Shown here: in pieces, positions 1-64,000 of the stretch
Layout: every line of letters starts with the position of its first letter
Numbering within the stretch: the first letter of the stretch is position 1
From: Lewinellaceae bacterium
GTDB lineage: Bacteria; Bacteroidota; Bacteroidia; Chitinophagales; Saprospiraceae
Length of the DNA: 64,000 nt
Reading direction: 5' to 3'
NCBI GenBank assembly: GCA_020636075.1
Contig: JACJYO010000005.1
Coordinates: 2,926-66,925, forward strand
Notes under the pieces: generated by a model
Database searches by the model: none
What the model saw: the letters and a program-made list of their open reading frames with translations, nothing else
Told to the model about the DNA's origin: nothing
Made by a program: the position numbers and the translations under genes

Positions 1-1701
1 CGATGCTTCAGGCAGGTTTTCGTCGTCGAGCGCAACCCAATAGGGAAGCGTTTGGGAGTTGCCGAAATAATAAAATGGCAACACGCGCAGCACCGAGGCC
101 TGGAATCCCCCGCGCATGGTTAACCGGTCGTTAGCGTACCAGTCCACATCCGTTTTTAGCGAATAGTCGAGGAGTTTGGTTTGGCTCACCGAACTCGATG
201 TATCGCTGTAGAATTCCCCGGTGCCCGGGTCGTTGAGGGAGAACCGGTTTTGGCTGCTTGCCCGAAGCGCAAAATGGCTTGCCGTCAGGGTGGTGTTGGC
301 AAAACAGTTTTCCGAAAAAATGCGGTTCCAGCGCAAGGAGGCGAAGCGGTTTTTCCATTGGTATTGCGAACCAAAATCAATGGAAAAAGCAGCAAAATTA
401 GGCCCACCTCCGCCAAATGAATCTATCTGGACAAACTTCCGGTAGTCATCAAAATAGTCGCGGCCTTCATATAAACTCAGGTAGACGCGATTTCGGGTGT
501 CGAACGTCCAAAACACTTTCCAGTTTAGATCGGCAAAATGGTAATCCGTTTCCCCCTCCAGGCCATCTTTTTCCATGGCTTTGCGGGTAAAATATTTCAA
601 GACCGGTCCGGCCAGCGAACGCCGCATCGAAAATAGCATAGCGCTTTTTTCTTTTTTTAATGGCGCTTCAAGCGATAAGCGCGCCGCCATCCAACCCAGC
701 GAAACAGAACCGGCAATCTGCTGCAAATTGCCCTCGCGGGTACGCACGTCCAGCGCCGAAGCCGCCCGGCCTCCGAGGTACGCCGGCGCATCGCCTTTCC
801 ACAGCCGGGCCGAACGGACAATATCCGGATTGAACACCGAAAAAAGTCCCAGGCCATGCACCGGATTGAACACCACAGCGTCGTCGACCAGCACCAGATT
901 CTGATCGGTATCGCCACCGCGAACACTCCAGCCTCCCAGCCCGTCGATACTGGATTCGATACCCGGCAGCAGCACCGCCGTACGCATCAAATCCGCTTCG
1001 CCGCCCAGTGCAGGCAGCAAGTCAAACGGTAATCGGGCAAGATTTTCTTCTTTTTTTTCGAAAAACGGCCGGTACTGTTCGGCAACGGAATCGCTGGAGA
1101 TTTCGACTTCCATCATCGCCGTTTGCACCGGCTGGAGCGGCAACACCAGGTTTCGGGCTTGCCCGGAGCTGAGTTCCAGCTTCGCCAATTGAAACCCGAG
1201 CATCGACACGATCAGGCGGGCCGATTGATTGCCGGGCAGCCGAAGGCTGAAAAAACCATAGCCGTTTGTTGTGGCAGAGCGGCCCGACTGGAGTTCCATG
1301 ATAAACGCCCCGACCAGCCGTTCGCCATTGGTTGCATCCTCCACAAACCCGGAAAGCACCCGGTCGGGCGGTGGTTTTTTGTACAATAAAATCTGCCCGT
1401 TTGATTCCCGCCAGCCGAGGTTGCTGCTGCCCAGCAAGCGATCAAGAATGGCGGAAAGCTTTTCATTTTTAGAAGAAATAGAAATGCGTTGTGGCGCGTC
1501 GAACAGTTGATCGCTGAAGCCAATAGCCACCCCGGATGCCCGGCTTAAGTTGAGCAGCGTTTCGTTCAAGGGTTGGTTGGAGACCTCAAAATTGAGCCGT
1601 TGACCCAAAATGTTTTGCGCTGTGCCGCTATAGGCACCGACGCAAAGTGAAAAAACAAGTGGTCCTAAAAACCGGAGTACACGAAATTTTTTGGCGGGCA
1701 T
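1..1701 (-). CDS. TonB-dependent receptor, N-terminal part (STN signalling extension, carboxypeptidase-regulatory-like domain, plug/start of barrel); 3' end lies beyond the window
   Basis: Hand translation from ATG (revcomp of cat 1699-1701): MPAKKFRVLRFLGPLVFSLCVGAYSGTAQNILGQRLNFEVSNQPLNETLLNLSRASGVAIGFSD...GFVEDATNGERLVGAFI...DGLGGWSVRGGDTDQNLVLVDDAVVFNP. The frame stays open to nt 1, and it is missing from the ORF track because it runs off the edge. It lies directly downstream of the FecR/ECF pair. Confidence 0.75.
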   Translation of the reverse strand, partial: MPAKKFRVLRFLGPLVFSLCVGAYSGTAQNILGQRLNFEVSNQPLNETLLNLSRASGVAIGFSDQLFDAPQRISISSKNEKLSAILDRLLGSSNLGWRESNGQILLYKKPPPDRVLSGFVEDATNGERLVGAFIMELQSGRSATTNGYGFFSLRLPGNQSARLIVSMLGFQLAKLELSSGQARNLVLPLQPVQTAMMEVEISSDSVAEQYRPFFEKKEENLARLPFDLLPALGGEADLMRTAVLLPGIESSIDGLGGWSVRGGDTDQNLVLVDDAVVFNPVHGLGLFSVFNPDIVRSARLWKGDAPAYLGGRAASALDVRTREGNLQQIAGSVSLGWMAARLSLEAPLKKEKSAMLFSMRRSLAGPVLKYFTRKAMEKDGLEGETDYHFADLNWKVFWTFDTRNRVYLSLYEGRDYFDDYRKFVQIDSFGGGGPNFAAFSIDFGSQYQWKNRFASLRWNRIFSENCFANTTLTASHFALRASSQNRFSLNDPGTGEFYSDTSSSVSQTKLLDYSLKTDVDWYANDRLTMRGGFQASVLRVLPFYYFGNSQTLPYWVALDDENLPEAS

Positions 1702-1713
1702 AAGTCTGAGTTT

Positions 1714-2715
1714 TTATCGTGGACACTGGCCTCCTTCCAATCGGATGCTTCCTGCTTTTCGTTCAATGTTTACGCCGAAAACGGCTTCAAGGTTGGCCAA
1801 TATCCCGACCAGATCGGCCTTCGGGAAATAACCCGAATACCGGCAGTCGGATAAGGCAGCATTTCCAAGGACAATGTTCTGCTCAAAGCGCCGGCTGAGA
1901 CGCTCGACCACCGCAGCCAACGGAAGGTTTTGAAACGTCATTTCCGAGGTGCGCCATTCGGCAATGTGGGTGTCGCCCGGCGTGGATATTTCCATTTTCC
2001 GGGTGTTCTTCGCCACCACAGCCTGCTGTCCCGGCCATAGTTCGGCAATTTCGGATTTCGTGGAAATCTGCACTCTTCCGGTTCGGAGGGCCACTTCAAC
2101 CGTAGGCTCGGAAGCCCTTGCCCGCACATTGAACGAGGTGCCCAGCACCCGCACCTGGCAACCGTCGGTTTCCACGTCAAACGGTTTGGTTGGGTCTTTT
2201 GCCACTTCGAAAAAAGCTTCGCCGGTGAGCCTGACCTGCCGTTCGGGCTGTTCGTCGACATTTTTTACATAGGAAATTTCGGAATCGCTGTTGAGCCAAA
2301 CGCGCGAGCCGTCGGGCAGGTTTACCCGTTGATTTTGCTGCGGCCCGGAGGCTACGGTTTCCCATTCGCTTGCCAGGGTGCCGGCTTGCCTGAAGACAAA
2401 AACAGCCGCCAGCAGCACAACCAGCGCTGCCGCTGCCGCCCACCACAAGCGTTTGGGGTTGCGGTGTGTCACGGCGAATTCGGTGGTTGGGGCGGCTTCT
2501 ACCCGTAGCCGGTTCTTCAGTGCGTTCAGCTCGGTGGGAATATCGACCGGCGGTACATCCTGCCCGGAGGCTTTAAAAATTGCCTCAATTTCAGCGGCGG
2601 CCCGTTGGTTTTCGGCAGATGCTTCGAGCCATGCCTTGAGCTGTTTGGCCTCAGCGGTCGTCAGCCCTTCGGCGAGCCGTTTAAAAACAAGATGCAGATA
2701 TTTTTCAGTTGCCAT
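1714..2715 (-). CDS. FecR-family anti-sigma factor / transmembrane sensor
   Basis: 333-aa ORF with one TM segment (LWWAAAAALVVLLAAVFVF) and a FecR-like periplasmic part (GEAFFEV...VLGTSFNVRA...MTFQNLPLAAVVERLSRRF). It sits between the ECF sigma gene and the STN-TonB receptor gene. Confidence 0.8.
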   Translation of the reverse strand: MATEKYLHLVFKRLAEGLTTAEAKQLKAWLEASAENQRAAAEIEAIFKASGQDVPPVDIPTELNALKNRLRVEAAPTTEFAVTHRNPKRLWWAAAAALVVLLAAVFVFRQAGTLASEWETVASGPQQNQRVNLPDGSRVWLNSDSEISYVKNVDEQPERQVRLTGEAFFEVAKDPTKPFDVETDGCQVRVLGTSFNVRARASEPTVEVALRTGRVQISTKSEIAELWPGQQAVVAKNTRKMEISTPGDTHIAEWRTSEMTFQNLPLAAVVERLSRRFEQNIVLGNAALSDCRYSGYFPKADLVGILANLEAVFGVNIERKAGSIRLEGGQCPR

Positions 2716-2783
2716 TTTATGTAAAGCAAGTACTGTATTTCAGATGCCAAATCGGGAGCCTCCCCCCTATTCGGCGGCGTTAT

Positions 2784-3371
2784 TTAATTTAAAAAAGTAG
2801 TTGAAACGATTACAGGCAATAGCAATTTAAGCCAGGGGCCCAGGTCGGCGCGCAATTGGCGAAGTGCTTTCCCGATCTGGTTTTCGATGGTTTTGGGGCT
2901 AAGCTCCAGTTGCTCGGCTATTTCCTGATAGGTTAATTCCTGCATGCGGCTCATGCGAAAAATAAGGCGGCATTGCGCGGGCAGCCGGTCGATGGCTGCC
3001 TGAACGAGTTGTTGAAGGCTCTCCATTTCCAAAACCTGCTGCGCGGAGTGGCTTGCGTCGGGCAGGTTCAGGGATGCTTCTTCCGGCGCCGTAAGTATTT
3101 TCTTTTTGCGCAACAGCCCCAGGCATTCATTGACGATGCTGCGCTGGAGGTAGCCTTTGATCGTAGTTTTCACTTCGATTTCGCTGCGCTTTTGCCAAAA
3201 ACGAACAAACACCTCCTGCACGCAATCTTTAGCAACACCCGGGTCGGCGAGCATGGAACATGCGATTTTGAAAAGATAGCCGTAGTAGCTTTCAAACAAA
3301 CTGTCGAGTGCCGTTTCATCCCCCTGACGGAGGCGTTCGAGCAGCTGTTTTTCGTCGTGGCGGTTTTCCAT
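2784..3371 (-). CDS. ECF-type RNA polymerase sigma-70 factor
   Basis: 195-aa ORF. Region 2-like motif YYGYLFKIACSMLADPGVAKDCVQEVFVRFW and region 4 HTH LTYQEIAEQLELSPKTIENQIGKALRQLR. Confidence 0.85.
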   Translation of the reverse strand: MENRHDEKQLLERLRQGDETALDSLFESYYGYLFKIACSMLADPGVAKDCVQEVFVRFWQKRSEIEVKTTIKGYLQRSIVNECLGLLRKKKILTAPEEASLNLPDASHSAQQVLEMESLQQLVQAAIDRLPAQCRLIFRMSRMQELTYQEIAEQLELSPKTIENQIGKALRQLRADLGPWLKLLLPVIVSTTFLN

Positions 3372-3574
3372 TTTTTAAAAAAAAATACGCGGAACAGCGC
3401 TTTTGGAAATCAAGTTTGAAGCAAACTAACGGCTTATGCAGGGCCCGGCACATTCAAAGTGCAGGGTTTTGTCCGCAATTGTCAAAAAGGCGGTCGCATG
3501 AAAAAAAATGAGCATTCCGATGAGGGGGGTGCGCGGGTGCTTCCATCTAAGCGACATCTGAATTCAACATTTTT

Positions 3575-5101
3575 ATGCACCAAACATTTTTTGACATGCT
3601 AAAAAAACTCTTATTCCTGTTTGTCTTGCTATCGGGTTTGACCCCCTTCCGGGCTATGGCCCAACCAGACCCCTGCGACCCACCCATCGTAAATCAATTG
3701 GTGAACGATTTGATCGCTGAAGGTTTTGACTGCCTGAACGGCGCCGGGCCTTTTGACTGCGTGGATGATGTATTGAACTACGCTTTTGAAAACTGTCCGC
3801 CTGTAATCGACACTACCTGGGGCAACCCCTGCGACCCGGCTGTCGTGGCGCAACTGACCCTGGACCTGATCGATCAGGGCGCTGATTGCCTCATTGGCGC
3901 CGGGCCGTTCAACTGTGTGGACGATGTCTTCGACTATGTTTTTGAAAACTGCCCGCCGCCAATTGATACTACCGCATGCGATCCTTGCAACCCGGCAGTG
4001 GTCGGCCAGTTGATCGCCGATTTGATCGCCGAAGGGTTCGATTGCCTCAACGGCGCCGGGCCCTTTGATTGCGTGGATGATGTGTTCGATTATGCTTTTG
4101 CCAATTGTCCGCCCGGCATCGATACCACCTGGGGCAACCCCTGCGATTCGGCACTGGTAGCCCAACTCACGCTGGATCTGATCGATCAGGGTGCTGATTG
4201 CCTCATTGGCGCCGGACCGTTCGATTGCGTGAACGACGTGTTCGAATTCGTATTTGAAAACTGTCCGCCGCCTATCGATACCACTTGGGGTAACTCCTGC
4301 GATTCGGCACTGGTAGCCCAACTCACGCTGGATCTGATCGATCAGGGTTTTGATTGCCTCGTTGATGCCGGACCCTTTCCCTGCGTGGATGATGTGTTCG
4401 AATACGCCTTTGAAAACTGTCCGGTCAACAATGACGGCGACTGCGACCCGGCTGCTGTATCAGCTGCTATTGACGATCTGATCGCACAAGGCTACGATTG
4501 TCTGATTGGCGCCGGACCCTTCAATTGTGTACACGATGTGTTGTGTTATGCCCTGGACAACTGCCCGCTTCCGATGGACACAGCCTGGTATGACGTTCCT
4601 GCTTGTCTGCTCGATTTGCCCGCAGGTATTACCACGTTCCAGCAGTTTTTAACCTACCTGGTCGACAACTGCGATTCAACTGTCACAGGCGATATTCCGG
4701 CTTGCTGGTTGGGTGCGCCGGTGTTCGACAACGATGCAGACTTTTTTGAGTGGATCATGGAGAATTGCCCGGATGGCGATAGCCTGATTTTTCAAAATGA
4801 CAACCAACTGATGCGCTCCTTTTTTGCCGGAAACACCACTGCGGCAAAAAATCTGAACACATTGGATGGGTTAACCCTCAGCCCGAATCCGGCAAATACC
4901 GACCTTGAAATACGGCTAAACAGTGGCGAGATCAATCGAATTGAACTGCTCGACCTGACCGGCCGACAGGTGCTTGCCCGGCAAAATGTCAATCAAAACC
5001 GCGTACGGATTTCCTTAACCGAGGTGCCTTCGGGCATTTATATGGCGCGTGTTTTTGATCAGCAAAACCGTATTGGTATACGAAAAGTGGTGAAGCAGTA
5101 A
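3575..5101 (+). CDS. Secreted T9SS cargo built from six tandem 4-Cys ~51-aa repeats (unknown function)
   Basis: 508-aa ORF. Signal peptide MLKKLLFLFVLLSGLTPFRAMA|Q, so the start may be ATG 3596. Six repeats of PCDPAVVAQLTLDLIDQGADCLIGAGPFNCVDDVFDYVFENCPPPIDTTWGN type. C-terminal T9SS sorting domain LSPNPANTDLEIRL...GIYMARVFDQQNRIGIRKVVKQ. Confidence 0.8.
   Translation: MHQTFFDMLKKLLFLFVLLSGLTPFRAMAQPDPCDPPIVNQLVNDLIAEGFDCLNGAGPFDCVDDVLNYAFENCPPVIDTTWGNPCDPAVVAQLTLDLIDQGADCLIGAGPFNCVDDVFDYVFENCPPPIDTTACDPCNPAVVGQLIADLIAEGFDCLNGAGPFDCVDDVFDYAFANCPPGIDTTWGNPCDSALVAQLTLDLIDQGADCLIGAGPFDCVNDVFEFVFENCPPPIDTTWGNSCDSALVAQLTLDLIDQGFDCLVDAGPFPCVDDVFEYAFENCPVNNDGDCDPAAVSAAIDDLIAQGYDCLIGAGPFNCVHDVLCYALDNCPLPMDTAWYDVPACLLDLPAGITTFQQFLTYLVDNCDSTVTGDIPACWLGAPVFDNDADFFEWIMENCPDGDSLIFQNDNQLMRSFFAGNTTAAKNLNTLDGLTLSPNPANTDLEIRLNSGEINRIELLDLTGRQVLARQNVNQNRVRISLTEVPSGIYMARVFDQQNRIGIRKVVKQ
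3665..4592 (+). repeat. Six tandem coding repeats (~153 bp / ~51 aa, pattern C-x18-C-x8-C-x11-C)
   Basis: The repeats are read directly in the translated ORF. Two further degenerate Cys-containing units follow, up to about 4780. Confidence 0.8.
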
Positions 5102-5181
5102 TTCGACTGTTTTAATTCGTGGATGATAACATTGAGTCGTCATGCGAATTTTGAGGGATAGTTGTGCGCTGAACATCGATG

Positions 5182-5309
5182 AAACGAGGCTGTAGCAAAA
5201 GTCCTTGCACACGCAGGCAATTTCAAATTTGAGGGTGTCTCAAAAGAGAGAAATCTGAAATGCCCACCGTAGAATATTTTAATTTTTCTCTATTGCTACA
5301 GCCTCGTTT
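5182..5309. repeat. 17-bp perfect inverted repeat (aaacgaggctgtagcaa / ttgctacagcctcgttt) bracketing 94 bp; REP/MITE-like
   Basis: Arms at 5182-5198 and 5293-5309, between convergent genes. The interior shares ~50 nt with 18311-18362 in the opposite orientation. Confidence 0.6.
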
Positions 5310-5314
5310 AATTG

Positions 5315-5998
5315 TTACTTAACAACCAGTTTATACCCTTCCCCGTGCGCGTTCAGTATTTCTATGCTGGGATCCTGTTTCAGGTAATTCCGCAGTTTAG
5401 TAATATAAACATTCAAGCTGCGGCTTTTGAGCTGATCGTCATCCTGCCAGACTTTGGCGAGTACAAAATCGCGCGTAACCAGCTTGTTTTTATGCTTGAA
5501 AAATACCTGGAGCAATTTGGACTCCATTGCAGACAATCGGATTGGTTGATCGCCATCGAATACCAGTTCCCTTGAAATGGGATCGAAGGAATATTGACCC
5601 AGTATGAATGCCTGCTCCCGGGTTTCTTCCTGATAGCCCACCCGTCTCAAGACGGCCTTTATCCGCAGATAAAGTTCTTCCATACTAAAGGGCTTGGTCA
5701 CGTAATCATCCGCGCCGATGGTTAGTCCCTTGATGCGGTCTTCCCTGTTTGTTTGTCCGGTGAGGAAAATGATGGGAACCTGCTCATCCAGATCCCGGAT
5801 ATCCGCAGCAAGGCTGAACCCGTCTTTGAAGGGCATCTTCACATCCAGAATGCAGCAATCGGCCCGCATGGTACGGAAAGCGGTCAGCCCGTCGGTGGCG
5901 TTGTGTTTCAAAATGACCTCGAAGCCCTTTTCCTGCAGGTATTCCGCCACCATGGCGCTGAACTGCATTTCGTCGTCGACAAAGAGTATGCTTTTCAT
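5315..5998 (-). CDS. OmpR/PhoB-type response regulator (REC + winged-helix), no adjacent kinase
   Basis: Likely start MKSILFVDDE (cat 5996-5998). REC motifs DCCILDVKMPFKDGF and LTIGADDYVTKPF. Winged-helix C-terminus LSAMESKLLQVFFKHKNKLVTRDFVLAKVW...SLNVYITKLRNYL...GEGYKLV. Confidence 0.85.
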   Translation of the reverse strand: MKSILFVDDEMQFSAMVAEYLQEKGFEVILKHNATDGLTAFRTMRADCCILDVKMPFKDGFSLAADIRDLDEQVPIIFLTGQTNREDRIKGLTIGADDYVTKPFSMEELYLRIKAVLRRVGYQEETREQAFILGQYSFDPISRELVFDGDQPIRLSAMESKLLQVFFKHKNKLVTRDFVLAKVWQDDDQLKSRSLNVYITKLRNYLKQDPSIEILNAHGEGYKLVVK

Positions 5999-6224
5999 TT
6001 TATGTGGAACGAAGATACGGGGACACATGCGATTCAGGGGCTAAACTTATCGTGATATGCCCAAAACGCTTGTCATGTTGCAAACAACTGCACAAGTCCA
6101 ATTTCAGCGTAAAATTTAGCCTGCAGCCGGCAAAAGTCAGGTGCCGAATGGGAAATAGCAAAGTCTTCATTGGTAGTCAAGATCCGGTGATACTGAATTC
6201 CGGGGCTATTTCTGGTTCAAATTA

Positions 6225-6254
6225 AACAATAGTGAAAGAATCCTGAACAATAGT
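6225..6254 (+). promoter_or_regulatory. Direct repeat AACAATAGT(G/C)A with 21-bp phasing, 70-100 nt upstream of fibre gene 6323
   Basis: aacaatagtga starts at 6225 and aacaatagtca at 6246. The site lies in the divergent region shared with the OmpR-type regulator. Confidence 0.35.
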
Positions 6255-6322
6255 CAAGGTCCACAGCCTTCCTGGCTTCGAACTTTGCCTCTGAAATAAA
6301 TTTATGGCAAACGTTCTCCATC

Positions 6323-9300
6323 ATGAAAAAGCACCTGTACCTATTACTATTCCTGCTGACCGTTACCACGCTCTCTGCCCAGGTCGCCATCAACCAGGAT
6401 AACTCCACGCCCGACCCCTCGGCCATGCTCGACGTCAAGAGCAGCGACAAGGGCATGCTCGTACCCCGAATGACGACGGCCCAACGCGACGCTATCGCCA
6501 GCCCGGCCACGGGCCTGCTGGTATTTGATACCGATACCGAATCATTCTGGTACCGGGACAGCGGCAGCTGGGTGCGGCTCATCAGTGGCTGGGGCCTGAC
6601 CGGCAACGCGGGTACGGTGGACGGCACGAATTTTATTGGCACCACCGATGATGTGCCACTGAATTTCCGGGTGAATAATACGCGCGGCTTTCGAATTGAA
6701 CCGTCAGTGAGTAGCCCGAACCTGATCGGCGGGTTTAGCGGCAATACCGTTGCAACAGGGATTTTCGGCGCTACTATTTCAGGCGGCGGAAATGCTGTCT
6801 ATGAGAATCAAATAACCGCCAATTATGGAACGATCGGCGGCGGAGTTAGAAACATTGTAAGCGGTAGCAGTTCGGCTGTCTCTGGTGGATTTTATAACAC
6901 GGCCAGTGGAAATGGTGCAATGATCGGAGGCGGTGAAAATAATACAGCCAGTGGTGATCAGTCTGTTGTTTCCGGTGGTTTAGAAAATACCGCGAGTGGT
7001 CCGCAGTCGACGGTCGTTGGAGGATTTGGCAACCGTGCCGCAGGTTTCGGCAGCGTGGCCACGGGTACGCTTGCCCAAATCAATCATTTCGGGACCTTTC
7101 TCTTCAGTGACGGGAATAGCCCGTATGTGTTCAACTCGGTTTCGAACAATGAATTTGGCGTTCGCGCTACCGGCGGCGTGCGCTTTGTGACGGCCATCGA
7201 CGGCTCCGGCAATCCTACGCAAACGGTGCGTATTGACAATACCGGCACGGTTACCGCTGCTGCCTTTGTGGGCGACGGCTCGGGGCTGACCAATTTACCT
7301 TCCACCGCAGATAACCTGGGTAATCACACCGCCACGTCCGACATCAATCTGAACAACAACTGGCTCACCAACGGCACCAGCAACAGGGGCCTGAGCATCA
7401 ATGCGGACGGTTCCAGTTTTATCGAGACGGAAGGTGCGAAAGTCGGTCTGCAATTGCGATCAGGGGATTCTCCGTATCTGCGTTTAGATCAGGACAATTC
7501 ACAAAACTGGGGCGCCTATACCTGGGACATTGTCGGCAATGAGTCGAACTTCTTTATCCGGGATGTTTCCGGCGGGTCTAAATTGCCATTTAAGATCAAA
7601 CCGGGCTCTTCCAGCGACCGGCTGGTTATCAATGGCACCAATGTTGGCATCGGCAAAGAAATACCGGGCTCTGCCCTGGACGTGGACGGCACCGTTACCG
7701 CCACCGCATTTGTAGGCGATGGCTCGGGATTAACCAATTTGCCAACCAATTCCTTGGCCATCATTGCAGATGCAGACAACGACACTAAAATCCAGGTTGA
7801 AGAAAATGCTGATGAGGATATTATCCGATTTGATTTGGCCGGTACCGAACATTTTAGAATGGATGGCCCACGATTAGAGGTTTTAAATTCAGGTTCATCT
7901 GTTTTCATAGGGCAGGGAGCCGGTGCAAGCAACACCATAGGAGAAAGTATTACTGCTGTTGGAATGAATTCGCTTTATAATCAGACTTCTGGTTATTACA
8001 ATAGTGCGTTAGGAAGAACTTCCCTTTATTATAATACAACTGGAAATAATAATTCGGCCTTCGGTGCATACAGTATGTTCAAAAATACGAGTGGATCCAA
8101 CAATACCGTAATGGGATTGAGCGCTCTTCAAGAAAATCAATTAGGAAACAACAACGTAGCTATTGGATCGTTCGCTGGATCTTTATCTCTAGGTGATGGT
8201 AACATATTCTTGGGATACAATGCCGGCTATAATGAAACTGGCAGCAACAAACTATACATTGATAATTCCAGTACAACTACACCACTCATTTATGGTGATT
8301 TCAGTTCAAATGCACTGACCGTGAATGGGTCATTGCGCGTTAATGACGGTACACAAAGCAGTGGACATGTGCTAACCAGTGACGCTAGCGGCAATGCCAC
8401 TTGGCAACAACCGCTAATGTTTGTAACAGATACATTAACCATTATTGCTGATGCAGACCGCGATACCAAAATTCAGGTAGAAGAAAGTGCCGATGAAGAC
8501 AAAATTCGTTTTGACCTTGCGGGTACAGAGCGGTTTGTGATGGACGGAGCAAGGTTGAGTGTTTTAAACTCAGGAAACTCCGTTTTCATGGGAGAGGGAG
8601 CTGGAGCGAATGACGATCTTACAGACAACAAAAACGTATTCATCGGATTCAACGCAGGAGCCAGCAATACAACTGGAGTCCAGAACAATGCAGTGGGCTA
8701 TGGTGCATTGTCTGCTCAAACTTCAGGCGCTAGCGCCAATAATGCAATTGGTTATCAGGCAATGTTCCGCCATGCAACCGGAAATTTCAACTGCGCTTTT
8801 GGTAACCAAAGTATGTATTTTAACACAACCGGAACCAAAAACACTGCCATTGGAGCAGGTTCTCTTTATCAAAATCAGTCAGGGAGCAATAATGTTGCAG
8901 TAGGACTGAATGCCGGAGGTACCACAACGGGCTCAGGCAATGTGTTTTTAGGCTATACTGCTGGATATTTAGAAAAAGGTTCCAATAAACTTTACATCGA
9001 TAACGGCGGTAGTACATCGCCTCTCATTTATGGTGAATTTGACAATGGTATTTTGAGCTTTAATGCCAATATTGGTATCGGTACCAACAGTCCTGACAGG
9101 CCTTTGACAATCAAGGGTACCGGAACCGAACCTGAATGGTTGAGTTTCAAGGATGATGCAGGTTTCACGCAATGGCACATCAACAACAAACTCGATGGAC
9201 TCAACTTTGCCGAAACGGGCTCAGCTGATGGCAGGTTGTTTCTGGCAGCAGGTGGCAATGTAGGTTTTGGCACTACCAGCCCTACACAGGCCAAAGTGGT

Positions 9301-10066
9301 CATTAATGGAACGGTGTCTAACAATCTCGGGAGCTATGGCTACTTGAACAGCAGTGGGAATACGGGAACCGCTTCAGGTTCGAATCCTTATTCGCTCTAT
9401 GCCAATGAACGGATCGCGGCCAGCGAGTTCAACGCTCATTCTGACAATCGGATCAAAAACATCCGGGGCATCTCCGACGCCGGAGAAGACCTCGCCACCC
9501 TTCTGCAGATCGAAATCACCGACTACACCCTCCGCGACACCATCGCCAAGGGTAGCACTCCGCAGAAAAAGGTCATCGCCCAGCAGGTCGAGCAAGTGTA
9601 CCCGCAAGCCGTAACCGCCAACCTGACCGAGGTCGTACCGGATATATACAAACGTGCCAGCATCAAAGACGGCTGGGTGCAGCTCGCCACGGATCTGAAG
9701 CCCGGCGAACGGGTAAAGATCATCACGGAACAAAGCGCCGAAGTTTACGATGTTACTCAGGTAGAAGAAAGCCGTTTCCGGGTTGCAGAACTCGAAACTC
9801 GTAACTCGAAACTCGAAACTGTCTTCGTCTACGGCCGTGAGGTGAATGATTTCCACACCGTGGATTACGAAGCCATTGCCATGCTCAACGTGAGCGCCAC
9901 GCAGGAACAGCAGCGCATCATCGAGGCGCAGGGAAAGCGTATTGCTGAATTAGAAGCGCAAAACACAGCTCTGAGAAACGAGTTCGAACAGCGTCTGGCA
10001 CGTCTTGAGGCAGTGCTTCAAACCCGGGTTGTAGTAGAAAAATCAGCGGGTTCATCTGAAAAATAA
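6323..10066 (+). CDS. Exported tail-fibre-like protein, S74-type C-terminal chaperone module
   Basis: 1247 aa. Signal peptide ...TLSA|[36 protein letters not shown] N-module. One ~318-aa GxxNxAxG unit. Two diverged ~227-aa halves, each starting IIADAD(N/R)DTKIQVEE and ending GSNKLYIDN...PLIYG(D/E)F. [9 protein letters not shown]...[14 protein letters not shown] (Ser codon 9440). Q/E/A-rich coiled tail. Confidence 0.8.
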   Translation: [1247 protein letters not shown]

Positions 10067-10075
10067 CTTTCAACA

Positions 10076-12274
10076 ATGAACATCATGAAAAATAGCATTG
10101 CCGCGCTTGCCCTGACTTTGCTGTTTGCCAGCCCGGCCTGGGCTCAATTGCAAAACAAATGGGGGAACTTCACCATCAACCCCGGCTCAACAGTCATCGC
10201 TCTCAACGGTGTCATTAGCTCCGAAGGTGGCACGTTCACCGTCGATGGCACGCTTAGCACGCCGGTTGACCTGATCAACACCAACGGCGCTACCCTCCAG
10301 GGTGATGGCCAGTACCACATCGGCGGCAACTGGACCAACGACGCCAACTTCAACGCCGGCGCCTCGACAGTCACCTTCGAAGGTCCGCAAAACAGCACCG
10401 TCGCTTCCGGCGGGGCTGCTTTCAACGACGTTGTGCTGACTAAAAACGATGGGCTCAACCTTTTGCTGGCCGACAATATGGCCATTGGTAACAGCCTCGA
10501 TTTCCAGGCAACAAATAACTACGTAGTACTTGGCAACTTTAATCTACAGGCCGGGGATATGCTCGGCTATGAAGCAAGCCGGCACGTGCGCACCGATGGA
10601 ACAGGATTTCTCGTGCGCACGGTGGCCGGCGCCCCGGTGGTTTTTCCCGTGGGAAACACTACCTACAACCCCGCAACGCTGACCAATGCCGGCACCAGCG
10701 ATCTGTTCCGGGTGCGGGTGGCCGATAATGTTTTGGCCGGCGGCTACTCCGGAAATGCCTACCAAACCAATGCTGTGGACCGCAGCTGGTTTATGGAAGA
10801 AGCAGTCCCCGGTGGCTCCGACCTGAGCCTCGCCCTGCAGTGGAACGGAAACGAAGAACTTACCGGCTTCGACCGCACGATGGCCTATGTGTCAAGCTTT
10901 GACGGCGGCCTCTGGGACAACCAGGCTGCCGGCGCTGCTACCGGCGCCGATCCGTATATCCTTAGCCGGACTGGTATCACGACGCTCACGCCATTTGCGG
11001 TATTGAGCGGCAATTTTCAGCCCGTGGTCAACATCCTGGGGCAGATACGTTGGAAAGGCGATGGCGTGACCGGCGTGAAAGATGCTGCGGTCACCTTCAG
11101 CGGCGACTTCAGTGGCTTGGTCAACTCCGATGCTTCAGGTAACTACAGCACGGCACTCGCCGGCAACGGCAACCTGACGATCACCCCGACGAAAAACGTA
11201 AACCTGCTCAATGGGATCACCGTTGGCGACAAACTCGCCATCCAGCAACACCTCACCGATATCAACCCGATCACAGACCCCTATGTCTGGATCGCTATGG
11301 ATGTTGACCGCGATAACGAGATCTCTACCTTTGATGCCTTACTGATCAGCCAGGCGCTGTTGAACAACCCCCAGACCTTAAATATTTTCAACAAATCCTG
11401 GCGCTTCGTGCCGGCAGCTTACCCCCTGGCCTTGCCGCCCTGGGGTTTCCCGGAGCAGATCGATCTGACGGGAGTAAGCAGCAACCAGAGCGGACAGGAT
11501 TTCTACGGCGTCAAGCTCGGCGATGTAATTGAGGAATTTGCCGATCCGGCCAACTTTGGCGGCAGCGGCAGTAGCATGGCGCCGCTGGTTTGGCGGGTGC
11601 AAGACCGTATGCTGGAGGCCGGACAGGACATTCAGGTAACCTTTGCAGCGGATTTCCTGGAAAACATCGCGGCATTCCAGTTTGGTCTGCGTTTTGACAC
11701 ACAATACCTGGAACTGGAGGATGTGGAACAACTGGCCGCCTTGCCGCTCGGGGATGACCACTTCGGCTTATTCGAGGCACATTTGGGCGAGTTTCGGGCA
11801 GCATGGTCACACCATGAGGGTTTTGAACTGCCACATGGTTCGGAAGCTTTTCACCTGCACTTCAAGGTGTTGGAATCGGGTGTAAACCTGAGTTCGATAC
11901 TCGGCATGGATGAATCCTTATTACAAGGGCTGGTGTACAACAATCAGTTAGAGCACAATGAGGTGCAATTGCATTTCAGTCCGGCCACGGGTACGCACGA
12001 TGCACAGGCTGATGTGCTCTTATTCGACAACTTTCCCAATCCATTTGTAAATACAACCAACATTAGTTTTAGCCTGCCGGAATCCTGTGCGGCGCAATTG
12101 CGAGTACTGGATGAAAGCGGCCATGAGCTGTTCCGGGTAAACCGGGACTACCCCGCCGGCAATAATATGGAGCAACTGAATTTGGGCGATTTGAGCGCTG
12201 CCGGGATGTTGGTTTGTGAACTGGCGACACCTTTTGGCGTATTGACGAAAAAAATGGTTCGGGTAGGCGGGTAA
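10076..12274 (+). CDS. T9SS-sorted partner protein (family N-domain, dockerin-like + cohesin-like modules, T9SS CTD)
   Basis: 732 aa, starting 9 nt after the fibre stop. Signal peptide ...SPAWA|QLQNKW. GATLQGDGQYHIGGNWTNDANFNAG. DVDRDNEISTFDALLISQALL. QDIQVTFAADFLENIAAFQFGLRFDTQYLELEDVE. CTD FPNPFVNTTNISFSLPESCAAQLRVLDESGHELF. Confidence 0.8.
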   Translation: MNIMKNSIAALALTLLFASPAWAQLQNKWGNFTINPGSTVIALNGVISSEGGTFTVDGTLSTPVDLINTNGATLQGDGQYHIGGNWTNDANFNAGASTVTFEGPQNSTVASGGAAFNDVVLTKNDGLNLLLADNMAIGNSLDFQATNNYVVLGNFNLQAGDMLGYEASRHVRTDGTGFLVRTVAGAPVVFPVGNTTYNPATLTNAGTSDLFRVRVADNVLAGGYSGNAYQTNAVDRSWFMEEAVPGGSDLSLALQWNGNEELTGFDRTMAYVSSFDGGLWDNQAAGAATGADPYILSRTGITTLTPFAVLSGNFQPVVNILGQIRWKGDGVTGVKDAAVTFSGDFSGLVNSDASGNYSTALAGNGNLTITPTKNVNLLNGITVGDKLAIQQHLTDINPITDPYVWIAMDVDRDNEISTFDALLISQALLNNPQTLNIFNKSWRFVPAAYPLALPPWGFPEQIDLTGVSSNQSGQDFYGVKLGDVIEEFADPANFGGSGSSMAPLVWRVQDRMLEAGQDIQVTFAADFLENIAAFQFGLRFDTQYLELEDVEQLAALPLGDDHFGLFEAHLGEFRAAWSHHEGFELPHGSEAFHLHFKVLESGVNLSSILGMDESLLQGLVYNNQLEHNEVQLHFSPATGTHDAQADVLLFDNFPNPFVNTTNISFSLPESCAAQLRVLDESGHELFRVNRDYPAGNNMEQLNLGDLSAAGMLVCELATPFGVLTKKMVRVGG

Positions 12275-12275
12275 G

Positions 12276-12300
12276 CAAGTGGAGCATTTCGCTCCACTTG
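12276..12300 (+). terminator. Hairpin caagtggagc-atttc-gctccacttg immediately after the partner gene stop
   Basis: 10-bp perfect stem with a 5-nt loop. There is no clear T-tract, so this is only terminator-like. Confidence 0.4.
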
Positions 12301-12385
12301 TATCAATCCCATATTTCAGGAGTCAAACCCGGGAAAAGCCGCGGCTTAATGCAAAGCAAGCATTGCTGTACAAGCGAGACTCCCA

Positions 12386-12410
12386 TTAATATTTTTTAAT
12401 ATTTTTTAAA
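12386..12410 (+). promoter_or_regulatory. AT-rich tandem TTAATATTTTT x2, paralogous to 13048-13074
   Basis: ttaatattttttaatattttttaaa here versus ttaatactttttaataacttttaaaaa at 13048-13074. The two copies bracket ORF 12461-13051. The second copy lies ~75-100 nt upstream of fibre gene 13148. Confidence 0.3.
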
Positions 12411-12460
12411 TCGGTTTAAGCTGCTCGTCCGGAAGGGAAATCCAACTTTGGGTTTCGACT

Positions 12461-13051
12461 ATGTATGCAAAGAGACAAGCAGCCATCTATAAGGCAGCGA
12501 CATTAAAAAACGTGTTGCTGTTGGGACTGCTGTACCTGATCATGACGGTTTTCATCATGCCGGAAGCGGAACGGGAAATCGAACGCAGTGCTTACGGTAT
12601 GGGGCGCGTGCAAACATTCCTGTTTCGTTTTCCCGACAAATTATATGAGCAAATCGGACGGTATGGAACAGAAGGCCGCGCGCTATATGCCGCCGTGGAA
12701 ATGACGGCTGATATTTGCTATGCTGTTGTCTTTGCGCTCTTCCTTGCTAGTTTGATGCTTTGGTCTTCCCAGGCTGCTCCGGGAAAAACATGGACGCTGA
12801 AGCGCCTGTTGGTGCTGCCCTTAGTTTCCTTTTTATTGGCTGTTTGCAATAGTATTGGCATTGCCTGGATACTGATAAACTATCCGGCAAACTATCATTT
12901 CCTGCCGCTGACTATCTTCTTCTTTTCCAAATTAAACTTGCTGGCGGTACTCCTTTGTACAGTTGTGATTGGCCGAAACATAGTCCGTTGGCGAGCGCCT
13001 CAAAAGCTCGGTATTGCCAGGGAAGTGAACAGCATTCACCCACCTCGTTAA
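12461..13051 (+). CDS. Small multi-pass membrane protein, unknown function
   Basis: 196-aa ORF with several hydrophobic segments (VLLLGLLYLIMTVFIM, ICYAVVFALFLASLMLW, LLVLPLVSFLLAVCNSIGIAWILI, LNLLAVLLCTVVIG). I recognise no family. Confidence 0.5.
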   Translation: MYAKRQAAIYKAATLKNVLLLGLLYLIMTVFIMPEAEREIERSAYGMGRVQTFLFRFPDKLYEQIGRYGTEGRALYAAVEMTADICYAVVFALFLASLMLWSSQAAPGKTWTLKRLLVLPLVSFLLAVCNSIGIAWILINYPANYHFLPLTIFFFSKLNLLAVLLCTVVIGRNIVRWRAPQKLGIAREVNSIHPPR

Positions 13052-13074
13052 TACTTTTTAATAACTTTTAAAAA
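13048..13074 (+). promoter_or_regulatory. AT-rich tandem repeat upstream of fibre gene 13148 (copy of 12386-12410)
   Basis: See 12386-12410. It is followed at 13079-13089 by aatccgatacc, which resembles the half-site aatccgacatt at 55349/55370. Confidence 0.3.
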
Positions 13075-13147
13075 CCATTAATCCGATACCAGCACTACCC
13101 CCCGGACTTTTGCTTGACAAAAATTGATTTAACTAAAACTCATTGTC

Positions 13148-15853
13148 ATGCGCTTTTTTGAAACAATCGTACCGGAGATAAAGGCAGTGCTTTTGCCTGC
13201 TGCTTTACTTATCTGTATTCACCTCCAACTTCACGGACAGAGTGGCGTCAGCATCAACAACAGCGGAGCGCTGCCCGATGCCGGGGCGATCCTCGATCTC
13301 GAATCTACAGACAAAGGGTTGTTGATTCCCCGCATGAAAACTGCCCAGCGCCAGTTGATCAGCGGCGGTGCGCCTGCCACCGGCATGATGGTGTATGATA
13401 CGGACACCAATTCCTTCTGGTATTTCAACGGAACCGGCTGGATAAACATGGCCAGTCTCACACTGGAAGATGCCGACCAGGATACCAAAATACAGGTGGA
13501 AAAATCCCCCGATGAAGACATCATCCGCTTTGATGTGGCAGGCGTGGAAGTGATGCGCCACGACGGGAAAACACTCCATGCTGCCGCACCGGGCTTTAGT
13601 TTGTTTATTGGTTCGGATGCCGGAACAAACGACGATGGTGTAGGCGACGGAGTGGAAAACGAAAACACATTTATTGGCGTAGGAACAGGCTACTCCAACA
13701 CTGTTGGGATACATAACACTTACCTGGGCACTAATGCTGGAGCGTATAATATTGTCGGCAGTGGCAATACCATGATTGGGCATAACGCAGGGTTCAATAC
13801 AACTACAGGCGGGAACACTTTCCTGGGCTCCGGCGCCGGCTATAACAATACCGCCGGTAGCAATAATTTCTTTTCCGGTTCCGCTGCCGGCTATAACAAT
13901 ACCGCCGCTTCAGGTAATCATTTTGCCGGCTATCGGGCGGGATTTTCCAATACCACAGGAGTTGAAAACCAATTTATTGGCTTTGATGCGGGTTTTGCCA
14001 ACACGACCGGCGGTACGAACCTGTTTGTGGGCTTTGAGGCAGGCAAAAGCAACACGACCGGCGGCACAAACCTGTTTATCGGGCACAGAGCCGGCCACAG
14101 CAATATTTCGGATTTCCGAAACATGTTTATCGGTCATGAATCGGGTGAAGCCAATAACGGCGGATACTCCAATCAATTTATGGGTTATCAGGCCGGACAA
14201 TCCAACGTTAGCGGTTGGGAGGGCCTTTTTATCGGCTATAAGTCAGGTCAAAACAACACGACCGGCCATCTCAATCATTTTGTCGGTTATTATGCCGGCC
14301 AAAGCAATACGGCCGGGTATGCCAATTATTTTTCCGGCCACCGGGCAGGCCGTTTGAATACTACAGGTACCTGCAACCACTTCGCCGGCTGGCTGGCCGG
14401 TGATGCCAACACGACTGCTTCGTACAATCACTTTGTGGGTTATGCTTCCGGAAATTCAAACACGACCGGCGAGCGGAACTATTTTTCAGGGTATTACACA
14501 GGTGATGAAAATACAACGGGCAGCAACAACCACTTTGACGGGCATCAGGCAGGAAAAAACAATACCACCGGCAGCAATAACCAATTTAGCGGCTACAAAG
14601 CCGGGATCAGCAATAACGGCGCGGACAATAATTTTTTCACCGGCTACGAAGCCGGGCAAGCGAATACCAATGGTCATGACAACCACTTTTCAGGTTTTCA
14701 GTCGGGATATACCAACATAGGCGGCCATTACAATTATTTTTCCGGTTACCAGGCGGGCTATTCCAACACGGGCAGTTACAATCATTTTTCCGGGTATAAA
14801 GCCGGCTACGAAAACACGACCGGCACAGCCAATTATAGCTCGGGCCAGGGGGCAGGCCGAAACAACCAGACGGGCAGTAGCAACGTCTGCGTCGGCTACC
14901 AGGCCGGTCTGAACAATCTCAGCAGCAACAATATTTTTATCGGACGGAGCGCAGGTCAGTCCTTTGACAGCGGCACTGAAAACACCATGATCGGAACGAG
15001 AGCCGGCGAATCCTTTTCGGGCACCGGGGACAACTGTACATTTTTGGGAGCGTATGCCGGGCAAACCACTTCCGGTAGCGACAACACACTCCTTGGTAAT
15101 CATGCCGGAAAGGCCGTTTCTAATTCCGGCAACACAATCGTCGGAAGCCAGGCGGGCGCCGCAGGTGTTTTTTCCGGAGCGAATAATACTATAATGGGTA
15201 AAAGCGCGGCATCCGGATTGACCAGTGGAGCACAAAACGTGATTATTGGAGCCAGCACTGGATCAAGTGTCGGTGGCGGCAGCTCGAATACCTTGGTCGG
15301 ATTCACTGCACGTTCACTTTTAAATTTGAACAATTGCATCGCCATCGGTTACGACACCTATGTCACTGCCGCCAGTACCGCTATGATTGGGAAAAATATT
15401 ACCAAGGTGGGTTTTGGTAAAGAAGCCGGCGTTGGGGAGGCCATGGCCTTCTATGTCAATGGCGCCTATCTATCCTCCGGAGGAACCTGGACCAATGCAT
15501 CCGACCGCAACGTGAAAGAAAATATTACATCGGTCAACAGGGCAGAAGTGCTCGACAAAATAATGCAACTCCCGATCACGCAATGGAATTACATCAACGA
15601 GGACGACCGGGTGAAGCATATCGGTCCTATGGCACAGGATTTTTATGCGGCTTTCGGACTGGGCAGGGACGAAAAATCCATCTCCACTATCGACCCCGCA
15701 GGTGTCGCACTGGTAGCCATACAGGAGCTGAACAAAAAACAACAGGAACTCCAGCAAAAAACGGAGGAAATCAATCAGTTGAAATCAATGCTGGAAAGCT
15801 TGCAAACGGAGGTGTCGGCGCTTAAGGTTCGCATGGACAATGCGGAGAAATAA
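13148..15853 (+). CDS. Exported tail-fibre-like protein with ~28 short Gly/Asn repeats and a classical S74 chaperone module
   Basis: 901 aa. Diverged N-module [59 protein letters not shown]. Long run of N.F.G..AG..NTTG repeats. [10 protein letters not shown]...[16 protein letters not shown]...[13 protein letters not shown] (Ser codon 15500). Confidence 0.85.
   Translation: [901 protein letters not shown]
13664..14963 (+). repeat. Degenerate ~45-bp (15-aa) coding repeat N-x-F-x-G-x-x-A-G-x-x-N-T-T-G, about 28 units
   Basis: Read in the translation, e.g. [15 protein letters not shown] / [17 protein letters not shown] / [16 protein letters not shown]. Confidence 0.7.
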
Positions 15854-15903
15854 GGGGTATTCGATTGAGAAGGATTTATCACAGAACCAACAATCTTTTT
15901 ATC

Positions 15904-18065
15904 ATGAAAAAATACCTGCTTACCTGCGCTGTTTGTGTATGCCTGGTGCATGTTGCCCTGGCTCAGTTTACAAACAAGGGCGTCAAAGTCAATATGGCCC
16001 CCGGCTCTACCATCAAGGCGCTCGACGGCGTCGTCAATACTTCCGGTGGCACCCTCAATGTCGACGGTACGTTGAACACCCCCGTCGATCTGAGCAATAC
16101 TTCCGGAGCCACCCTCCAGGGCGACGGTCAGTACTACATCGGTGGCGACTGGACCAACAGCGCCACCTTCAATGCCGGCACCGCTACCATCACGTTCATC
16201 GGCGACAAAAATAGTAATGTCACATCCGGCGGCGGCGCCTTCTACAATCTGAACCTGAATAAAACCGGTGCCAACATCTTGCTCGCCGATAATATGGCCA
16301 TCTCAAACAGCCTCGATTTCCAGGCTGCCGATAACTACGTTGTTCTGGGCGACTACAACCTGCAGGCTGCCGACATCACCGGTTACGACGCCGCACGCCA
16401 CGTCCGCACAACCGGCGCAGGCTTTCTCGTGCGTACGGTGAATGGTGCGCCAGTAATATTTCCCGTAGGCAATACAAACTACAACCCAGCCACCCTGACC
16501 AATGCCGGCACCAGCGACATGTACCGCGTACGTGTTGCCGGCAATGTGTTGAATAATGGCTATTCGGGCACAGCCTTTACAAGCAATGCAGTGGACCGTA
16601 CGTGGTTTGTCGAGGAAGCGGCGCCGGGCGGCTCTGATCTGTCGCTACAGCTCCAATGGAACGGTAGCGAAGAATTACCCGGCTTCGACCGCGCGATGTC
16701 CTACCTGTCGCATTTCGAGGGCGGCATTTGGGACAATCAGGCAGCCGGAGCTGCCGGCGGCGCCGACCCCTATACCCTGAGTCGCACAGGCGTCACCACA
16801 CTCTCGCCCTTTGCCATACTGAGTGACAACTTCCAACCCACGGTGGATATCCTTGGCCGGATCATTTGGAAAGGCGACGGCATGAGCGGTGTGAAAGACG
16901 CTACCGTCACGGCCAGCGGCGACCTGAATGGCCTTGCCGCCACTGATGTCAATGGCAACTACAGTCTCACCCTGGCTGGCAACGGCAATGTATCCCTGGT
17001 GCCCGCCAAAAATAGCAACGTGCTCAATGGTCTCAATGTGGGCGATGCCCTGGCCATCCAGCAGCATTTGGTAGGTATTAACCTGATCAGCGACCCGTAT
17101 GCCTGGATCGCCATGGACGTCAATCGCAGTAATAGTATTTCCACCTTCGACGCCGTCCTGATCCGGCAGGCCCTGCTTGGTCACCCGCTGGTGATGAATT
17201 ATTTCAATAAATCCTGGCGCTTCGTGCCGAAGGACTTTCCGCTGGCCCTACCGCCCTGGGGCTTCCCCGAACAGATCGACCTGACGGGGGTGGTCAGTAA
17301 TCAAACCGATCAGGATTTCTATGGCGTGAAGATCGGCGACGTGATCGCCACCTATGCCAATCCGGCCAATTTCGGGGCGGGTATGGCGCCTTTAGTCTTG
17401 CACGTGCAGGATCAAAACCTGGAAGCCGGGCAAGACCTGGAGGTAAGTTTTTCAGCCGACTACCTGCAAGATGTGGCAGCCTGGCAATTTGGCCTGCAGT
17501 TCAATCCGCAATACCTCGACCTGCAGGCCGTAGAACCACTTACCGCACTGCCACTCAACGCAGACAACTTCAGTCTTTCGGACGATGCGATTCGGGCAGT
17601 CTGGACATTTCCGGCGGCGCCGAACTGGAGGAAGGCTCGACTTTGTTCCGCCTGCGGTTTAAAGCACTGGCCTCTGGTGTGCGGCTGAGCGATGTGCTGA
17701 GCCTGGAGGAGACAATCCTGCCTGGTATAGCCTTCAATAGTGCCATGGATAATGCGCCGGTGGGGCTGCGCTACAACACTGTTACGACGGCGACCGGCGC
17801 GCCGGCAGGAACTGTACAACTGTTTGAAATCGGACCCAATCCGTTCGTTCAAACTACCAACGTGCGCTTCAGCCTGCCGGAGGCCTGTCAGGCACAGCTG
17901 CGTGTGCTGGATGCCAGCGGTCGTGAATTGTGGCAGTTGGAAAAGAACTACTCGTCCGGTTATCAGCAGGAGACGATCCGGCTGGAGGGCGTCACCGGGG
18001 CTTTGGTGTGTGAAATGACTACACCCTGGGGCGTGCAAAGTGTGCAACTGGTGGCAGTGGAGTAA
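15904..18065 (+). pseudogene. Partner-family gene split by a 1-nt deletion near 17611
   Basis: ORFs 15865-17688 and 17643-18065 together are collinear with the intact paralogue 27934-30108. At 17605-17625 the sequence is acatttccggcggcgcc, versus acatttcccggcggctcc at 29636. Signal peptide MKKYLLTCAVCVCLVHVALA|Q (ATG 15904). T9SS CTD in the second ORF. Confidence 0.75.
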
Positions 18066-18245
18066 GGCCGTTGCCTGGGAATTCCTGGTCTGCCGGCGCG
18101 TTTAGCCATGTAGGGCAGTTCCTTTTGATTCCGCTGCTGCAGTTTCACCAAAAGGGTAAAGCCTTTTCTAAATTTTAAGTTAACCTGCGTTTTGGATAAG
18201 AAAAGCGGGTGTATCGTAATTCCTTACACGCGCAGACGATTCAAA

Positions 18246-18314
18246 TTTTCACCACGGAAACACAGCGGGCACAGAGAACTAAACTCTGTGCCCGCTGTGT
18301 TTCCGTGGTGAAAA
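18246..18314. repeat. 31-bp perfect-stem hairpin (REP-like)
   Basis: ttttcaccacggaaacacagcgggcacagag - aactaaa - ctctgtgcccgctgtgtttccgtggtgaaaa. A related imperfect hairpin lies at 38208-38279. Confidence 0.8.
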
Positions 18315-18439
18315 AATATTCTACGGCGGGCATTTCAGATTTCTCTCTTTTAATACACCCTCATAAAGCGTTTTTTCAAGTACCTCATTTACAGGAGCTA
18401 TCCAAACCCCTCGTTAATATAGCGCATGCCCGTTCCCCG

Positions 18440-18580
18440 GCAATCTACCTCCGTTTTCTTCGCCTGCAAAAAGCCAGACACTTGCTGGAAGCCATCAAGC
18501 CCGGGTTTTCCAAACTCACCCATTTCTCCCTTTCCTGTATCGAAGCGTTCGGCGAAAACCCTTACTACACCCTAAAAAAA
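18440..18580 (+). pseudogene. Remnant of an AraC-type HTH gene 3' end
   Basis: Translation AIYLRFLRLQKARHLLEAIKPGFSKLTHFSLSCIEAFGENPYYTLKK aligns with the C-terminus of HTCS 30364-34464 (YIRSVRLQKARQLL...PYFSTSFTEEFGQPPSSLKK). No upstream coding continuity. Confidence 0.55.
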
Positions 18581-18586
18581 GAGGTA

Positions 18587-18621
18587 AATGCGCATATAGT
18601 TCATGCCAATGCGCATATAGT
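18587..18621 (+). promoter_or_regulatory. Direct repeat AATGCGCATATAGT x2 with 21-bp phasing, upstream of fibre gene 18738
   Basis: Copies at 18587-18600 and 18608-18621, each containing the palindrome ATGCGCAT. The same pair occurs at 25922-25956. Confidence 0.45.
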
Positions 18622-18737
18622 CCAAGTCGCTTTTTCCGGCTCCCTACACCTTTGCAGCATCCGATTGACGACTGGCCATGCTACCCAGTGCCGCGCGGTC
18701 GTCAATGCATCATTTCACCATCATTTATTTGAAAATC

Positions 18738-21700
18738 ATGAAATATTTTCTTTCCCTTCTGAGCATGCTGCTTCTGTGTTTGATATCGGCAGAGCTGGCC
18801 GCACAAAACGAACTGCAAGTCAAAGCGCCCAATGGTAATGTCCTCCTGGAGGTACGCGAGGAAGGGGTGATCGTAAAAAAAGTTACAACAGCCGAACGCA
18901 CCGGCTTTTCCCTGACCACCACAGACAAAGGGCTTTTGGTGTATGATGCCGACCTGAGCGCCTTCTTCACCTGGAACGGTACCCAATGGAAACAGATCGA
19001 CGGACCGGATATGGCTGATGCCGACAAAGACACTAAAATACAGGTAGAGAAAAACACGGACGAGGACATGATCCGTTTTGATGCCGCAGGGGACGAACAA
19101 CTATTGGTTGCTCCCGGCCAGGTATCTGTACACAGTGATTTCAAGGCCGGTCGAACATACACCGGTCCGGTAACACTGAACGCAAGCATTTACGGTACCG
19201 GGTTTGTAGTCTCCAGTTCAACCGAGCCGGACTGGCAGTCTTTCACGGCCACGGCTGCCGGCAAAGTGCATTCCTTGCAATTGACCTTTGGAGGACCCAG
19301 CCAGACCTATACCATCAGCCTGTATGAAGGTGAGGGTGTTGGCGGCAACCTGTTAACCACCAAGTCCTTTACTTCTCCGGGCGGAAATACCAGTATGCAG
19401 ATATCCATATCGGACGAAATCATTCTTGCTCCGGGGGCAAAATATACGGTGGGTTTCAGCAGCAGGCAGGACATCGGATACTATTTCAATGTCTCTCCGG
19501 ATGGACGTGCCGGCTCTAATCCCAATGCCGACTATTTTGTGAGGGTATATACCTATGGTGAAAAGTACGGTGTCAATGTTGTCGACGGAACACTCAACAT
19601 CAACGAAGCCTATACTTTACCTACTACCGCCGGCGCAAACGGGCAAACCTTGACAAGCAACGGCAGCGGCAATGTATCGTGGACGACCCCAACCGACAAC
19701 GACCAGCAAAACCTGACGCTGAACGGCAATAACCTGTCGATCTCCAACGGCAACAGCGTCAGCCTGCCCGTTAATAATGATAATGACCCCACCAATGAGA
19801 TCCAGGTCATTTCCTATGACGATGTTACCAAAATTCTGACCCTCTCCAACGGCGGAACCGTAGATCTGTCCGGCCTGGACCCAGCCACGGCACAAGCGGC
19901 CATCGATGCCCACATCGCAGCTGACCTGGATACAGACCCCACCAACGAGATCCAGGCCATTTCGTATAATGCCGTTACCAAAATTCTGACCCTCTCCAAC
20001 GGCGGAACTGTAGATCTGTCCGGCCTGGACCCAGCCGCGACACAAGCGGCCATCGATGCCCACATTGATGCTGATGGTGATCTGGACCCCACCAACGAGA
20101 TCCAGGCCATTTCCTATGACGCCGGTACCAAAATTCTGACCCTCTCCAACGGCGGAACTGTTGACCTGTCCGATCTGGACCCCGCTACGGCACAAGCGGC
20201 CATCGATGCCCACATCGCAGCCGATCTGGATACAGACCCTACCAATGAGATCGAACTGCCCGCGGGAGGCAGCAACGGACAAGTACTCACAACCAATGGA
20301 AGTAATGGAGTGTCCTGGGCTAACATTCCAGCAACAAGCATTCTTAGGGATGCCGACAACGACACCAAAATACAAGTAGAAAAAAATCCGGATGAGGATA
20401 TTATTCGGTTTCAAGTGGCTGGAACGGAAGCGGCGAATATAATCAGAAACACCATTCAAGGGACCATACAAACTGGAAACGATTCATACGGTCCTGTTGA
20501 TCCATTTCAATCAGGGTGGCAGTCTTTTACGGCTACTGCCGATGCAGCAATTAAATCCATTGAGATTCGCTGTAATTTTGATAACCTGCCTGGAGGATTT
20601 ACAACCAAAAGTATTCGCATTTATGAAGGAGAAGGAACCGGTGGCAGTTTATTGGCGTCGCTTGGTACTTTTACCTTAGCCAATGGATGGAACCAAATTA
20701 CAGTGTCGGCCCCCATAAATATGAGCAGCGGAGCAAAATATACCATTTGGTTTAGCAACATCAGTGGTATATGTTATGGCCAATCGGGCTACGCTGGTGG
20801 GAGCAGTTCGTATGTCCAAGGCTATGATTGGTCCACACGGGTGAATTGGGCTTACTACCAAGGCCAATTCACCACATCCTCATTTGCCATTGAAAATGCG
20901 TATGCGCTTCCTACAACGGATGGCGCTAACGGACAAGTACTCACAACCGATGGCAGTGGCACCACGTCCTGGTATACGCCAATCGGCTCTCAAGACCTCA
21001 GCCTTTCCGGAAATACGCTATCGATCTCCAACGGCAACAGCGTCCTCCTGCCCATTAGTAATGATGATGACCCCACCAACGAGATCGAACTGCCCGCGGG
21101 AGGCAGCAACGGACAAGTACTCACAACCGATGGCAATAATGGAGTTTCCTGGGCAGACCTTTCAATTGCAAACACCCTTACAGATGCCGACAACGATACC
21201 AAAATTCAAGTCGAAAAAAATCCGGATGAGGATATTATTCGGTTTGAAGTGGCTGGAACGGACGCAGCGCAAATAAGCACCGTCTTTCTATTTGATGGAA
21301 CCATACAAACAGCAACCGGTGGAGGAACTTATTGTTGTGGTACGACACCATCATGGCAGTCTTTTACGGCTACTGTCGATGGGCTAATCCAATCCATTGA
21401 GATTAGATACAACATATACTCGGAATTCCCAACCAAAAACTTTGCTATTTATGAAGGTGAAGGAACCGGTGGTGCTTTATTAGCGTCGCTTGGTAGTCAT
21501 ACGTTAAGCCATGGATGGAATCAGATTACACTCCCCACCCCTGTCGATTTAAGCAGCGGAGCAAAATATACCATTTGGTTCAGTACCGACGCTGGTATAT
21601 ATTATTCTACCGATAATCCTTATGGTGGTGGGCGCAGTAGTTTAAACGCAATCGCTGATTTTTCCACCCGGGTAAACTTGGGTGTCTACAAGGGACAATT

Positions 21701-22118
21701 AACCACTTCCTCATTGGTTATTGAAAATGCGTACGCGCTTCCTACCACAGATGGCGCCAACGGGCAGGTACTCACAACGAATGGCAGTGGAGCTGTGTCC
21801 TGGGCGGATCATCCCTGGGCTGATTCCGGTGGTAATACATACAGAATCAATGGCAATGTAGGCATCGGCACAACTACACCAACTACCAAACTTGATGTGA
21901 ACGGCACCACAAAAACTTCGGCACTGCAAGTTGGGGATAACGGTACGGTTGTTTCACAAATGCGAACCGGTAGTTTTACCGTTGGTCCCCATCATTTTAA
22001 TGGTACCCCCCTTGTCTATCTTGTACAAGGCATTTCCTTCGGAGGAACCTTTAGTGCCCCACCCAAGGTGTTCTGCCAACTCCGGGGTGAAACAGGCCAA
22101 CTCAATTTAGACACATAG
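18738..22118 (+). CDS. Exported fibre-family protein, variant type: three ~220-aa WQSFTAT modules, 50-aa repeats, no S74/G2 module
   Basis: Likely start MKYFLSLLSMLLLCLISAELAA|Q (ATG 18738). Retains DKGLLVYDADLSAFFTWNGTQW. DAD(K/N)DTKIQVEKN.DED.IRF occurs three times. NGNVGIGTTTPTTKLDVNG near the end. The frame stops at 22116-22118, but the coding signal continues in the +1 frame. Confidence 0.75.
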   Translation: MKYFLSLLSMLLLCLISAELAAQNELQVKAPNGNVLLEVREEGVIVKKVTTAERTGFSLTTTDKGLLVYDADLSAFFTWNGTQWKQIDGPDMADADKDTKIQVEKNTDEDMIRFDAAGDEQLLVAPGQVSVHSDFKAGRTYTGPVTLNASIYGTGFVVSSSTEPDWQSFTATAAGKVHSLQLTFGGPSQTYTISLYEGEGVGGNLLTTKSFTSPGGNTSMQISISDEIILAPGAKYTVGFSSRQDIGYYFNVSPDGRAGSNPNADYFVRVYTYGEKYGVNVVDGTLNINEAYTLPTTAGANGQTLTSNGSGNVSWTTPTDNDQQNLTLNGNNLSISNGNSVSLPVNNDNDPTNEIQVISYDDVTKILTLSNGGTVDLSGLDPATAQAAIDAHIAADLDTDPTNEIQAISYNAVTKILTLSNGGTVDLSGLDPAATQAAIDAHIDADGDLDPTNEIQAISYDAGTKILTLSNGGTVDLSDLDPATAQAAIDAHIAADLDTDPTNEIELPAGGSNGQVLTTNGSNGVSWANIPATSILRDADNDTKIQVEKNPDEDIIRFQVAGTEAANIIRNTIQGTIQTGNDSYGPVDPFQSGWQSFTATADAAIKSIEIRCNFDNLPGGFTTKSIRIYEGEGTGGSLLASLGTFTLANGWNQITVSAPINMSSGAKYTIWFSNISGICYGQSGYAGGSSSYVQGYDWSTRVNWAYYQGQFTTSSFAIENAYALPTTDGANGQVLTTDGSGTTSWYTPIGSQDLSLSGNTLSISNGNSVLLPISNDDDPTNEIELPAGGSNGQVLTTDGNNGVSWADLSIANTLTDADNDTKIQVEKNPDEDIIRFEVAGTDAAQISTVFLFDGTIQTATGGGTYCCGTTPSWQSFTATVDGLIQSIEIRYNIYSEFPTKNFAIYEGEGTGGALLASLGSHTLSHGWNQITLPTPVDLSSGAKYTIWFSTDAGIYYSTDNPYGGGRSSLNAIADFSTRVNLGVYKGQLTTSSLVIENAYALPTTDGANGQVLTTNGSGAVSWADHPWADSGGNTYRINGNVGIGTTTPTTKLDVNGTTKTSALQVGDNGTVVSQMRTGSFTVGPHHFNGTPLVYLVQGISFGGTFSAPPKVFCQLRGETGQLNLDT
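19785..20250 (+). repeat. Three tandem 150-bp (50-aa) coding repeats plus a partial copy
   Basis: gaccccaccaa(t/c)gaga recurs at 19785, 19935, 20085 and 20235. The unit is DPTNEIQAISYDAVTKILTLSNGGTVDLSGLDPATAQAAIDAHIAADLDT. Confidence 0.85.
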
Positions 22119-22236
22119 TAGTATCACCACTTTACAGGTTACAACGTCATCTTTTGCGGTAGCAATTCACAGAGAAGACCTCCCTGGTGGTGATTGGGGA
22201 CAAAACCTGATTCTGGATTGGTTTGCGGTTCAGTAA
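22111..22236 (+). other. Out-of-frame (+1) continuation of fibre gene 18738, possible H-type-lectin-like C-terminal end
   Basis: Frame +1 reads THSSITTLQVTTSSFAVAIHREDLPGGDWGQNLILDWFAVQ*, stopping at 22234-22236. It overlaps the annotated stop by 8 nt. Confidence 0.5.
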
Positions 22237-22324
22237 AAAGCTTAGTAGCGTGGACGCCGTTGCAGCACTAACTGCATGCCTGCTCAACGCGAACAAGAAA
22301 AGATTAACCTGCAATTTTTTATTA

Positions 22325-22486
22325 AGAGCGTGTTTGGGAATTTCTTGTTAAGCCCAAAACGGTTCTTTTTCCGTCATTTTCCGCCTTTTTTCAGGCACTT
22401 AGCTGGGCTAGGCACCAGAAAAAACGCAAAAACTGACAAAAAAAGCCCTTGTTTTTGGCTCCAACAGAAATTCCCAAACACGCTCT
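22325..22486. repeat. Perfect 20-bp inverted repeat bracketing 122 bp, ending 16 nt before start codon 22503
   Basis: agagcgtgtttgggaatttc at 22325-22344 and its exact reverse complement gaaattcccaaacacgctct at 22467-22486. Confidence 0.85.
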
Positions 22487-22502
22487 AAAAAACACCACAG
22501 TA

Positions 22503-25500
22503 ATGCGAGGTTTAAAAAATAAAATAGCCGTTTTGGTGCTTACCTGCTTTTTGGGTAGCCCAACCTGGGCCCAATTGTACAATAAGGGAACCTACGTCAA
22601 AGTGGCACCTGGTATCACCGTCAATGCCCTCAATGGTGTTATCAACTCCGACGGCGGCACCATCACCGTTGATGGCACAATAAACACGCCCGCCGACCTT
22701 ACCAACGAGACCGGCGCCCTCCTGCAGGGCAACGGCCAGTACCAGGTGAGCGGCGATTGGAACGACAGCGCCAACTTCGACGCCGGCACCTCCACTGTTT
22801 TGCTGGAAGGCAATACGCCGGGCGCCCTGAACTCAGGCGGTGGCCCTTTCTACAACCTGATCCTGCATCACGATGTAACCCTCAATAACTCCATTCAAAT
22901 CGAGCAGGCGCTGAGCCTGATCAATGCCGATTTCGAGCTGAACGGCTCGGTCATTACGCTGAGCCCCGGGGCAACCATGAGTGAACAGCCTGATAATACC
23001 GTCAAAGGCCCACTTGGCCACATCATCACGACCCGAAACCTCAATGCCCCCGGCAACCAAAATGTAGGCGGAATGGGCTTTGAGTTGACTACCGGCGCCG
23101 ACCTCGGCTCCACCGAGATCATCCGGGCCCATGCACCACAGACCATCTTGGGCAACGCGGGCATCCTCCGGTACTTCGATGTGACGCCTTCAAACAATAG
23201 TGGCCTGAATGCCGGCATCGTCTTCCATTACGACGATTCCGAACTTAACGGAAACAACGAATCGGAACTGGACCTCTACCGAAGCGATGATGGGGGGAAC
23301 TCCTGGATCTATGTGGCCGGCAACCGGGACCCGGACGCCAATACCTATACGGCTACGGGCATCGAGTCCTTCTCACGCTGGACACTTAGCAGTGGATGTC
23401 CGGTATCCACCCAGGCTGCCTGTCAGGATATAACGGTCTACCTGGATGCGACCGGACAAGCCTCCATTACTGCAGCGGAAATAGACGGTGGTAGTCTGGG
23501 CAAATGTGGCATCCAAACCACCAGTTCGAGTATTTCCACCTTTGATTGCAGCAAGCTCGGTCGCAACAATGTCACCCTGACCGTGTCCGACCTTGTCGGG
23601 GGAAGCAGCAGCTGTACCGCTGTGGTCACGATAGAGGACAATATCGCTCCGACGATCACCTGTCCGGCCAATATCACGACCGACAACGATATGGGCGCTT
23701 GCGAAGCACTCGTCACAGGCCTGGGCTATACCTCCGCCGCGGACAACTGCTCGTTGGCTGTGAATTGGACACTGGAAAAAACACCTGCTGAAACCGGCAT
23801 TACAGAAACGGTTTCCGGCTCCAACGCCCTCGGATCTTCCAACATCCCGGTCGGTACTGCCACACTAACCTACACCGTTGTGGATGCCGGTAACAACTCG
23901 GCAAACTGCTCCATCAGCATCACGGTCAACGACAACACCCCGCCCGATGCCGTGTGTCAGACCCATACCGTCCAACTCGACATCCATGGCGATGCCACCA
24001 TCGCCGCCGCCAATGTGGACGGGGGTAGCAGCGACAATTGCGGCATCCAGGAAATTACGGTTGCGCCCGACACCTTCGATGAGAGCAATCTCGGGTCGAA
24101 CAACGTAACCCTCACGGTGACGGACGTCCATGGACACATGTCGTCCTGCAGTACCACGGTGACCGTGACCGGACGCGCTACAGCGCTGAGCTATACCGGC
24201 GCTACAGATGAACAATACTCCGACCAGGCAAGCCTCAGCGCCACCCTGCTCGATGATCTGACCGGAGACCCCATCCAGGGTCGCGAGCTCCTTTTCACCA
24301 TCGGCAGCCAAACCGCCTCGGCCACGACGGATGCCAACGGTCTGGCAAGCGCCACCATCGTACTCAACCAGGCGCCGACAGGCGTCAACGGCGCCTCCTA
24401 CACCGTCGATGTCGACTTCATACCGGCCGCAGGCGACTGGTTCCTCGGTTCGTTCCAAAGCCAGGATTTCGGGATCATCCCCGAAGATCCCATCGTTACC
24501 TACACCGGTGTGGTATATGTTTCCACGGGTGGGGCGAACAACAGCGAGGCCACCCTCACCTTGACGGCCACCATTCAGGATGACCCCAACGACGGCTATC
24601 CTGGCGACGTGTCCAATGCTGTGGTTCAATTCTACAACTCCGAGACCGGCGATACCATTGGCGATCCGCTCAACGTGATGCTTGTTAACCCGAACGACCC
24701 CTCCACCGGCACGGTCCTCCAAAACTGGACGGTCGACATCCAAAATAAGGACGTGGAGTCTTATGAGATCGGCATTAAGGTCTTGAGCTATTACCACCGC
24801 GAATTTGAAGCCGATGAGATCATCACCGTTTCCAGGCCGCTCAACGACTACGTCAAGGGAGGGGGTAACTTCTATCTGGAAAATTCCGAAGGGGTATATG
24901 CCGGCGACGACAACAGCGCGCTTCGGTTCAGCATCAACGGCAAGTTTACCCCCAACGGCAACAACCCCAAGGGTAAGGTTCACTTCCTGGTCGACCGCCT
25001 GGAGTCGGACGGCATCGTCCATACCTACCGCTTCAAGAGCAACAACATCCTGAGCGTAGGCATCAATTCAAGCACCAATGATGGTTGGGTAACCGGCAAG
25101 TGCAGCGTTCAGGACGTGACCGACCCGGGCAATCCCATCTCCCTGGGTGGCAACAGGACCTTCCAGGTAGAAGTGCAGGACAATGGTCAACCGGGTGCCC
25201 TCGATTCGATCGGCATCGCCGTCTACCACCAGAATGGTTCCCTCCTCTTCTCCAGCAAGTGGTCGGGCGTGCAGACCTTGCGCGACACCCTGGACAAAGG
25301 TGATATCGAGGTGTCCGCCGGCGCCCAGGCGATGAACGCGCCGCCTCAAAACGGCCCGGCAGGACTCAGCATCAAGGCGGATAAAATGACTGTTGGCGAC
25401 ATCCATCTCTTCCCCAACCCGGCCGTTGATCAGGTGAAACTGACCTTTGAACTGGACGCGGACATGGACATACGGTTAGAAATCGTCTCCACCAACGGCC

Positions 25501-25646
25501 AAATCCTTCGCAGCCAGTCAATAGCTTCGCAAAGGGGGGCAAACACCCACCGGATCGATCTGGAGGGACTGCCCGCCGGCACCTATTGGGTACGCGTCTC
25601 CGGAAAGGATATCCGATTGGCAAAACCATTAGTGATCGCAAATTGA
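22503..25646 (+). CDS. T9SS-sorted partner-family protein, HYR/Ig-like variant
   Basis: Likely start MRGLKNKIAVLVLTCFLGSPTWA|Q. Family N-domain (TVDGTINTPADLTNETGALLQGNGQYQVSGDWNDSANFDAG). CQDITVYLDATGQASITAAEIDGGS and APTITCPANITTDNDMGACEALV (HYR-like). CTD LFPNPAVDQVKLTFEL...GTYWVRVSG. Confidence 0.8.
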   Translation: MRGLKNKIAVLVLTCFLGSPTWAQLYNKGTYVKVAPGITVNALNGVINSDGGTITVDGTINTPADLTNETGALLQGNGQYQVSGDWNDSANFDAGTSTVLLEGNTPGALNSGGGPFYNLILHHDVTLNNSIQIEQALSLINADFELNGSVITLSPGATMSEQPDNTVKGPLGHIITTRNLNAPGNQNVGGMGFELTTGADLGSTEIIRAHAPQTILGNAGILRYFDVTPSNNSGLNAGIVFHYDDSELNGNNESELDLYRSDDGGNSWIYVAGNRDPDANTYTATGIESFSRWTLSSGCPVSTQAACQDITVYLDATGQASITAAEIDGGSLGKCGIQTTSSSISTFDCSKLGRNNVTLTVSDLVGGSSSCTAVVTIEDNIAPTITCPANITTDNDMGACEALVTGLGYTSAADNCSLAVNWTLEKTPAETGITETVSGSNALGSSNIPVGTATLTYTVVDAGNNSANCSISITVNDNTPPDAVCQTHTVQLDIHGDATIAAANVDGGSSDNCGIQEITVAPDTFDESNLGSNNVTLTVTDVHGHMSSCSTTVTVTGRATALSYTGATDEQYSDQASLSATLLDDLTGDPIQGRELLFTIGSQTASATTDANGLASATIVLNQAPTGVNGASYTVDVDFIPAAGDWFLGSFQSQDFGIIPEDPIVTYTGVVYVSTGGANNSEATLTLTATIQDDPNDGYPGDVSNAVVQFYNSETGDTIGDPLNVMLVNPNDPSTGTVLQNWTVDIQNKDVESYEIGIKVLSYYHREFEADEIITVSRPLNDYVKGGGNFYLENSEGVYAGDDNSALRFSINGKFTPNGNNPKGKVHFLVDRLESDGIVHTYRFKSNNILSVGINSSTNDGWVTGKCSVQDVTDPGNPISLGGNRTFQVEVQDNGQPGALDSIGIAVYHQNGSLLFSSKWSGVQTLRDTLDKGDIEVSAGAQAMNAPPQNGPAGLSIKADKMTVGDIHLFPNPAVDQVKLTFELDADMDIRLEIVSTNGQILRSQSIASQRGANTHRIDLEGLPAGTYWVRVSGKDIRLAKPLVIAN

Positions 25647-25648
25647 CC

Positions 25649-25692
25649 ATATTCGTATTTCCCGGCCTCCGGTGGGAAATACGAATATTTTC
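25649..25692 (+). terminator. Hairpin (15-bp stem atattcgtatttccc / gggaaatacgaatat) followed by TTT, 3 nt after the stop
   Basis: Arms at 25649-25663 and 25674-25688, then tttctgg. Confidence 0.55.
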
Positions 25693-25776
25693 TGGCAGAC
25701 CTCGCTCCTGTTCCGGTCACAATCTTGTGGGTGGTTTGCGGGAAGTTTCCATGGGGATGGAATGGGAACTGACTAC

Positions 25777-25830
25777 CATCATGCGACTCCAGCCTGTCGA
25801 CAGGCCGGAGTCGCATGATGATCTTTTTAG
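25777..25830 (+). terminator. 22-bp-arm palindrome (one mismatch) followed by a T5 tract
   Basis: catcatgcgactccagcctgtc|gacaggccggagtcgcatgatg at 25777-25820, then atcttttt. Confidence 0.45.
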
Positions 25831-25856
25831 CCCGGAATTCGAATGAAGCTGTTTTT

Positions 25857-25922
25857 TTAATCTCTTTCTTTTGCACCGAAAAATTCGGTAAAAGCATCAC
25901 CCATGCCCGGGGAAGGGGGTAA
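25857..25922 (+). pseudogene. Second remnant of an AraC-type gene 3' end (last ~20 codons)
   Basis: LISFFCTEKFGKSITHARGRG*, compared with YFSTSFTEEFGQPPSSLKK* of the HTCS. It sits immediately before the direct-repeat pair. Confidence 0.4.
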
Positions 25923-25956
25923 ATGCGCATATAGTTCATGTCAATGCGCATATAGT
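25922..25956 (+). promoter_or_regulatory. Direct repeat AATGCGCATATAGT x2 with 21-bp phasing, upstream of fibre gene 26072
   Basis: Copies at 25922-25935 and 25943-25956. They are part of a ~200-nt block conserved with 18584-18790. Confidence 0.45.
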
Positions 25957-26071
25957 CCAAAGCCCTTTTCCCGTCTCCCTACACCTTTGCAACATCCGAT
26001 TAACGACTGGCCACGCTACCAGCGCCGCGCGGTCGTCAACGTATCATTTCACCATCATTTATTTGAAAATC

Positions 26072-27922
26072 ATGAAACATTTTCTTTGCCTTCTGAGCAT
26101 GCTGCTTTGCCTGCTGTTTTTTTCAGCGGGTCTTTTTGCCCAGGTAGCCATAAACCAGGACAACTCCAACCCCAACCCCTCCGCCATGCTCGACGTCAAG
26201 AGCAGCAACAAAGGCATGCTCGTACCCCGAATGACCAGCACGCAACGTATGTCTATTGCCAGCCCTGCCACCGGCCTGTTGGTATTTGACGAAACGACCG
26301 GCGGCTTTTGGTTTTACAACGGTACCGTTTGGCAAGACTTGTCAGCCGATGCGGATACAGACCCAGCCAACGAGTTGCAAAACATCTCTGGCGTACTGGC
26401 TCAGGGCAACGACGCCGGTGGTACAGACATCACGAATCTGGGGGCTGTATCAGCGACTTCCTTTGTCGGCGACGGTTCGGGGTTAACGGGTACCCCCGAC
26501 AACCAAAACCTCAGTCTTAGCGGTACTACACTGAGCATCGAGGATGGCAACAGCGTGAATTTGGCCACCCTTCCCGGCGACAACCTCGGCGACCACACGG
26601 CTGCGCAGAATCTTAAACTCAACAGCAACTGGCTCTCCGGTGATGGTGATGACGAAGGTGTTTTTGTGGATTCAAATGGCAATGTCGGTATTGGTACTGC
26701 CACGCCCAAGGAAGCCCTGCACGTCAACGGCGACTATTACGGCAAAGGACACATCTGGCTGCATGCCTATGAAGGCGACGGCAATTCGGGTACTGCCTAC
26801 GTGCAGGCGCGCGACGATTCGGGCACTTCCAGCATCGGCATGCAATTGCGCACCCAAAATGGCGGGAGCATTGTAAATGCGCTTGCCATCGCGCCTTCCG
26901 GCACTGTTAGTACTTCCGGCAATGTCGGCATCGGCACCACCACGCCGGACGCAAGACTGGATGTTGGCGGCGGCAACATTGCGCTTAACGGTGGCTGGCT
27001 TTCCCGTGATGGTGACAACGAAGGTGTATTTGTCGCCTCCGATGGCAATGTCGGCATCGGCGCCAGTAACCCAATAAACAGGTTGGCAGTAACCGAAAAT
27101 GTATCAGGAACCAATCTTGGCCCTTCCAATTATGTTGCGCAACTTCGGAATACAAATACAAATGGAACCGTGCAACAAGGCGTCATGGTGCTTGTATTTG
27201 ATGCGAACCTTTCCGGTGAACCGGGCAATGGCAACTGGATTCAGTTTGTACAGAATAATATCGTCTCCGGCAAAATCGAAAACAACAGCAACGGCAATGC
27301 CCAGTACGCAACCACCGGCGCGGATTACGCGGAATCGTTGGAACGCCTGGATCACGACGAAGAGATTGCCGACGGCGAAGTGGTGGGCGTGTTCGGCGGC
27401 AAGATCAGCAAGCGCACCGAAGGCGCCGATTGGGTAATGGCCGTGAGCGACAATGCAGCGGTGCTCGGCAATGCAATTTATGACGGCACGGAAGAAAATT
27501 ACGAAATCGTCAGCTTCATCGGCCAGGTGGGCGTGCAGGTGCGCGGCACAGTGAAAAAAGGCGATTACATCGTCGCATCCGGACTGAATGACGGTACTGC
27601 CATCGCGGTGTCGCCGCAAGCCATCACACCGGAACAGGGCAACCGCATCGTCGGCCGCGCCTGGGAATCGAAGGCGAGCGAAGCCGTCGCGCGCGTCAAC
27701 ACCGTGGTGGGTCTGCCGGAAGCAGCCTCCACTACAATGGCTTTGTCCAAACGCGTTGAAGCGCAAAAAGAAGCGATCATTACGTTGAAAGCGCAGGTTG
27801 CTGCGCTTCAAGCCCAAAATGTTACGCTAACCAGCCAGAACAGCGCTTTTGAACAACGCTTTGAACAACTTGAAGCAGCTTTTTACCAACGACAAACCGA
27901 ACGTTCGAGCAGCCGCAAATAA
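26072..27922 (+). CDS. Exported tail-fibre-like protein with the alternative (Peptidase_G2-like) C-terminal module
   Basis: ATG 26072, MKHFLCLLSMLLCLLFFSAGLFA|QVAINQDNSNPNPSAMLDVKSSNKGMLVPRMTSTQR. LSLSGTTLSIEDGNSVNL. GADYAESLERLDHDEEIADGEVVGVFGGKISKR...AVLGN...FIGQVGVQVRGTVKKGDYIVASG. Coiled tail. Confidence 0.8.
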   Translation: MKHFLCLLSMLLCLLFFSAGLFAQVAINQDNSNPNPSAMLDVKSSNKGMLVPRMTSTQRMSIASPATGLLVFDETTGGFWFYNGTVWQDLSADADTDPANELQNISGVLAQGNDAGGTDITNLGAVSATSFVGDGSGLTGTPDNQNLSLSGTTLSIEDGNSVNLATLPGDNLGDHTAAQNLKLNSNWLSGDGDDEGVFVDSNGNVGIGTATPKEALHVNGDYYGKGHIWLHAYEGDGNSGTAYVQARDDSGTSSIGMQLRTQNGGSIVNALAIAPSGTVSTSGNVGIGTTTPDARLDVGGGNIALNGGWLSRDGDNEGVFVASDGNVGIGASNPINRLAVTENVSGTNLGPSNYVAQLRNTNTNGTVQQGVMVLVFDANLSGEPGNGNWIQFVQNNIVSGKIENNSNGNAQYATTGADYAESLERLDHDEEIADGEVVGVFGGKISKRTEGADWVMAVSDNAAVLGNAIYDGTEENYEIVSFIGQVGVQVRGTVKKGDYIVASGLNDGTAIAVSPQAITPEQGNRIVGRAWESKASEAVARVNTVVGLPEAASTTMALSKRVEAQKEAIITLKAQVAALQAQNVTLTSQNSAFEQRFEQLEAAFYQRQTERSSSRK

Positions 27923-27933
27923 AACAAGCCGTA

Positions 27934-30108
27934 ATGAAAAATCTTTTTCTAAGTTGCATACTCAGTACCCTTTTCGCGCAGTTGGTACAGGCCCAAAGCC
28001 AGGTTAACGCCGCGGACCTCTCCGTATTCCCCGGCACCTATTTTATTTCCCTGAATGGGATAGTAAACACCAACGGTGGTACCATCACCATCGACGGCAC
28101 GCTGCGTACCCCCGGCGACCTGTCGAATTCCGCCGGCGCCACCCTTCAGGGCAGCGGCCAGTACCACATCGGTGGTGACTGGACCAACAGCGCCACCTTC
28201 AATGCCGGTTTATCCACCATAACTTTTGAGGGCGACCAAAACAGCACTGTTACTTCCGGCAGCGACGCCTTTTACAGCATACAGCTCAACAAATTGGCTG
28301 CCGACCTCTTGCCGGCCGACAACATGAACATCACCAATACACTCGACTTTCAGGCAAGTGAAAACTATGTCGTTCTGACCGACTTTAATCTCCAGGCCGG
28401 GGCTATTCTCGGCTATGAAGCATCCCGGCATGTGCGCACTACGGGTACCGGATTTCTGATTCGCACCGTGGGCGCATCCCCGGTGGTGTTTCCCGTCGGC
28501 AACACGGGCTACAATCCCGCTACCCTGACCAATGCGGGCGCCAGCGACCAATACCACGTGCGGGTCGCCGAAAATGTGTTAAACGGCGGCTATTCCGGCA
28601 GTGCATACCTTACCGACGCTGTAGACCGCAGCTGGTTTGTGGAAGAAGCCACCCCAGGTGGTTCCGACCTGACGCTGGACCTGCAGTGGAACGGCAGCGA
28701 AGAACTTGCCGGCTTCGACCGCACCGTGGCCTATGTATCGCACTTCGACGGCGGCAGCTGGGACGATCAGGCTACATCGGCTGCCACCGGCGCCGATCCT
28801 TATTCCCTGAGTCGTACAGGCATCACTGCACTTTCGCCTTTTGCCGTACTGGGCGCCAATTTTCAACCCACGATCGATATCCTGGGTCAGATCCTGTGGA
28901 AGGGCGACGGCTTCACCGGAGTGCAAGACGCCACTGTGCATGCCAGTGGCGACCTGAATGGCATCACATCTACCGATGTCAATGGTAACTATAGCCTCAG
29001 CCTGGCCGGAAACGGCAATGTTTCAATTGCACCAACAAAAACGATCAACCTGCTCAACGGGGTGAACGTAGGCGATGCCCTGGCCATCCAGCAGCATTTG
29101 GTGGGCATCAACCCGATCAGCGACCCGTATGCCTGGATCGCCATGGACGTTAACCGCGACGACAAGATTTCCACCTTCGACGCCGTCCTGATTCGCCAGG
29201 CCCTGCTTGGCAACCCACAGGCGCTGAAGATTTTCAACAAATCCTGGCGCTTCGTGCCCCAGGCCTACTCGCTGGCCCTGCCGCCCTGGGGTTTTCCCGA
29301 GCAGATCGACCTGACGGGGGTGGTCAGTAATCAAACCGGTCAGGATTTCTATGGCGTGAAGATCGGCGACGTGATCGCCACCTATGCCAATCCGGCCAAT
29401 TTCGGGGCGGGTATGGCGCCTTTAGTCTTGCACGTGCAGGATCAAAACCTGGAAGCCGGGCAAGACCTGGAGGTAAGTTTTTCAGCCGACTACCTGCAAG
29501 ATGTGGCAGCCTGGCAATTTGGCCTGCAGTTCAATCCGCAATACCTCGACCTGCAGGCCGTAGAACCACTCACCGCACTGCCCTTAAACGCAGACAACTT
29601 CAGTCTTTCGGACGATGCGATTCGGGCAGTCTGGACATTTCCCGGCGGCTCCGAACTGGAGGAAGGCTCGACTTTGTTCCGCCTGCGGTTTAAAGCACTG
29701 GCCTCTGGTGTGCGGCTGAGCGATGTGCTGAGCCTGGAAAGTTCTATCCTTCCCGGTGTCGTTTTTGATCGAAACCTGCAACAGGCCCCGGTAGCCTTGC
29801 AGTTTAACCAAACCACAAGCACCGGTGCATTAGCCGATGTCGTACAATTGTTTGAAAACTGGCCCAATCCATTCATTGATAAAACGACCATCGCATTTAT
29901 GTTGCCACCTGGCGGCGGCTGCGACGTGCTATTGCGCATTTACGATACTGCAGGCCGGGAGTTATGGCGCACCAACAAATATTACCCTGGCGGCTACAAC
30001 ACCGAGCAGGTACAGCTGGGCGCCACAGCAGCTTCCGGGGGCTTGTTTTATGAATTGACTACGCCGTTTGGTACGCAGGCAAAACCAATGGTAAAGACTT
30101 CGCGATAA
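27934..30108 (+). CDS. T9SS-sorted partner protein (intact; dockerin-like + cohesin-like + CTD)
   Basis: 724 aa, starting 11 nt after the fibre stop. GATLQGSGQYHIGGDWTNSATFNAG. DVNRDDKISTFDAVLIRQALLG. QDLEVSFSADYLQDVAAWQFGLQFNPQYLDLQAVE. CTD WPNPFIDKTTIAFMLP...LLRIYDTAGRELW. Confidence 0.8.
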   Translation: MKNLFLSCILSTLFAQLVQAQSQVNAADLSVFPGTYFISLNGIVNTNGGTITIDGTLRTPGDLSNSAGATLQGSGQYHIGGDWTNSATFNAGLSTITFEGDQNSTVTSGSDAFYSIQLNKLAADLLPADNMNITNTLDFQASENYVVLTDFNLQAGAILGYEASRHVRTTGTGFLIRTVGASPVVFPVGNTGYNPATLTNAGASDQYHVRVAENVLNGGYSGSAYLTDAVDRSWFVEEATPGGSDLTLDLQWNGSEELAGFDRTVAYVSHFDGGSWDDQATSAATGADPYSLSRTGITALSPFAVLGANFQPTIDILGQILWKGDGFTGVQDATVHASGDLNGITSTDVNGNYSLSLAGNGNVSIAPTKTINLLNGVNVGDALAIQQHLVGINPISDPYAWIAMDVNRDDKISTFDAVLIRQALLGNPQALKIFNKSWRFVPQAYSLALPPWGFPEQIDLTGVVSNQTGQDFYGVKIGDVIATYANPANFGAGMAPLVLHVQDQNLEAGQDLEVSFSADYLQDVAAWQFGLQFNPQYLDLQAVEPLTALPLNADNFSLSDDAIRAVWTFPGGSELEEGSTLFRLRFKALASGVRLSDVLSLESSILPGVVFDRNLQQAPVALQFNQTTSTGALADVVQLFENWPNPFIDKTTIAFMLPPGGGCDVLLRIYDTAGRELWRTNKYYPGGYNTEQVQLGATAASGGLFYELTTPFGTQAKPMVKTSR

Positions 30109-30363
30109 CGTATTCTATAGATTTTTATAGAGAATTTATTGAAAAAATTGTGGCTGGACACAGGCTTTACTATGCCAGGTGCCGGATTCTAGGATGCTGC
30201 ATCTGGCCATCCATGCCTTTGTAGGCAATCAGTTCCCCTTGAGGTCAGGTATCGTCTGCTATATTGATAATGCGGCTGTCTTTTTACCGAATTTGAGCAG
30301 GTGTTTTGACGCTTCAAGCGGCGCGATATTTGCCAGACCGTAATTCGCTGAACCCGGCTACAT

Positions 30364-33300
30364 TTGTCTGTGCTTTTCTTCCGCCATATCCGGTCTGTCT
30401 TATTTACCCTGGCAGTGGTTTGGGGTGGAACCTTATTTTTGCAGGCGCAACATGCCGGCCCGGCCCTGGAAACGCTGACGGTGGAAGACGGGCTCTCACA
30501 GGGTTATGCGAACACCTTTTTTCAGGATAGGGAAGGGTTTATTTGGATCGGTACGCGGAATGGTTTAAACCGCTATGATGGCTTTCGGTTCAAGGTGTTC
30601 GGTTATGATCCGCTTGACCCGTATTCAATTTCGAGCAGCCATATTAATTCTATTCAGGAATCTGGCGACTTTCTCCTGTTTGGCACCAACGAAGGCTTAA
30701 ATCTGTTTCACAAAAAAAGCCAGCGTTTTTATCGGTTACACGCTACGGACGATTTTGACCGAATATTGCAACATGCGAAGTTCTACAATATTTCCGTGGA
30801 TGAAGACGGCCGGGTATGGTGCCGGGTTTATATGGATAAAAATCACCCCATGCTTGTCCGGATTAAGCTCCAGATGCCGCTGTCTGAAATCAAAAACGTC
30901 ACGCCGGAAAACCTTACCGTTTCTGCTTACAAAACATGGGATAACAATGGCGCCGGGATCAATTCTTTTAAAGCGTTAGGCAGTAAAATTTGGGCTGTTT
31001 CAAAACGGCAAATTTTTAGCATTGACACCAAAACGGAACGCCTGGAATACCTCGACGTTCACTTGCCGAAACCATTCAATGCTTCCGATGCTTCTGGCGG
31101 CGCTGTTTGGTACTTTGCCGTTGACGGAATCGGCCGGCTTTCAGGAACGGACTGGAAGTGGTGGGAAACAGATTTCCAGCCCAGGTCTATTTTATTTTTG
31201 GAAGATTCCCGCACGCTTTTGGTGCTTTCAGACAATAAGGTACTGCGATTTGATGAACAGGCCTTGACCAAGAAACAGATCCAGGCAGCGGATGCGGAAA
31301 TATTGTTGGAAGCCGAAAAAGGAACGTTTATCGCTGCATTCCGCGACCGTTCCGGCTTGCTCTGGTTTGGCACCAACGGCTTTGGGCTGTTTAAGTATGC
31401 AGCGACGAAAAACCGCTTCAAAATCTATCTCGGGGGGTATTCGATCAAAGTGCCTTTGGCCGTTGACAGAGCTGGACATTTTGGTTATTATGCACCAATA
31501 GCCAAAGAGTGGATTTTTTCGTCGCCGGAACATAGTTATAATACTACCTCAAAACGCTTTAATCCGTTTACCCGTCTGTTCGTCGACCATATGGGCAGGG
31601 AATGGCTGTTTACGCCGGAAGGGAAAGGGCTGATGCTATACTGCCAATCGGGCAACAAAGGGGACTGGGAACAAATCGGTGCTTTACCCGGTCCTTACAA
31701 ACCTTATTTTGCTTTATCCGCTGATACGAATGGTGCAATTTGGATTGCTTTCAACCAAAGTTTGTTCAAATTAAAGTCATCGGGACAACTTGACGGAACA
31801 TTCGGCTTTGCCGACAAATTGACTAATTCAAACCGCATTACCGCCCTGCAACGAACACAAGGCGGCGTGTGGTGGATCGGTACAGACAATGGTTTACTTC
31901 AGGCTGTGCCCGAAAAAACGGGTTTTACATTCAAGATGTTCTACGTAAAACCAGGCAACAGTCAGGGCATTCAAAATAACTTCATCACCAGCCTGCTCAC
32001 CGATCCGCAACAGGATCACATACTCTGGATCGGCACCCAGGGTGGCGGCATGAGCCGCCTGGATACCCGCCGTATGGCGTTCGGGCATTTCAATACGCGA
32101 ACGGGATTCCCGGATAATGTGGTGTACGGCATTTTAGCCGATAATGACGGGCATCTGTGGATAAGTACAAACAGGGGGTTGGTACGCTTCGACACCAAAA
32201 CACAGGCCCTGAAACAATATACCGTGGAAGACGGCTTACCGACTGATGAATTCAACGTCTGGGCTTATGCAAAAAGCCCGGACGGATCCTTGCTTTTCGG
32301 CTCGGTGAAAGGATTGGTCGCTTTCAACCCAAGGAATTTTTCCGATAATCCGGTCGTCCCCCGGGTGGTATTTACGAGCCTGGAAATCAACAATCGCAGG
32401 GTAGTTTTTGGCGATTCTACCGGCTTGCTAAACCAGGCTATCGAATTTGTAAAAGAAATAAAAATACCCTTTGCTCAAAACAGTATTGCGCTGGAATTTG
32501 CTGCGCTGGAATTCACAGCACCTACCAAAAACAGGTACCGGTATTATCTGAAAGGTGCCGAACCCGAATGGGCACATACCTCGGCGGACCACCGGGCGAG
32601 TTACCTGAATCTTGCGCCGGGCCGGTACACCTTTATAGTCAAAGCCTGCAATAACGACGGTGTCTGGAGCGATGTGCCGACTATTTTAACCTTCACAGTG
32701 TTGCCACCCTGGTACCGTACCTGGTGGGCTTATCTGTTTTATGCTATTTTCCTGGGTGGAGGGGCTTTCCTTTTTTACCGATACCAGGTACGGCAACAAT
32801 TGGCGCGTGCAGAACACCTGCGCCTGAAAGAGCTGGACGCTTTTAAGTCGAGGTTGTTCACCAATATCACCCATGAGTTCCGAACACCACTAACGGTCAT
32901 TCAAGGCATGGCAGGTGAGCTGGCAACATACAGCAAGGAGAAACCGGGCAGCCGTTTCTGGCAGGCCAGTCAGCTTATTCGGCGCAATAGCGACGCGCTG
33001 CTGGGCCTGATCAACCAATTGCTCGACCTGGCCAAACTTGAGGCCAACGCGATGACCTTGCATCTCACCGAAACCGACCTGGTTCCATTTATTAAATACC
33101 TGACCGGCAGCTTCGAATCCTTGGCTGGCGGAAAGGATGTTCAGGTACACCTGTTTTGTTCAATAGATTCCATCCCCATCGCTATCGATAAAAATCAGGT
33201 GCAAACGATCTTGACCAACCTGCTTTCCAATGCCCTGAAATTCACACCGGCCAACGGCGACATCGATATCCGCCTGGAAAAAATTGCCGATTGGCAAAAC

Positions 33301-34464
33301 CAGCTTGGGCCAGAATATTTTCAGGCCGTTACTCCGGCAGCGGAATCATCAACCGAATGGGTATCTATCCAGGTACGCAATACCGGTCCCGGCATCGAAG
33401 CGGCACAGCTGCCGCATATTTTCGACCGTTTTTACCAGGCCGACCATGCGGAAAGCCGAAGTGGTATGGGTTCTGGAATCGGCCTGGCCCTGGTCAAGGA
33501 ACTGGTTCAACTGATGCAGGGCGCCCTTGCAGTTAAAAGCACACCCGGTGCGGAAACGGAGTTTGTTGTAGTCTTGCCGGTGGTACAGGCGCCAGAAAAA
33601 GACATATTGTCTGATTTTTCAATCACAACGCCTACACCAGCGCCCATCGGGATGTCGGGCGCCGAACCATTACCAGCCAGTATGGTCACGCCGGAAACTT
33701 CGGGTGATGTGCCCAGCCTGTTGATTATTGAAGACAATGCCGATGTGCTGCATTATATCACCGCCTGTGTGGAAGGTGCATATCAAATAACAACGGCGCC
33801 CAATGGCCAGCAAGGTGTCGATCAGGCTCTGGAAACCGTTCCGGATATCATCATCAGCGACATTATGATGCCCTTGAAAGACGGTTTCGAGGTAGTCGAC
33901 ACGCTAAAAAATGACACGCGCACCAGCCATATACCGATCGTCCTGTTAACGGCAAGAGCCGACCTCGGTTCCCGCATCAAAGGCCTGGAGCGCGGCGCCG
34001 ATGCCTATCTTGCAAAACCATTTGATAAAACGGAACTGTTGGTACAACTCCGAAATCTGCTTGAGCTTCGACGCAAACTACAGGCGCGCTATGCCAACGG
34101 GACCGCTATCTCCGGTGAACAGCCGAAAACAAGCCGGGAAGTATTTCTGGAAGATGCCTTTATCCAAAAAGTGCAGGCTGTCATGGAAGTTCATATGCAG
34201 GATGAAGACTTTGACGTTCCTGGTTTGTGCAAGGCCCTTGCCATGAGCCGTACCCAACTGCACCGCAAAATGAAAGCGCTTACCGGCAAATCTGCCACCC
34301 ACTACATCCGTTCCGTCCGCCTGCAAAAAGCCCGGCAACTGTTAAGCACCACCGATATGACCGTTTCGGAAGTTGCTTTTGAAGTTGGCTTTCGGAATTT
34401 ACCCTACTTCTCCACCTCTTTCACCGAAGAATTCGGCCAACCGCCCAGCAGCCTGAAAAAATAG
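30364..34464 (+). CDS. Hybrid two-component system sensor/regulator (propeller repeats, Y_Y_Y, TM, HisKA, HATPase, REC, AraC-type HTH)
   Basis: 1366 aa; the start is uncertain (TTG 30364 or GTG 30370). FIWIGTRNGLNRYDG-type repeats. RYRYYLKGAEPEWAH...GRYTFIVKACNNDGVWS. ITHEFRTPLT. GSGIGLALVKELVQLMQG. IISDIMMPLKDGF...ADAYLAKPF. SVRLQKARQLL...EVGFRNLPYFSTSFTEEFG. Confidence 0.9.
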   Translation: MSVLFFRHIRSVLFTLAVVWGGTLFLQAQHAGPALETLTVEDGLSQGYANTFFQDREGFIWIGTRNGLNRYDGFRFKVFGYDPLDPYSISSSHINSIQESGDFLLFGTNEGLNLFHKKSQRFYRLHATDDFDRILQHAKFYNISVDEDGRVWCRVYMDKNHPMLVRIKLQMPLSEIKNVTPENLTVSAYKTWDNNGAGINSFKALGSKIWAVSKRQIFSIDTKTERLEYLDVHLPKPFNASDASGGAVWYFAVDGIGRLSGTDWKWWETDFQPRSILFLEDSRTLLVLSDNKVLRFDEQALTKKQIQAADAEILLEAEKGTFIAAFRDRSGLLWFGTNGFGLFKYAATKNRFKIYLGGYSIKVPLAVDRAGHFGYYAPIAKEWIFSSPEHSYNTTSKRFNPFTRLFVDHMGREWLFTPEGKGLMLYCQSGNKGDWEQIGALPGPYKPYFALSADTNGAIWIAFNQSLFKLKSSGQLDGTFGFADKLTNSNRITALQRTQGGVWWIGTDNGLLQAVPEKTGFTFKMFYVKPGNSQGIQNNFITSLLTDPQQDHILWIGTQGGGMSRLDTRRMAFGHFNTRTGFPDNVVYGILADNDGHLWISTNRGLVRFDTKTQALKQYTVEDGLPTDEFNVWAYAKSPDGSLLFGSVKGLVAFNPRNFSDNPVVPRVVFTSLEINNRRVVFGDSTGLLNQAIEFVKEIKIPFAQNSIALEFAALEFTAPTKNRYRYYLKGAEPEWAHTSADHRASYLNLAPGRYTFIVKACNNDGVWSDVPTILTFTVLPPWYRTWWAYLFYAIFLGGGAFLFYRYQVRQQLARAEHLRLKELDAFKSRLFTNITHEFRTPLTVIQGMAGELATYSKEKPGSRFWQASQLIRRNSDALLGLINQLLDLAKLEANAMTLHLTETDLVPFIKYLTGSFESLAGGKDVQVHLFCSIDSIPIAIDKNQVQTILTNLLSNALKFTPANGDIDIRLEKIADWQNQLGPEYFQAVTPAAESSTEWVSIQVRNTGPGIEAAQLPHIFDRFYQADHAESRSGMGSGIGLALVKELVQLMQGALAVKSTPGAETEFVVVLPVVQAPEKDILSDFSITTPTPAPIGMSGAEPLPASMVTPETSGDVPSLLIIEDNADVLHYITACVEGAYQITTAPNGQQGVDQALETVPDIIISDIMMPLKDGFEVVDTLKNDTRTSHIPIVLLTARADLGSRIKGLERGADAYLAKPFDKTELLVQLRNLLELRRKLQARYANGTAISGEQPKTSREVFLEDAFIQKVQAVMEVHMQDEDFDVPGLCKALAMSRTQLHRKMKALTGKSATHYIRSVRLQKARQLLSTTDMTVSEVAFEVGFRNLPYFSTSFTEEFGQPPSSLKK

Positions 34465-34497
34465 GCCTTCAGCATCTTTCAGAGGCGGTTTTCTTGC

Positions 34498-34539
34498 ATT
34501 TGGAACATATCCGAAAACATTTGGAACATATCCGAAAAC
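34498..34539 (+). promoter_or_regulatory. Perfect tandem direct repeat 2 x 21 bp (ATTTGGAACATATCCGAAAAC), between HTCS stop and fibre gene 34672
   Basis: Copies at 34498-34518 and 34519-34539, followed by a degenerate third core acggaatatgg. Confidence 0.5.
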
Positions 34540-34671
34540 ACGGAATATGGCCGGGCCAGCACTTTTGTGTCATCCTCCCATTGAAGTTGTAACGGCTGAA
34601 CTCAAACACTGCTGGCTACCCTGTGCGGCATCTGTTCAGACGGCATTTTGAATCATTAAAATCTGAACACA

Positions 34672-37600
34672 ATGTTTAAAAAACCCAACCTAATTCGGCT
34701 GTACGCGCTGCTGTTTTGCAGCTTGCTTTTTGCTGCACAGTTATCGGCACAGGTAAGCATTAACCAGGACAATTCGAACCCGGACCCGTCGGCAATGCTC
34801 GACATCAAGAGCAATGCAAGGGGTTTGCTGATCCCGCGCCTGAGTTCGGTACAACGCGCCGGCATCGCAGCGCCCGCCACCGGCCTGATGGTGTACGATA
34901 TTACAACAAATTCATTTTGGTTCTACAACGGAACAGCCTGGAAGGAGATAACCCTCAATACCGATAACCAGATGCTCAGTCTGACGGGCACCACGCTGGC
35001 CATTGAAGACGGCAACTCCGTTGACCTTGCCGGCATCGATACGGATACGGACGATCAAACGCTTAGTCTGAGCGGTACCACACTGACTATCGCCGATGGC
35101 AACTCGGTCGATCTGGCCTCTATTGATACGGACACGGACACCGATGACCAAAACCTTTCGTTGACGGGCACCACGCTGGCCATTGAAGACGGCAACTCCG
35201 TTGACCTTGCCGGCATCGATACGGATACGGACGATCAAACGCTTAGTCTGAGCGGTACCACACTGACTATCGCCGACGGCAACTCGGTCGATCTGGCCTC
35301 TATTGATACGGACACTGACACCGACGACCAGAACCTTTCGCTGACGGGCACCACGCTGGCCATTGAAGACGGCAACTCGGTTGACCTTGCCGGCATCGAT
35401 ACGGATACGGACGATCAAACGCTCAGCCTCAGCGGTACCACACTGACTATCGCCGACGGCAACTCGGTCGATCTGGCCTCCATCGATACCGATACGGACA
35501 CCGATGATCAAAACCTTTCGTTGACGGGCACCACGCTGGCCATTGAAGACGGCAACTCGGTTGACCTTGCCGGCATCGATACGGATACGGACGATCAAAC
35601 GCTCAGCCTCAGCGGTACCACACTGACTATCGCTGACGGTAACTCGGTCGATCTGGCCTCTATTGATACGGACACTGACACCGACGACCAGAACCTTTCG
35701 TTGACGGGCACCACGCTGGCAATTGAAGACGGCAACTCGGTTGACCTTGCCGGCATCGATACGGATACGGACGATCAAACGCTCAGCCTCAGCGGTACCA
35801 CACTGACTATCGCTGACGGTAACTCGGTCGATCTGGCCTCTATTGATACGGACACTGACACCGACGACCAGAACCTTTCGTTGACGGGCACCACGCTGGC
35901 AATTGAAGACGGCAACTCCGTTGACCTTGCCGGCATCGATACGGATACGGACGATCAGACGCTCAGCCTCAGTGGTACCGTCCTGAGCATCGAAGGCGGC
36001 AACTCCGTCGACCTGGGAACACTTCCAGGGGATAACGACTGGACACTCAGCGGCAGCGACCTGTACAATGCCAACGCCGGAAATGTCGGTATCGGCACCG
36101 CTTCGCCCGATGCCACAGCCCGACTGCACCTGGATATCGGGAGCAGTTTCAATCAAGGTTTTTTGGTCACTGGAGATGCAAGTGGTTCAGCTACAGTACC
36201 CAACCTGGGTGCCGGAAACCGAATGATGTTTTACCCGGGAAAAGCGGCTTTTCGGGCAGGGCGGGTTACCGGCACGCAATGGGACCAGGCAAATACCGGA
36301 TTCCGTTCTACCGCTTTTGGGACCAATACCACTGCCAGCGGAGTTTCATCAACTGCCATGGGCGAGGGGACGACAGCAAGCGATAGCTATTCCACGGCCA
36401 TGGGTAGGAATACAATTGCCGGCGCAACGGCATCAACAGCCATGGGTGAACAAACCACTGCCAGCGGCTATGCTTCCACGGCCATGGGCAGTTTATCCAC
36501 TGCCAGCGGATTTGCGTCAACAGCCATGGGCGAACAAACAACTGCCAGCGGCTATGCCGCTGCGGCCACAGGTTTTCTTACAACTGCAAGCGGTAATTAT
36601 TCAGTTGCGCAAGGCGATCATACCAAAGCTACCGGTACACTTTCAACAGCCATAGGTAAAAATATTGAGGCCCGGGGCGACTATTCCGTAGCCATTGCGC
36701 TCAACGACCAAAATGGCACGGTTGTCACCAAGGACAACACCATGGCAATCATGGGCGGGAATGTCGGCATCGGCACGACTAACCCCAATGCCACAGCCAG
36801 GCTGCATGTGAACCTGGGAAGCAGTACAAGTGACGGCTTTATGGTATCCGGCACGTTTGATAATGCTGCAACGTCGCCTAATTTGAGTTCGGGGAGCTAC
36901 ATGATGTTCTATCCTGGGAAAGCGGCTTTCCGGGCAGGCCTGATTTATGCGAATGGTACACAATGGAATGATGTAAATGTCGGATACATATCGACAGCAT
37001 TTGGTAATAATACCCTTGCAAGTGGCAATTATTCAACTGCCTTTGGCCGTGATACCAAAGCAACCGGTGCTCTTTCAACAGCCATGGGAGAACTATCTAC
37101 CGCTAGTGGTGATTATTCAACTGCTTTGGGGGCAAATGCTGTTGCAAGCGGAAACTATTCAACTGCATTTGGCAATAGTACATTAGCCAGCAATGGCTCT
37201 TCAACTGCCTTCGGTCGTAATACCCAAGCAACCGGTGCTATTTCAACAGCCATGGGAGGACAAACTACCGCCAGCGGCGATTATTCAACTGCCATGGGTA
37301 ATCAAACCACAGCCAGCGGTCTTTACGCAACAGCAATGGGCTTTAAAACGAAAGCCACCGGCGACAACGCACTGGCCATAGGTGAGAATATTGAAGCCCA
37401 GGGAAGCCACTCCATAGCCATAGCACTCGACAATCAAGCCGGAACAGTTGTTTCGCAGAATAATACCATGGCTATTCTGGGCGGCGATGTCGGAATCGGT
37501 ACAGCCAACCCGCAATCAAGGTTCCATGCCGAAGGCCCGGCCAACGGTGCCGGAGATTCGGATTTTGTAGCTATTATTAGAAACACGCAAACCAGCGCCC

Positions 37601-38175
37601 TTAACGGCACGCGCTACAACGGCTTGAAAATACAAGCAGGGAAAACCCTAAACAACAATGCTGACTCCCGCATGATCGCCTTTTACCGCACTGATAATAT
37701 TGAGATCGGATCCATCCGCCAAAACAATTCCAATACCGTCAGTTACAACACCAGCTCCGATATCCGCCTGAAACAGCATATCGTGCCGACGCATTATTCC
37801 ATCGCCGATCTGATGCGGGTCGAGGTGCGGGATTATGAATTCCGCGCTGAGCCCGGCCAGCCGCACACCGGTTTTATTGCCCAGCAATTGTACGAGGTGT
37901 ATCCGCATGCAGTCGCCAAAGGCAGCGACGATGTGAAAACCAACCCCTGGATGGTCGACTACGGCCAGATGACACCGCTCCTGGTCAAGGCAATCCAGGA
38001 TCAACAGGCTATCATCGAAGCGCAGAAACTGGAGATCGATGCCCTCAAAGCGCAAAATGCCAACCTGGTCAGCCAAAATGCGGTTTTTGAAAATCGTTTT
38101 GAGCAAATGGAGACCGCGCTGAAGAGTATACAGGCAGGGGCATCAGGCCATGGTGTTATCGCCGGGCAGAAGTAA
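34672..38175 (+). CDS. Exported tail-fibre-like protein, S74-type, with 12 stalk repeats
   Basis: 1167 aa. ...AAQLSA|QVSINQDNSNPDPSAMLDIKSNARGLLIPRLSSVQR. 12 x (Q.LSL.GTTL.I.DGNSVDL..IDTDTD). STAMG..TTASG.YSTAMG (Hep_Hag-like) repeats. SSDIRLKQHIV...GFIAQQLYEVYPHAV...WMVDYGQMTPLLVKAIQDQQ (Ser codon 37756). Confidence 0.85.
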   Translation: MFKKPNLIRLYALLFCSLLFAAQLSAQVSINQDNSNPDPSAMLDIKSNARGLLIPRLSSVQRAGIAAPATGLMVYDITTNSFWFYNGTAWKEITLNTDNQMLSLTGTTLAIEDGNSVDLAGIDTDTDDQTLSLSGTTLTIADGNSVDLASIDTDTDTDDQNLSLTGTTLAIEDGNSVDLAGIDTDTDDQTLSLSGTTLTIADGNSVDLASIDTDTDTDDQNLSLTGTTLAIEDGNSVDLAGIDTDTDDQTLSLSGTTLTIADGNSVDLASIDTDTDTDDQNLSLTGTTLAIEDGNSVDLAGIDTDTDDQTLSLSGTTLTIADGNSVDLASIDTDTDTDDQNLSLTGTTLAIEDGNSVDLAGIDTDTDDQTLSLSGTTLTIADGNSVDLASIDTDTDTDDQNLSLTGTTLAIEDGNSVDLAGIDTDTDDQTLSLSGTVLSIEGGNSVDLGTLPGDNDWTLSGSDLYNANAGNVGIGTASPDATARLHLDIGSSFNQGFLVTGDASGSATVPNLGAGNRMMFYPGKAAFRAGRVTGTQWDQANTGFRSTAFGTNTTASGVSSTAMGEGTTASDSYSTAMGRNTIAGATASTAMGEQTTASGYASTAMGSLSTASGFASTAMGEQTTASGYAAAATGFLTTASGNYSVAQGDHTKATGTLSTAIGKNIEARGDYSVAIALNDQNGTVVTKDNTMAIMGGNVGIGTTNPNATARLHVNLGSSTSDGFMVSGTFDNAATSPNLSSGSYMMFYPGKAAFRAGLIYANGTQWNDVNVGYISTAFGNNTLASGNYSTAFGRDTKATGALSTAMGELSTASGDYSTALGANAVASGNYSTAFGNSTLASNGSSTAFGRNTQATGAISTAMGGQTTASGDYSTAMGNQTTASGLYATAMGFKTKATGDNALAIGENIEAQGSHSIAIALDNQAGTVVSQNNTMAILGGDVGIGTANPQSRFHAEGPANGAGDSDFVAIIRNTQTSALNGTRYNGLKIQAGKTLNNNADSRMIAFYRTDNIEIGSIRQNNSNTVSYNTSSDIRLKQHIVPTHYSIADLMRVEVRDYEFRAEPGQPHTGFIAQQLYEVYPHAVAKGSDDVKTNPWMVDYGQMTPLLVKAIQDQQAIIEAQKLEIDALKAQNANLVSQNAVFENRFEQMETALKSIQAGASGHGVIAGQK
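34960..36020 (+). repeat. About 5.9 near-identical tandem copies of a 180-bp coding unit (two ~30-aa sub-repeats each)
   Basis: (c/t)tgacgggcaccacgctgg recurs at 34981, 35161, 35341, 35521, 35701 and 35881. Copies differ by a few mostly synonymous bases. Confidence 0.9.
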
Positions 38176-38207
38176 GTGCCGACAGCATTTTCCTTCGAGA
38201 TTAACCG

Positions 38208-38279
38208 CCACAAGACAACGGAGGGCACTGAGTTTTCCTTTCTAAAAAGTTTTACTCGGTGCCCTCTGTGTCTTCGTGG
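38208..38279 (+). other. Imperfect ~25-bp-stem hairpin between fibre and partner genes (REP-like, related to 18246-18314)
   Basis: ccacaagacaacggagggcactgag ... ctcggtgccctctgtgtcttcgtgg with a 22-nt loop. The core CCACGRARACACAGMGGGCACMGAG is shared with the 18.2-kb hairpin. Confidence 0.6.
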
Positions 38280-38296
38280 TGCATAAAAATCTCGCC

Positions 38297-40154
38297 ATGC
38301 GCAACATAAAATTTACAGTACTTCTGCTGCTGTGTGCAGGCTGGAGTTACGGCCAGCAATCCTTCCAAATTGCTGGTGGCCGGATGAACATCAGCAACGG
38401 CACCAGCCTTGTTTTGAAGAAAAACCATTTGGAAAAACAACTCCGGTTCGGATGATACCGGTACGGGCAGCGTGCTATTCTCCGGCGATGCAACCGGAAT
38501 CAATATCGGCGGAAGTAGCGCCACCCAGTTTTCCAAGTTGATTATCGATAACCCCAACAACGTGTTTGCGGAGCAAAACATGGCCGTTACGCAGGAATTG
38601 AACTTCCAAAACGGCAAGCTGGATTTGCAAAATGCCAACCTCACCCTGGCCGGCAACACCACCAACCTCAGCCCCGATCGCTATGTGAAAACCTCGGGCA
38701 CAGGCGTTGTGATCCGGGGGCTGACTACCGGAGCCGAATACCTTTTTCCCGTAGGAAATTCCAGTTACAACCCTTTGGTATTGCAGGACCCATCCGGCGG
38801 CTCGAACCAGTTCGCGGTGCGGGTCGCGGATGCGGTGCTGGCCGACGGCAGTTCTGGCGCAGTGCTGACAACTGACGCCGTTGCGCGCAGCTGGTATGTT
38901 GGGGGTACTGGCGGTGAATACCCGGATTTGCAGATCCGTGCCGGCTGGAGCAGCCCGGATGAGTTGCCCGGCTTTGACCGCAACGCCGCCTACCTGGCCC
39001 GCTACACCGGCAGCAACTGGGATCTGCTGCCGGCCATTCCGGCATCTGGCGCCGATCCGTACACACTGGCGCGCACAGGCGGCTCGGTACCGGCAATTTA
39101 TGCCGTGCTGAGTGGCGATATCACCCCGCCTTCGGCACTTTGCCAGGACATTACGGTTGAGCTCGATGCTACCGGCATGGCAAGCATCACAGCTGCCCAG
39201 ATAGACGGTGGTTCCAGTGATGTCAATGGCATTGTTTCCTATGTATTGGATGTGTCGGAATTTTCCTGCACCAATGTGGGCATCAATATAGTAACGCTAA
39301 CACTGACCGATCCGGCAGACAACAGTTCCACTTGCACGGCTACGGTCACCGTTGCGGATAATCTTGCGCCTTCAATTAATTTGGAAGCAGAAGCGTTTTT
39401 GTGGCCGCCCAATCACAATTACGTGACCATACCAGTTGAGGATATGGTGGCAGATGTGACGGACAACTGCGCCGGGTTGACTATTGCCGATGTAGTGATC
39501 AGCTACGCCACCAGCGACGAACCGGAGGATGCCCCGGGCGGCGGCGACGGCAACACGCTCGACGATATTCTCATTGATGCAGATTGCCAGGCTGTATCCT
39601 TGCGCAAAGAACGCATGGGCGGCGGAAATGGCCGGGTATATACGGTTCATCTTGAACTGACCGACGTCCATGGAAATACTGCCAAGGCCCAGTACCTGGC
39701 CAAAGTCAAAAACAACAACGGCAACAATGGAACGGCTATCGACGACGGGCCGGCATATTCGGAAAGCTGCGGTGTAAACCAAAGCATAGTGCGCGAACAG
39801 GGAACTGATCCGGCAACTTATTTGAGAAGGAAAAACTTAGAAACCAAATCCGGGCAGCAAAACCCAACGGATGATACATCCTTGGCAAATCTTAGGATTT
39901 CTCCAAACCCGTTTGCAATGCAGACGACTATTCGTTTCAGGTTGCCGATGACCTGCGGTGTTCAGTTGGAAGTGTATGATCTGGAGGGTAAACAACTGCG
40001 CACGCTGGTATCCGGCGCTCTGGAAGCCGGCGCCTATTCGGTGGATTGGGACGGCAAGTCGGGCAGCGGATATGAGCTGCCTGAGGGTAATTATCTCCTG
40101 CGGTTGATCACCGGACAAGAAATCCGGATGAAACAAGTTGTGCTCATCCGGTAA
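38297..40154 (+). pseudogene. Partner-family gene (short, Ig/HYR-like variant) with a 1-nt insertion in an A5 run (38433-38437)
   Basis: ATG 38297 gives MRNIKFTVLLLLCAGWSYG|QQSFQIAGG...KKNHLEK then stops at 38453. Frame 0 is open from 38418 and reads WKNNSGSDDTGTGSVLFSGDATG... to 40154. Shared central domain FPVGNSSYNPLVLQ...ELPGFDRNAAYLARY. CTD ISPNPFAMQTTIRFRLP...LEVYDLEGKQL. Confidence 0.7.
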
Positions 40155-40231
40155 GTTTTGAAGCCATTCCCGGATTTGTATGATTACTAAAGAAAACACA
40201 TAGAAAATGTGTCTATTACTGGAGACCAACT

Positions 40232-41773
40232 ATGGAATTTCAAACAAGATCTAAAACTGAAATTATGCAAGATCCAACCATTCCATCTTATACATACGAA
40301 AAATTGAAAAGCTATAGTGGCTATAATATCGCAAAACCCAAACTATACACACCATCAACAATTGAGGATATAGTTTTGTTAGTTAAATTTTTCAACAAAA
40401 AAAATATAAAGTTTTCAATGTCCGGCTCTTGTTTGTCTTTTGATAAACATTGTCTAAATCAACATCGTGTTATTTCCACTAGAAACCTGTCTTATATAAA
40501 ATTAAACCTCGACAAGAATTTAATTACCGTAGGTGCAGGCACGACCTGGCAAGCGGTGGTAAGTGAATTGTCTAAATACGGTTTTGTTCCATATATCACC
40601 CCGTCTTCCGGATATATAACAGTAGGGGGCTCAATATCCTGCGATACCTATAGCCAATTTACCCCGGGTTATGGCAGAGAAAGTAGATGGGTAAAGTCCT
40701 TGAAAGTCATCACAACAAATGGGTCGATAATAAAATGTAGTAGAAATTCTCATTCGGATCTATTTTATGCTTTGATGGGCGGGCTTGGCATAATTGCCAT
40801 TATTTATGAAATTGAATTTGAAGTAAAATATGTAGGCCCAAATCCTGCTGTCTTTACTACTGCGTACTTTGAAGATGGTTATAAAAATATTTCTTTAATT
40901 AAAAAAGATACACTGTTTCCTTTTCAGAAAGAAGAACAGCCGGGAGCAGGGGTTGTGATTTATAATCACAAGAGCAATTACAGGACCTTTTATGTAAAAC
41001 ACTATTGGGGGTGTAGCAAAAAAACAATCACTAGTATTATTCACCGCAGAAATGGTTTTATTCGAATATTAGGAGGTGTTTTGATGCGTGTATTTCCCGG
41101 CCTGGCATCTAAAATGTGGAACGCCCTGAAAAGAAGCACAGACAAAAAGCCAAATAAACAAGCCACCTACATATATCCGCCGGATGAATTACTTTTTTTC
41201 ATGGATGCCGACTATGCGAGTAAATCCCTGGCCAATAAGGTTGGCATAAACACCAATGTTTTACAGCAAAGTTTCATCATTCCTTGTAAGGATGAAAGTG
41301 CTTCCTCCGAAGATACAATCCGCTTTATTACTTACTGTTTGAAAGAAATGAAGAAAAAAGGCATAGAACCTGCAATGATCGATATCGGGTTTTTGCCTGC
41401 AGGCGACCGAAATGCTTTCAATCTCAACCCTGCTACGTCCGGATATTTATTTTCTATCGCGGTGGAAGGTTCCGCTATTCGATCGCATGAAGTATTACAC
41501 AGTCTATTTAACCTGTTTGCCCGGATTTGTTTTGAAGAATACAATGGGAAAATTCATCTGACCAAAAATATTTTATGCTCAAAAAGTTTATTGCATAGAA
41601 TGTATGCTGACGAAATTGATAATATTCAATCCATCAAATTGAAATACGATCCTAAATTATTATTGCAAACAGATTTCTTTACAAGTTATTTGAGTTATAA
41701 CAAAATCGAAAAAATACGCAGCCGAATATCCGCTGTAACAAATTCTGAGGAGATGGATGGGTTCTTAAAATGA
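40232..41773 (+). CDS. FAD-binding (PCMH/FAD_binding_4-type) oxidoreductase-like protein in an AT-rich islet
   Basis: 513 aa. PSTIEDIVLLVKFFNKKNIKFSMSGSCLSF...LITVGAGTTWQAVVSELSKYGFVP...ITVGGSISCDTYS...VITTNGSIIKCSRNSHSDLFYALMGGLGIIAIIYEIEFEV. G+C in 40261-40320 is 19/60, versus 40/60 in 39001-39060. Confidence 0.7.
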   Translation: MEFQTRSKTEIMQDPTIPSYTYEKLKSYSGYNIAKPKLYTPSTIEDIVLLVKFFNKKNIKFSMSGSCLSFDKHCLNQHRVISTRNLSYIKLNLDKNLITVGAGTTWQAVVSELSKYGFVPYITPSSGYITVGGSISCDTYSQFTPGYGRESRWVKSLKVITTNGSIIKCSRNSHSDLFYALMGGLGIIAIIYEIEFEVKYVGPNPAVFTTAYFEDGYKNISLIKKDTLFPFQKEEQPGAGVVIYNHKSNYRTFYVKHYWGCSKKTITSIIHRRNGFIRILGGVLMRVFPGLASKMWNALKRSTDKKPNKQATYIYPPDELLFFMDADYASKSLANKVGINTNVLQQSFIIPCKDESASSEDTIRFITYCLKEMKKKGIEPAMIDIGFLPAGDRNAFNLNPATSGYLFSIAVEGSAIRSHEVLHSLFNLFARICFEEYNGKIHLTKNILCSKSLLHRMYADEIDNIQSIKLKYDPKLLLQTDFFTSYLSYNKIEKIRSRISAVTNSEEMDGFLK

Positions 41774-41939
41774 CTCGTGCGAATCAGGGGTAAAACTGAC
41801 ACATTACCGTATATATTGAATTTTTGGGCTCTAATTATGTGAAATATGCCCAAAGCACTTGTCATGTTTATTGTTGTTCAGCGCACAACGAATTGACAAC
41901 TATCCCTCAAAATTTGGAATAATTCAAGTCTCAGCGGTA

Positions 41940-44900
41940 CTAAAGCATCACCGCCAGCGCCTTTTCTTTTAATTCGCCGGCCAATTGGATAAGTGCCGTT
42001 CCGTTGCTTCCGTTTTCTGCCTGTTGCTCGATAGCGTAAGCGATCTCGGCGATTTGCTCCAGTCCTACATAACGGAATTGACTTTTGAGGTCATGGGCAA
42101 TAATGGACACCTGTTCCAGATCTCCTTTTTCCAGGCAATTTTGCAATTGCTCTATGTGCACCGGCATTTGCGTTTTAAACAAGGAAAGGTATTGTTGTAC
42201 CTTTTTTTCATCATTGGCCAAAAGGGCTTTCAATTTTGACCGGTCAATCCTGAGTTGATTGTTGGTCAATGCATCTATTTTTTCCAATAATTGGATCTCA
42301 TCAACCGGTTTAGTCAGCACATCGTCCATTCCGGCCTCTTTGCATTTTGCCAGTTGTTCCGGTAGGGCATTGGCTGTTACGGCGAGTATGGGGATCTGTT
42401 TCCATTTTGGGTTTTCAGAATCCCGGATGGCTACGGTGGTTGCATAGCCGTCCATGACGGGCATTTTAATATCCATCAGAATAAGGTCATACTCCTGCTC
42501 TTCTAATTGCTCCAAGGCTATTTTCCCGTTTCCGGCGATATGTACAGCTGCGTCGGGAATGTGTTTTTTCAATATTTCCGTTATGATCTGCTGGTTCAAT
42601 TCATGGTCTTCCACAAGCAGTATTTTCAATGCTGAAAAATGGAAGTCGGCAGTCGTTCCCTTTTTTTCTATGCCATCCTGGGCCGCATTTTCAAACGGCA
42701 CTTCGAAAAAGAGCTTCGTGCCGGCCCCCAGTTGGCTTTCAATGTGTAAGGTGCTGCCGTGCAACTCCACCAATTGCCGGGCGATGCCAAGACCAAGTCC
42801 CGTACCAGACGCTGAAGAGCCGTGATCACCTGCCTGTTGGAAGCGTTCAAAAATCGTCTCGATCTGGTTTTCCGGAATGCCGATGCCTGTGTCACCGACT
42901 TCAAATCGGAAGTTTGCTCTATTTTCCGGTCCTGCGGTTTCCTGTATGCTGAGCCAAACTTTTCCCTGCTCGGTAAACTTTATAGCATTGGCCAAAAGGT
43001 TGGTCAATATTTGCAACAGGCGGACCGGGTCGCCCATCAATAGTGGATCCTTATCGGATATAGTATCCAGATAGAATTCCAGCCCTTTTTCTTCTGCCTT
43101 GAACCGGAAATTGTTGTTCAACTGGTCAACAATTTCAGTGAGCCGGAAAGGTTTATTGGCCAGCGTGAATTTACCCGCCTCCAGTTTTGTGTGGTCCAGC
43201 AGATCGTTGATAATAGCCAGCAGATTTTGAGAAGACTGCCGGATGGCGGAGATGTATTTCGATGGCTTATCGCTGATGCCGGCATCCTGGGCCAAGTTAC
43301 TCAAACCGATTATGGCGTTCATAGGGGTCCTGATTTCATGGCTCACTTCGGCAAGGAAGCGGGTTTTGTACTCGGCCTGCTGCTCAGCCAGGGCTTTTTC
43401 CCGTTTCAGCGCCAACTGGTACTGCCGGCTTTTGAATATGGCGTAACCAATTGAAACAGCCATTAAGGCCAGCAAGGACTTGAACCACAGTGTTTGCCAA
43501 AAAGCAGGTGTGATAGCCAACTGAATATTCAGGCCGTCTTTGTTCCAAACGCCATCGCTGTTCGATGCCATGACCTGAAAGGTGTATTGGCCGGGGTCTA
43601 AATTGGTATAATTCATTCTATGTTCAGTCCCCAAATCCCGCCAGTTTTTATCAAAGCCGACCAGCCTGCATTTGTATTTATTGGCTTGCGGGTTGATATA
43701 ATGCAGCGCAGAAAATTCAAAGCTGATATCATTTTCATTGTGGGACAGAATAATCAATTTGGTATCTTCAAATGCCTGATCCAACAGATACGACTCGGCT
43801 TTCACCTTGAAATCTGTCAAAATCACATTGGGCACAATTGGGTTTTGACGGATATGCTGTGGATGGAAGGAAAATATGCCATTGATCGTTCCAAGGAAAA
43901 TGGCGCCGTCGGCTGCCACATGTTTGGCTTTTGATTGAAAGTAAAGCGCTTCTTTGGGAATTAAAAAATTGTAAAAGGTATCCTTGCTTTGGTCAAACCG
44001 GGCAAAAAACCGGTTGCCGCTGACCCATACCTGATCGTTTTTGTCCATGAAAACGGATTGTAACTCGTTTTCCAACATGCCTTCCTTTTTCCCGTATATC
44101 CCGAATTTCTTCGTGTGAATATTGTAGTTGGTCAACCCATACAAGGATGCTATCCATATATTTCCGTCTTTCCCTATTGCAATGTCTTTAATTACCCCTT
44201 CCAGCACATCTTTATTATCAGGATCCGGGAGAAACAATTCAAACTTTCCGGATTTCTTGTCGAACCTGCCCAGACTGTTTGAGTAGGTGTAGTACAACCA
44301 AATCTCGTCGTCTCCATATTGATCAAAAATGATAAAGCGGTTGGAGGAAACTTCAGGAATATCACGCCTGGGATAGAACCATTGTCGTTCGGATGTTTTC
44401 CAGTTCAACCGGCAAAGGCCATGGAGCGTACCAATCCAGAAAACATCTTTATCCTTATGGTCTATTTCCATTTTGAAAATCAATGTCTTGGAAAGCGTAT
44501 CACCAAACGACATTTTTCGAAAACCCTTTTCGCTTACCGTGCGGCTGTACAAACCGCGGCCACTCATTGAAAACCAAATGGTTCCTTCATAATCCTCCAG
44601 AAACCAAGATTCCCCGGTTCCCAAGGCTTGCAGGGAAAGTTCTTCAATTTTTTCGCCTTGTGTCTTTCCTTTTGGAATAGCGTAGACGCCTTCGGGTGTT
44701 TTCGTCCAGATCGTGCCCTTGCTGTCGCGCAAGACGCGGTTGATCGTATTGGCATTATTTCCGTCTACCCCCACATTTAACAACAGCTCAAAGCCGGAAA
44801 AATCCCTTCTGATCTTACTGATCCCGTTTCCGGTGCCTATCCAGATATTCTGGAATCGATCTTCCAACAGGCAGCTGACCACATTATTATTGAGGCTTTT

Positions 44901-45893
44901 ATTCCGATTGGCTTCGTATTTATAATGGCTAAACCGTTTTTGCTGAATATCGTACACACCCAGGCCATTATCATCGAGCGCGAACCAGGGGTTACCTTTC
45001 TTGTCCAGGATTAAAGCGTTTATCGTAGTATTTTCTATGCCGGCAGGCACAAAACCCTTTTTTATCACTTTGGTATCCGGATTCCAGTTGACTAATCCGC
45101 CTTGTGTCGCCAGCCAAAAAGATCCATCCGAGGCTTCGCAAATCGCCTCGATTATTTTATTGTTTGCACTTTGATGATCAGGGTCGGGGAGGATGTGCCG
45201 GAATGTTGAATCGCCGGGATTCAGTTTTAACAAACCGTACGATGTTCCGGCCCAAACCGAACCATGCCTGTCTTCAATAAAGGCTCTTACAAAATGTTTT
45301 GCTTCCGGTTTGCCTGCTTCATGCGTAGGTATAAATTGATGGGACCTTCTGTCAAATCGGAGCATATTCTTGGCGGAGAGGGAAGCCAGCCAAATGTTCC
45401 CACGGCTATCTTCAAAAACCCTTCGGATAAGATTCGTGCTCTTGGTGGTTGGTTCATTCCGCGGCGCCAGCAGAAACCGTTGGAATTTGCCGGTTCTTCG
45501 GTCCAAAAAATTAAGCCCGTAATTGGTCCCAATCCATAACTCGCCATTCCTGGTCTCGCAGATATCTCTGATGTTAGGGCTAGACAGGGTAGTAGTATCC
45601 CGAATAGTATGGCGGTAAACTTTAAATTCGTACCCATCGTACCGGAATAGTCCTTCGTTGGTTCCAAACCATAAAAAACCGAATTGGTCTTCTTTTATAT
45701 CGAAAATAAAACTGTTGGGGTATCCATACCCGGCACTCACCCGTTCAAAATCAACAGTACCGATTTGAGCGTATATGAGCGCAGTGTGAAAGAAAAATGT
45801 AAGAGGGCAGGTAATGCATAAAAACAGGTTCCTGGTTGCCAGGTTTTCCAATTGTCTACGGATGAATGGGTATGCGTTTTCGAAATTGGCCAT
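41940..45893 (-). CDS. Hybrid sensor histidine kinase (propeller repeats, Y_Y_Y, TM, HisKA, HATPase, REC, HPt); no DNA-binding output
   Basis: 1317 aa. FLWFGTNEGLFRYDG-type repeats. KYKCRLVGFDKNW...GQYTFQVMASNSDGVWN. VSHEIRTPMNAIIG. GTGLGLGIARQLVELHG. LILMDIKMPVMDGY...MDDVLTKPV. HPt-like IAHDLKSQFRYVGL. Confidence 0.9.
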   Translation of the reverse strand: MANFENAYPFIRRQLENLATRNLFLCITCPLTFFFHTALIYAQIGTVDFERVSAGYGYPNSFIFDIKEDQFGFLWFGTNEGLFRYDGYEFKVYRHTIRDTTTLSSPNIRDICETRNGELWIGTNYGLNFLDRRTGKFQRFLLAPRNEPTTKSTNLIRRVFEDSRGNIWLASLSAKNMLRFDRRSHQFIPTHEAGKPEAKHFVRAFIEDRHGSVWAGTSYGLLKLNPGDSTFRHILPDPDHQSANNKIIEAICEASDGSFWLATQGGLVNWNPDTKVIKKGFVPAGIENTTINALILDKKGNPWFALDDNGLGVYDIQQKRFSHYKYEANRNKSLNNNVVSCLLEDRFQNIWIGTGNGISKIRRDFSGFELLLNVGVDGNNANTINRVLRDSKGTIWTKTPEGVYAIPKGKTQGEKIEELSLQALGTGESWFLEDYEGTIWFSMSGRGLYSRTVSEKGFRKMSFGDTLSKTLIFKMEIDHKDKDVFWIGTLHGLCRLNWKTSERQWFYPRRDIPEVSSNRFIIFDQYGDDEIWLYYTYSNSLGRFDKKSGKFELFLPDPDNKDVLEGVIKDIAIGKDGNIWIASLYGLTNYNIHTKKFGIYGKKEGMLENELQSVFMDKNDQVWVSGNRFFARFDQSKDTFYNFLIPKEALYFQSKAKHVAADGAIFLGTINGIFSFHPQHIRQNPIVPNVILTDFKVKAESYLLDQAFEDTKLIILSHNENDISFEFSALHYINPQANKYKCRLVGFDKNWRDLGTEHRMNYTNLDPGQYTFQVMASNSDGVWNKDGLNIQLAITPAFWQTLWFKSLLALMAVSIGYAIFKSRQYQLALKREKALAEQQAEYKTRFLAEVSHEIRTPMNAIIGLSNLAQDAGISDKPSKYISAIRQSSQNLLAIINDLLDHTKLEAGKFTLANKPFRLTEIVDQLNNNFRFKAEEKGLEFYLDTISDKDPLLMGDPVRLLQILTNLLANAIKFTEQGKVWLSIQETAGPENRANFRFEVGDTGIGIPENQIETIFERFQQAGDHGSSASGTGLGLGIARQLVELHGSTLHIESQLGAGTKLFFEVPFENAAQDGIEKKGTTADFHFSALKILLVEDHELNQQIITEILKKHIPDAAVHIAGNGKIALEQLEEQEYDLILMDIKMPVMDGYATTVAIRDSENPKWKQIPILAVTANALPEQLAKCKEAGMDDVLTKPVDEIQLLEKIDALTNNQLRIDRSKLKALLANDEKKVQQYLSLFKTQMPVHIEQLQNCLEKGDLEQVSIIAHDLKSQFRYVGLEQIAEIAYAIEQQAENGSNGTALIQLAGELKEKALAVML

Positions 45894-46127
45894 TCCGCAC
45901 TGTTTGGTTTCAAAGGTAATTTATATTTCTCTAGGGCCATCTCAAAAATGGCGCTGGCAACTTTGATCCTGTTTGCGGTTCTTTCACTTCTATTACTGAA
46001 GGACGAACGGGTTGAATTATCCTGGCACTACTGTAAACAAATTCAGTAAGGCTGACACCCAATCTCCCATCAGCGACCTTATCCATCGCCACCGTGCATG
46101 CGCTTGAATACCCAAGGTCCCAGGTGT

Positions 46128-48304
46128 TTATTTTTTCATTTTCACCATCTTTTTCGTCAGCACCCCAAACGGCGTAACCAATTCACAATACAGCGCACCC
46201 GATGGCAAGTCGTTCAAAATCAACTCCTCCTGATGGCTGCCTGCCGGGTAAAACCGACTGGATTGGTACAGTTCACGCCCGTTGGTATCCCGGACGCGCA
46301 GCCGGGCGGTGCAAGCTTCCGGGAGTTCAAACGCCACCGTTGTTTTATCGACAAAGGGGTTGGGGTAAATACCCAGTTGACAGGTCGGGTCTTCGGATTC
46401 GGGGTGAACACCTGTGAGCGTCCCAAACTGCAACTTTACATCCGACTCGATCAGGCCGCTCGTGTACGCATAGGCCGGCAGTGTCTCTTCATCAAGCCAT
46501 AGCACATCGCGCAACTTAACGCCGCCCTCCAGCACTTTAAATTTCAATTGAAAAACCTGCGATGCCTCGCCCAGCGCTATGCCCTCAGCCTGGGACCAAA
46601 CCGAACGCAGTTCTCCATCGGCCTGGTCGGGCCTTGCGAAATTATCTTCTGTCAATGGCAATTCTCCCAACGGCTCCACGGCCTCCAGCGCCAGATAATC
46701 CCGGTCGAAACCCAGCGAAAACTGCCAGGCTACCAGATCGGTAAACTGGTCGGCCCGGAAGGTTACCGGCAACTCCTGACCGGCTTCCAACGCAACATCT
46801 TCCGCACGCAATACCAAGGGCGATGGCGCAATCAGATTGGACGGATCCGCATAACTGTCGATCACATCCCCGATTTTGATACCCCGGAAATCCTGACCCG
46901 ACACACTGCCACCTACTCCCGTCAGGTCAATTTTTTCGGGAAATCCCCAGGGCGGCAAGGGAAGCGTGTAGGCCGCCGGTACAAATCGCCAGGAATTTGC
47001 AAACAGATTCAGCGCCGTGGGATTTCCCAAAAGTGCCTGTTTGATGATGAGTGCGTCCAGCGTGGATATGGAATTGCTGTTGTTCACATCCGCAGCCACT
47101 TGTTTATACGGGCTGCTGATCGGAGCATAGCCGGTCAGGTGCTGCTGGATGGCGGTGGCATCGGCCACTGTGACGCCATTGTTTTGTTGATATTCTTACT
47201 GGGTGTCACCGTGAAGTTGGAGCCGTTTGCGGCCGTCAGGGTGTACGTGCCGGCAAGTGGCGTCAGGGCGCTGTCCATATCGTCGCCGGTAAGGACCACC
47301 GTGGCATCCTTTACGCCGCTTGCGCCATCGTGTTCCCACAATATGATGCCTGAAATGCCGATCAGGGCTGCAAAGTCGCCGTCGAACACGGCAAAGGGCC
47401 CCACACTGCTGATACCCGAGCGGATCAGGCTGTACGGATCGCTGCCCGCGGCAGCAGCGGCAGGCTGGTTGTCCCAACTGCCGGCCAGATAGTGGGAAAC
47501 GTAAGCCTGCGTGCGATCAAAGGTAGCCTGCTCCTCGGCGCTGTTCCACTGGAGTGTCAGGCTCAAATCGGAACCGCCGGCCGTGTTTTCTTCGACAAAC
47601 CAGCCACGGCCTACGGCATCGGCCGTAATGGGCGAGCCGGTAGTGCCCCCGCTCAATACGGCGTCGGCCACGCGCACGAGGTAGACATCCGGTGTACCGG
47701 CGTTGGTGAGTGTGGCGGGGTTGTACGCGCTGTTGCCGACGGGAAAGTCCACCGGCGTAGCGCCCACGTGGCGCACCAGGGAGCCCGTACCATCGGTGCG
47801 CACGTGCCGGGTTGCGTCGTAGCCGCTTAAATCCGCAACTTCGAGGTTGTTATTCCCCAGCACGGCGTAGTTATCGGCAGCCTGGAAGTCGAGCTGGTTG
47901 GTCACTTCCAGGTCGTCGGCCAAAAGCAGGTTGTTGCCAACCGATTTATTCAAAACCAGCAGGTAAAACGCCGAGCCGCCGGAAGTGACGGTGCTGTGTT
48001 GGGCGCCTTCAAAAGTGACCGTGGAGGCCCCGGCGTTGAAGTTGGCGGTGTTGGTCCAGTTGCCACCGATGTGGTACTGGCCGTCGCCCTGGAGCGTGGC
48101 GCCGGTGGTGTTGGTCAGGTCGGCGGGGGTGCGCAGGGTGCCATCGACGGTGAGGGTAGCGCCGTCGGTGTTAGTCACGCCGTTTTGGGCAACGACGTAG
48201 CTCCCGCCAGGTATAACAATAAAGCTACCCTGATTTTGGAGTTGGGCCTGCGCCGACATGGAAAACAGGCTGAAACCTGCATATATGAGCCATCGTTTTT
48301 TCAT
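46128..48304 (-). pseudogene. Partner-family gene downstream of the minus-strand fibre array, split by a 1-nt deletion near 47182-47185
   Basis: Start MKKRWLIYAGFSLFSMSAQA|Q (cat 48302-48304). The frame stops at 47135. The second frame is open from 47195 and reads ...NNGVTVADATAIQQHL, collinear with the paralogues (KN.N.LNG.TVGD.LAIQQHL). DVNNSNSISTLDALIIKQALLG. CTD YPNPFVDKTTVAFELPEACTARLRV. Confidence 0.75.
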
Positions 48305-48431
48305 GATAAAAGGTTTGTTTTTATCCAATCGCAGTTCAGGTAGGCCGGAGCAGCGAACCGCCGTTCTCGAAAGCAGTCCGCCCTCCGGTTCTGAACACGC
48401 TTTTGTGTTAGGTTTGAATTGTATTTCCGGT

Positions 48432-50465
48432 TTACTTGCTCTTTTCGATTGCTGTTTCGCTTGTCTCAAGCTGCATTTGCCGCAAAGCGGTCTCAAGTAC
48501 TTCCAAGCGTTTTTCAAATGCACTGTTTTGCGCTTTTATGGCTTCCATTTGGGAAAGTCGTGCTTCAAGTTCAGCGATACGTTCTTGCTGGGCTTCGATT
48601 GTCGCCTGCTGATCCTGGACGGACTTCACCAGCAGGGGTGTGAGTTTCCCATAATCCACCATCCAGGGGTCGGTGATGACATCATCGCCGCCTTTGGAGA
48701 CAGCCGCCGGATACACCTTGTACAAATCCTGAGCAATAAAGCCGGTTTGTTTGCGACCCGGTTCGGTCCGGAACTCGTAATCCTGCACGTCGATCTTCAA
48801 CAAATCGTCAAGGGAGTAAGCCGTCGGCACAATATGTTGTTTGAGCCGTACATCGGAACTGGTACTGAAATTGATCGTGCTGGCGCCGTCCTGGCGAACC
48901 GTTCCGATCTCGGCACCGTCGGGGCGGTAAAAAGCGATAAAGCGGGAGTTAGCGCCGTTATTGTTATCCTTGCCCGCCTGGATTTTCAGGCCGTTGTAGC
49001 GGGTACTGTTGGTTGCATCGGTGTCGGTGTTTTTGATCGTCGCTACAAAATCAGTGCTTGTGGAACCCGATGCGGCGCCTTCCACGTGGAGCCGTGTTGC
49101 CGGGCTGGCTATTCCGATACCGACATTGCCGTTTGCATCCACAAAAACACCTTCGTTGCCACCATCGCCTGAAAGGTAGTTGCCGTTGAGTATGAGGTTC
49201 TGTGTGGAAGTGTGGTTGCCCAGATTATCCGCGACGGAAGGCAGGTTAGTTAAGCCTGAGCCGTCGCCGACAAAGGCCGCGGCGGTGACTGTACCGGCAT
49301 TGTCAATACTTACCGTTTGGGTGGGGGTACCGGAGCCGTCGATGGCCGTCACGAAACGCACCCCGCCGGTAGCGCGAGCGGCAAACTCGTTGGCAGCTGC
49401 CGAGTTGAAATCAAGGTTGTTGCCGTCGGAAAACAAGAAGGCGCCGTTGTGGGCAGCGTCGATCTTTGCACGACGACCGGCAGCCAGGCTATAATCGCCA
49501 CCGGCGCTGTTCAGGCTGCCGCCGGGAACTGTAGAAGCAGACCCGGCGGCGGTGTTCCCAAGCGAACTACCCAGAAATCCGCCGCCACCGCCTATTGTGG
49601 CGTTCGTACCGCTGGCCTTGTTATTACTGCCGCCACCGACTGTAGCACGCACGCCATTGGCGACGTTGTTCTCTCCTCCAAGCACCGATGCTCCCTGAGC
49701 CGTTGCACTATTTGATTCGCCGCCACCGACTAGTGAACGCAGGCCATTGGCGCTGTTACCTACTCCCCCGGAGACAACGGCATAATTGCCGTTGGCTTTG
49801 TTGTCGAAGCCTCCACCTACATTAGAATAAACTCTTGCGCTGTTGTTTCGTCCGCCGGAGATAACAGCGTAATCGCCGTCGGCTGTGTTGTTTAGTCCTC
49901 CACCGATGGTAGCAAATGATTTTGAAATCGTATTTATTCCACCGCTTTTTCCACCGCCACTGATGGTCGCGCCGAAAACCCCTGCGGCAACCGTATTGCC
50001 GCTAAAGCCGCCGATGAGGTTCGACGCCGGAGTGGTGGTTCCGAAGAGCGGATCGATTTCTTCCGCATATTCCAGGCGCAGCCCGCGCGCATTATTCACG
50101 CGGAAATCCAGCGCCACGTTGTCGGTGGTGCCGATGAAATTCGTGCCGTCCACCGTGCCGGTATTGCCGGTCAGGTTCCAGCCGCTGATGAGCCGTACCC
50201 AGCTGCCGCTGTCCCGGTACCAGAACGATTCGGTATCGGTATCAAACACCAGCAGGCCCGTAGCCGGGTTGGCAATAGCTGTGCGTTGGGCTGTAGTCAT
50301 GCGGGGAACGAGCATGCCCTTGTCGCTGCTTTTGACGTCGAGCATAGCAGAGGGGTCGGGGCTGGAGTTGTCCTGGTTGATGGAGACCTGGGCAGCGAGC
50401 GGCGAGACCAGGACTAAGAAGGAAAAGAATAGTAGCGTACGCATATTGATCGTTGTTTTTCGCAT
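48432..50465 (-). CDS. Exported tail-fibre-like protein, S74-type (one 318-aa unit)
   Basis: 677 aa. MRKTTINMRTLLFFSFLVLVSPLAA|QVSINQDNSSPDPSAMLDVKSSDKGMLVPRMTTAQR. GGVRFVTAIDGSGTPTQTVSIDNAGTVTAAAFVGDGSGL. SSDVRLKQHI (Ser codon 48855-48857). Confidence 0.85.
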   Translation of the reverse strand: MRKTTINMRTLLFFSFLVLVSPLAAQVSINQDNSSPDPSAMLDVKSSDKGMLVPRMTTAQRTAIANPATGLLVFDTDTESFWYRDSGSWVRLISGWNLTGNTGTVDGTNFIGTTDNVALDFRVNNARGLRLEYAEEIDPLFGTTTPASNLIGGFSGNTVAAGVFGATISGGGKSGGINTISKSFATIGGGLNNTADGDYAVISGGRNNSARVYSNVGGGFDNKANGNYAVVSGGVGNSANGLRSLVGGGESNSATAQGASVLGGENNVANGVRATVGGGSNNKASGTNATIGGGGGFLGSSLGNTAAGSASTVPGGSLNSAGGDYSLAAGRRAKIDAAHNGAFLFSDGNNLDFNSAAANEFAARATGGVRFVTAIDGSGTPTQTVSIDNAGTVTAAAFVGDGSGLTNLPSVADNLGNHTSTQNLILNGNYLSGDGGNEGVFVDANGNVGIGIASPATRLHVEGAASGSTSTDFVATIKNTDTDATNSTRYNGLKIQAGKDNNNGANSRFIAFYRPDGAEIGTVRQDGASTINFSTSSDVRLKQHIVPTAYSLDDLLKIDVQDYEFRTEPGRKQTGFIAQDLYKVYPAAVSKGGDDVITDPWMVDYGKLTPLLVKSVQDQQATIEAQQERIAELEARLSQMEAIKAQNSAFEKRLEVLETALRQMQLETSETAIEKSK

Positions 50466-50476
50466 GATTCAAACAT

Positions 50477-53400
50477 TTATTTTTTGCCGCTATCCCGGTT
50501 TGATGGGGCTGGCTGCTGGTTTTGTTGCAATGCGGCTTCGATCCGTTCGAAGCGTTGTTCGAAGGCGGCGTTTTGTGCTTTAGCCTGGGAAAGTTGCGCT
50601 TCGAGTTCGGCGATGCGTTTTTGTTGGGCATCAATAGTGGCCTGCTGATCCTGCACCGATTTGACCAGCAAGGGCGTCAATTTGCCGTAATCCACCATCC
50701 AGGGATCGGTGACGACATCATCGCCGCCTTTGGAGACAGCCGCCGGATATACCTTGTACAAATCCTGAGCGATAAAGCCGGTTTGTTTGCGACCCGGCTC
50801 GGTCCGGAACTCATAATCCTGCACTTCGATCTTCAACAAGTCGTCAAGGGAGTAAGCCGTCGGCACGATATGCTGCTTGAGCCGTATATCGGAACTGGTA
50901 CTGAAATTGATCGTGCTGGCGCCGTCCTGGCGAACCGTCCCGATCTCGGAACCGTCGGGCCGGTAAAAGGCGATGAAGCGGGAGTTGGCGCCGTTATTGT
51001 TATCCTTGCCCGCCTGGATTTTCAAGCCGTTGTAGCGGGTAGTATTGGTTACATCGGTGTCGGTGTTTTTGATCGTCGCTACAAAATCCGTGCTTGTGGA
51101 ACCCGATGCGGCGCCTTCCACGTGGAGCCGTGTTGCCGGGCTGGCTATCCCGATACCCACATTGCCGGTGAAATCGGCGTTGCCGGAAACGCTCAACTTG
51201 TTTGCCGGAGTGGTGGCGCCGATGCCGACATTGCCATCGGTGTCGATACGCATTTTTTCACTGCCTTCACGGGAGAATGCGAGGTCGCTGCCATCTACCA
51301 GAAGTGCATGTCCTTTCGTTGCGATGGTCCATGACCTTTGGTTGTCGCCGTTAGTGTGGCCCTCAAGTTCCAGTGAGGCTGTAGCAGTTGCCGTTTGGCT
51401 GATTTTGAGGTTGCCGTCGTTGATGTGCAGTTTCTCATCTGGTATGGCGGTGCCGATGCCCATTTTTTCACTGCCTTGATCGAAGTAGAAATGCGTAGCG
51501 CTTCCGTCGGCGCTTCTGAATTCTACCCGGCCATCTGTATCTATGAAAAACCGTTTTGTGGGAGTACCACTTACATTGCGTAAACGAAGGTGCGTTGCAG
51601 ACGCAGCGTTGTCGCCTTTATCTTGTTGAAACTCCCAGGCACGAAGTGTATTGAACCTGAGCAAGGTTAGACCATCCAGATTACTATTCCCATCACCAAC
51701 AATCAAGCTATCTGCTCTGATGGCTCTGCCATTCACAATATCATTGTTGTTCATATCAAGTGCTTGCGTAGCCGTGTGGTTGCCGAGGTTGTCGCCGGGC
51801 AGGGTGGATAAATTCACGCTGTTACCATCTTCAATGCTTAAGGTGGTACCGCTGAGGCTGAGTGTTTGGTCGTCTGTGCCGATGCCGGACAGATTGACGG
51901 CATTGCCGTTCTCGATGCTTAGCGTGGCGCCGCTGAGGCTTAGCGTTTGATCGTCTGTACTGATGCCGGCCAAATTGACAGCGTTACCGTTCTCGATGCT
52001 TAGCGTGGCGCCGCTGAGGCTTAGCGTTTGATCGTCCGTATTGAGGTTGGCCAGGTTTACACTGTTGCCACCATCGATGCTCAGCGTGGCGCCGTCGAAG
52101 CTGAGGTTTTGCAGCTCATTGGTGGGGTTGGCATCCGCATCATCCACATTGATACCTGTCAAGCCCGAGCCGTCACCGACAAATGCCGCGGCGGTGACCG
52201 TGCCGGTGTTGTCAATACTTACCGTTTGGGTGGGGGTACCGGAGCCGTCGATGGCCGTCACGAAACGCACCCCGCCGGTAGCGCGCGCGGCAAACTCGTT
52301 GGCCGCTGCCGAGTTGAAGTTAACGTTGTTGTCATCGGAAAACAGGAAGGCGCCGTCGTGGGCAGCGTCGATCTTCGCACGATGACCGGCGGCCAGGCTG
52401 TAATCGCCACCGGCACTGTTCAGGCTGCCGCCGGGCACGGTAGAACTAACCCCGCTGGCGGTGTTCCCAAGCGAACCACCCAGAAATCCGCCACCACCGC
52501 CTATTGTGGCATTCGTACCGCTGGCCGTGTTATTAGCGCCGCCACCGACTGTAGCACGCAGGCCACTGGCGCGGTTGTCCTCACCTCCGGCCACTGTTGC
52601 TGTCTGAGCCGTTGCCACATTTGTTTCGCCACCACCGACTGTCGACCTTATACCCGTTGCGCTGTTATCTTGTCCACCGGAAACCACGGCGCCACCGCCG
52701 CTGGCCGTGTTGTTTGAACCTCCACCGACACTTGCATATCCAGATGCGCTGTTATTGTGTCCACCGGAGACAACCGCGCCATAGCCGTTTGCCGTGTTGC
52801 CTAGGCCGCCGCCGATGGTTGAAAATGATGCTGAAACCGTATTTATACCACCGCTTTGCCCACCGCCACTGATGGTCGCGCCGAAAACACCTGCCCCAAC
52901 TGTATTGCCGCTAAAGCCGCCGATGAGGTTCGGAGCCGGCTTGGTGATTCCGAAGAGCAGATCGAATTCTTCCGCATATTCCAGGCGCAGCCCGCGCGCA
53001 TTGTTCACGCGGAAATCCAATGCCACGTTGTCGGTGGTGCCGATGAAATTCGTGCCGTCTACGGTGCCGGCATTGCCGCTCAGGTTCCAGCCTGCTCCAG
53101 CGGGAAGGTTGGTCAGCCCCGAGCCGTCACCGACAAATGCCGCGGCGGTGACCGTGCCGGTGTTGTCAATACTTACCGTTTGGGTGGGGGTACCGGAGCC
53201 GTCGATGGCCGTCACGAAACGCACCCCGCCGGTAGCGCGCGCGGCAAACTCGTTGGCGGCTGCCGAGTTGAAGTTAACGTTGTTGTCATCGGAAAACAGG
53301 AAGGTGCCGTCGTGGGCAGCGTCGATCTTCGCACGATGACCGGCGGCCAGGCTGTAATCGCCACCGGCACTGTTCAGGCTGCCGCCGGGCACGGTAGAAC

Positions 53401-55282
53401 TAACCCCGCTGGCGGTGTTCCCAAGCGAACCACCCAGAAATCCGCCACCACCGCCTATTGTGGCATTCGTACCGCTGGCCGTGTTATTAGCGCCGCCACC
53501 GACTGTAGCACGCAGGCCACTGGCGCGGTTGTCCTCACCTCCAGCCACTGTTGCTGTCTGAGCCGTTGCCACATTTGTTTCGCCACCACCGACTGTCGAC
53601 CTTATACCCGTTGCGCTGTTATCTTGTCCACCGGAAACCACGGCGCCACCGCCGCTGGCTGTGTTGTTTGAACCTCCACCGACACTTGCATATCCAGATG
53701 CGCTGTTATTGTGTCCACCGGAGACAACCGCGCCATAGTCGTTTGCCGTATTGCCTAGGCCGCCGCCGATGGTGGAAAATGATGCTGAAATCGTATTTAT
53801 ACCACCGATTTGGCCACCGCCACTGATGGTCGCGCCGAAAACACCTGCCCCAACTGTATTGCCGCTAAAGCCGCCGATGAGGTTCGGAGCCGGCTTGGTG
53901 ATTCCGAAGAGCAGATCGAATTCTTCCGCATATTCCAGGCGCAGCCCGCGCGCATTGTTCACGCGGAAATCCAGCGCCACGTTGTCGGTGGTGCCGATGA
54001 AATTTGTGCCGTCTACCGTGCCGGTATTGCCAATCAGGCTCCAGCCCGCTCCGGCGGGAAGGTTGGTCAGCCCTGAGCCGTCGCCGACAAATGCCGCGGC
54101 GCTGACCGTGCCGGTGTTGTCAATACTTATCGTTTGGGTAGGATTGCCGGAGCCGTCGATGGCCGTCACGAAACGCACTCCGCCGGTAGCGCGCGCGGCA
54201 AACTCGTTGGCGGCTGCCGAGTTGAAGTCAACGTTGTTGCCATCGGAAAACAGGAAAGCGCCGTCGTGGGCAGCGTCGATCTTCGCACGACGACCGGCGG
54301 CCAGGCTGTAATCGCCACCGGCACTGTTCAGGCTGCCGCCGGGTACGGTAGAACTAAACCCCGCGGCGGTGTTGCCAAGCGAAACACCCAGAACTCCGCC
54401 ACCACCGCCTATTGTGGCGTTAGCACCGCTGGCCGTGTTATAAGCGCCGCCACCGACTGTAGCCCGCAGGCCACTGGCGCTGTTGAGCCCACCTCCAGCC
54501 ACCGTGGCTCCCTGAGCCGTTGCATTATTTAAGTCGCCGCCACCAATTGTCGAAGAACCTCCCGTTGCATTGTTAGATTGTCCACCGGAGACAACGGCGC
54601 TACCGCCGTTGGCTGTGTTGAAACTGCCGCCACCAACTGTCGAAAAACCTCCCGTTGCGCCGTTAACTTGTCCACCGGAGACAACGGCGCCATAGCCATT
54701 GGCCGTGTTTAAAAAGCCGCCACCGATAGTGGAAAATGAGCCTGAAGTCGCATTGATACCACCGGTTCTCCCACCACCACTGATGGTCGCGCCGATAACC
54801 CCCGCGGCAACCGTATTGCCGCTAAAGCCGCCAATGAGGTTCGGAGCGACAGTGGTTCCGAAGAGTGGATCGATTTCTTCCGCATATTCCAGGCGCAGCC
54901 CGCGCCCGTTGTTCACGCGGAAATCCAGCGCCACGTTGTCGGTGGTGCCGATGAAATTTGTGCCGTCCACCGTGCCGGCATTGCCCGTCAGGCTCCAGCC
55001 GCCCATGAGCCGCACCCAGCCGCCGCTGTCCCGGTACCAGAACGATTCGTTATCGGTATCAAAAACCAGCAGACCCGTGGCCGGGTTGGCAATAGCTGTG
55101 CGCTGGGCTGTTGTCATGCGGGGCACGAGCACACCCTTGTCGCTGCTCTTGACGTCGAGCATGGCCGATGGGTCGGGAGCGGAGTTGTCCTGGTTGACGC
55201 TGACCTGGGCAGCGAGCACATCCGTGAAAAACAGGCTACAGCCCAGCAGGGCCAGGCGGAACATAACAGTGCTAAATTTCAT
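50477..55282 (-). CDS. Exported tail-fibre-like protein, S74-type, with three tandem 318-aa units
   Basis: 1601 aa. ...FFTDVLAA|QVSVNQDNSAPDPSAMLDVKSSDKGVLVPRMTTAQR. Three units (TGN.GTVDGTNFIGTTDNVALDFRVNN ... GGVRFVTAIDGSG.PTQT.SIDNTGTV.AAAFVGDGSGL). Four LS(L/F)(S/D)GATLSI.(N/G)GN.VNL stalk repeats plus a fifth, GTTLSIEDGNSVNL. SSDIRLKQHI (Ser codon 50891-50893). Confidence 0.9.
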   Translation of the reverse strand: MKFSTVMFRLALLGCSLFFTDVLAAQVSVNQDNSAPDPSAMLDVKSSDKGVLVPRMTTAQRTAIANPATGLLVFDTDNESFWYRDSGGWVRLMGGWSLTGNAGTVDGTNFIGTTDNVALDFRVNNGRGLRLEYAEEIDPLFGTTVAPNLIGGFSGNTVAAGVIGATISGGGRTGGINATSGSFSTIGGGFLNTANGYGAVVSGGQVNGATGGFSTVGGGSFNTANGGSAVVSGGQSNNATGGSSTIGGGDLNNATAQGATVAGGGLNSASGLRATVGGGAYNTASGANATIGGGGGVLGVSLGNTAAGFSSTVPGGSLNSAGGDYSLAAGRRAKIDAAHDGAFLFSDGNNVDFNSAAANEFAARATGGVRFVTAIDGSGNPTQTISIDNTGTVSAAAFVGDGSGLTNLPAGAGWSLIGNTGTVDGTNFIGTTDNVALDFRVNNARGLRLEYAEEFDLLFGITKPAPNLIGGFSGNTVGAGVFGATISGGGQIGGINTISASFSTIGGGLGNTANDYGAVVSGGHNNSASGYASVGGGSNNTASGGGAVVSGGQDNSATGIRSTVGGGETNVATAQTATVAGGEDNRASGLRATVGGGANNTASGTNATIGGGGGFLGGSLGNTASGVSSTVPGGSLNSAGGDYSLAAGHRAKIDAAHDGTFLFSDDNNVNFNSAAANEFAARATGGVRFVTAIDGSGTPTQTVSIDNTGTVTAAAFVGDGSGLTNLPAGAGWNLSGNAGTVDGTNFIGTTDNVALDFRVNNARGLRLEYAEEFDLLFGITKPAPNLIGGFSGNTVGAGVFGATISGGGQSGGINTVSASFSTIGGGLGNTANGYGAVVSGGHNNSASGYASVGGGSNNTASGGGAVVSGGQDNSATGIRSTVGGGETNVATAQTATVAGGEDNRASGLRATVGGGANNTASGTNATIGGGGGFLGGSLGNTASGVSSTVPGGSLNSAGGDYSLAAGHRAKIDAAHDGAFLFSDDNNVNFNSAAANEFAARATGGVRFVTAIDGSGTPTQTVSIDNTGTVTAAAFVGDGSGLTGINVDDADANPTNELQNLSFDGATLSIDGGNSVNLANLNTDDQTLSLSGATLSIENGNAVNLAGISTDDQTLSLSGATLSIENGNAVNLSGIGTDDQTLSLSGTTLSIEDGNSVNLSTLPGDNLGNHTATQALDMNNNDIVNGRAIRADSLIVGDGNSNLDGLTLLRFNTLRAWEFQQDKGDNAASATHLRLRNVSGTPTKRFFIDTDGRVEFRSADGSATHFYFDQGSEKMGIGTAIPDEKLHINDGNLKISQTATATASLELEGHTNGDNQRSWTIATKGHALLVDGSDLAFSREGSEKMRIDTDGNVGIGATTPANKLSVSGNADFTGNVGIGIASPATRLHVEGAASGSTSTDFVATIKNTDTDVTNTTRYNGLKIQAGKDNNNGANSRFIAFYRPDGSEIGTVRQDGASTINFSTSSDIRLKQHIVPTAYSLDDLLKIEVQDYEFRTEPGRKQTGFIAQDLYKVYPAAVSKGGDDVVTDPWMVDYGKLTPLLVKSVQDQQATIDAQQKRIAELEAQLSQAKAQNAAFEQRFERIEAALQQNQQPAPSNRDSGKK
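52171..55032 (-). repeat. Three tandem 954-bp coding repeats; the two at 52171-54078 are nearly identical
   Basis: cgtc(a/g)ccgacaaatgccgcggc recurs at 52171, 53125 and 54079, exactly 954 bp apart. Confidence 0.9.
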
Positions 55283-55348
55283 AATACGAGAACTTTACCT
55301 TTTGATGGAAATAAACAAACACAAAGTTGCCGGCACCCGACTGAAAAA

Positions 55349-55380
55349 AATCCGACATTAAACAAAAGGAATCCGACATT
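55349..55380. promoter_or_regulatory. Direct repeat AATCCGACATT x2 with 21-bp phasing, 67-98 nt upstream of fibre gene 50477-55282
   Basis: Copies at 55349-55359 and 55370-55380 (plus-strand reading), in the only long (157-nt) spacer inside the minus-strand array. Confidence 0.4.
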
Positions 55381-55439
55381 TTGGAAAGTATGCTCCCGCA
55401 AAACCGCCGTTTTCCCGGCATAATCAAATAGGCCACAAC

Positions 55440-56410
55440 TTATTTGATAGCGGCTTCTGATTTTTCATTATTAAGCTTTTGCTGCATTTGCAAAAACAAG
55501 GATTCCAACTGGTCAATTCTTGCAACCTGGGCTTCAAGTTCGGCGATGCGTTTTTGCTGGGCATCAATGGTGGCCTGCTGATCCTGCACCGATTTGACCA
55601 GCAAGGGCGTCAATTTGCCGTAATCCACCATCCAGGGGTCGGTGACGACATCCTCGCCGCCTTTGGAAACAGCCGCTGGATATACCTTGTACAAATCCTG
55701 AGCGATAAAGCCGGTTTGTTTGCGGCCCGGCTCGGTCCGGAACTCGTAATCCTGCACTTCGATCTTCAACAGATCGGCAAGGGAGTAAGCCGTCGGCACG
55801 ATATGTTGTTTTAGCCGTACATCGGAACTGGTACTGAAATTGATCGTGCTGGCGCCGTCCTGGCGAACCGTCCCGATCTCGGCACCGTCGGGCCGGTAAA
55901 AAGCGATGAAGCGGGAGTTGGCGCCGTTACTGTTAACCTTGCCTGCCTGGATTTTCAGGCCGTTGTAGCGGGTAGTATTGGTGGCATCGGTGTCGGTGTT
56001 TTTGATCGTCGCTACAAAATCAGTGCTTGTGGAACCGGATGCGGCGCCTTCCACATGGAGCCGTGTTGCCGGGCTGGCTATTCCGATACCCACATTGCCG
56101 GTGAAATCAGCGCTGCCGGAAACGCTCAACTTGTTTGCCGGAGTGGTGGCGCCGATGCCGACATTGCCATCGGTGTCGATACGCATTTTTTCACTGCCTT
56201 CACGGGAGAATGCGAGGTCGCTGCCATCTACCAGAAGTGCATGTCCTTTCGTTGCGATGGTCCATGACCTTTGGTTGTCGCCGTTAGTGTGGCCCTCAAG
56301 TTCCAGTGAGGCTGTAGCAGTTGCCGTTTGGCTGATTTTGAGGTTGCCGTCGTTGATGTGCAGTTTCTCGTTTGGTGTGCTGGTTCCGATGCCGAGACGG
56401 CCATGATGAG
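55440..56410 (-). pseudogene. Orphan 3' part of a fibre gene (collar + S74 module), no start or signal peptide
   Basis: The open frame from ~56410 reads SPHHGRLGIGTSTPNEKLHINDGNLKISQTATATASLELEGHTNGD...MRIDTDGNVGIG...SSDVRLKQHI.... It is nearly identical to 50590-51440 of the neighbouring gene, except for the last ~35 codons. Confidence 0.75.
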
Positions 56411-56536
56411 GTGATTAGCAATTTTTCCACGCCATTGGGTTCAAATACGAATTCTACCCAACATTAGTCCTCAACCGCAGACTCGCACTACCCGGATAAA
56501 ACCCTATTCCGTAATCGAAGGTGCGTTGCATTTTTT

Positions 56537-59011
56537 TCAACTCAAGTTGGCTTCACTGGCACTTCCTCCAATTGCTTCAATAAGAACAATGGCATCTTGC
56601 TGACTGGGTCGGGATACGTGGAGGCCGTAGCCGGACTTGCAGTATTCCCGATGCCAACAATTGCCATTTGCATCCACAAAAACACCTTCGTTGCCTCCAT
56701 CACCGGACAGCCACTTGCCGTTGAGCGTGAGGTTTTGCGTAGCCGTGTGGTTGCCGAGGTTGTCGCCGGGCAGGGTGGATAAATTCACGCTGTTACCATC
56801 TTCGATGCTTAAGGTGGTACCGCTGAGGCTGAGTGTTTGGTCGTCTGTGCCGATGCCGGACAGATTGACGGCATTGCCGTTCTCGATGCTTAACATGGCG
56901 CCGCTGAGGCTGAGTGTTTGGTCGTCCGTATTAAGGTTGGCCAAGTTTACACTGTTGCCACCGTCGATGCTCAGGGTGGCTCCATCGAAGCTGAGGTTTT
57001 GTATCTCGTTGGTGGGGTTGGCATCAGCATCATTTACATTGATACCTGATAAGCCTGAGCCGTCACCGACAAAGGCCGCGGCAGTGACCGTGCCAGTGTT
57101 GTCAACACTTACCGTTTGGGTTGGGTTGCCGTCGCCGTCGATGGCCGTCACGAAACGCACCCCGCCGGTAGCGCGCGCGGCAAACTCGTTGGCAGCTGCC
57201 GAGTTGAAATCAAGGTTGTTGTGATCGGAAAACAGGAATGCGCCGTCGTGGGCAACGTCGATCTTTGCACGACGACCGGCGGCCAGGCTGTAATCGCCTC
57301 CGGCACTGTTCAGGCTGCCGCCACCGACTGCCGATGATATACCCGTTGCGCTGTTACTTACGCCACCGCAGACAACGGCGCCAATGCCGTTGGCTTTGTT
57401 GTCTACGCCTCCACCTACATTAGAAAATAATTTTGCGCTGTTATCTCGTCCACCGGAGACAACAGCGTAATCCTCATTGGCTTCGTTGTTTGTGCCTCCT
57501 CCGATGGTCGCAAATGGTGCTGAGATCGTATTTATACCACCGGTTATCCCACCACCACTGATGGTCGCGCCGATAATCCCTGCCGCAACCGTATTGCCAC
57601 TAAAGCCACCGATGATGTTCGGAGCCACAAAGGTTCCAAGGTCCGGATTGGTATTTGCCGCATATTCCAGGCGCAGCCCGCGTACATTATTCACGCGGAA
57701 ATCCAGCGCCACGCTGTCGGTGGTTCCGATGAAATTCGTGCCGTCTACCGTGCCCGCATTGCCCGTTATGGTCCAGTCGTTGCCAGACGGCAGGTTGATC
57801 AGTCCTGAGCCGTCACCGACAAAGGCCGCGGCGGTGACCGTACCGGTGTTGTCAATACTTACCGTTTGGGTGGGGGTACCGGAGCCGTCGATAGCCGTCA
57901 CGAAACGTACCCCGCCGGTAGCGCGGGCGGCAAACTCGTTGGCCGCTGCCGAGTTGAAGTTAACGTTGTTGTCATCGGAAAACAGGAAGGCCCCATCGTG
58001 GGCAGCGTCGATCTTCGCACGATGACCGGCGGCCAGGCTGTAATCGCCACCAGCACTATTCAGGCTGCCGCCGGGCACTGTAGAACTAACCCCGCTGGCG
58101 GTGTTCCCAAGCGGACCACCCAGAAATCCACCACCACCGGCTATTGTGGCGTTCCTACCGCTGGCCGTGTTATAAGCGCCGCCACCGACTGTAGCACGCA
58201 GGCCACTGGCGCTGTTATTCTGGCCTCCAGCCACCGTTGCTGTATAAGCCGTTGCATTATTTAAGGCGCCTCCACCGACTGTCGACCATGTATCCGTTGC
58301 ATTGTTATCACTTCCACCAGTGACAACGGCGGTACCACCATTAGCTTTGTTGTTCCGGCCTCCGCCTACAGTAGAATAAACATATGCGCTGTTCTCACTT
58401 CCACCAGCGACAACGGCACCAATGCCGTTGGCTGTGTTGTCGAAGCCTCCAGCTATGGTTGCAAATGGTGCTGAAATCGCATTTTTAAAATCGGTTTTCC
58501 CACCGCCACTGATGGTCGCGCCGATAACCCCCGCGGCAACCGAATTGCCGCTAAAGCCGCCAATGAGGTTCGGAGCGACAGTGGTTCCAAAGAAGGGATC
58601 GAATTCTTCCGCATATTCCAGGCGCAGCCCGCGCGCATTGTTCACGCGGAAATCCAGCGCCACGTTGTCGGTAGTGCCGATGAAATTTGTGCCATCTACC
58701 GTGCCGGCATTGCCCGTCAGGGTCCAGCCTGCTATTAGGTTCACCCAGGCACCGCTGTCCCGGTACCAGAACGATTCGGTATCGGTGTCAAATACCAGCA
58801 GGCCCGTGGCCGGGTTGGCAATGGCCGCGCGTTGGGCTGTTGTCATGCGGGGGACTAGCATGCCCTTGTCGCTGCTTTTTACGTCGAGCATGGCAGAGGG
58901 ATCGGGTGCGGAGTTGTCCTGGTTGACGCTGACCTGTGCAGCGAGCGGCGCGCCCAGGGCGAGGAGGCCAAAGAATAGTAGCGTACGCATATTGATTGTT
59001 TTTTTTCTCAT
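56537..59011 (-). pseudogene. 5' part of the same disrupted fibre gene (signal peptide, N-module, two 318-aa units, stalk repeats), lacking a chaperone module
   Basis: 824-aa ORF. MRKKTINMRTLLFFGLLALGAPLAA|QVSVNQDNS.... It ends ...VFVDANGNCWHREYCKSGYGLHVSRPSQQDAIVLIEAIGGSASEANLS*, where paralogues read NGNVGIGIASPATRLHV. Confidence 0.7.
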
Positions 59012-59022
59012 GATTCAAACGG

Positions 59023-61200
59023 TTACTTTTTGCCGCTTTCCCGGTTTGCTGCGGCTGGTTGCGGATTTTGTTGTAAAGCGGCTTCGAGCAGTTCGAAGCG
59101 TTTTTCGAAAGCGGCGTTTTGTGCTTCGAGTTCGGTGATGCGTTTTTGTTGGTCGTCCACGCGCCGTGCCAGCGCCAGGGTCGTTGAGGCCGCTGCCGGC
59201 AGGCCGACGACGGTGTTGACGCGCGCAGGGGTTTCACTTGTTTTCGATTCCCAGGCGCGGCCGACAATGCGGTTGGCCTGTTCCGGCGTGATATTTTGCG
59301 GCGACACTGCGATGGCTGTGCCGTCGTTCAGCCCGGAAGCGACGATGTAGTCGCCCATGGCGACGGTGCCGCGCACATACACCGGTACCTGGCCGATGAA
59401 ACTGACAATCTCATAATTCGCTTCGCTGCCGTCGTAGATGGCATTGCCGAGTACGACCGCCTGATCGCTGATCGCCATTACCCAGTCGGCGCCCTCGGTG
59501 CGTTTGCTGATCCTGCCGCCGAACACGCCGACCACCTCACCGGGGTTGATGGTTTCACTGTGGTCAAGTCGCTCCAATAATTCCGCATAGTCCGAGCCGC
59601 CGGATTGGAATTGCACGTCGCCGCTGTTGTTGTTTTCGATTTTGCCGGCGAGATCGGTGTTGTTTTCAAAAAACTCGACCCAGTTCCCGTTGCCGGGATT
59701 GCCGTTGAGGTTGGCGCTGAATTGCAGGGCTAACAAGCCTTGCTCCGTGCCGGCGTTGGTGTTGGTGTTGCGAATTTTGGCCACATAGTTGTTGGCACTG
59801 TTATTGGCGCCGACCACACTGTCCCGCACTTCCATCATGTTGGCCGGGCCGGCTGTACCGATGCCGACCTTGCCATTTGTACCCACAAAAACACCTTCGT
59901 TGTCTCCATCACCGGATAACCAATGGCCGTTGAGTCTGAGGTTCTGCGTGGCGGTGTGGTTGCCAAGATTATCAGCACCGGAAGGCAGGTTGGTCAAGCC
60001 TGAGCCGTCGCCGACAAATGCCGCGGCGCTGACCTTGCCGGTATTGTCAATACTTACCGTTTTGATGGGGTTGCCGGAGCCGTCGATGGCCGTTACGAAA
60101 CGCACCCCGCCGGTAGCACGTGCAGCAAACTCGTTGGCCGCTGCCGAGTTGAAGTCCGTGTTGTTGCCATCGGAAAACAGGAAGGTGCCGTCGTGGGCAG
60201 CGTCGATCTTTGCACGACGACCGGCGGCCAGGCTGTAATCGCCACCGGCACTGTTCCGGCTGCCACCGGGAACGGTAGAACTATTCCCGCTGGCAGTGTT
60301 TCCTAGCGAAACATTCAAATATCCGCCGCCACCGCCTATGGTGGCGTTCGTACCGCTGGCCGTGTTATGACTGCCGCCACCGACTGTAGCACGAAAGCCA
60401 CTGGCGATGTTACTCTGGCCTCCAGCCACCGTTGCATCCTCAGCCGTTGCATCATTTGAGGCGCCGCCACCGACTGTCGAGAAGGGACCTGTTGCGCTGT
60501 TATTTTGTCCCCCGGAGACAACGGCGCTCTGGCCATTGGCTGTGTTGTTGACGCCTCCGCCTACATTAGCATTAATATTGGCGCTGTTATTTGTTCCACC
60601 GGAGACAACGGCGCCATAGCCATTGGCAGTGTTGTTTGAGCCTCCACCGATGGTGGCAAATGATTTTGAAATCGCATTTATACCATCGCTTTTTCCACCG
60701 CCACTGATGGTCGCGCCGAAAACTCCACCCCCAACCGTATTGCCGCTAAAGCCGCCGATGAGGTTCGGCGCCGGCGAGGTGGTTCCGGAGAGGGGAATGA
60801 AGACTTCCGCATAGTCCAGGCGCAACCCGCGCGCATTATTCACGCGAAAATCCAGTGCCACGTTGTCGGTAGTGCCGATGAAATTTGTGCCGTCCACTGT
60901 GCCCGCATTGCCCGTCAGGCTCCAGCCGCTGATGAGCTGCACCCAGCCGCCGCTGTCCCGGTACCAGAACGATTCGGTATCGGTATCAAATACCAGCAGG
61001 CCCGTAGCCGGGTTGGCAATAGCCGTGCGCTGGGCTGTTGTCATGCGGGGGACTAGCACACCCTTGTCGCTGCTTTTTACGTCGAGCATGGCCGAAGGGT
61101 CAGGCGTGGAGTTATCCTGATTGATAGCCACCTGGGCTTGCACACCTGCAGCAAATAGCAGAAACGTAAGTAAAAAAAAGGTTGATTTTGACTTACACAT
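59023..61200 (-). CDS. Exported tail-fibre-like protein with Peptidase_G2-like C-terminal module
   Basis: 725 aa. MCKSKSTFFLLTFLLFAAGVQA|QVAINQDNSTPDPSAMLDV.... One 318-aa unit. GSDYAELLERLDHSETINPGEVVGVFGGRISKR...VVLGN...FIGQVPVYVRGTVAMGDYIVASG. Same module as 26072-27922. Confidence 0.85.
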   Translation of the reverse strand: MCKSKSTFFLLTFLLFAAGVQAQVAINQDNSTPDPSAMLDVKSSDKGVLVPRMTTAQRTAIANPATGLLVFDTDTESFWYRDSGGWVQLISGWSLTGNAGTVDGTNFIGTTDNVALDFRVNNARGLRLDYAEVFIPLSGTTSPAPNLIGGFSGNTVGGGVFGATISGGGKSDGINAISKSFATIGGGSNNTANGYGAVVSGGTNNSANINANVGGGVNNTANGQSAVVSGGQNNSATGPFSTVGGGASNDATAEDATVAGGQSNIASGFRATVGGGSHNTASGTNATIGGGGGYLNVSLGNTASGNSSTVPGGSRNSAGGDYSLAAGRRAKIDAAHDGTFLFSDGNNTDFNSAAANEFAARATGGVRFVTAIDGSGNPIKTVSIDNTGKVSAAAFVGDGSGLTNLPSGADNLGNHTATQNLRLNGHWLSGDGDNEGVFVGTNGKVGIGTAGPANMMEVRDSVVGANNSANNYVAKIRNTNTNAGTEQGLLALQFSANLNGNPGNGNWVEFFENNTDLAGKIENNNSGDVQFQSGGSDYAELLERLDHSETINPGEVVGVFGGRISKRTEGADWVMAISDQAVVLGNAIYDGSEANYEIVSFIGQVPVYVRGTVAMGDYIVASGLNDGTAIAVSPQNITPEQANRIVGRAWESKTSETPARVNTVVGLPAAASTTLALARRVDDQQKRITELEAQNAAFEKRFELLEAALQQNPQPAAANRESGKK

Positions 61201-61215
61201 AGCGAAGGTATTTCT

Positions 61216-63633
61216 TTAGTGTTGCTGATCGCCTTTTGAAAAGGTATCGTTAGAAGAAAGCGACAATGCGGCTTTGATGGCCTTTATGTCGGCTGACAAT
61301 TGGTCATTTTGGGTTTTCAATATTTCCAGTTGGGTTAGCTGCGCCTCCAGTACGGCGATGCGTTTTTGCTGGGCATCAATAGTGGCTTGTTGGTCTTGCA
61401 CCGCTTTGACCAGCAAGGGCGTCAATTTGCCGTAATCCACCATCCAGGGGTCGGTGATGACATCATCGCCGCCTTTGGAGACTGCCGCTGGATACACCTT
61501 GTACAAATCCTGAGCGATAAAGCCGGTTTGTTGGCGACCCGGCTCGGTCCGGAACTCATAATCCTGCACTTCGATCTTCAGCAAGTCGGCAAGCGAGTAA
61601 GCCGTCGGCACGATATGCTGCTTGAGCCGCACATCGGAACTGGTACTGAAATTGATCGTGCTGGCGCCGTCTTGGCGAACCGTCCCGATCTCGGCACCGT
61701 CGGGCCGGTAAAAGGCTATGAAGCGGGAGTTGGCGCCGTTATTGTTATCCTTGCCCGCCTGGATTTTCAGGCCGTTGTAGCGGGTACTGTTGGTTGCATC
61801 GGTGGTGGTGTTTTTGATCGTCGCTACAAAATCGGTACTTGTGGAACCCGATGCGGCGCCTTCCACGTGCAGCCATGTTTCCGGGCTGGCTATTCCAATA
61901 CCGACATTGCCGGTGAAATCGGCACTGCCCGAAACACTCAACTTATTTGCCGGCGCGGTGGTGCCGATACCGACATTGCCGGTGAAATCGGCACTGCCCG
62001 AAACGCTCAAATTGTTGGCTGGCGCGGTGGTGCCGATGCCCATTTTTTCACTGCTGTGATCGAAGTAGAAATGCGTAGCGCTTCCGTCAGCGCTTCTGAA
62101 TTCTACCCGACCATCTGTATCTATAAAAAACCGTTTTGTGGGAGTACCACTTACATTTCGTAAACGAAGGTGCGTTGCCGCATCAGAGTTAGTGCCTTTA
62201 TCTTGTTGAAACTCCCAGGCACGAAGTGTATTAAACCTGATCAAGGTCAGGCCATCCAGATTACTATTCCCATCACCAACAATCAAACTATCTGCTCTGA
62301 TGGCTCTGCCATTCACAATATCGTTGTTGTTCATAACAAGTGCTTGCGTGGCAGTATGGTTGCCCAGATTATCGCCGGGCAGGGTGGATAAATTCACGCT
62401 GTTACCATTCTCGATGCTTAGCGTGGCGCCGCTGAGGCTGAGCGTTTGGTCGTCGGTACCGATGCTGGGCAGATTGACTGAGTTGCCATTCTCGATGCTC
62501 AGCGTGGTGCCGCTGAGGCTAAGCGTTTGGTTGTCGGGAATGCCTGTCAAGCCCGAGCCGTTGCCGACAAATGCCGCGGCGCTGACCGTGCCGGTGTTGT
62601 CAATACTTACCGTTTCGGTGGGGTTGCCGGAGCCGTCGATGGCCGTCACGAAACGTACCCCGCCGGTAGCGCGCACGGCAAACTCGTCGGCAGCTGCCGA
62701 GTTGAAGTTAACGTTGTTGTGATCGGAAAACAGAAAGGTGCCGTCGTGAGCAGCGTCGATCTTCGCACGACGACCGGCGGCCAGGCTGTAATCGCCACCG
62801 GCACTGTTCAGGCTGCCGCCGGGTACGGTAGAACTACGCCCGCCAGCGATGTTGTTCTCGCCGCCAGCCACTGTTGATGTAATAGCCGTTGCCATATTTC
62901 CTGTGCCACCACCGACTGTCGACCATGCACTCGTTGCGCTGTTAGCAAGTCCACCGGAGACAACGGCGCCACCACCGCTGGCAGTGTTGAGTATACCTCC
63001 ACCCACACTTGCACCTCCGGATGCGCTGTTATCTGTTCCACCGGAGACAACAGCGCCAAAGCCATTGGCTGTGTTGTTCAGGCCTCCACCGATGGTGGCA
63101 AATTCTGCTGAAATGGTATTTATATTACCGCTTATTCCACCGCCACTGATGGTCGCGCCGTAAGCTGTAGCCGCAACCGTATTGCCGCTAAAGCCACCGA
63201 TGATGTTCGGCGCCGGAGAGATTATTCCAAAGTCCGGATCGATTCCTTCCGCATATTCCAGGCGCAGCCCACGCGCATTATTCACGCGGAAATCCAGCGC
63301 CACGTTGTCGGTGGTGCCGATGAAATTCGTGCCGTCCACCGTGCCGGCATTGCCGCTCAGGTTCCAGCCGCTGATAAGCCGCACCCAACTGCCGCTGTCC
63401 CGGTACCAGAACGATTCGGTATCGGTATCGAATACCAGCAGGCCGGTAGCCGGGTTGGCAATAGCCGTGCGTTGGGCCGTAGTCATGCGGGGCACGAGCA
63501 TGCCCTTGTCGCTGCTTTTTACGTCGAGCATGGCCGAGGGGTCGGGGGCGGAGTTGTCCTGGTTGACGCTAACCTGGGCGGTCAATGGCGTGCTGAGGGT
63601 GACCAAAAAGAAGAATAGTATTTGGATGCGCAT
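61216..63633 (-). CDS. Exported tail-fibre-like protein, S74-type (first gene of the minus-strand array)
   Basis: The true start is probably MRIQILFFFLVTLSTPLTA|QVSVNQDNSAPDPSAMLDV (cat 63631-63633), because the ORF-track start at 63834 adds 67 implausible residues. SSDVRLKQHI (Ser codon 61636-61638). Confidence 0.85.
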   Translation of the reverse strand: MRIQILFFFLVTLSTPLTAQVSVNQDNSAPDPSAMLDVKSSDKGMLVPRMTTAQRTAIANPATGLLVFDTDTESFWYRDSGSWVRLISGWNLSGNAGTVDGTNFIGTTDNVALDFRVNNARGLRLEYAEGIDPDFGIISPAPNIIGGFSGNTVAATAYGATISGGGISGNINTISAEFATIGGGLNNTANGFGAVVSGGTDNSASGGASVGGGILNTASGGGAVVSGGLANSATSAWSTVGGGTGNMATAITSTVAGGENNIAGGRSSTVPGGSLNSAGGDYSLAAGRRAKIDAAHDGTFLFSDHNNVNFNSAAADEFAVRATGGVRFVTAIDGSGNPTETVSIDNTGTVSAAAFVGNGSGLTGIPDNQTLSLSGTTLSIENGNSVNLPSIGTDDQTLSLSGATLSIENGNSVNLSTLPGDNLGNHTATQALVMNNNDIVNGRAIRADSLIVGDGNSNLDGLTLIRFNTLRAWEFQQDKGTNSDAATHLRLRNVSGTPTKRFFIDTDGRVEFRSADGSATHFYFDHSSEKMGIGTTAPANNLSVSGSADFTGNVGIGTTAPANKLSVSGSADFTGNVGIGIASPETWLHVEGAASGSTSTDFVATIKNTTTDATNSTRYNGLKIQAGKDNNNGANSRFIAFYRPDGAEIGTVRQDGASTINFSTSSDVRLKQHIVPTAYSLADLLKIEVQDYEFRTEPGRQQTGFIAQDLYKVYPAAVSKGGDDVITDPWMVDYGKLTPLLVKAVQDQQATIDAQQKRIAVLEAQLTQLEILKTQNDQLSADIKAIKAALSLSSNDTFSKGDQQH

Positions 63634-63818
63634 AGTGCTATGATTTTGCTGTGCTTTTATAATAAACCGTAACTTCAGATAAGCAGGAGGCATATTGTTA
63701 TGAGATTCGCAGGAAGCGTATGCGCCATCGTTGCGGAGCTGCGCCGGAAGTGCGCTGTTCAGCAGGCCAAAGAAGCCGGTCCACCCGGTTGAATACAATT
63801 TTCGATCGTACCAGTGGG

Positions 63819-64000
63819 TCAATCCCGGACGCAACGGACGCTAAAGCCGTTCGACTTATTCTCTTCGGCGCGGATGACCTGCGCAGAATCGTAGAACAGT
63901 AGCCGGTACCAACCACCAGCGGATACACTGGACGACCAGAAGGTGGCGCTTCTGGCCTGATTGATGAACGGCCCGGTGGTGACGCGGAGCCCGGACGGCA
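63819..64000 (-). CDS. C-terminal end of a FISUMP-like (Fibrobacter succinogenes major paralogous domain) protein; 5' part outside the window
   Basis: Hand translation of the frame ending at TGA (tca 63819-63821): ...GLRVTTGPFINQARSATFWSSSVSAGGWYRLLFYDSAQVIRAEENKSNGFSVRCVRD*. The terminal G(F/Y)SVRCV(K/R)D is typical of that family. Confidence 0.5.
   Translation of the reverse strand, partial: PSGLRVTTGPFINQARSATFWSSSVSAGGWYRLLFYDSAQVIRAEENKSNGFSVRCVRD

Follow-up and report, generated by a model that had tools for sequence, protein, structure and literature searches.

Phage-type fibre genes paired with genes for T9SS-sorted partner proteins in a Lewinellaceae bacterium and other Bacteroidota

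The closest described counterparts of the proteins analysed here are phage S74/G2 fibres (K1F endosialidase, the T5 L-shaped fibre and G2 neck appendages), trimeric autotransporter adhesins (YadA, UspA1 and Ata) and the T9SS filamentous adhesins SprB/SprF and Aureispira GhpA with its PorP/PorE-like GhpB/C. GhpA belongs to Saprospiraceae, the same family-level group as the genome studied here (bioRxiv 10.1101/2024.01.29.577165). The fibres encoded in our window (the whole 64-kb stretch of a Lewinellaceae bacterium genome that was analysed) have in common with the first group the S74 or G2 module and the SD.R.K motif, and also the tail-fibre PHROG matches in shaft and C-terminus as well as tips that are swapped while the proximal module stays constant. 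By contrast, they have Sec signal peptides and no virion genes nearby, their conserved module is N-terminal rather than C-terminal or internal, and their neighbour is a T9SS cargo, found in none of the phage loci examined.

Trimeric autotransporter adhesins also contain the YadA_head and UspA1-like beta-roll repeats seen in the window fibres, for which a trimeric adhesive fibre is likewise presumed. Type Vc secretion was nevertheless excluded, as the window fibres have a self-cleaving chaperone at the C-terminus in place of the YadA beta-barrel. The T9SS filamentous adhesins resemble the present loci in that an accessory gene adjoins the filament gene and in that a Bacteroidota surface appendage depends on a T9SS signal, here located on the partner. 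However, SprB and GhpA themselves bear the sorting domain (CTD) and their neighbour is an outer-membrane PorP/SprF barrel, whereas the window cassettes combine a filament without CTD and a soluble CTD-bearing cargo, with no PorP/SprF-like gene. A type-B CTD (TIGR04131) cargo exported with PorP/SprF was rejected as a description, the fibres having no CTD and the partner CTD being of type A.

Cassette layout and fibre proteins

Ten genes for fibres and six for partners make up six cassettes in the window, each confined to one strand; the minus-strand array consists of five fibres (6a to 6e) with the single partner 6 at its end.

6323..10066, plus strand: fibre 1, 1247 aa; signal peptide, PTL_trimer N-module, UspA1/YadA-like beta-roll repeats, Peptidase_S74 chaperone
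10076..12274, plus strand: partner 1, 732 aa; signal peptide, PAR, Ig-like domain, dockerin-like helices, cohesin fold, T9SS type-A CTD
13148..15853, plus strand: fibre 2, 901 aa; divergent PTL N-module, Peptidase_S74
15904..18062, plus strand: partner 2; PAR, dockerin and cohesin region to ~17613, frameshift, T9SS CTD in another frame (to 18062)
18738..22118, plus strand: fibre 3; most divergent PTL N-module of all, DUF4082, neither S74 nor G2 chaperone
22503..25646, plus strand: partner 3, ~1047 aa; divergent PAR domain, HYR domains, Por_Secre_tail
26072..27922, plus strand: fibre 4; PTL N-module, Peptidase_G2 autoproteolytic module
27934..30108, plus strand: partner 4, 724 aa; PAR, dockerin, cohesin-like region, CTD
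30364..34464, plus strand: hybrid two-component regulator, directly 5' of fibre 5; Reg_prop, Y_Y_Y, HisKA, HATPase, receiver, AraC HTH
34672..38175, plus strand: fibre 5, 1167 aa; PTL N-module, nine YadA_head repeats, Peptidase_S74
38297..40154, plus strand: partner 5; signal peptide, frameshift near 38430, short-type PAR, HYR, CTD (FlgD_ig / Por_Secre_tail)
41940..45893, minus strand: hybrid sensor kinase, 3' of the minus-strand cassette; Reg_prop, Y_Y_Y, HisKA, HATPase, receiver, Hpt
46128..48304, minus strand: partner 6; PAR (48304 to ~47186) and, after a frameshift, dockerin, cohesin-like region and CTD (47180-46128)
48432..50465, minus strand: fibre 6e, 677 aa, last of the five-gene array; PTL N-module, S74
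50477..55282, minus strand: fibre 6d, 1601 aa; PTL N-module, triplicated ~318-aa shaft unit, S74
55440..59011, minus strand: fibre 6c, broken up by frame changes; N-module and shaft in 56537-59011, S74 end in 55440-56186
59023..61200, minus strand: fibre 6b, 725 aa; PTL N-module, Peptidase_G2
61216..63633, minus strand: fibre 6a, first gene of the array; PTL N-module, S74

From fibre stop to partner start the gaps measure 9, 50, 384, 11, 121 and 127 nt, as counted with internal ATG starts at 15904, 18738, 22503, 26072, 38297, 48304 and 63633. Both the hybrid two-component regulator and the hybrid sensor kinase are candidate cassette regulators, and a regulator of the former kind recurs as a neighbour of fibre arrays in other loci.

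All ten fibres begin with a signal peptide, after which comes the N-module QV.INQDNS.PDPSAMLDVKS.DKGMLVPRMT..QR, and within one array this module is all that the fibres have in common, the shafts being variable. Homologues of the module (80-91% identical) carry a precomputed match to PF26696, so that its probable identity as PTL_trimer is assigned by homology and not by direct model scoring. Peptidase_S74 lies above the Pfam cutoff in seven fibre ORFs (6323, 13148, 34672, 48432, 50477, 55440 and 61216) and Peptidase_G2 in two (26063, the ORF of fibre 4, and 59023); in fibre 3 (ORF 18678, start 18738), DUF4082 is present and no chaperone domain was detected. The SD.R.K cleavage motif, with its conserved Ser and Lys at the start of the S74 domain, occurs in 6323, 34672, 48432, 50477, 55440 and 61216, and the pattern was not found in the S74 fibre 13148. 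The PTL_trimer N-module, together with the usual self-cleaving S74 or G2 chaperone, points to a trimer. None of the ten fibres has a T9SS CTD by Pfam scans or a custom CTD HMM, whose matches in the window are confined to the six partners and ORF 3575-5101, and domain scans revealed head repeats only, and neither a YadA anchor nor any other barrel domain in any fibre. The fibre architecture of signal peptide plus N-terminal PTL was found almost exclusively in Bacteroidota, the T9SS phylum.

IMG/VR contigs often carry the PTL module and, as noted above, fibre shafts and C-termini match phage tail-fibre PHROGs. Both observations would fit a decayed prophage, or a depot of receptor-binding proteins for a tailocin or contractile injection system in which the fibres are spares for a particle encoded elsewhere. 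We give this origin almost no credence: the initial annotation had reported no phage structural genes in the 64 kb, and indeed the ORF inventory with Pfam and PHROG scans identified nothing phage-structural among the window's ORFs of 150 aa or more; capsid, terminase, sheath, tube, baseplate and integrase genes are absent from the window and from eight other annotated contexts. Furthermore, the Sec signal peptides on all fibres are incompatible with cytoplasmic particle assembly, and the position of the module is inverted relative to phages, where PTL is found mainly at the extreme C-terminus of fibre proteins or as internal repeats. Because of this mostly C-terminal or internal position in phage fibres, PTL may be a trimerisation rather than a docking module.

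Partner proteins and the PAR domain

A type-A T9SS CTD (TIGR04183 / PF18962) is present in all six partners, that of partner 2 in a shifted frame: Pfam or NCBIfam detected Por_Secre_tail / TIGR04183 in ORFs 10076, 22449, 38472 and 46128, and the custom CTD HMM added the CTD of 27934 and the shifted-frame CTD at 17301-18062. Hydrophobic leaders ending in A-x-A/Q, read directly off the alignment, represent the partner signal peptides. Reading frames are interrupted in three of the six partners (15904 at ~17613, 38297 near 38430 and 48304 at ~47180-47186) and in one fibre (6c). Neither por/spr/gld genes nor a PorP/SprF-like ORF occur within the 64-kb window.

Most of the initial annotation withstood this analysis. 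The coordinates and gaps of its six cassettes were reproduced; its portrayal of the fibres as having a signal peptide, a conserved N-module and usually a chaperone is matched by Pfam and alignment, with fibre 3 the one lacking a chaperone; and no CTD or beta-barrel anchor emerged in them. Its statement that six partners end in a T9SS sorting domain stands as to the CTD, present in all, but not as to the frames, three of which are not intact. Alignment likewise confirmed an N-domain common to five partners, with 38297 aligning from about position 67 on and having the FPVGN..YNP motif, which 22503 lacks despite aligning throughout. By contrast, the separation of N-domain and central domain does not hold, since the two behave as a single homologous unit of ~300 aa, which we name PAR.

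PAR comprises 5,611 representative clusters and had no sequence match in Pfam or the PDB. In partner 1, PAR spans approximately residues 21-320 as a beta-solenoid plus sandwich, and the N-terminal half is predicted to be a short-strand beta-solenoid, a fold class typical of tailspike enzymes. The minimal partner consists of signal peptide, PAR and CTD in 370-510 aa; the same arrangement with Por_Secre_tail was found in 10/10 metagenomic partners, and 66 of 91 small PAR representatives have a CTD. A Pfam CTD match is absent in two partner homologues, L077 (561 aa) and P0069. PAR also occurs internally or repeated in giant T9SS proteins whose genes have no fibre gene close by, and no PTL-PAR fusion was encountered among 149 representatives.

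Partners 1, 2, 4 and 6 additionally show a cohesin fold (Foldseek TM ~0.65-0.73 to cellulosomal cohesins) and Dockerin_1 matches near the cutoff (17.8-25.4 bits against a Pfam cutoff of 22.9), as in non-cellulosomal cohesin-dockerin proteins. They differ from these in that both modules reside in one T9SS cargo and no glycoside hydrolases are nearby. Judged by sequence and fold, the domain set is present and binding between the modules is putative. These modules are lineage-specific: the minimal 370-510-aa partners of other lineages lack them.

The partner could alternatively be an accessory factor (an assembly chaperone, tip cap or beta-helix depolymerase acting beside the fibre), a cellular counterpart of the gene often found after tail-fibre genes in phages, the fibre being held by other means. 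The order of a fibre gene followed by a small 3' gene mirrors phage fibre/chaperone pairs with assembly or cap proteins, among them the transient chaperone caps described in PMC10579305. The predicted solenoid in the N-terminal half of PAR points the same way. We nonetheless regard such a role as improbable. The partners have no sequence or PHROG similarity to cap proteins, bear a signal peptide and a T9SS CTD, and gave no catalytic family match. Most window fibres already have an intramolecular S74 or G2 chaperone, unlike the phage fibre-plus-cap arrangement, and a single partner can accompany fibres with unrelated tips (S74, G2, H_lectin and DUF4082). In addition, PAR is absent from 80 phage loci carrying the PTL module, and is therefore a cellular-specific component.

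Conservation of the pairing elsewhere

Fibres lie directly upstream in 11 of 12 partner-selected loci, with gaps of 9-50 nt, including 8/8 genome loci with enough upstream DNA and three of four distant partner homologues picked blind to fibres. Conversely, a PAR gene is located within 3.5 kb of 11 of 26 (~42%) fibre-selected metagenomic arrays, and another CTD protein accompanies four further arrays. The paired loci belong to Saprospiraceae and Lewinellaceae MAGs (Saprospirales), a Chitinophagales MAG and a Bacteroidales-labelled contig, the last two with the PAR gene at the end of the fibre array, and many soil and wastewater metagenome contigs also contain the pairing. Each array of up to five fibres has one partner gene, at its end or occasionally its start. 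Because the adjacency is conserved in other genomes, chance is excluded; the coupling is real, extends far past this genome and is widespread in Bacteroidota. The view that this coupling of fibre and T9SS cargo is undescribed is upheld, as no publication describing it was found.

Conserved adjacency may also reflect co-regulation of physically independent surface or periplasmic proteins serving the same process (adhesion, biofilm or prey capture), with the fibre leaving via vesicles, lysis or an unknown exporter, or staying periplasmic, and the partner acting as an adhesin or enzyme of its own. This reading, which we hold to be rather unlikely, agrees with the majority of fibre arrays lacking an adjacent PAR gene, with PAR in giant adhesin-like proteins without fibres, with the partners' own binding modules (HYR, dockerin and cohesin) and with regulators flanking PAR-containing and PAR-less loci alike. 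Nor do paralogous cassettes display fine co-divergence: in the window, r is 0.75 with a single outlier pair and -0.19 without that pair. It accords poorly, however, with the tight adjacency at partner-selected loci and with a minimal partner of PAR and CTD alone, a better fit to an adaptor than to an effector, and it leaves unexplained how fibres without a sorting signal reach the surface.

A possible carrier for surface fibres

With somewhat less than even confidence, we propose that the cassettes are cellular, non-phage surface-fibre units, in which the PAR partner carries and holds the fibres via its CTD in trans. The sequences suggest a partner that carries or anchors fibres on the cell surface, and a role in docking or exporting them is plausible. 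PAR would bind the N-terminal PTL knob, which alone is common to every fibre of an array; binding would take place in the periplasm or at the translocon, and the partner CTD would act in trans as the T9SS signal. Once the CTD has been processed, the partner would keep its fibres on the cell surface, their variable tips facing outward, one partner serving one to five different fibres, similar to a phage baseplate adaptor that holds interchangeable receptor-binding proteins. The dedicated two-component regulators beside the cassettes would make expression conditional, and the dockerin and cohesin of Lewinellaceae partners could link these proteins mutually or to other surface proteins. The role of the cassettes is likely to be adhesion to particles, filaments or prey.

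A carrier role is favoured by the adjacency at partner-selected loci, the uniform architecture of the metagenomic partners and the lack of CTDs in fibres, by the single partner per array whose fibres have only the N-module in common, and by the absence of PAR from phage loci together with the nearly Bacteroidota-only fibre architecture. It also gains from the capacity of the T9SS to pass folded proteins through the 70 Å SprA pore and to export very long filaments (PMC9251779; bioRxiv 10.1101/2024.01.29.577165). It is weakened by the more than half of fibre-selected arrays without PAR within 3.5 kb, by the occurrence of PAR without fibres in giant T9SS proteins and the lack of PTL-PAR fusions, by co-divergence that stems from one outlier pair and a PTL module that is perhaps for trimerisation only, by the two homologues without a Pfam CTD match and the three frameshifted partners, and by the lineage-specific nature of the dockerin and cohesin modules. 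To our knowledge, in-trans use of a T9SS signal also has no precedent.

That the T9SS exports CTD-less, phage-RBP-derived trimeric fibres on a dedicated PAR carrier, with the CTD supplied in trans, is doubtful in our estimation. If true, it would mean that Bacteroidota have regulated, interchangeable surface fibres mounted on a cellular substitute for the phage baseplate adaptor.

Gene content and fibre architecture

All open reading frames (ORFs) of at least 150 amino acids in the window (from a Lewinellaceae bacterium; GC content ~0.53) were listed and translated, yielding ten genes for exported phage-tail-fibre-like proteins (fibres) and six for the adjoining T9SS cargos (partners), named here by start coordinate and arranged as 6323/10076, 13148/15904, 18738/22503, 26072/27934, 34672/38297 and the array 63633-48432/48304. 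The other features are:

2784-3371 and 1714-2715, ECF sigma/FecR pair
3575-5101, further T9SS cargo besides the six partners
5315-6028, OmpR-type response regulator
12461-13051, small membrane protein
30364-34464 and 41940-45893, two hybrid Reg_prop/Y_Y_Y sensor kinases
40232-41773, FAD oxidase (FAD_binding_4/ALO)

The start of the window (1714-5101) lies outside any fibre cassette; besides its ECF sigma factor and FecR-type anti-sigma factor it has a divergently transcribed T9SS cargo of 508 aa whose N-terminal region is rich in Cys and Pro. GC content falls to 0.38 at 40001-42000, covering the oxidase ORF between the fifth partner (38297) and a hybrid kinase, and this stretch may be a recent acquisition. 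Promoter and terminator counts in the window were near the shuffled expectation in a scan whose coverage excludes Bacteroidota promoters.

Fibre-to-partner gaps of 9, 50, 384, 11, 121 and 127 nt, as reported in the initial annotation, were exactly reproduced from its internal ATG starts, which are the plausible ones. All ten fibres carry a signal peptide followed directly by a module of ~70 aa, corresponding to Pfam PF26696 (‘PTL_trimer’, hereafter PTL), an assignment made through homologues up to 91% identical that bear a precomputed match; the name also occurs in a context table. Beyond this module, Pfam identifies a Peptidase_S74 domain in seven of the fibre ORFs and a Peptidase_G2 domain in two; 34672 has nine YadA_head repeats, 18738 has DUF4082, and the PHROG matches of shafts and C-termini are tail-fibre and tailspike families. 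Six fibres retain an intact SD.R.K motif for S74 cleavage. That fibres lack a T9SS C-terminal sorting domain (CTD) held up: the CTD HMM built here matches ORF 3575-5101 and all six partners, and none of the fibres. Lipoprotein status was rejected for the fibres, the leader cysteines of some lying inside the hydrophobic core and not being conserved among paralogues. In both fibres and partners, a glutamine nearly always stands at or beside the predicted signal-peptidase site (...A-Q-V..., ...A-W-A-Q-L...), fitting the Bacteroidota ‘Q-rule’ of N-terminal pyroglutamate. The 1601-aa fibre at 50477-55282 (minus strand) contains a shaft unit of ~318 aa in triplicate (residues 94-412, 412-730 and 730-1073), whose copies share 77-82% identity with each other and with neighbouring fibres, indicating that parts of the array have recently recombined or been duplicated.

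With at least 4,971 matches scored for one fibre, the fibre family is very large; it combines PTL with S74, G2, H_lectin, DUF1566 or YadA-head C-terminal parts. A PTL profile found no match among PDB sequences. The PTL core also occurs in at least 452 IMG/VR stretches; in 80 viral loci, 53 of 108 PTL domain matches end no more than a few residues from the stop codon, and the rest include many internal repeats and only 12 N-terminal matches. Since PTL is mostly C-terminal or internal in phages, its placement right after the signal peptide means that cellular fibres reuse a phage fibre module with its position inverted. In most cases the phage core (~60 aa) forms the very C-terminus, leaving 1-2 residues ahead of the stop codon (IMG/VR loci L161-L240); a Leptolyngbya phage Lbo-JY46 protein (locus L080, 5044-6186) likewise has PTL at its C-terminus, and giant phage fibre proteins carry the core as 4-5 internal repeats (IMG/VR locus L190, 6617-12484).

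This likeness could suggest a phage-derived depot, that is, a prophage or tailocin. We consider such an origin very improbable, because the fibres carry signal peptides, virion genes are absent and the neighbours of fibre loci elsewhere are chromosomal (among them two-component systems, TonB receptors and glycosyltransferases). Neither the ORF inventory nor domain scans revealed capsid, terminase, sheath, tube, baseplate or integrase genes in the window, in agreement with the lack of phage context noted earlier. Fibres resemble both phage receptor-binding proteins and trimeric autotransporter heads, but fail the defining tests of these families because they have neither a virion nor a barrel anchor.

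The partner proteins and their PAR domain

Four partners were confirmed by Pfam and NCBIfam to carry Por_Secre_tail/TIGR04183. The claim that all six end in a CTD stands only if the genes are read through, as three are interrupted by frame changes: 15904 at ~17613, 38297 at ~38430 (the site lies among A5 runs) and 48304 at ~47180-47186. Together with a change in fibre 56537/55440, within 56186-56540, these four may reflect errors of assembly, pseudogenes or phase variation. A Lewinellaceae metagenome-assembled genome (MAG) encodes a protein that shares 99% identity with partner 10076.

The N-terminal and central partner domains, originally described as separate, proved to be one homologous unit of ~300 aa, which we call PAR; it also covers 22503, divergent and without the FPVGN motif, and 38297, with a shorter N-terminal part. 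In an AlphaFold model of partner 10076 (pLDDT 84), PAR occupies approximately residues 25-310 as a short-strand beta-solenoid and then a beta-sandwich, followed by an Ig-like domain, dockerin-like helices, a cohesin fold (confirmed by Foldseek, TMt 0.65-0.73) and the CTD. A separate model of the PAR region alone (alignment A1) reached a pLDDT of 53, too low for use, so the predicted PAR fold is read solely from the secondary structure of the first model. Domain scans and profile searches gave no Pfam, NCBIfam, PHROG or PDB-sequence match to PAR, and a Foldseek search of the full partner model against PDB and BFVD, dominated by the cohesin and Ig domains, gave no informative PAR match.

Among 1.84 billion proteins, the PAR profile matched 5,611 representative clusters (50% identity) at E<=1e-3 and 3,172 at E<=1e-10. 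The best 149 representatives fall into two groups. The 91 small proteins have a median length of 465 aa; PAR begins within the first 60 residues of 85 of them, and 66 bear a CTD. The other 58 are giant multi-domain proteins in which PAR is internal or repeated. PTL is absent from all 149. Giant or large PAR-bearing proteins include the homologues P0324 (6573 aa), P0423 (6191 aa), P0349 and P0363 and those at loci L039, L068 and L079; the N-terminal beta-solenoid part reaches 34-40 repeats in giant proteins, and whole PAR units lie inside large T9SS cargos without a neighbouring fibre. No PAR was detected in the 80 PTL-bearing viral loci, and the partner, judged by sequence, is a component specific to cells.

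Conservation of the fibre–partner pairing

Across Bacteroidota genomes the adjacency was borne out, with fibres directly upstream in 11 of 12 partner-selected loci. Eight genome loci offered a complete PAR gene and sufficient upstream sequence; in every one, one to three same-strand fibre genes directly precede the partner. PTL_trimer fibres do so for three of four distant PAR homologues picked regardless of their neighbours (L241, L243 and L244; none at L242). A genome scan gave 74 loci, most of them dockerin proteins rather than partners because its patterns were dockerin motifs. Fibre-selected loci included a Chitinophagales MAG, in which a PAR protein of 1272 aa with Por_Secre_tail follows two PTL/H_lectin fibres; a Saprospiraceae MAG, in which two fibres precede a CTD protein of 1474 aa that contains PAR internally; and a Bacteroidales-labelled contig, in which a PAR protein of 561 aa (35% identity over 324 aa to partner 48304) comes after three fibres and ends in dockerin-like repeats with no detectable CTD.

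In 80 fibre-selected metagenomic contigs, 26 arrays had at least 2.5 kb on each side. A same-strand PAR gene lies within 3.5 kb of 11 of these (42%), usually directly downstream and sometimes directly upstream of the fibres; four are near another CTD protein and 11 near neither. Ten of ten partners from these arrays are 370-510 aa long and carry Por_Secre_tail, so the minimal conserved cassette consists of one or more fibres and a signal peptide–PAR–type-A CTD protein, and the window partners have dockerin and cohesin as a lineage-specific addition. Activated-sludge and soil Saprospiraceae and Lewinellaceae are rich in such cassettes. A MAG labelled Acidobacteriota (JAKLJF01, ‘Thermoanaerobaculia bacterium MAG.385’; loci L011, L021 and L050) contains a fibre and PAR cassette and dockerin-type T9SS proteins; these contigs are probably mis-binned Saprospiraceae, although horizontal transfer may be an alternative. 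Among the paralogous cassettes of the window, the mirror-tree correlation (r 0.75) is driven by one outlier pair and is -0.19 without it.

Signalling genes flank fibre loci whether PAR is present or not. They encode Reg_prop/Y_Y_Y hybrid kinases with AraC output, LytS-type and TPR kinases accompanied by LytTR and LuxR regulators, respectively, and TPR-adenylate cyclases or TPR-SpoIIE phosphatases. Such neighbours are nearly always present, in the window (30364-34464, 41940-45893 and 5315-6028) and elsewhere (L077 2893-6066, L078 6488-9047, L079 1-4953, L097, L138 and L241). On the L241 contig, two cassettes of fibre and CTD protein (4783-9386 and 13921-17113) are each preceded by a TPR kinase and followed by an oppositely oriented AraC-type regulator, the second partner being a 77-aa CTD fragment only. 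The signalling genes point to conditional expression. Fibre and partner might be co-regulated but independent surface proteins, an explanation we regard as plausible but less likely than not.

A possible sorting signal in trans

The genomic association of fibres and partners is solid and broad. Fibres are predicted to be Sec-exported without an outer-membrane sorting signal and bear modules that trimerise and self-cleave in their known families; the partner is a T9SS cargo, and the pairing is conserved. One partner accompanies up to five fibres that have only PTL in common. We tentatively favour a model in which PAR would bind the PTL knob, the CTD of the partner would supply the T9SS signal in trans, and the processed partner would hold the fibre on the surface, variable tip outward. 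Counting against this model, more than half of the arrays have no adjacent partner, PAR also occurs in giant proteins without fibres, the fusion of PTL with PAR was not found, two partner homologues lack a CTD, and we know of no precedent for an in-trans T9SS signal. T9SS moves folded proteins through the 70 Å SprA barrel and exports very long filaments (PMC9251779; bioRxiv 10.1101/2024.01.29.577165). That the partner is instead a fibre accessory factor, a cap or an enzyme, seems to us improbable.

SprB/SprF and GhpA/GhpB/C likewise couple a filament to a dedicated neighbouring gene. The logic here, however, is inverted: there the CTD belongs to the filament itself and the adjacent gene encodes a PorP-type barrel, whereas here the filament lacks a CTD and its neighbour has one. 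Consistent with the novelty claimed initially, we found no published description of such fibre/T9SS-cargo pairing or of ‘PTL’.

The importance of these cassettes would hang on the proposed mechanism; were the coupling co-regulation only, it would still be a useful annotation, with no new mechanism. PAR is a newly defined large family of more than 5,600 clusters with no Pfam entry, now with a testable function. What defines a T9SS substrate is a C-terminal domain borne by the cargo protein. The ecology of Saprospiraceae and Lewinellaceae centres on attaching to filaments, particles and prey. If the in-trans model is true, conserved fibres linked to T9SS solely via an adjacent carrier would widen the rules by which T9SS recognises its substrates, and would account for the thousands of orphan ‘tail fiber domain-containing proteins’ in Bacteroidota annotations.

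What the first reader, a model, noticed from the sequence alone, without database searches (positions are those of the whole stretch)
34498..34550. Perfect 2 x 21-bp tandem repeat between the AraC-output HTCS and the next fibre gene: candidate HTCS operator
ATTTGGAACATATCCGAAAAC is repeated exactly (34498-34518, 34519-34539), followed by a third degenerate core (acggaatatgg). It lies 34 nt after the HTCS stop and ~130 nt before the ATG of fibre gene 34672. AraC-type domains, including those of Bacteroides HTCS regulators, typically bind direct repeats phased by two helical turns. Position and phasing fit an operator through which the sensor 30364-34464 controls the fibre/partner pair.
Basis: partly seen in the sequence, partly recalled or inferred. 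Interest (0 to 1): 0.62.

Follow-up and report, generated by a model that had tools for sequence, protein, structure and literature searches.

The report
Sensor-regulator binding site before fibre gene
The exact 2 x 21-bp repeat is very probably the docking site through which the neighbouring membrane sensor-regulator (an AraC-output hybrid two-component system) switches on the promoter of the next surface-fibre gene. This kind of site is already known from gut Bacteroides, but here it is wired to a fibre gene instead of sugar-utilisation genes.

Summary
ATTTGGAACATATCCGAAAAC occurs twice in exact tandem at 34498-34539, and nowhere else in the 7.07-Mb genome, a Lewinellaceae/Saprospiraceae MAG from activated sludge.

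- Nine related loci in five genomes keep two direct units, GGAACA-N4-CGrAArCA, spaced 21 bp apart (20 bp in two loci).
- In all nine, the proximal box lies exactly 40 nt before the TTTG of a conserved Bacteroidota -7 promoter box, CACyTTTG (34560-34567).
- The sequence between the repeat and the box, and the distance from the HTCS stop codon, both vary freely.
- With a predicted start site near 34572, the units cover -70..-53 and -49..-32. This is the geometry of an AraC-type activator site.
- The repeat follows the HTCS even where the downstream gene is different.
- Residues of the two recognition helices co-vary with the two boxes.
- Other HTCS paralogues carry their own 21-bp-phased repeats, and some of these recur at other fibre promoters in the window.

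Published work already describes HTCS sites as tandem half-sites about 21 bp apart, and such sites have been footprinted. This is therefore a new member of a known kind. What is unusual is the target, a phage-tail-fibre-like gene rather than a polysaccharide utilisation locus. The proposed third degenerate core is not conserved. Binding, the start site and the direction of regulation remain untested.

The parts
30364..34464 (+). Hybrid two-component system: periplasmic Reg_prop/Y_Y_Y sensor, HisKA-HATPase kinase, receiver, and a C-terminal AraC-type double helix-turn-helix. It is the presumed cognate regulator.
   Evidence: Pfam hits. The H-box HEFRTPL (H837) and the receiver motifs are intact, and the N-terminus is hydrophobic. 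The recognition helices read MSRTQLHRK and GFRNLPYFSTSF.
34465..34497 (+). Short spacer holding a weak hairpin and a T-run (TTTTCTT, 34489-34495). It may be an intrinsic terminator of the HTCS gene or an A/T tract upstream of the operator.
   Evidence: The T-run sits at -85..-78 in all nine loci, preceded by stems of differing sequence. Folding is significant in only 2 of 9 loci. Status: inconclusive.
34502..34519 (+). Distal operator unit GGAACATATCCGAAAACA (about -70..-53). It has two boxes, GGAACA and CGAAAACA, one helical turn apart.
34523..34540 (+). Proximal operator unit GGAACATATCCGAAAACA (about -49..-32). It abuts the position where a -33 promoter element would lie.
   Evidence: It is the best-conserved part of the intergenic region apart from the -7 box: mean pairwise identity is 0.70, against 0.46 for the spacer. 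The distance to the TTTG is 40 nt in 9 of 9 loci.
34541..34559 (+). Non-conserved spacer between the operator and the -7 box.
   Evidence: Two strain substitutions fall here, at 34547 and 34559.
34560..34567 (+). -7 promoter box CACTTTTG (Bacteroidota consensus TAnnTTTG / TAHHTTTG). The predicted transcription start is near 34572.
   Evidence: The box is conserved as CACyTTTG in 9 of 9 loci. In this genome TAHHTTTG is enriched on the sense strand upstream of genes (708 against 364), and CAHHTTTG more weakly (367 against 264). The consensus and the positions -12..-5 come from PMC6847099 and PMC7366714.
34572..34671 (+). Predicted 5' leader of about 100 nt. It ends in AAAATCTGAACACA before the ATG, a stretch conserved among the fibre paralogues.
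   Evidence: Alignment. No Rfam match and no significant RNA fold (z = -1.5).
34672..38175 (+). Target gene: an exported fibre protein with a signal peptide, YadA_head repeats, a 30-aa stalk repeat and a C-terminal Peptidase_S74 chaperone.
   Evidence: The same N-terminus (AQV.INQDNS.PDPSAMLD) follows the operator in 7 of the 8 loci where the downstream gene was read.

Best explanation
The 42-bp exact repeat is the operator of the HTCS encoded immediately upstream. Each 21-bp unit holds a bipartite site, GGAACA-N4-CGAAAACA, with the two boxes about one helical turn apart. One AraC-type domain would read each unit with its two helix-turn-helix motifs: HTH1 on the GGAACA box and HTH2 on the CGAAAAC box. 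The two units, 21 bp apart and so on the same face of the helix, would take the two DNA-binding domains of the kinase-linked HTCS dimer, head to tail. The operator covers about -74..-33 of a Bacteroidota sigma-A-type promoter. That promoter has a slightly sub-optimal -7 box (C instead of T at -12) and no -33 TTTG. Once the periplasmic sensor is stimulated and the receiver phosphorylated, the bound HTCS would recruit RNA polymerase and start transcription near 34572. The transcript would cover the fibre gene and probably the partner gene after it.

Shown here: the repeat itself, its conservation, its invariant geometry, its association with the HTCS, and the co-variation.

Inferred: binding, the transcription start, activation rather than repression, and co-transcription of the partner gene.
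For: (1) The repeat is exact and unique in the genome.

(2) Nine loci keep two direct units 21 bp apart (7 loci) or 20 bp apart (2 loci). They are four paralogues in this genome, three in G006, one in G018 and one in MAG JADJRC01. The proximal box lies exactly 40 nt from the TTTG of CACyTTTG in all nine, while the distance from the stop codon to the repeat ranges from 36 to 111 nt.

(3) Mean pairwise identity is 0.70 for the proximal unit and 0.94 for the -7 box. It is 0.46 for the spacer and 0.33 just downstream.

(4) In G018 the downstream gene is a different T9SS cargo (YVTN-type propeller), yet the operator is kept.

(5) Co-variation. HTH1 SRTQ goes with G(G/C)AACA, including the distant L090 and L092. 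SRAQ goes with (G/T)AGACA, including a Prolixibacteraceae locus. SRMQ goes with GTTACA. HTH2 (R/K)N goes with C(G/C)AAAAC, and (R/K)H with CGGAArC.

(6) Generality. 15 of 54 HTCS 3' flanks in the genus carry a repeat of at least 13/16 matches at period 20-22, against 18 of 600 control flanks (Fisher p = 3e-9) and 0 of 270 shuffles. Genome-wide there are 40 'direct repeat plus -7 box' architectures, against 13 in the reversed genome.

(7) Two other HTCS-adjacent repeat types recur only at further fibre-locus promoters: ATGCGCATATAGTyCA x2 at 18588 and 25923, and AATGTCGGATT x2 at 55380 on the minus strand.

(8) A strain variant seen in two metagenome runs has 10 substitutions in the 207-nt intergenic region and none in the 42-bp repeat.

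(9) Literature. Predicted Bacteroides HTCS motifs are direct repeats with a mean spacing of 21 bp (PMC3878776). DNase footprints of BT4124 show tandem half-sites about 21-22 bp apart, each read MarA-like by two helices in adjacent major grooves (PMC13292587).

(10) The HTCS is intact.
Against: There is no experimental or transcript evidence. No RNA run holds the locus, so the start site and promoter are inferred from a consensus. The -7 box has C where the consensus has a nearly invariant T at -12. The co-variation rests on few independent events, and neighbouring DNA is inherited together with the gene. The strain-level absence of substitutions is not significant on its own (p about 0.1). One characterised HTCS (BT4124) represses from tandem half-sites (PMC13292587), so the sign of regulation is not settled. 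The paralogue at C27:76.8 kb has a very similar operator and near-identical helices, so cross-talk is possible.
Confidence: 0.8

Rival explanations
1. The site and protein are the same, but the effect is opposite. The HTCS binds the two units and represses or fine-tunes the fibre promoter, as reported for BT4124 in Bacteroides thetaiotaomicron.
For: PMC13292587 shows an HTCS repressing genes preceded by tandem half-sites. The proximal unit reaches -32, so it could occlude polymerase.
Against: The site lies wholly upstream of the -7 box, at the classic AraC/RhaS/XylS activator position. The promoter lacks a -33 element and has a weakened -7 box, which is typical of activator-dependent promoters. 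The rigidly fixed 40-nt distance suggests a stereospecific contact with polymerase.
Confidence: 0.1
2. The repeat is a regulatory site, but it is bound by another factor. Candidates are a paralogous HTCS (cross-talk), a stand-alone AraC-family protein, or the orphan OmpR-type response regulator at 5315-5998 fed by the HPt-containing hybrid kinase 41940-45893.
For: OmpR/PhoB proteins also bind direct repeats. The paralogue at C27:76.8 kb has nearly the same helices and boxes.
Against: Each repeat type sits directly after one particular HTCS gene and changes with that HTCS's recognition helices. At least three different repeat types occur in this window, so a single OmpR-type protein cannot explain them. 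The operator remains where only the HTCS is conserved.
Confidence: 0.06
3. The repeat is a recent neutral slippage duplication with no function, or an RNA-level element in the HTCS 3' UTR or the fibre leader.
For: The two units are 21/21 identical, more alike than in any related locus (15-19/21). This looks like a young duplication or gene conversion.
Against: The two-unit structure and its geometry are conserved in nine loci that have diverged to 33-46% identity in the flanking DNA. There is no Rfam match and no significant fold. The small ORFs across the repeat are not conserved. The repeat lies upstream of the inferred start site.
Confidence: 0.03

Closest known systems
Operators of Bacteroides hybrid two-component systems (RegPrecise/Ravcheev 2013 motifs; BT4124 and BT4663 sites, PMC3878776, PMC11253607, PMC13292587)
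   Same: The regulator has the same domain architecture. The site has two direct half-sites about 21 bp apart in the promoter of a neighbouring gene, with one AraC-type domain per half-site. Motifs are paralogue-specific and track the HTH phylogeny.
   Different: The host is a Saprospiraceae/Lewinellaceae bacterium from activated sludge. The target is a phage-tail-fibre-like exported protein, plus a T9SS partner, and not a susC/susD polysaccharide utilisation locus. The site lies directly after the regulator's own stop codon, and its two units are identical. Binding has not been shown here.
AraC/XylS-family activator sites abutting the -35 region (AraC araI1-I2, RhaS, MelR; MarA/Rob marbox). 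Recalled from general knowledge, not tested here.
   Same: These are direct repeats phased by two helical turns and ending next to the -35-equivalent region. Each monomer site is bipartite, with two recognition elements one turn apart, like RE1/RE2 of the marbox.
   Different: The promoter is of the Bacteroidota sigma-A type, with a -7 TAnnTTTG box and no -10/-35 hexamers. The regulator is a membrane-anchored sensor kinase fusion, so the DNA must be bound at the membrane.
Bacteroidota primary promoter (-33 TTTG / -7 TAnnTTTG; PMC7366714, PMC6847099)
   Same: CACTTTTG matches A-11, T-8, T-7, T-6 and G-5, and has no G at -10 or -9. The motif class is enriched upstream of genes in this genome.
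   Different: It has C instead of T at -12 and no -33 TTTG. C at -12 is the rule among the repeat-associated promoters of this genome (30 CA against 10 TA), although TA dominates overall (708 against 367).

Membership tests
Bacteroidota HTCS operator (tandem direct half-sites) | Two direct half-sites with a centre-to-centre distance of about 21 bp | tested here: met
   Exact 21-bp period. The period is 21 bp in 7 related loci and 20 bp in 2.
Bacteroidota HTCS operator (tandem direct half-sites) | A cognate HTCS with an AraC-type (HTH_18) output domain is encoded in the same locus | tested here: met
   ORF 30364-34464 has the full domain set and intact phospho-sites.
Bacteroidota HTCS operator (tandem direct half-sites) | The motif is conserved next to orthologous or paralogous regulators and diverges with the HTH domain | tested here: met
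Bacteroidota HTCS operator (tandem direct half-sites) | Physical binding by the HTCS DNA-binding domain | not testable with these tools
   Needs EMSA or footprinting.
Bacteroidota HTCS operator (tandem direct half-sites) | The regulated genes form a polysaccharide utilisation locus (susC/susD-like) | tested here: not met
   The downstream genes are a YadA_head/Peptidase_S74 fibre and a T9SS-tailed partner. This is the usual context of HTCS operators rather than a mechanistic requirement.
AraC/XylS class-II-like activator site | A bipartite monomer site: two conserved boxes about 10-11 bp apart within each unit | tested here: met
   GGAACA and CGrAArCA are conserved, the 4 nt between them are variable, and box starts are 10 nt apart.
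AraC/XylS class-II-like activator site | The proximal site abuts or overlaps the -35-equivalent region of a mapped promoter | tested here: inconclusive
   The proximal unit ends 19 nt before the -7 box in 9 of 9 loci. The transcription start is not mapped, because no RNA runs hold the locus.
Bacteroidota sigma-A promoter | A -7 element TAnnTTTG at the proper distance upstream of the gene | tested here: inconclusive
   CACTTTTG matches 5 of the 6 near-invariant positions. The motif class is enriched upstream of genes in this genome. There is no 5'-end data.
Intrinsic terminator of the HTCS gene (34465-34497) | A stable G+C-rich hairpin followed by a T-run | tested here: inconclusive
   The T-run is conserved, but the stems are weak. 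The fold z-score is significant in 2 of 9 loci, and the consensus scan did not call it.
OmpR/PhoB-type response-regulator site | The motif is shared by promoters that a single winged-helix regulator would control | tested here: not met
   This motif is unique in the genome. The other fibre promoters carry different repeats, each matching a different HTCS.

The most novel reading that the evidence does not exclude
In Saprospiraceae, the glycan-sensing HTCS family, so far known as regulators of polysaccharide utilisation loci, has been re-used as a set of mutually insulated sensor/operator pairs. There are at least four in the GGAACA clade of this genome, plus the ATGCGCAT and ATGTCGGATT types. 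Each pair switches on a different phage-tail-fibre-like surface fibre, so the cell would choose which fibre to display according to which periplasmic ligand it senses. A simple recognition code (the third residue of S-R-x-Q in HTH1, and N or H in HTH2) would keep the pairs orthogonal.
Probability: 0.45. Interest if true: 0.55.

Novelty: new member of a known kind. Interest (0 to 1): 0.4.

Why it matters
The site links a sensor to its output in an uncultured but abundant wastewater bacterium. It turns the 'fibre plus partner' cassettes of this genome from unexplained cargo into signal-controlled genes.

The nine-locus comparison yields a precise promoter model that can be tested directly: operator at -74..-33, -7 box at -12..-5, start near 34572. 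It also yields candidate specificity residues for HTCS DNA-binding domains, for which little experimental information exists. A natural set of closely related but distinct HTCS/operator pairs could serve as orthogonal switches for genetic tools in Bacteroidota.

The site does not reveal a new mechanism.

Tried and rejected
1. Rfam scan of 34200-34900 at E <= 1 found nothing.

2. An RNA fold of the intergenic region was not significant (z = -1.5). The small ORFs over the repeat are not conserved.

3. The sigma-70-type promoter scan is not informative for this phylum, and it called no terminator between the HTCS gene and the repeat.

4. I looked for transcript evidence. No RNA run holds the locus. 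The DNA runs are Logan contigs only, so rare copy-number variants of the repeat could not be assessed. No insertion or deletion appeared in 8 runs.

5. A metagenome-wide pattern scan for the double unit returned 8 stretches, all unrelated 21-bp microsatellites. None followed an AraC domain or preceded a -7 box.

6. An ECF-sigma promoter reading (GGAAC as a -35) was rejected. The conserved features are two phased units plus a sigma-A-type -7 box, there is no conserved -10-like CGT element, and no ECF/anti-sigma pair lies next to it.

7. The third degenerate core was rejected as a site because it is not conserved beyond CAyG.

8. My first control for repeat frequency (flanks of all long ORFs) was contaminated by coding repeats of period 14 and 21 from the fibre genes. 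The contrast is still strong, but the control rate of 3% is an overestimate.

9. I tested whether the repeats at 18588 and 25923 came with a piece of the C25 HTCS gene. DNA similarity covers only the operator-to-(-7 box) block.

Full report
**1. Observation**

The window reads CATTTGGAACATATCCGAAAA twice in tandem. Tandem Repeats Finder gives period 21, 2.1 copies and 100% matches.
- With up to three mismatches there are no other copies in the window, and none in 100 shuffles.
- There are none elsewhere in the 7.07-Mb assembly.
- The upstream ORF 30364-34464 is a complete hybrid two-component system (HTCS): Reg_prop, Y_Y_Y, HisKA, HATPase_c, Response_reg and HTH_18/AraC. Its H-box and receiver motifs are intact.
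- The downstream ORF 34672-38175 is an exported fibre with YadA_head repeats and a Peptidase_S74 chaperone.
- The organism is a Lewinellaceae/Saprospiraceae MAG from activated sludge.

**2. Conservation and geometry**

A DNA search of relatives showed that similarity to paralogous and orthologous loci runs from the HTCS 3' end through the repeat. Alignment, followed by anchoring on the boxes, gave nine loci:
- four in this genome: the window, C27:76.8 kb, C31:2.6 kb and C24:0.3 kb;
- three in G006;
- one in G018;
- one in MAG JADJRC01.

All nine have two direct units of the form GGAACA-N4-CGrAArCA.
- The units are 21 bp apart in seven loci and 20 bp in two.
- The proximal box is exactly 40 nt from the TTTG of a conserved CACyTTTG in all nine.
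- The distance from the stop codon to the first unit ranges from 36 to 111 nt.
- The 19-nt stretch between the operator and CACyTTTG is not conserved.

Mean pairwise identity by segment:

| Segment | Identity |
|---|---|
| Proximal unit | 0.70 |
| CACyTTTG box | 0.94 |
| Spacer | 0.46 |
| Just downstream of the box | 0.33 |

A fixed distance between two conserved blocks with free sequence between them is what a promoter with an activator site looks like. A neutral duplication would not show this pattern.

**3. The promoter**

CACTTTTG (34560-34567) fits the Bacteroidota -7 element TAnnTTTG/TAHHTTTG at A-11, T-8, T-7, T-6 and G-5 (PMC6847099 and PMC7366714). It has C at -12.

In this genome TAHHTTTG is twice as frequent on the sense strand as on the antisense strand upstream of long ORFs (708 against 364), peaking 20-60 nt before the ATG. 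CAHHTTTG is moderately enriched (367 against 264).

Taking G34567 as -5 puts the start near A34572. That gives a 100-nt leader and these positions:
- distal unit (34502-34519) at -70..-53;
- proximal unit (34523-34540) at -49..-32;
- no TTTG where a -33 element would lie.

A weakened -7 box, no -33 element and a site ending at about -32 are the classic marks of an activator-dependent promoter. This last step is inference from general knowledge of AraC/XylS regulators.

**4. Link to the HTCS**

(a) In G018 the gene after the operator is not a fibre. It is a YVTN-type propeller protein with a T9SS sorting domain, yet the operator and -7 box are kept. The element therefore goes with the regulator rather than with the fibre gene.

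(b) The recognition helices co-vary with the boxes.

| Helix residues | Box | Loci |
|---|---|---|
| HTH1 S-R-T-Q | G(G/C)AACA | six clade loci, plus L090 and L092 from other genera |
| HTH1 S-R-A-Q | (G/T)AGACA | L027, L028, L030, and the distant Prolixibacteraceae locus L072 |
| HTH1 S-R-M-Q | GTTACA | three loci |
| HTH2 (R/K)-N | C(G/C)AAAAC | window, its G006 orthologue, L072 |
| HTH2 (R/K)-H | CGGAArC | the remaining clade loci |

The number of independent events is small, so I call this suggestive. It nevertheless assigns HTH1 to the first box and HTH2 to the second.

(c) The pattern is general.
- Among 54 HTCS 3' flanks from this genus, 15 have a repeat of at least 13/16 matches at period 20-22, and 14 of those are exactly 21. 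The comparison figures are 18 of 600 control flanks and 0 of 270 shuffles.
- Orthologues share operators and paralogues differ.
- Genome-wide, 40 'phased repeat plus -7 box' architectures are found, against 13 in the reversed genome.

(d) Other operator types recur at other promoters of the fibre loci.
- ATGCGCATATAGTyCA x2 lies next to the HTCS on contig C25. It also lies at 18588 and 25923 in the window.
- AATGTCGGATT x2 lies next to the HTCS just beyond the window's end (C27:68.1 kb). It also lies at 55380 on the minus strand, before fibre 50477-55282.

The motif of this finding has a single genomic site, so this HTCS appears to have a one-promoter regulon.

**5. Population data**

Eight activated-sludge DNA runs hold the locus. 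A divergent strain, seen in X3 and X9, carries 10 substitutions in the 207-nt intergenic region. None falls in the 42-bp repeat, and one falls at the tolerated -9 position (T to C, giving the CACCTTTG of the paralogues). No length change was seen.

On its own this is weak: the chance of no substitution in the repeat is about 0.1. It is consistent with the rest. These runs are contigs, so rare slippage variants cannot be excluded.

**6. Comparison with what is known**

Ravcheev et al. (PMC3878776) predicted motifs for 16 Bacteroides HTCSs. All are direct repeats, with an average distance of 21 bp.

PMC13292587 footprinted BT4124 on tandem half-sites 21-22 bp apart. It modelled each half-site as read MarA-like by two helices in adjacent major grooves, with two DNA-binding domains supplied by the kinase-linked dimer.

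The present site has all these features. It differs in three ways:
- the host lineage, for which I found no paper on HTCSs in Saprospiraceae;
- the target, a fibre gene rather than a PUL;
- the perfect identity of the two units.

BT4124 acts as a repressor, so the sign of regulation cannot be taken for granted. The geometry here favours activation.

**7. What is not supported**

The 'third degenerate core' is specific to this locus. Only CAyG, the last bases of the proximal unit, is conserved.

Control of the partner gene is plausible, because the gap 38176-38471 holds no -7 box and no phased repeat. It has not been shown.

The short hairpin and T-run between the stop codon and the operator may terminate the HTCS transcript, but the folding evidence is weak.

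**8. Verdict**

I give 0.8 to 'operator of the adjacent HTCS that activates the fibre promoter'. Most of the remainder goes to the same site acting negatively, or to binding by a related regulator.

This is a new member of a known kind of element. Its interest is moderate. It lies in the unusual target, and in the clean natural series of operator/regulator pairs, which gives testable specificity rules.

Noticed in passing
window 18588-18654 and 25923-25989 (+); own genome C25:4090-4020 (-): The pair ATGCGCATATAGTTCA / ATGCGCATATAGTCCA, 21 bp apart and followed by CACCTTTG, occurs at exactly three places in the genome. One is directly after the stop codon of an HTCS on contig C25. The other two precede genes in this window (18678 and 26063). 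That distant or unscaffolded HTCS probably controls both. DNA similarity between the three covers only the operator-to-(-7 box) block.
   Followed up: partly
window 55340-55390 (-); own genome C27:67781-67700 (-), about 900 nt beyond the window end: AATGTCGGATT x2 (21-bp phase) followed by CAAyTTTG lies directly after another AraC-output HTCS just outside the window. It appears again in the only long gap of the minus-strand fibre array, before gene 50477-55282. One HTCS would thus have two promoters about 9 kb apart.
   Followed up: partly
window 6223-6260 (+); own genome C23:44985-60271, C23:106558/113550, C31:30731-38521, C27:254096, C2:105975: There is a large family of 21-bp-phased repeats with the core AAACAATAGTyC, each about 37-41 nt before CAyyTTTG. 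It includes the site upstream of fibre 6323 and clusters of 3-5 promoters on contigs C23 and C31. It looks like a multi-promoter regulon of an AraC-type regulator rather than of the neighbouring OmpR-type protein.
   Followed up: no
genome-wide: Promoter-like sites that follow a 21-bp-phased repeat have C at -12 of the -7 box in 30 of 40 cases (CAyyTTTG). Among all gene-upstream -7 boxes, T at -12 dominates (708 TA against 367 CA). C at -12 may mark activator-dependent promoters in this organism.
   Followed up: partly
window 34465-34497: A T-run (TTTTCTT), preceded by a weak stem, follows the A-rich end of the HTCS coding sequence (CTGAAAAAATAG). An equivalent T-run sits at -85..-78 in all nine related loci, with stems of differing sequence. 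It may be an intrinsic terminator or an A/T tract. Folding is significant in only 2 of 9 loci.
   Followed up: partly
window 34634-34671: An 8-bp perfect inverted repeat, TGTTCAGA ... TCTGAACA, could pair the last bases of the leader just before the ATG. The 3' arm is part of the leader end AAAATCTGAACACAATG, which is conserved among the fibre paralogues. The 5' arm is not conserved in the other loci.
   Followed up: no
L064 (JADJRC010000002.1) 1501-1815: The closest relative of the C27:76.8-kb paralogue in another Lewinellaceae MAG has an in-frame stop inside the AraC domain (…YMQD*DFDV…), while its operator and -7 box are intact. This is either a pseudogene or an assembly error.
   Followed up: no
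L072 (CAJXZG010000054.1, Prolixibacteraceae MAG), about 20-62 nt after the HTCS stop: A distant HTCS (49% identical HTH region) carries ATTGAGACAAATCCCAAAACA / TTTGAGAAAATCTCCAAAACA, 21 bp apart. This is the same operator type as in the window, so the motif family extends beyond Saprospiraceae.
   Followed up: partly
runs X3, X6, X15, X17 laid on window 34500-34539: The same sludge samples hold short contigs of a second organism whose operator (TTGGAACATTTCCGGAAAC x2) and flanks match the G006 C30:46-kb locus. Related Lewinellaceae with sister HTCS-fibre modules therefore co-occur.
   Followed up: no

Follow-up and report, generated by a model that had tools for sequence, protein, structure and literature searches.

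Some of the closest described counterparts of the locus analyzed here are the mosaic adhesive trimer (MAT) fibres of Bdellovibrio bacteriovorus, for which "tip swapping" has been proposed (PMC10769870). The likeness is one of layout: both are multi-copy secreted fibres in which a signal peptide and a conserved beta-rich N-terminal domain precede a beta-helical shaft, trimeric in MAT fibres and predicted to be so in ours, with V-G-x-x-x-x-P-x-x-x-L capping loops and a C-terminus with an S74 chaperone (SDxxxK) or other tips (PMC10769870), and our proteins show weak sequence and fold matches to Bdellovibrio Bd2133. Unlike the MAT fibres, ours belong to another phylum, carry one to three UspA1/YadA-type beta-roll heads in the shaft, and are encoded by tight tandem genes closed by a T9SS cohesin-dockerin partner gene. 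Tandem adhesin paralogues with a conserved 5' region and YadA-like head repeats, in which recombination or deletion yields hybrids and gene number varies by isolate, also link our array to the trimeric autotransporter adhesins of the Bartonella quintana Vomp locus and Moraxella UspA1/UspA2/UspA2H (PMC10936683, PMC3458076). Those hosts are pathogens whereas ours is environmental, and our proteins have no Pfam match to a C-terminal beta-barrel autotransporter anchor, apparently ending instead in a self-cleaving chaperone. Phage tailspikes and fibres (endosialidase K1F 3GW6, the T5 L-shaped fibre, phi29 gp12) share an S74 or Peptidase_G2 auto-processing C-terminal chaperone with the array and likewise exchange fibre segments modularly through recombination, but only the C-terminal third is common to both, and the array genes are cellular, Sec-secreted, and outside any prophage. 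Silent-cassette antigenic variation is known from Neisseria pilE/pilS, Borrelia vlsE, and Treponema tprK; there too, conserved segments surround variable ones in tandem repeats, and the array has one promoterless 3' fragment, but it contains several complete expressed-type genes rather than one expression site and lacks a cassette bank or signs of high-frequency unidirectional conversion. Within the same class, Saprospiria, the Aureispira grappling hook protein GhpA is a T9SS substrate with Ig-like repeats that forms heptamers (bioRxiv 10.1101/2024.01.29.577165). The array, judged from its genes, may likewise produce long extracellular adhesive structures tied to T9SS, though its fibres lack the T9SS sorting domain that only the partner gene has.

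We analyzed a 64,000-nt window of the chromosome of an uncultured Lewinellaceae bacterium (Bacteroidota, Saprospiria) and found five fibre paralogues arranged head to tail on the minus strand: G1 (61216-63633, 805 aa), G2 (59023-61200, 725 aa), G3 (55440-59011, disrupted), G4 (50477-55282, 1601 aa), and G5 (48432-50465, 677 aa). These positions and the spacers of 15, 11, 157, and 11 nt between consecutive genes reproduce those of the original prediction, and self-blastn gave kilobase alignments at 80-96% identity, far above chance. All four intact genes (G1, G2, G4, and G5) have their own start codon and signal peptide. We consider it likely that this is a tandem array of five paralogues, one of them decayed, that encode secreted trimeric self-chaperoned fibres and are reshuffled by ordinary, unprogrammed recombination. 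The array may extend past the window, since the gene upstream of G1, of which the 3' end is present (63822-64000, minus strand, ending ...NGFSVRCVRD*) with a partial match to the FISUMP-type domain TIGR02145 (E 4e-6), may encode a sixth fibre whose tip is of another type.

The array proteins constitute an uncharacterised fibre family. A signal peptidase I signal peptide with Gln at +1 is followed by a single PTL_trimer module of 69 aa, between one and three left-handed beta-roll heads of UspA1/YadA-like type, from none to four 27-aa stalk repeats, beta-helical modules with "VGIGxxxPxxxL", and a C-terminal intramolecular chaperone of either the S74 type with an SDxxxK motif or the Peptidase_G2 type with SDYAE. 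Precomputed PF26696 (PTL_trimer) matches exist for the cluster representatives, at least 90% identical, of G1 and G2, and the head unit matched the UspA1 head 3pr7 (E 3.6e-17 and 5.2e-18). The AlphaFold model of G5 (mean pLDDT 75.7; above 90 over beta-roll residues 110-260) matched the folds of the UspA1 head, CbpF, the MyRF ICA domain, and the Bd2133 fibre. By parallel with phage tailspikes and Bdellovibrio MAT fibres, on which the self-cleaving reading of the S74 and Peptidase_G2 domains rests, the chaperone would nucleate folding of the trimer and then cleave itself off, releasing itself together with a private coiled-coil tail. The product would probably be a long, self-assembling fibre located at the cell surface, with trimerisation, self-cleavage, surface display, and an adhesive function all predicted. 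No outer-membrane export or anchoring signal was recognisable in the array fibres.

G1 (signal peptide 63577-63633; N-module 63370-63576) has a single head unit with a 37-aa deletion (62536-63369), two stalk repeats, a mid1 module (62044-62382), an S74-type tip (61639-61905), an S74 chaperone (61378-61638; PF13884, 43.7 bits; SDVRLK at residue 666), and a private coiled-coil tail (61219-61377). G2 has an N-module (60928-61134), one head unit (59983-60927), no stalk repeats, and a Peptidase_G2-type C-terminal chaperone (59026-59865; PF11962, 25.2 bits against a cut-off of 25; SDYAE at residue 536); copies 97-100% identical to G2 are present in assemblies L001, L059, and L062. In G4, the N-module (55001-55207) is followed by three head units (54056-55000, 53102-54046, and 52148-53092), of which units 2 and 3 are 96.9% identical with a dS of 0.07, then by four stalk repeats in an 81-nt tandem array (51834-52094), mid1 (51464-51802), mid2 (51161-51463), an S74 tip (50894-51160), a chaperone (50633-50893; SDIRLK), and a tail (50480-50632) that resembles the last ~45 aa of G2. 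G5 is an S74 member with an N-module (50184-50390), a single head unit (49239-50183), no stalk repeats, an S74 tip (48858-49124), a chaperone (48597-48857; SDVRLK), and a private tail. S74 profile scores among the array members were 43.7-47.7 bits against a Pfam cut-off of 22. From G1 to G5 the C-terminal modules run S74, Peptidase_G2, S74, S74, S74, which is not the alternation that had been proposed.

The disrupted gene, G3, begins with an 824-aa open reading frame (56537-59011) that contains an N-module (58730-58936), two head units (57788-58729 and 57047-57778, the second with a 67-aa deletion), and three stalk repeats, and loses its frame at ~56659. The decayed segment (56394-56659) has several frame changes and in-frame stops, and shares ~65-70% nucleotide identity, with at least six indels, with the intact module of the G3 orthologues in L001 and L061. 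Beyond it lies the only orphan fragment in the array (55440-56393), which is in frame, with its first ATG at 56186, and includes mid2, an S74 tip (55827-56093), a chaperone (55566-55826), and a private tail. This fragment is 95.8% identical over 863 nt to G4 (51460-50598), including a 256-nt exact block, and 359 nt of it are 100% identical to part of a gene from another sample, L059, that looks intact through its 3' end as far as the stop codon, which fits the earlier suggestion that it is a leftover or a donor cassette.

The original prediction also held that near-identical ends flank differing cores, and this contrast proved small. The 207-nt N-modules are 85.5-91.3% identical among paralogues (88-97% in amino acids) and the 5' windows given as examples 87.7-93.0%, but signal peptides share only 37-84% of nucleotides and 27-76% of amino acids. 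The S74 3' windows are indeed alike (92.4-95.3%), if less so than "near-identical" implies, but the last ~40-55 codons, which form the coiled-coil tails, are unrelated between genes apart from G2 and G4. Unit and stalk-repeat numbers do vary in the cores as described, yet the ~315-318-aa head units remain 82-87% identical to one another, and the difference between ends and cores reflects, for the most part, how many copies of its modules a gene has, together with a single hypervariable stretch of ~270 nt per head unit.

Synonymous divergence indicates why the 5' ends are conserved. N-module dS is 0.33-0.53 (median 0.47; dN/dS ~0.1), the highest among the conserved modules compared, against 0.23-0.38 (core value ~0.31) for head units and 0.13-0.23 (~0.18) for the S74 tip, with a bootstrap value of 0.002 for N-module dS being at or below that of the tip. 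Since N-module dS is no lower than that of the core, and since the same 69-aa module recurs in conserved form in 37,760 protein clusters outside the array, protein-level constraint rather than homogenisation explains the conserved 5' end, contrary to the idea that conversion keeps it alike; the module is a structural domain of very wide occurrence, and purifying selection acting on it accounts for its conservation. The S74 tip and the 863-nt G3/G4 block, by comparison, are younger than the N-module and core, and the tip looks recently homogenised. At the centre of each head unit (dN 0.24-0.30, dS 0.36-0.65), the beta-roll surface diverges fast (dN/dS 0.5-1).

Constraint on the N-module is also what would be expected from plain tandem duplication followed by independent divergence under different protein constraints, with no exchange between copies, and in keeping with this, head units cluster by orthologue across genomes and not by genome. 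We nevertheless find that explanation very unlikely. PHI tests on the array gave p=0.001 and p=0.0005, though repeat-driven parallel substitutions can inflate this result; quartet site patterns conflict in every segment; and dS varies between gene pairs and between segments, two- to threefold among segments of equal dN. Most run-length (Sawyer-type) tracts within the window were short, at 20-90 nt, and did not reach significance under global correction; the G3/G4 3' identical-run test gave a global P of 0.003. In the same island, partner genes B and C lie 12 kb from each other and share a ~400-nt tract at 98% identity amid 20-50% divergence, which is a clear conversion tract. Together with chimeric genes in related contigs, these results bear out recombination or gene conversion among copies; given the conflicting quartets, the PHI result, and the variable arrangements, we observed neither the congruent segment phylogenies nor the invariant locus that would have spoken against it.

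The chimeras in other assemblies fall at module borders and join G3 tip to G1 tail, G5 body to G1 tail, and G4 head to G5 body. L059 matches the G3 tip exactly over 359 nt and then the G1 tail exactly over 371 nt; gene 4 of L001 has a G5-type body and then an exact G1 tail over 300 nt, with breakpoints recurring in the same conserved S74 region; and L061 and L001 share ~1.8 kb without a difference and then become G4-type and G5-type, respectively, where the N-module meets the unit. Related contigs differ in gene and head-unit number, and L001 has an intact G3 with one unit and seven stalk repeats as well as three G2-like copies, but because this genome may belong to a different species, some "alleles" could reflect inter-lineage transfer rather than local conversion. 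These comparisons involve MAG and metagenome contigs, in which short-read assemblers can make chimeras at shared exact runs, and repeats that were collapsed or joined chimerically, along with long-read indels left uncorrected, could in principle underlie much of the mosaicism and disruption. The same-species short-read contigs L012 and L013 both break off, just short of the array, inside the paralogous partner gene, frameshifts affect three genes of the window (B, D, and G3), the 1-nt deletion that splits partner gene D near 47183 is absent from L013, and L001 has split genes too. Even so, we judge such an artefact decidedly improbable: paralogues differ by 9-18% and are thus easily told apart, the G1-G2-G3 and G3-G4 junctions repeat in independent assemblies, L001 and L061 come from separate projects and match at 100% identity along 1.8 kb, G3 shows 30-35% divergence and numerous indels in its decayed part, far above sequencing error, and the L059 crossover lies where the longest exact run common to the 3' ends of G1 and G3, among window paralogues only, is 53 nt against k=141 for L059.

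We suggest that the array expanded as whole genes and head units were duplicated in tandem, and that homologous recombination, unequal crossing-over, and gene conversion continue to reshuffle it. Exchange would occur at conserved module borders, namely the N-module/unit junction, unit ends, and the S74 tip/chaperone region, leaving lineages that differ in gene number, head number, stalk length, and chimeric junctions. Recombination between copies is a familiar route of adhesin family diversification and not a new switching device.

A dedicated locus for programmed, high-frequency antigenic or phase variation, with the conserved ends as handles and with the variable cores and the G3 fragment, the latter a silent donor, copied into expressed genes as in pilE/pilS, vlsE, or tprK, appears very unlikely to us, although the orphan G3 cassette is still in frame with low dN and recurs base for base in the L059 gene, and breakpoints repeat at the same conserved S74 region. 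With a start codon and signal peptide on each intact gene, the array has neither a single expression site nor a bank of silent cassettes. The supposed 5' handle has the highest dS of the conserved modules compared, no exact repeat shared by two different genes exceeds 88 nt save for the one G3/G4 block, gene order is kept across independent contigs, and searches of the 64-kb window for a recombinase, a reverse transcriptase, inverted repeats, and a set of silent cassettes were negative. In our reading, the array is not a programmed cassette-switching system.

The window contains six cassettes, of which the array is one, and each is closed by a T9SS cohesin-dockerin partner gene. Here the operon-terminal partner is gene D (46128-48307, minus strand), which encodes a signal peptide and a conserved N-domain of ~330 aa, together with domains of dockerin-like and cohesin-like type and a C-terminal sorting domain for T9SS, and with which the fibre genes are presumably co-transcribed. 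Directly downstream, a hybrid sensor kinase/response regulator (41940-45893, minus strand; Reg_prop, Y_Y_Y, HisKA, HATPase, REC, and Hpt) is a possible regulator of the array. Although relatives are publicly annotated as "tail fiber domain-containing protein" and S74 and Peptidase_G2 chaperone domains are typical of phage fibres, this T9SS cargo and two-component regulator neighbourhood makes a remnant prophage, tailocin, or contractile-injection-system tail-fibre cluster extremely unlikely, as do the Sec signal peptide on every copy, the lack of phage structural, replication, and lysis genes in the 64-kb window, and the restriction of phage matches to residues ~375-660 at 25-33% identity. The 157-nt G3-G4 spacer (55283-55439, minus strand) contains a direct repeat, AATGTCGGATT, at 55370-55380 and 55349-55359, followed by CAACTTTG. 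The same element occurs 5' of fibre genes in L001, L002, L003, L060, and L061, and is a candidate regulated promoter for G4, G5, and the partner gene.

Five fibre paralogues lie head to tail on the minus strand, and ORF listing and translation confirmed both the genes and the spacers of 15, 11, 157, and 11 nt reported between them in the original prediction: G1 (61216-63633, 805 aa), G2 (59023-61200, 725 aa), the disrupted G3 (55440-59011), G4 (50477-55282, 1601 aa), and G5 (48432-50465, 677 aa). Self-comparison of the window aligned the array genes over kilobases at 80-96% identity, which places their paralogy beyond any chance expectation. Every array protein starts with a signal peptide ending A-Q, which fits the signal-peptidase-I "Q-rule" of Bacteroidota, and continues with a 69-aa N-module, head units of ~315 aa (1, 1, 2, 3, and 1 copies in G1 to G5), 27-aa stalk repeats (2, 0, 3, 4, and 0 copies), and optional "mid" modules with VGIGxxxPxxxL motifs between the stalk and the C-terminal module. 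Peptidase_S74 (PF13884) was detected at the C-terminus of G1, G4, G5, and G3b, the in-frame 3' orphan of G3 (43.7-47.7 bits against a cut-off of 22), and the motif SD[VI]RLK was found in all four. G2 alone ends in Peptidase_G2 (PF11962), borderline at 25.2 bits against a cut-off of 25 and with the motif SDYAE, so the C-terminal modules do not alternate between S74 and G2 as had been proposed. The coiled-coil tails (the last 40-55 codons) are unrelated from gene to gene, except that the G4 tail resembles that of G2. Exact protein look-ups of the window's G1 and G2 found neither on record. Upstream of G1, a minus-strand gene whose 3' end occupies 63822-64000 encodes a FISUMP-type domain and ends in NGFSVRCVRD before the stop codon; this gene could encode a sixth fibre whose tip is lectin-like, and the array may therefore extend past the window.

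The array proteins belong to the Bacteroidota PTL_trimer/S74 fibre family, as they combine an above-threshold chaperone domain with a PF26696 (PTL_trimer) module assigned by proxy, from precomputed matches on cluster representatives at least 90% identical to G1 (P0012) and G2 (P0007). A PF26696 match is also precomputed on P0001, a database protein 81% identical to G5. Close homologues in MAGs of Saprospiraceae and Lewinellaceae are named "tail fiber domain-containing protein" and carry PF26696 with S74, G2, H-lectin, or DUF1566 ends; no NCBIfam family was assigned to any fibre, and searches for "PTL_trimer" and "PF26696" found no literature. The head unit is similar to the Moraxella UspA1 head (3pr7; E 3.6e-17 and 5.2e-18). 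An AlphaFold monomer model of G5 (mean pLDDT 75.7, above 90 in the beta-roll) has a long C-terminal helix, and its best fold matches were UspA1 and Fusobacterium CbpF, both at a Foldseek probability of 1.0, and the MyRF intramolecular-chaperone domain. YadA/UspA1-like head repeats are thus shared with the trimeric autotransporter adhesins (TAAs, type Vc), but Pfam detected no YadA-type beta-barrel anchor in the array fibres, which end in an S74 or G2 chaperone and a coiled coil and are therefore not TAAs. Neither a lipobox nor an autotransporter anchor nor a T9SS sorting domain was found in the fibres by sequence inspection and Pfam scans.

In design, the nearest characterised relatives are the MAT fibres of Bdellovibrio, in which a signal peptide precedes a conserved N-domain, the shaft is trimeric, and the tip is either S74 (SDxxxK) or of another kind; MAT fibres sit on the cell surface and bind glycans (PMC10769870). 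The array fibres have a signal peptide and a conserved N-module of their own; the Bdellovibrio PDB entries cover C-terminal parts only. The array sequences also contain an S74 domain, an SDxxxK-type motif, and capping-loop-like VGIGxxxPxxxL motifs, and a trimeric state is putative, the G5 model being a monomer. The match to the Bdellovibrio fibre Bd2133 itself is weak (E 0.085 by sequence; fold E 0.019, TM 0.07-0.13). By analogy with MAT fibres, the chaperone would drive folding of the trimer and afterwards release itself by self-cleavage, and the mature fibre would then lack the private coiled-coil tails together with most of the conserved 3' block. The array fibre family is an uncharacterised, MAT-like one bearing TAA heads. 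Viral structure matches were to "intramolecular chaperone auto-processing" and YadA-like fibre proteins, and matches to phage genomes were confined to residues ~375-660 at 25-33% identity; with matches limited to this chaperone end and no phage structural genes in the 64 kb, we rejected the reading of the array as a prophage or tailocin tail-fibre module.

The description of the array as near-identical ends around variable cores proved overstated. N-modules share 85.5-91.3% of their nucleotides and 88-97% of their amino acids (87.7-93.0% nucleotide identity in the 5' windows given as examples), and signal peptides share 37-84% and 27-76%, respectively. The 3' example windows reach 92.4-95.3% nucleotide identity, and the units, pair by pair, are still 82-87% identical in nucleotides and 76-83% in amino acids, with units 2 and 3 of G4 at 96.9% and 96.8%. 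The array genes are homologous from end to end and differ chiefly in module copy number, rather than consisting of identical flanks around unrelated cores.

Nei-Gojobori estimates of dN and dS were used to separate constraint from homogenisation. The N-module had a dN of 0.03-0.09 and a dS of 0.33-0.53 (median 0.47), and whole units had medians of 0.13 and 0.31. Within the units, dN was 0.04-0.08 and dS 0.21-0.30 in the first ~135 nt and last ~300 nt (dS 0.43 in the last 90 nt), and dN was 0.24-0.30 and dS 0.36-0.65 in the beta-roll centre (columns 226-495), where dN/dS rose locally to about 1. In the S74 region, the tip, which lies upstream of the cleavage motif, had a dN of 0.015-0.036 and a dS of 0.13-0.23, and the chaperone had a dN of 0.015-0.028 and a dS of 0.20-0.72, depending on the pair. 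Under a codon bootstrap, the dS of the N-module was at or below that of the tip in 0.2% of replicates; the comparison with the unit 3' border gave 15%, which is not significant. Queried by itself, the 69-aa N-module retrieved 37,760 protein clusters at E<=1e-3 and 9,573 at 1e-10, and its relatives elsewhere often occur in 3-13 copies per protein and often internally, so that we rejected the module as a demonstrated cell anchor. We conclude that the 5' ends of the genes are kept alike by constraint acting on the protein, the N-module being a structural domain of very wide occurrence; that the S74 tip, perhaps along with the borders of the units, is of more recent origin than the other segments, as exchange between copies would give; and that true variability resides in the beta-roll centre.

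Signals of recombination were detected within the window. In the PHI test, both the N-module plus first unit (p=0.001) and the set of eight units (p=0.0005) gave significant results, and quartet-informative sites among G1, G3, G4, and G5 were divided over all three topologies in every segment (19, 15, and 11 sites in the first unit). A Sawyer-type run test within the window returned mostly short tracts of 20-90 nt that failed global correction, and only a G3/G4 3' tract survived it (P=0.003); recent long conversion tracts among G1, G2, G4, and G5 are not claimed. G3 56393-55531 and G4 51460-50598 are 95.8% identical over 863 nt with no indels, including a 256-nt exact block, and exact repeats between different array genes are otherwise at most 88 nt. 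A textbook gene-conversion tract was also found between two of the T9SS-type partner genes that follow fibre genes, B (15865-~18060, frameshifted) and C (27934-30108): lying 12 kb apart, they share ~400 nt at 98% identity (8 mismatches; 17265-17663 versus approximately 29295-29693) between flanks that are 20-50% divergent. The single-base gap that frameshifts partner B falls within this tract.

Variants of the array were sought among MAG and metagenome contigs from other assemblies. Two contigs of the same species, L012 and L013, match the window at 99.2-99.3% identity, and each breaks off inside the paralogous partner gene just short of the array, a typical outcome of short-read assembly at repeats. 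Contigs of a putative second lineage (L001 from GCA_041392545.1, L061 from GCA_020436405.1, and L059 and L062 from ENA) match the window genes in 99-100% tracts interleaved with 86-95% tracts. On L059, the gene upstream of G2 carries 359 nt of exact window-G3 tip followed by 371 nt of exact G1 chaperone and tail; the longest exact run common to the 3' ends of the window's G1 and G3 is 53 nt. In gene 4 of L001, 300 nt of exact G1 tail follow a body of G5 type whose head carries a 138-nt deletion. L061 and L001 are identical from the 3' end of G3 across the spacer and the signal peptide to the N-module; at the N-module/unit border they diverge, L061 being G4-like from there and L001 G5-like. Together with the PHI results (p<=0.001), the conflicting quartets, and the 863-nt G3/G4 block, these chimeras, seen in MAG and metagenome contigs, support the predicted recombination among copies.

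L001 further contains three G2-like copies and an intact G3 of 978 aa that has one unit and seven stalk repeats. The window's G3 segment shares about 65-70% identity with the intact module in L001 and L061, from which it is separated by six or more indels, so G3 carries a real pseudogene segment, and we rejected a sequencing or read error as the cause of its disruption. The G1-G2-G3 and G3-G4 junctions were found again in independent contigs, and gene order is therefore broadly stable. A JGI metagenome scan with G1 returned only distant relatives (at most 55% identity) and no alternative arrangements. For the MAG of L001, an FAD oxidoreductase search and cluster look-ups recorded no orthologue at least 90% identical to the window's non-fibre flanking genes, and its array adjoins a different hybrid kinase, so some of the differences may reflect transfer between lineages. 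The evidence that this MAG represents a different lineage than the window is suggestive, not conclusive; the 99-100% fibre tracts beside differing flanks are consistent with fibre genes that may have been exchanged between lineages.

Recombination among copies is thus the part of the proposed surface-variation locus that held, and no programmed switching mechanism was seen. A silent-cassette antigenic-variation locus does not fit an array of four complete genes, each with its own ATG and signal peptide, and one orphan fragment. A shufflon, an invertible promoter, and a DGR were also rejected: Pfam detected no recombinase or reverse transcriptase domain in the 24 ORFs of at least 200 aa within the window (gap ORFs of at least 60 aa were checked by eye alone), and the inverted repeats present up to position 64000 are all weak (18-38 nt, 74-86%), none meaningful. 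The original observation held in part, as did its interpretation. We read the locus as a tandem multigene fibre array that diversifies along three routes: duplication, both of whole genes and of head units, rapid change of the beta-roll head surface, and ordinary homologous recombination at the conserved borders between modules. The five genes show how a fibre repertoire is generated. The Bartonella Vomp and Moraxella UspA adhesin loci diversify in much the same way, and recombination among tandem adhesin paralogues is familiar and no surprise to a specialist.

The window contains at least ten genes of this one fibre family, in six cassettes. Five plus-strand fibres, at 6323-10066, 13148-15853, 18678-22118, 26063-27922, and 34672-38175 (N-modules at 6380, 13247, 18825, 26141, and 34750), have differing shafts and S74, G2, or DUF4082 ends, and the nucleotide identity between the N-module of G5 and the one at 6369-6687 is 88%, as near as array members are to each other. 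A partner gene lies 3' of each single fibre gene and of the five-gene array, and these partners are a paralogous family: besides B and C, it includes A (10076-12274), D next to the array (46128-48307, frameshifted at ~47183), and the more divergent relatives E (22449-25646) and F (38472-40154). In partners of the A-D type (~730 aa), the conserved N-domain is accompanied by dockerin-like and cohesin-like domains and by a T9SS sorting domain. One to three fibre genes followed by a partner is a layout repeated in five related contigs (L002, L003, L004, L005, and L060), and this pairing suggests that fibre and partner work together, for example in anchoring or export. Single-base frameshifts split partners D (47183) and B (17565-17663); these could be real mutations or long-read assembly errors, and the one in D is absent from the same-species contig L013. 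Three hybrid or classical two-component regulators also lie within the island.

The 157-nt G3-G4 spacer contains a direct repeat, AATGTCGGATT-N10-AATGTCGGATT, and then CAACTTTG (55349-55380, minus). The same combination was found upstream of fibre genes in related contigs L001 (2195 and 9904), L002 (8563 and 10643), L003 (5408), L060 (138), and L061 (1450), and the AATGTCGGATT element persists even where protein identity between the genomes is only 70-80%. This element is likely a regulator-binding site plus promoter, so G4, G5, and their partner are probably their own regulated unit. Upstream of the fibres at 18678 and 26063, two regions (18583-18773 and 25918-26107) are 92% identical and carry two copies of a different direct repeat, AATGCGCATATAGT; two copies of TTGGAACATATCCGAAAACA lie upstream of the fibre at 34672 (34490-34540). 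Operator-like repeats seem to differ from one cassette type to the next. A sigma-70 promoter/terminator scan, a method ill-suited to Bacteroidota, gave counts near shuffled expectation, and the TAnnTTTG motif occurred only upstream of the kinase.

The most original aspect of the locus is the recurring T9SS cohesin-dockerin pairing together with the conserved regulatory repeat, not recombination, and the two suggest a possible undescribed mode of fibre display in Bacteroidota. Saprospiria (Lewinellaceae, Saprospiraceae) are abundant in wastewater sludge and live attached to other bacteria. We tentatively raise the possibility, itself rather doubtful, that the array belongs to an undescribed two-part Saprospiria appendage system, in which one or more Sec-secreted, self-chaperoned trimeric fibres, themselves lacking an export or anchor signal, would be brought to the cell surface or anchored there by the partner found at every operon end, with its conserved N-domain, dockerin, cohesin, and T9SS sorting domain. 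Hybrid two-component regulators would switch expression via the conserved AATGTCGGATT direct repeats, and array recombination would give the population a repertoire of fibres differing in length and head surface. If such a system exists, this repertoire could aid attachment to other bacteria (filaments, prey) in activated sludge. The surface structures of Saprospiria are barely described so far, the grappling hooks of Aureispira being one example (bioRxiv 10.1101/2024.01.29.577165). The T9SS partner, the promoter-proximal direct repeat, and the neighbouring hybrid kinases offer testable leads on the display and control of fibres with no known export signal in Bacteroidota.

Repeats were also noted in two proteins outside the array. 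A T9SS cargo protein at 3575-5101 has ~52-aa cysteine-rich repeats (DPCDP...GAGPF.CVDDV...NCPP), with no family assigned beyond its sorting domain. The fibre at 34672-38175 contains 5.75 tandem copies of a 180-nt (60-aa) YadA-head repeat (34982-36016), and its counterpart in L013 has four fewer copies (923 aa versus 1167 aa), which reflects either real length variation or short-read collapse.
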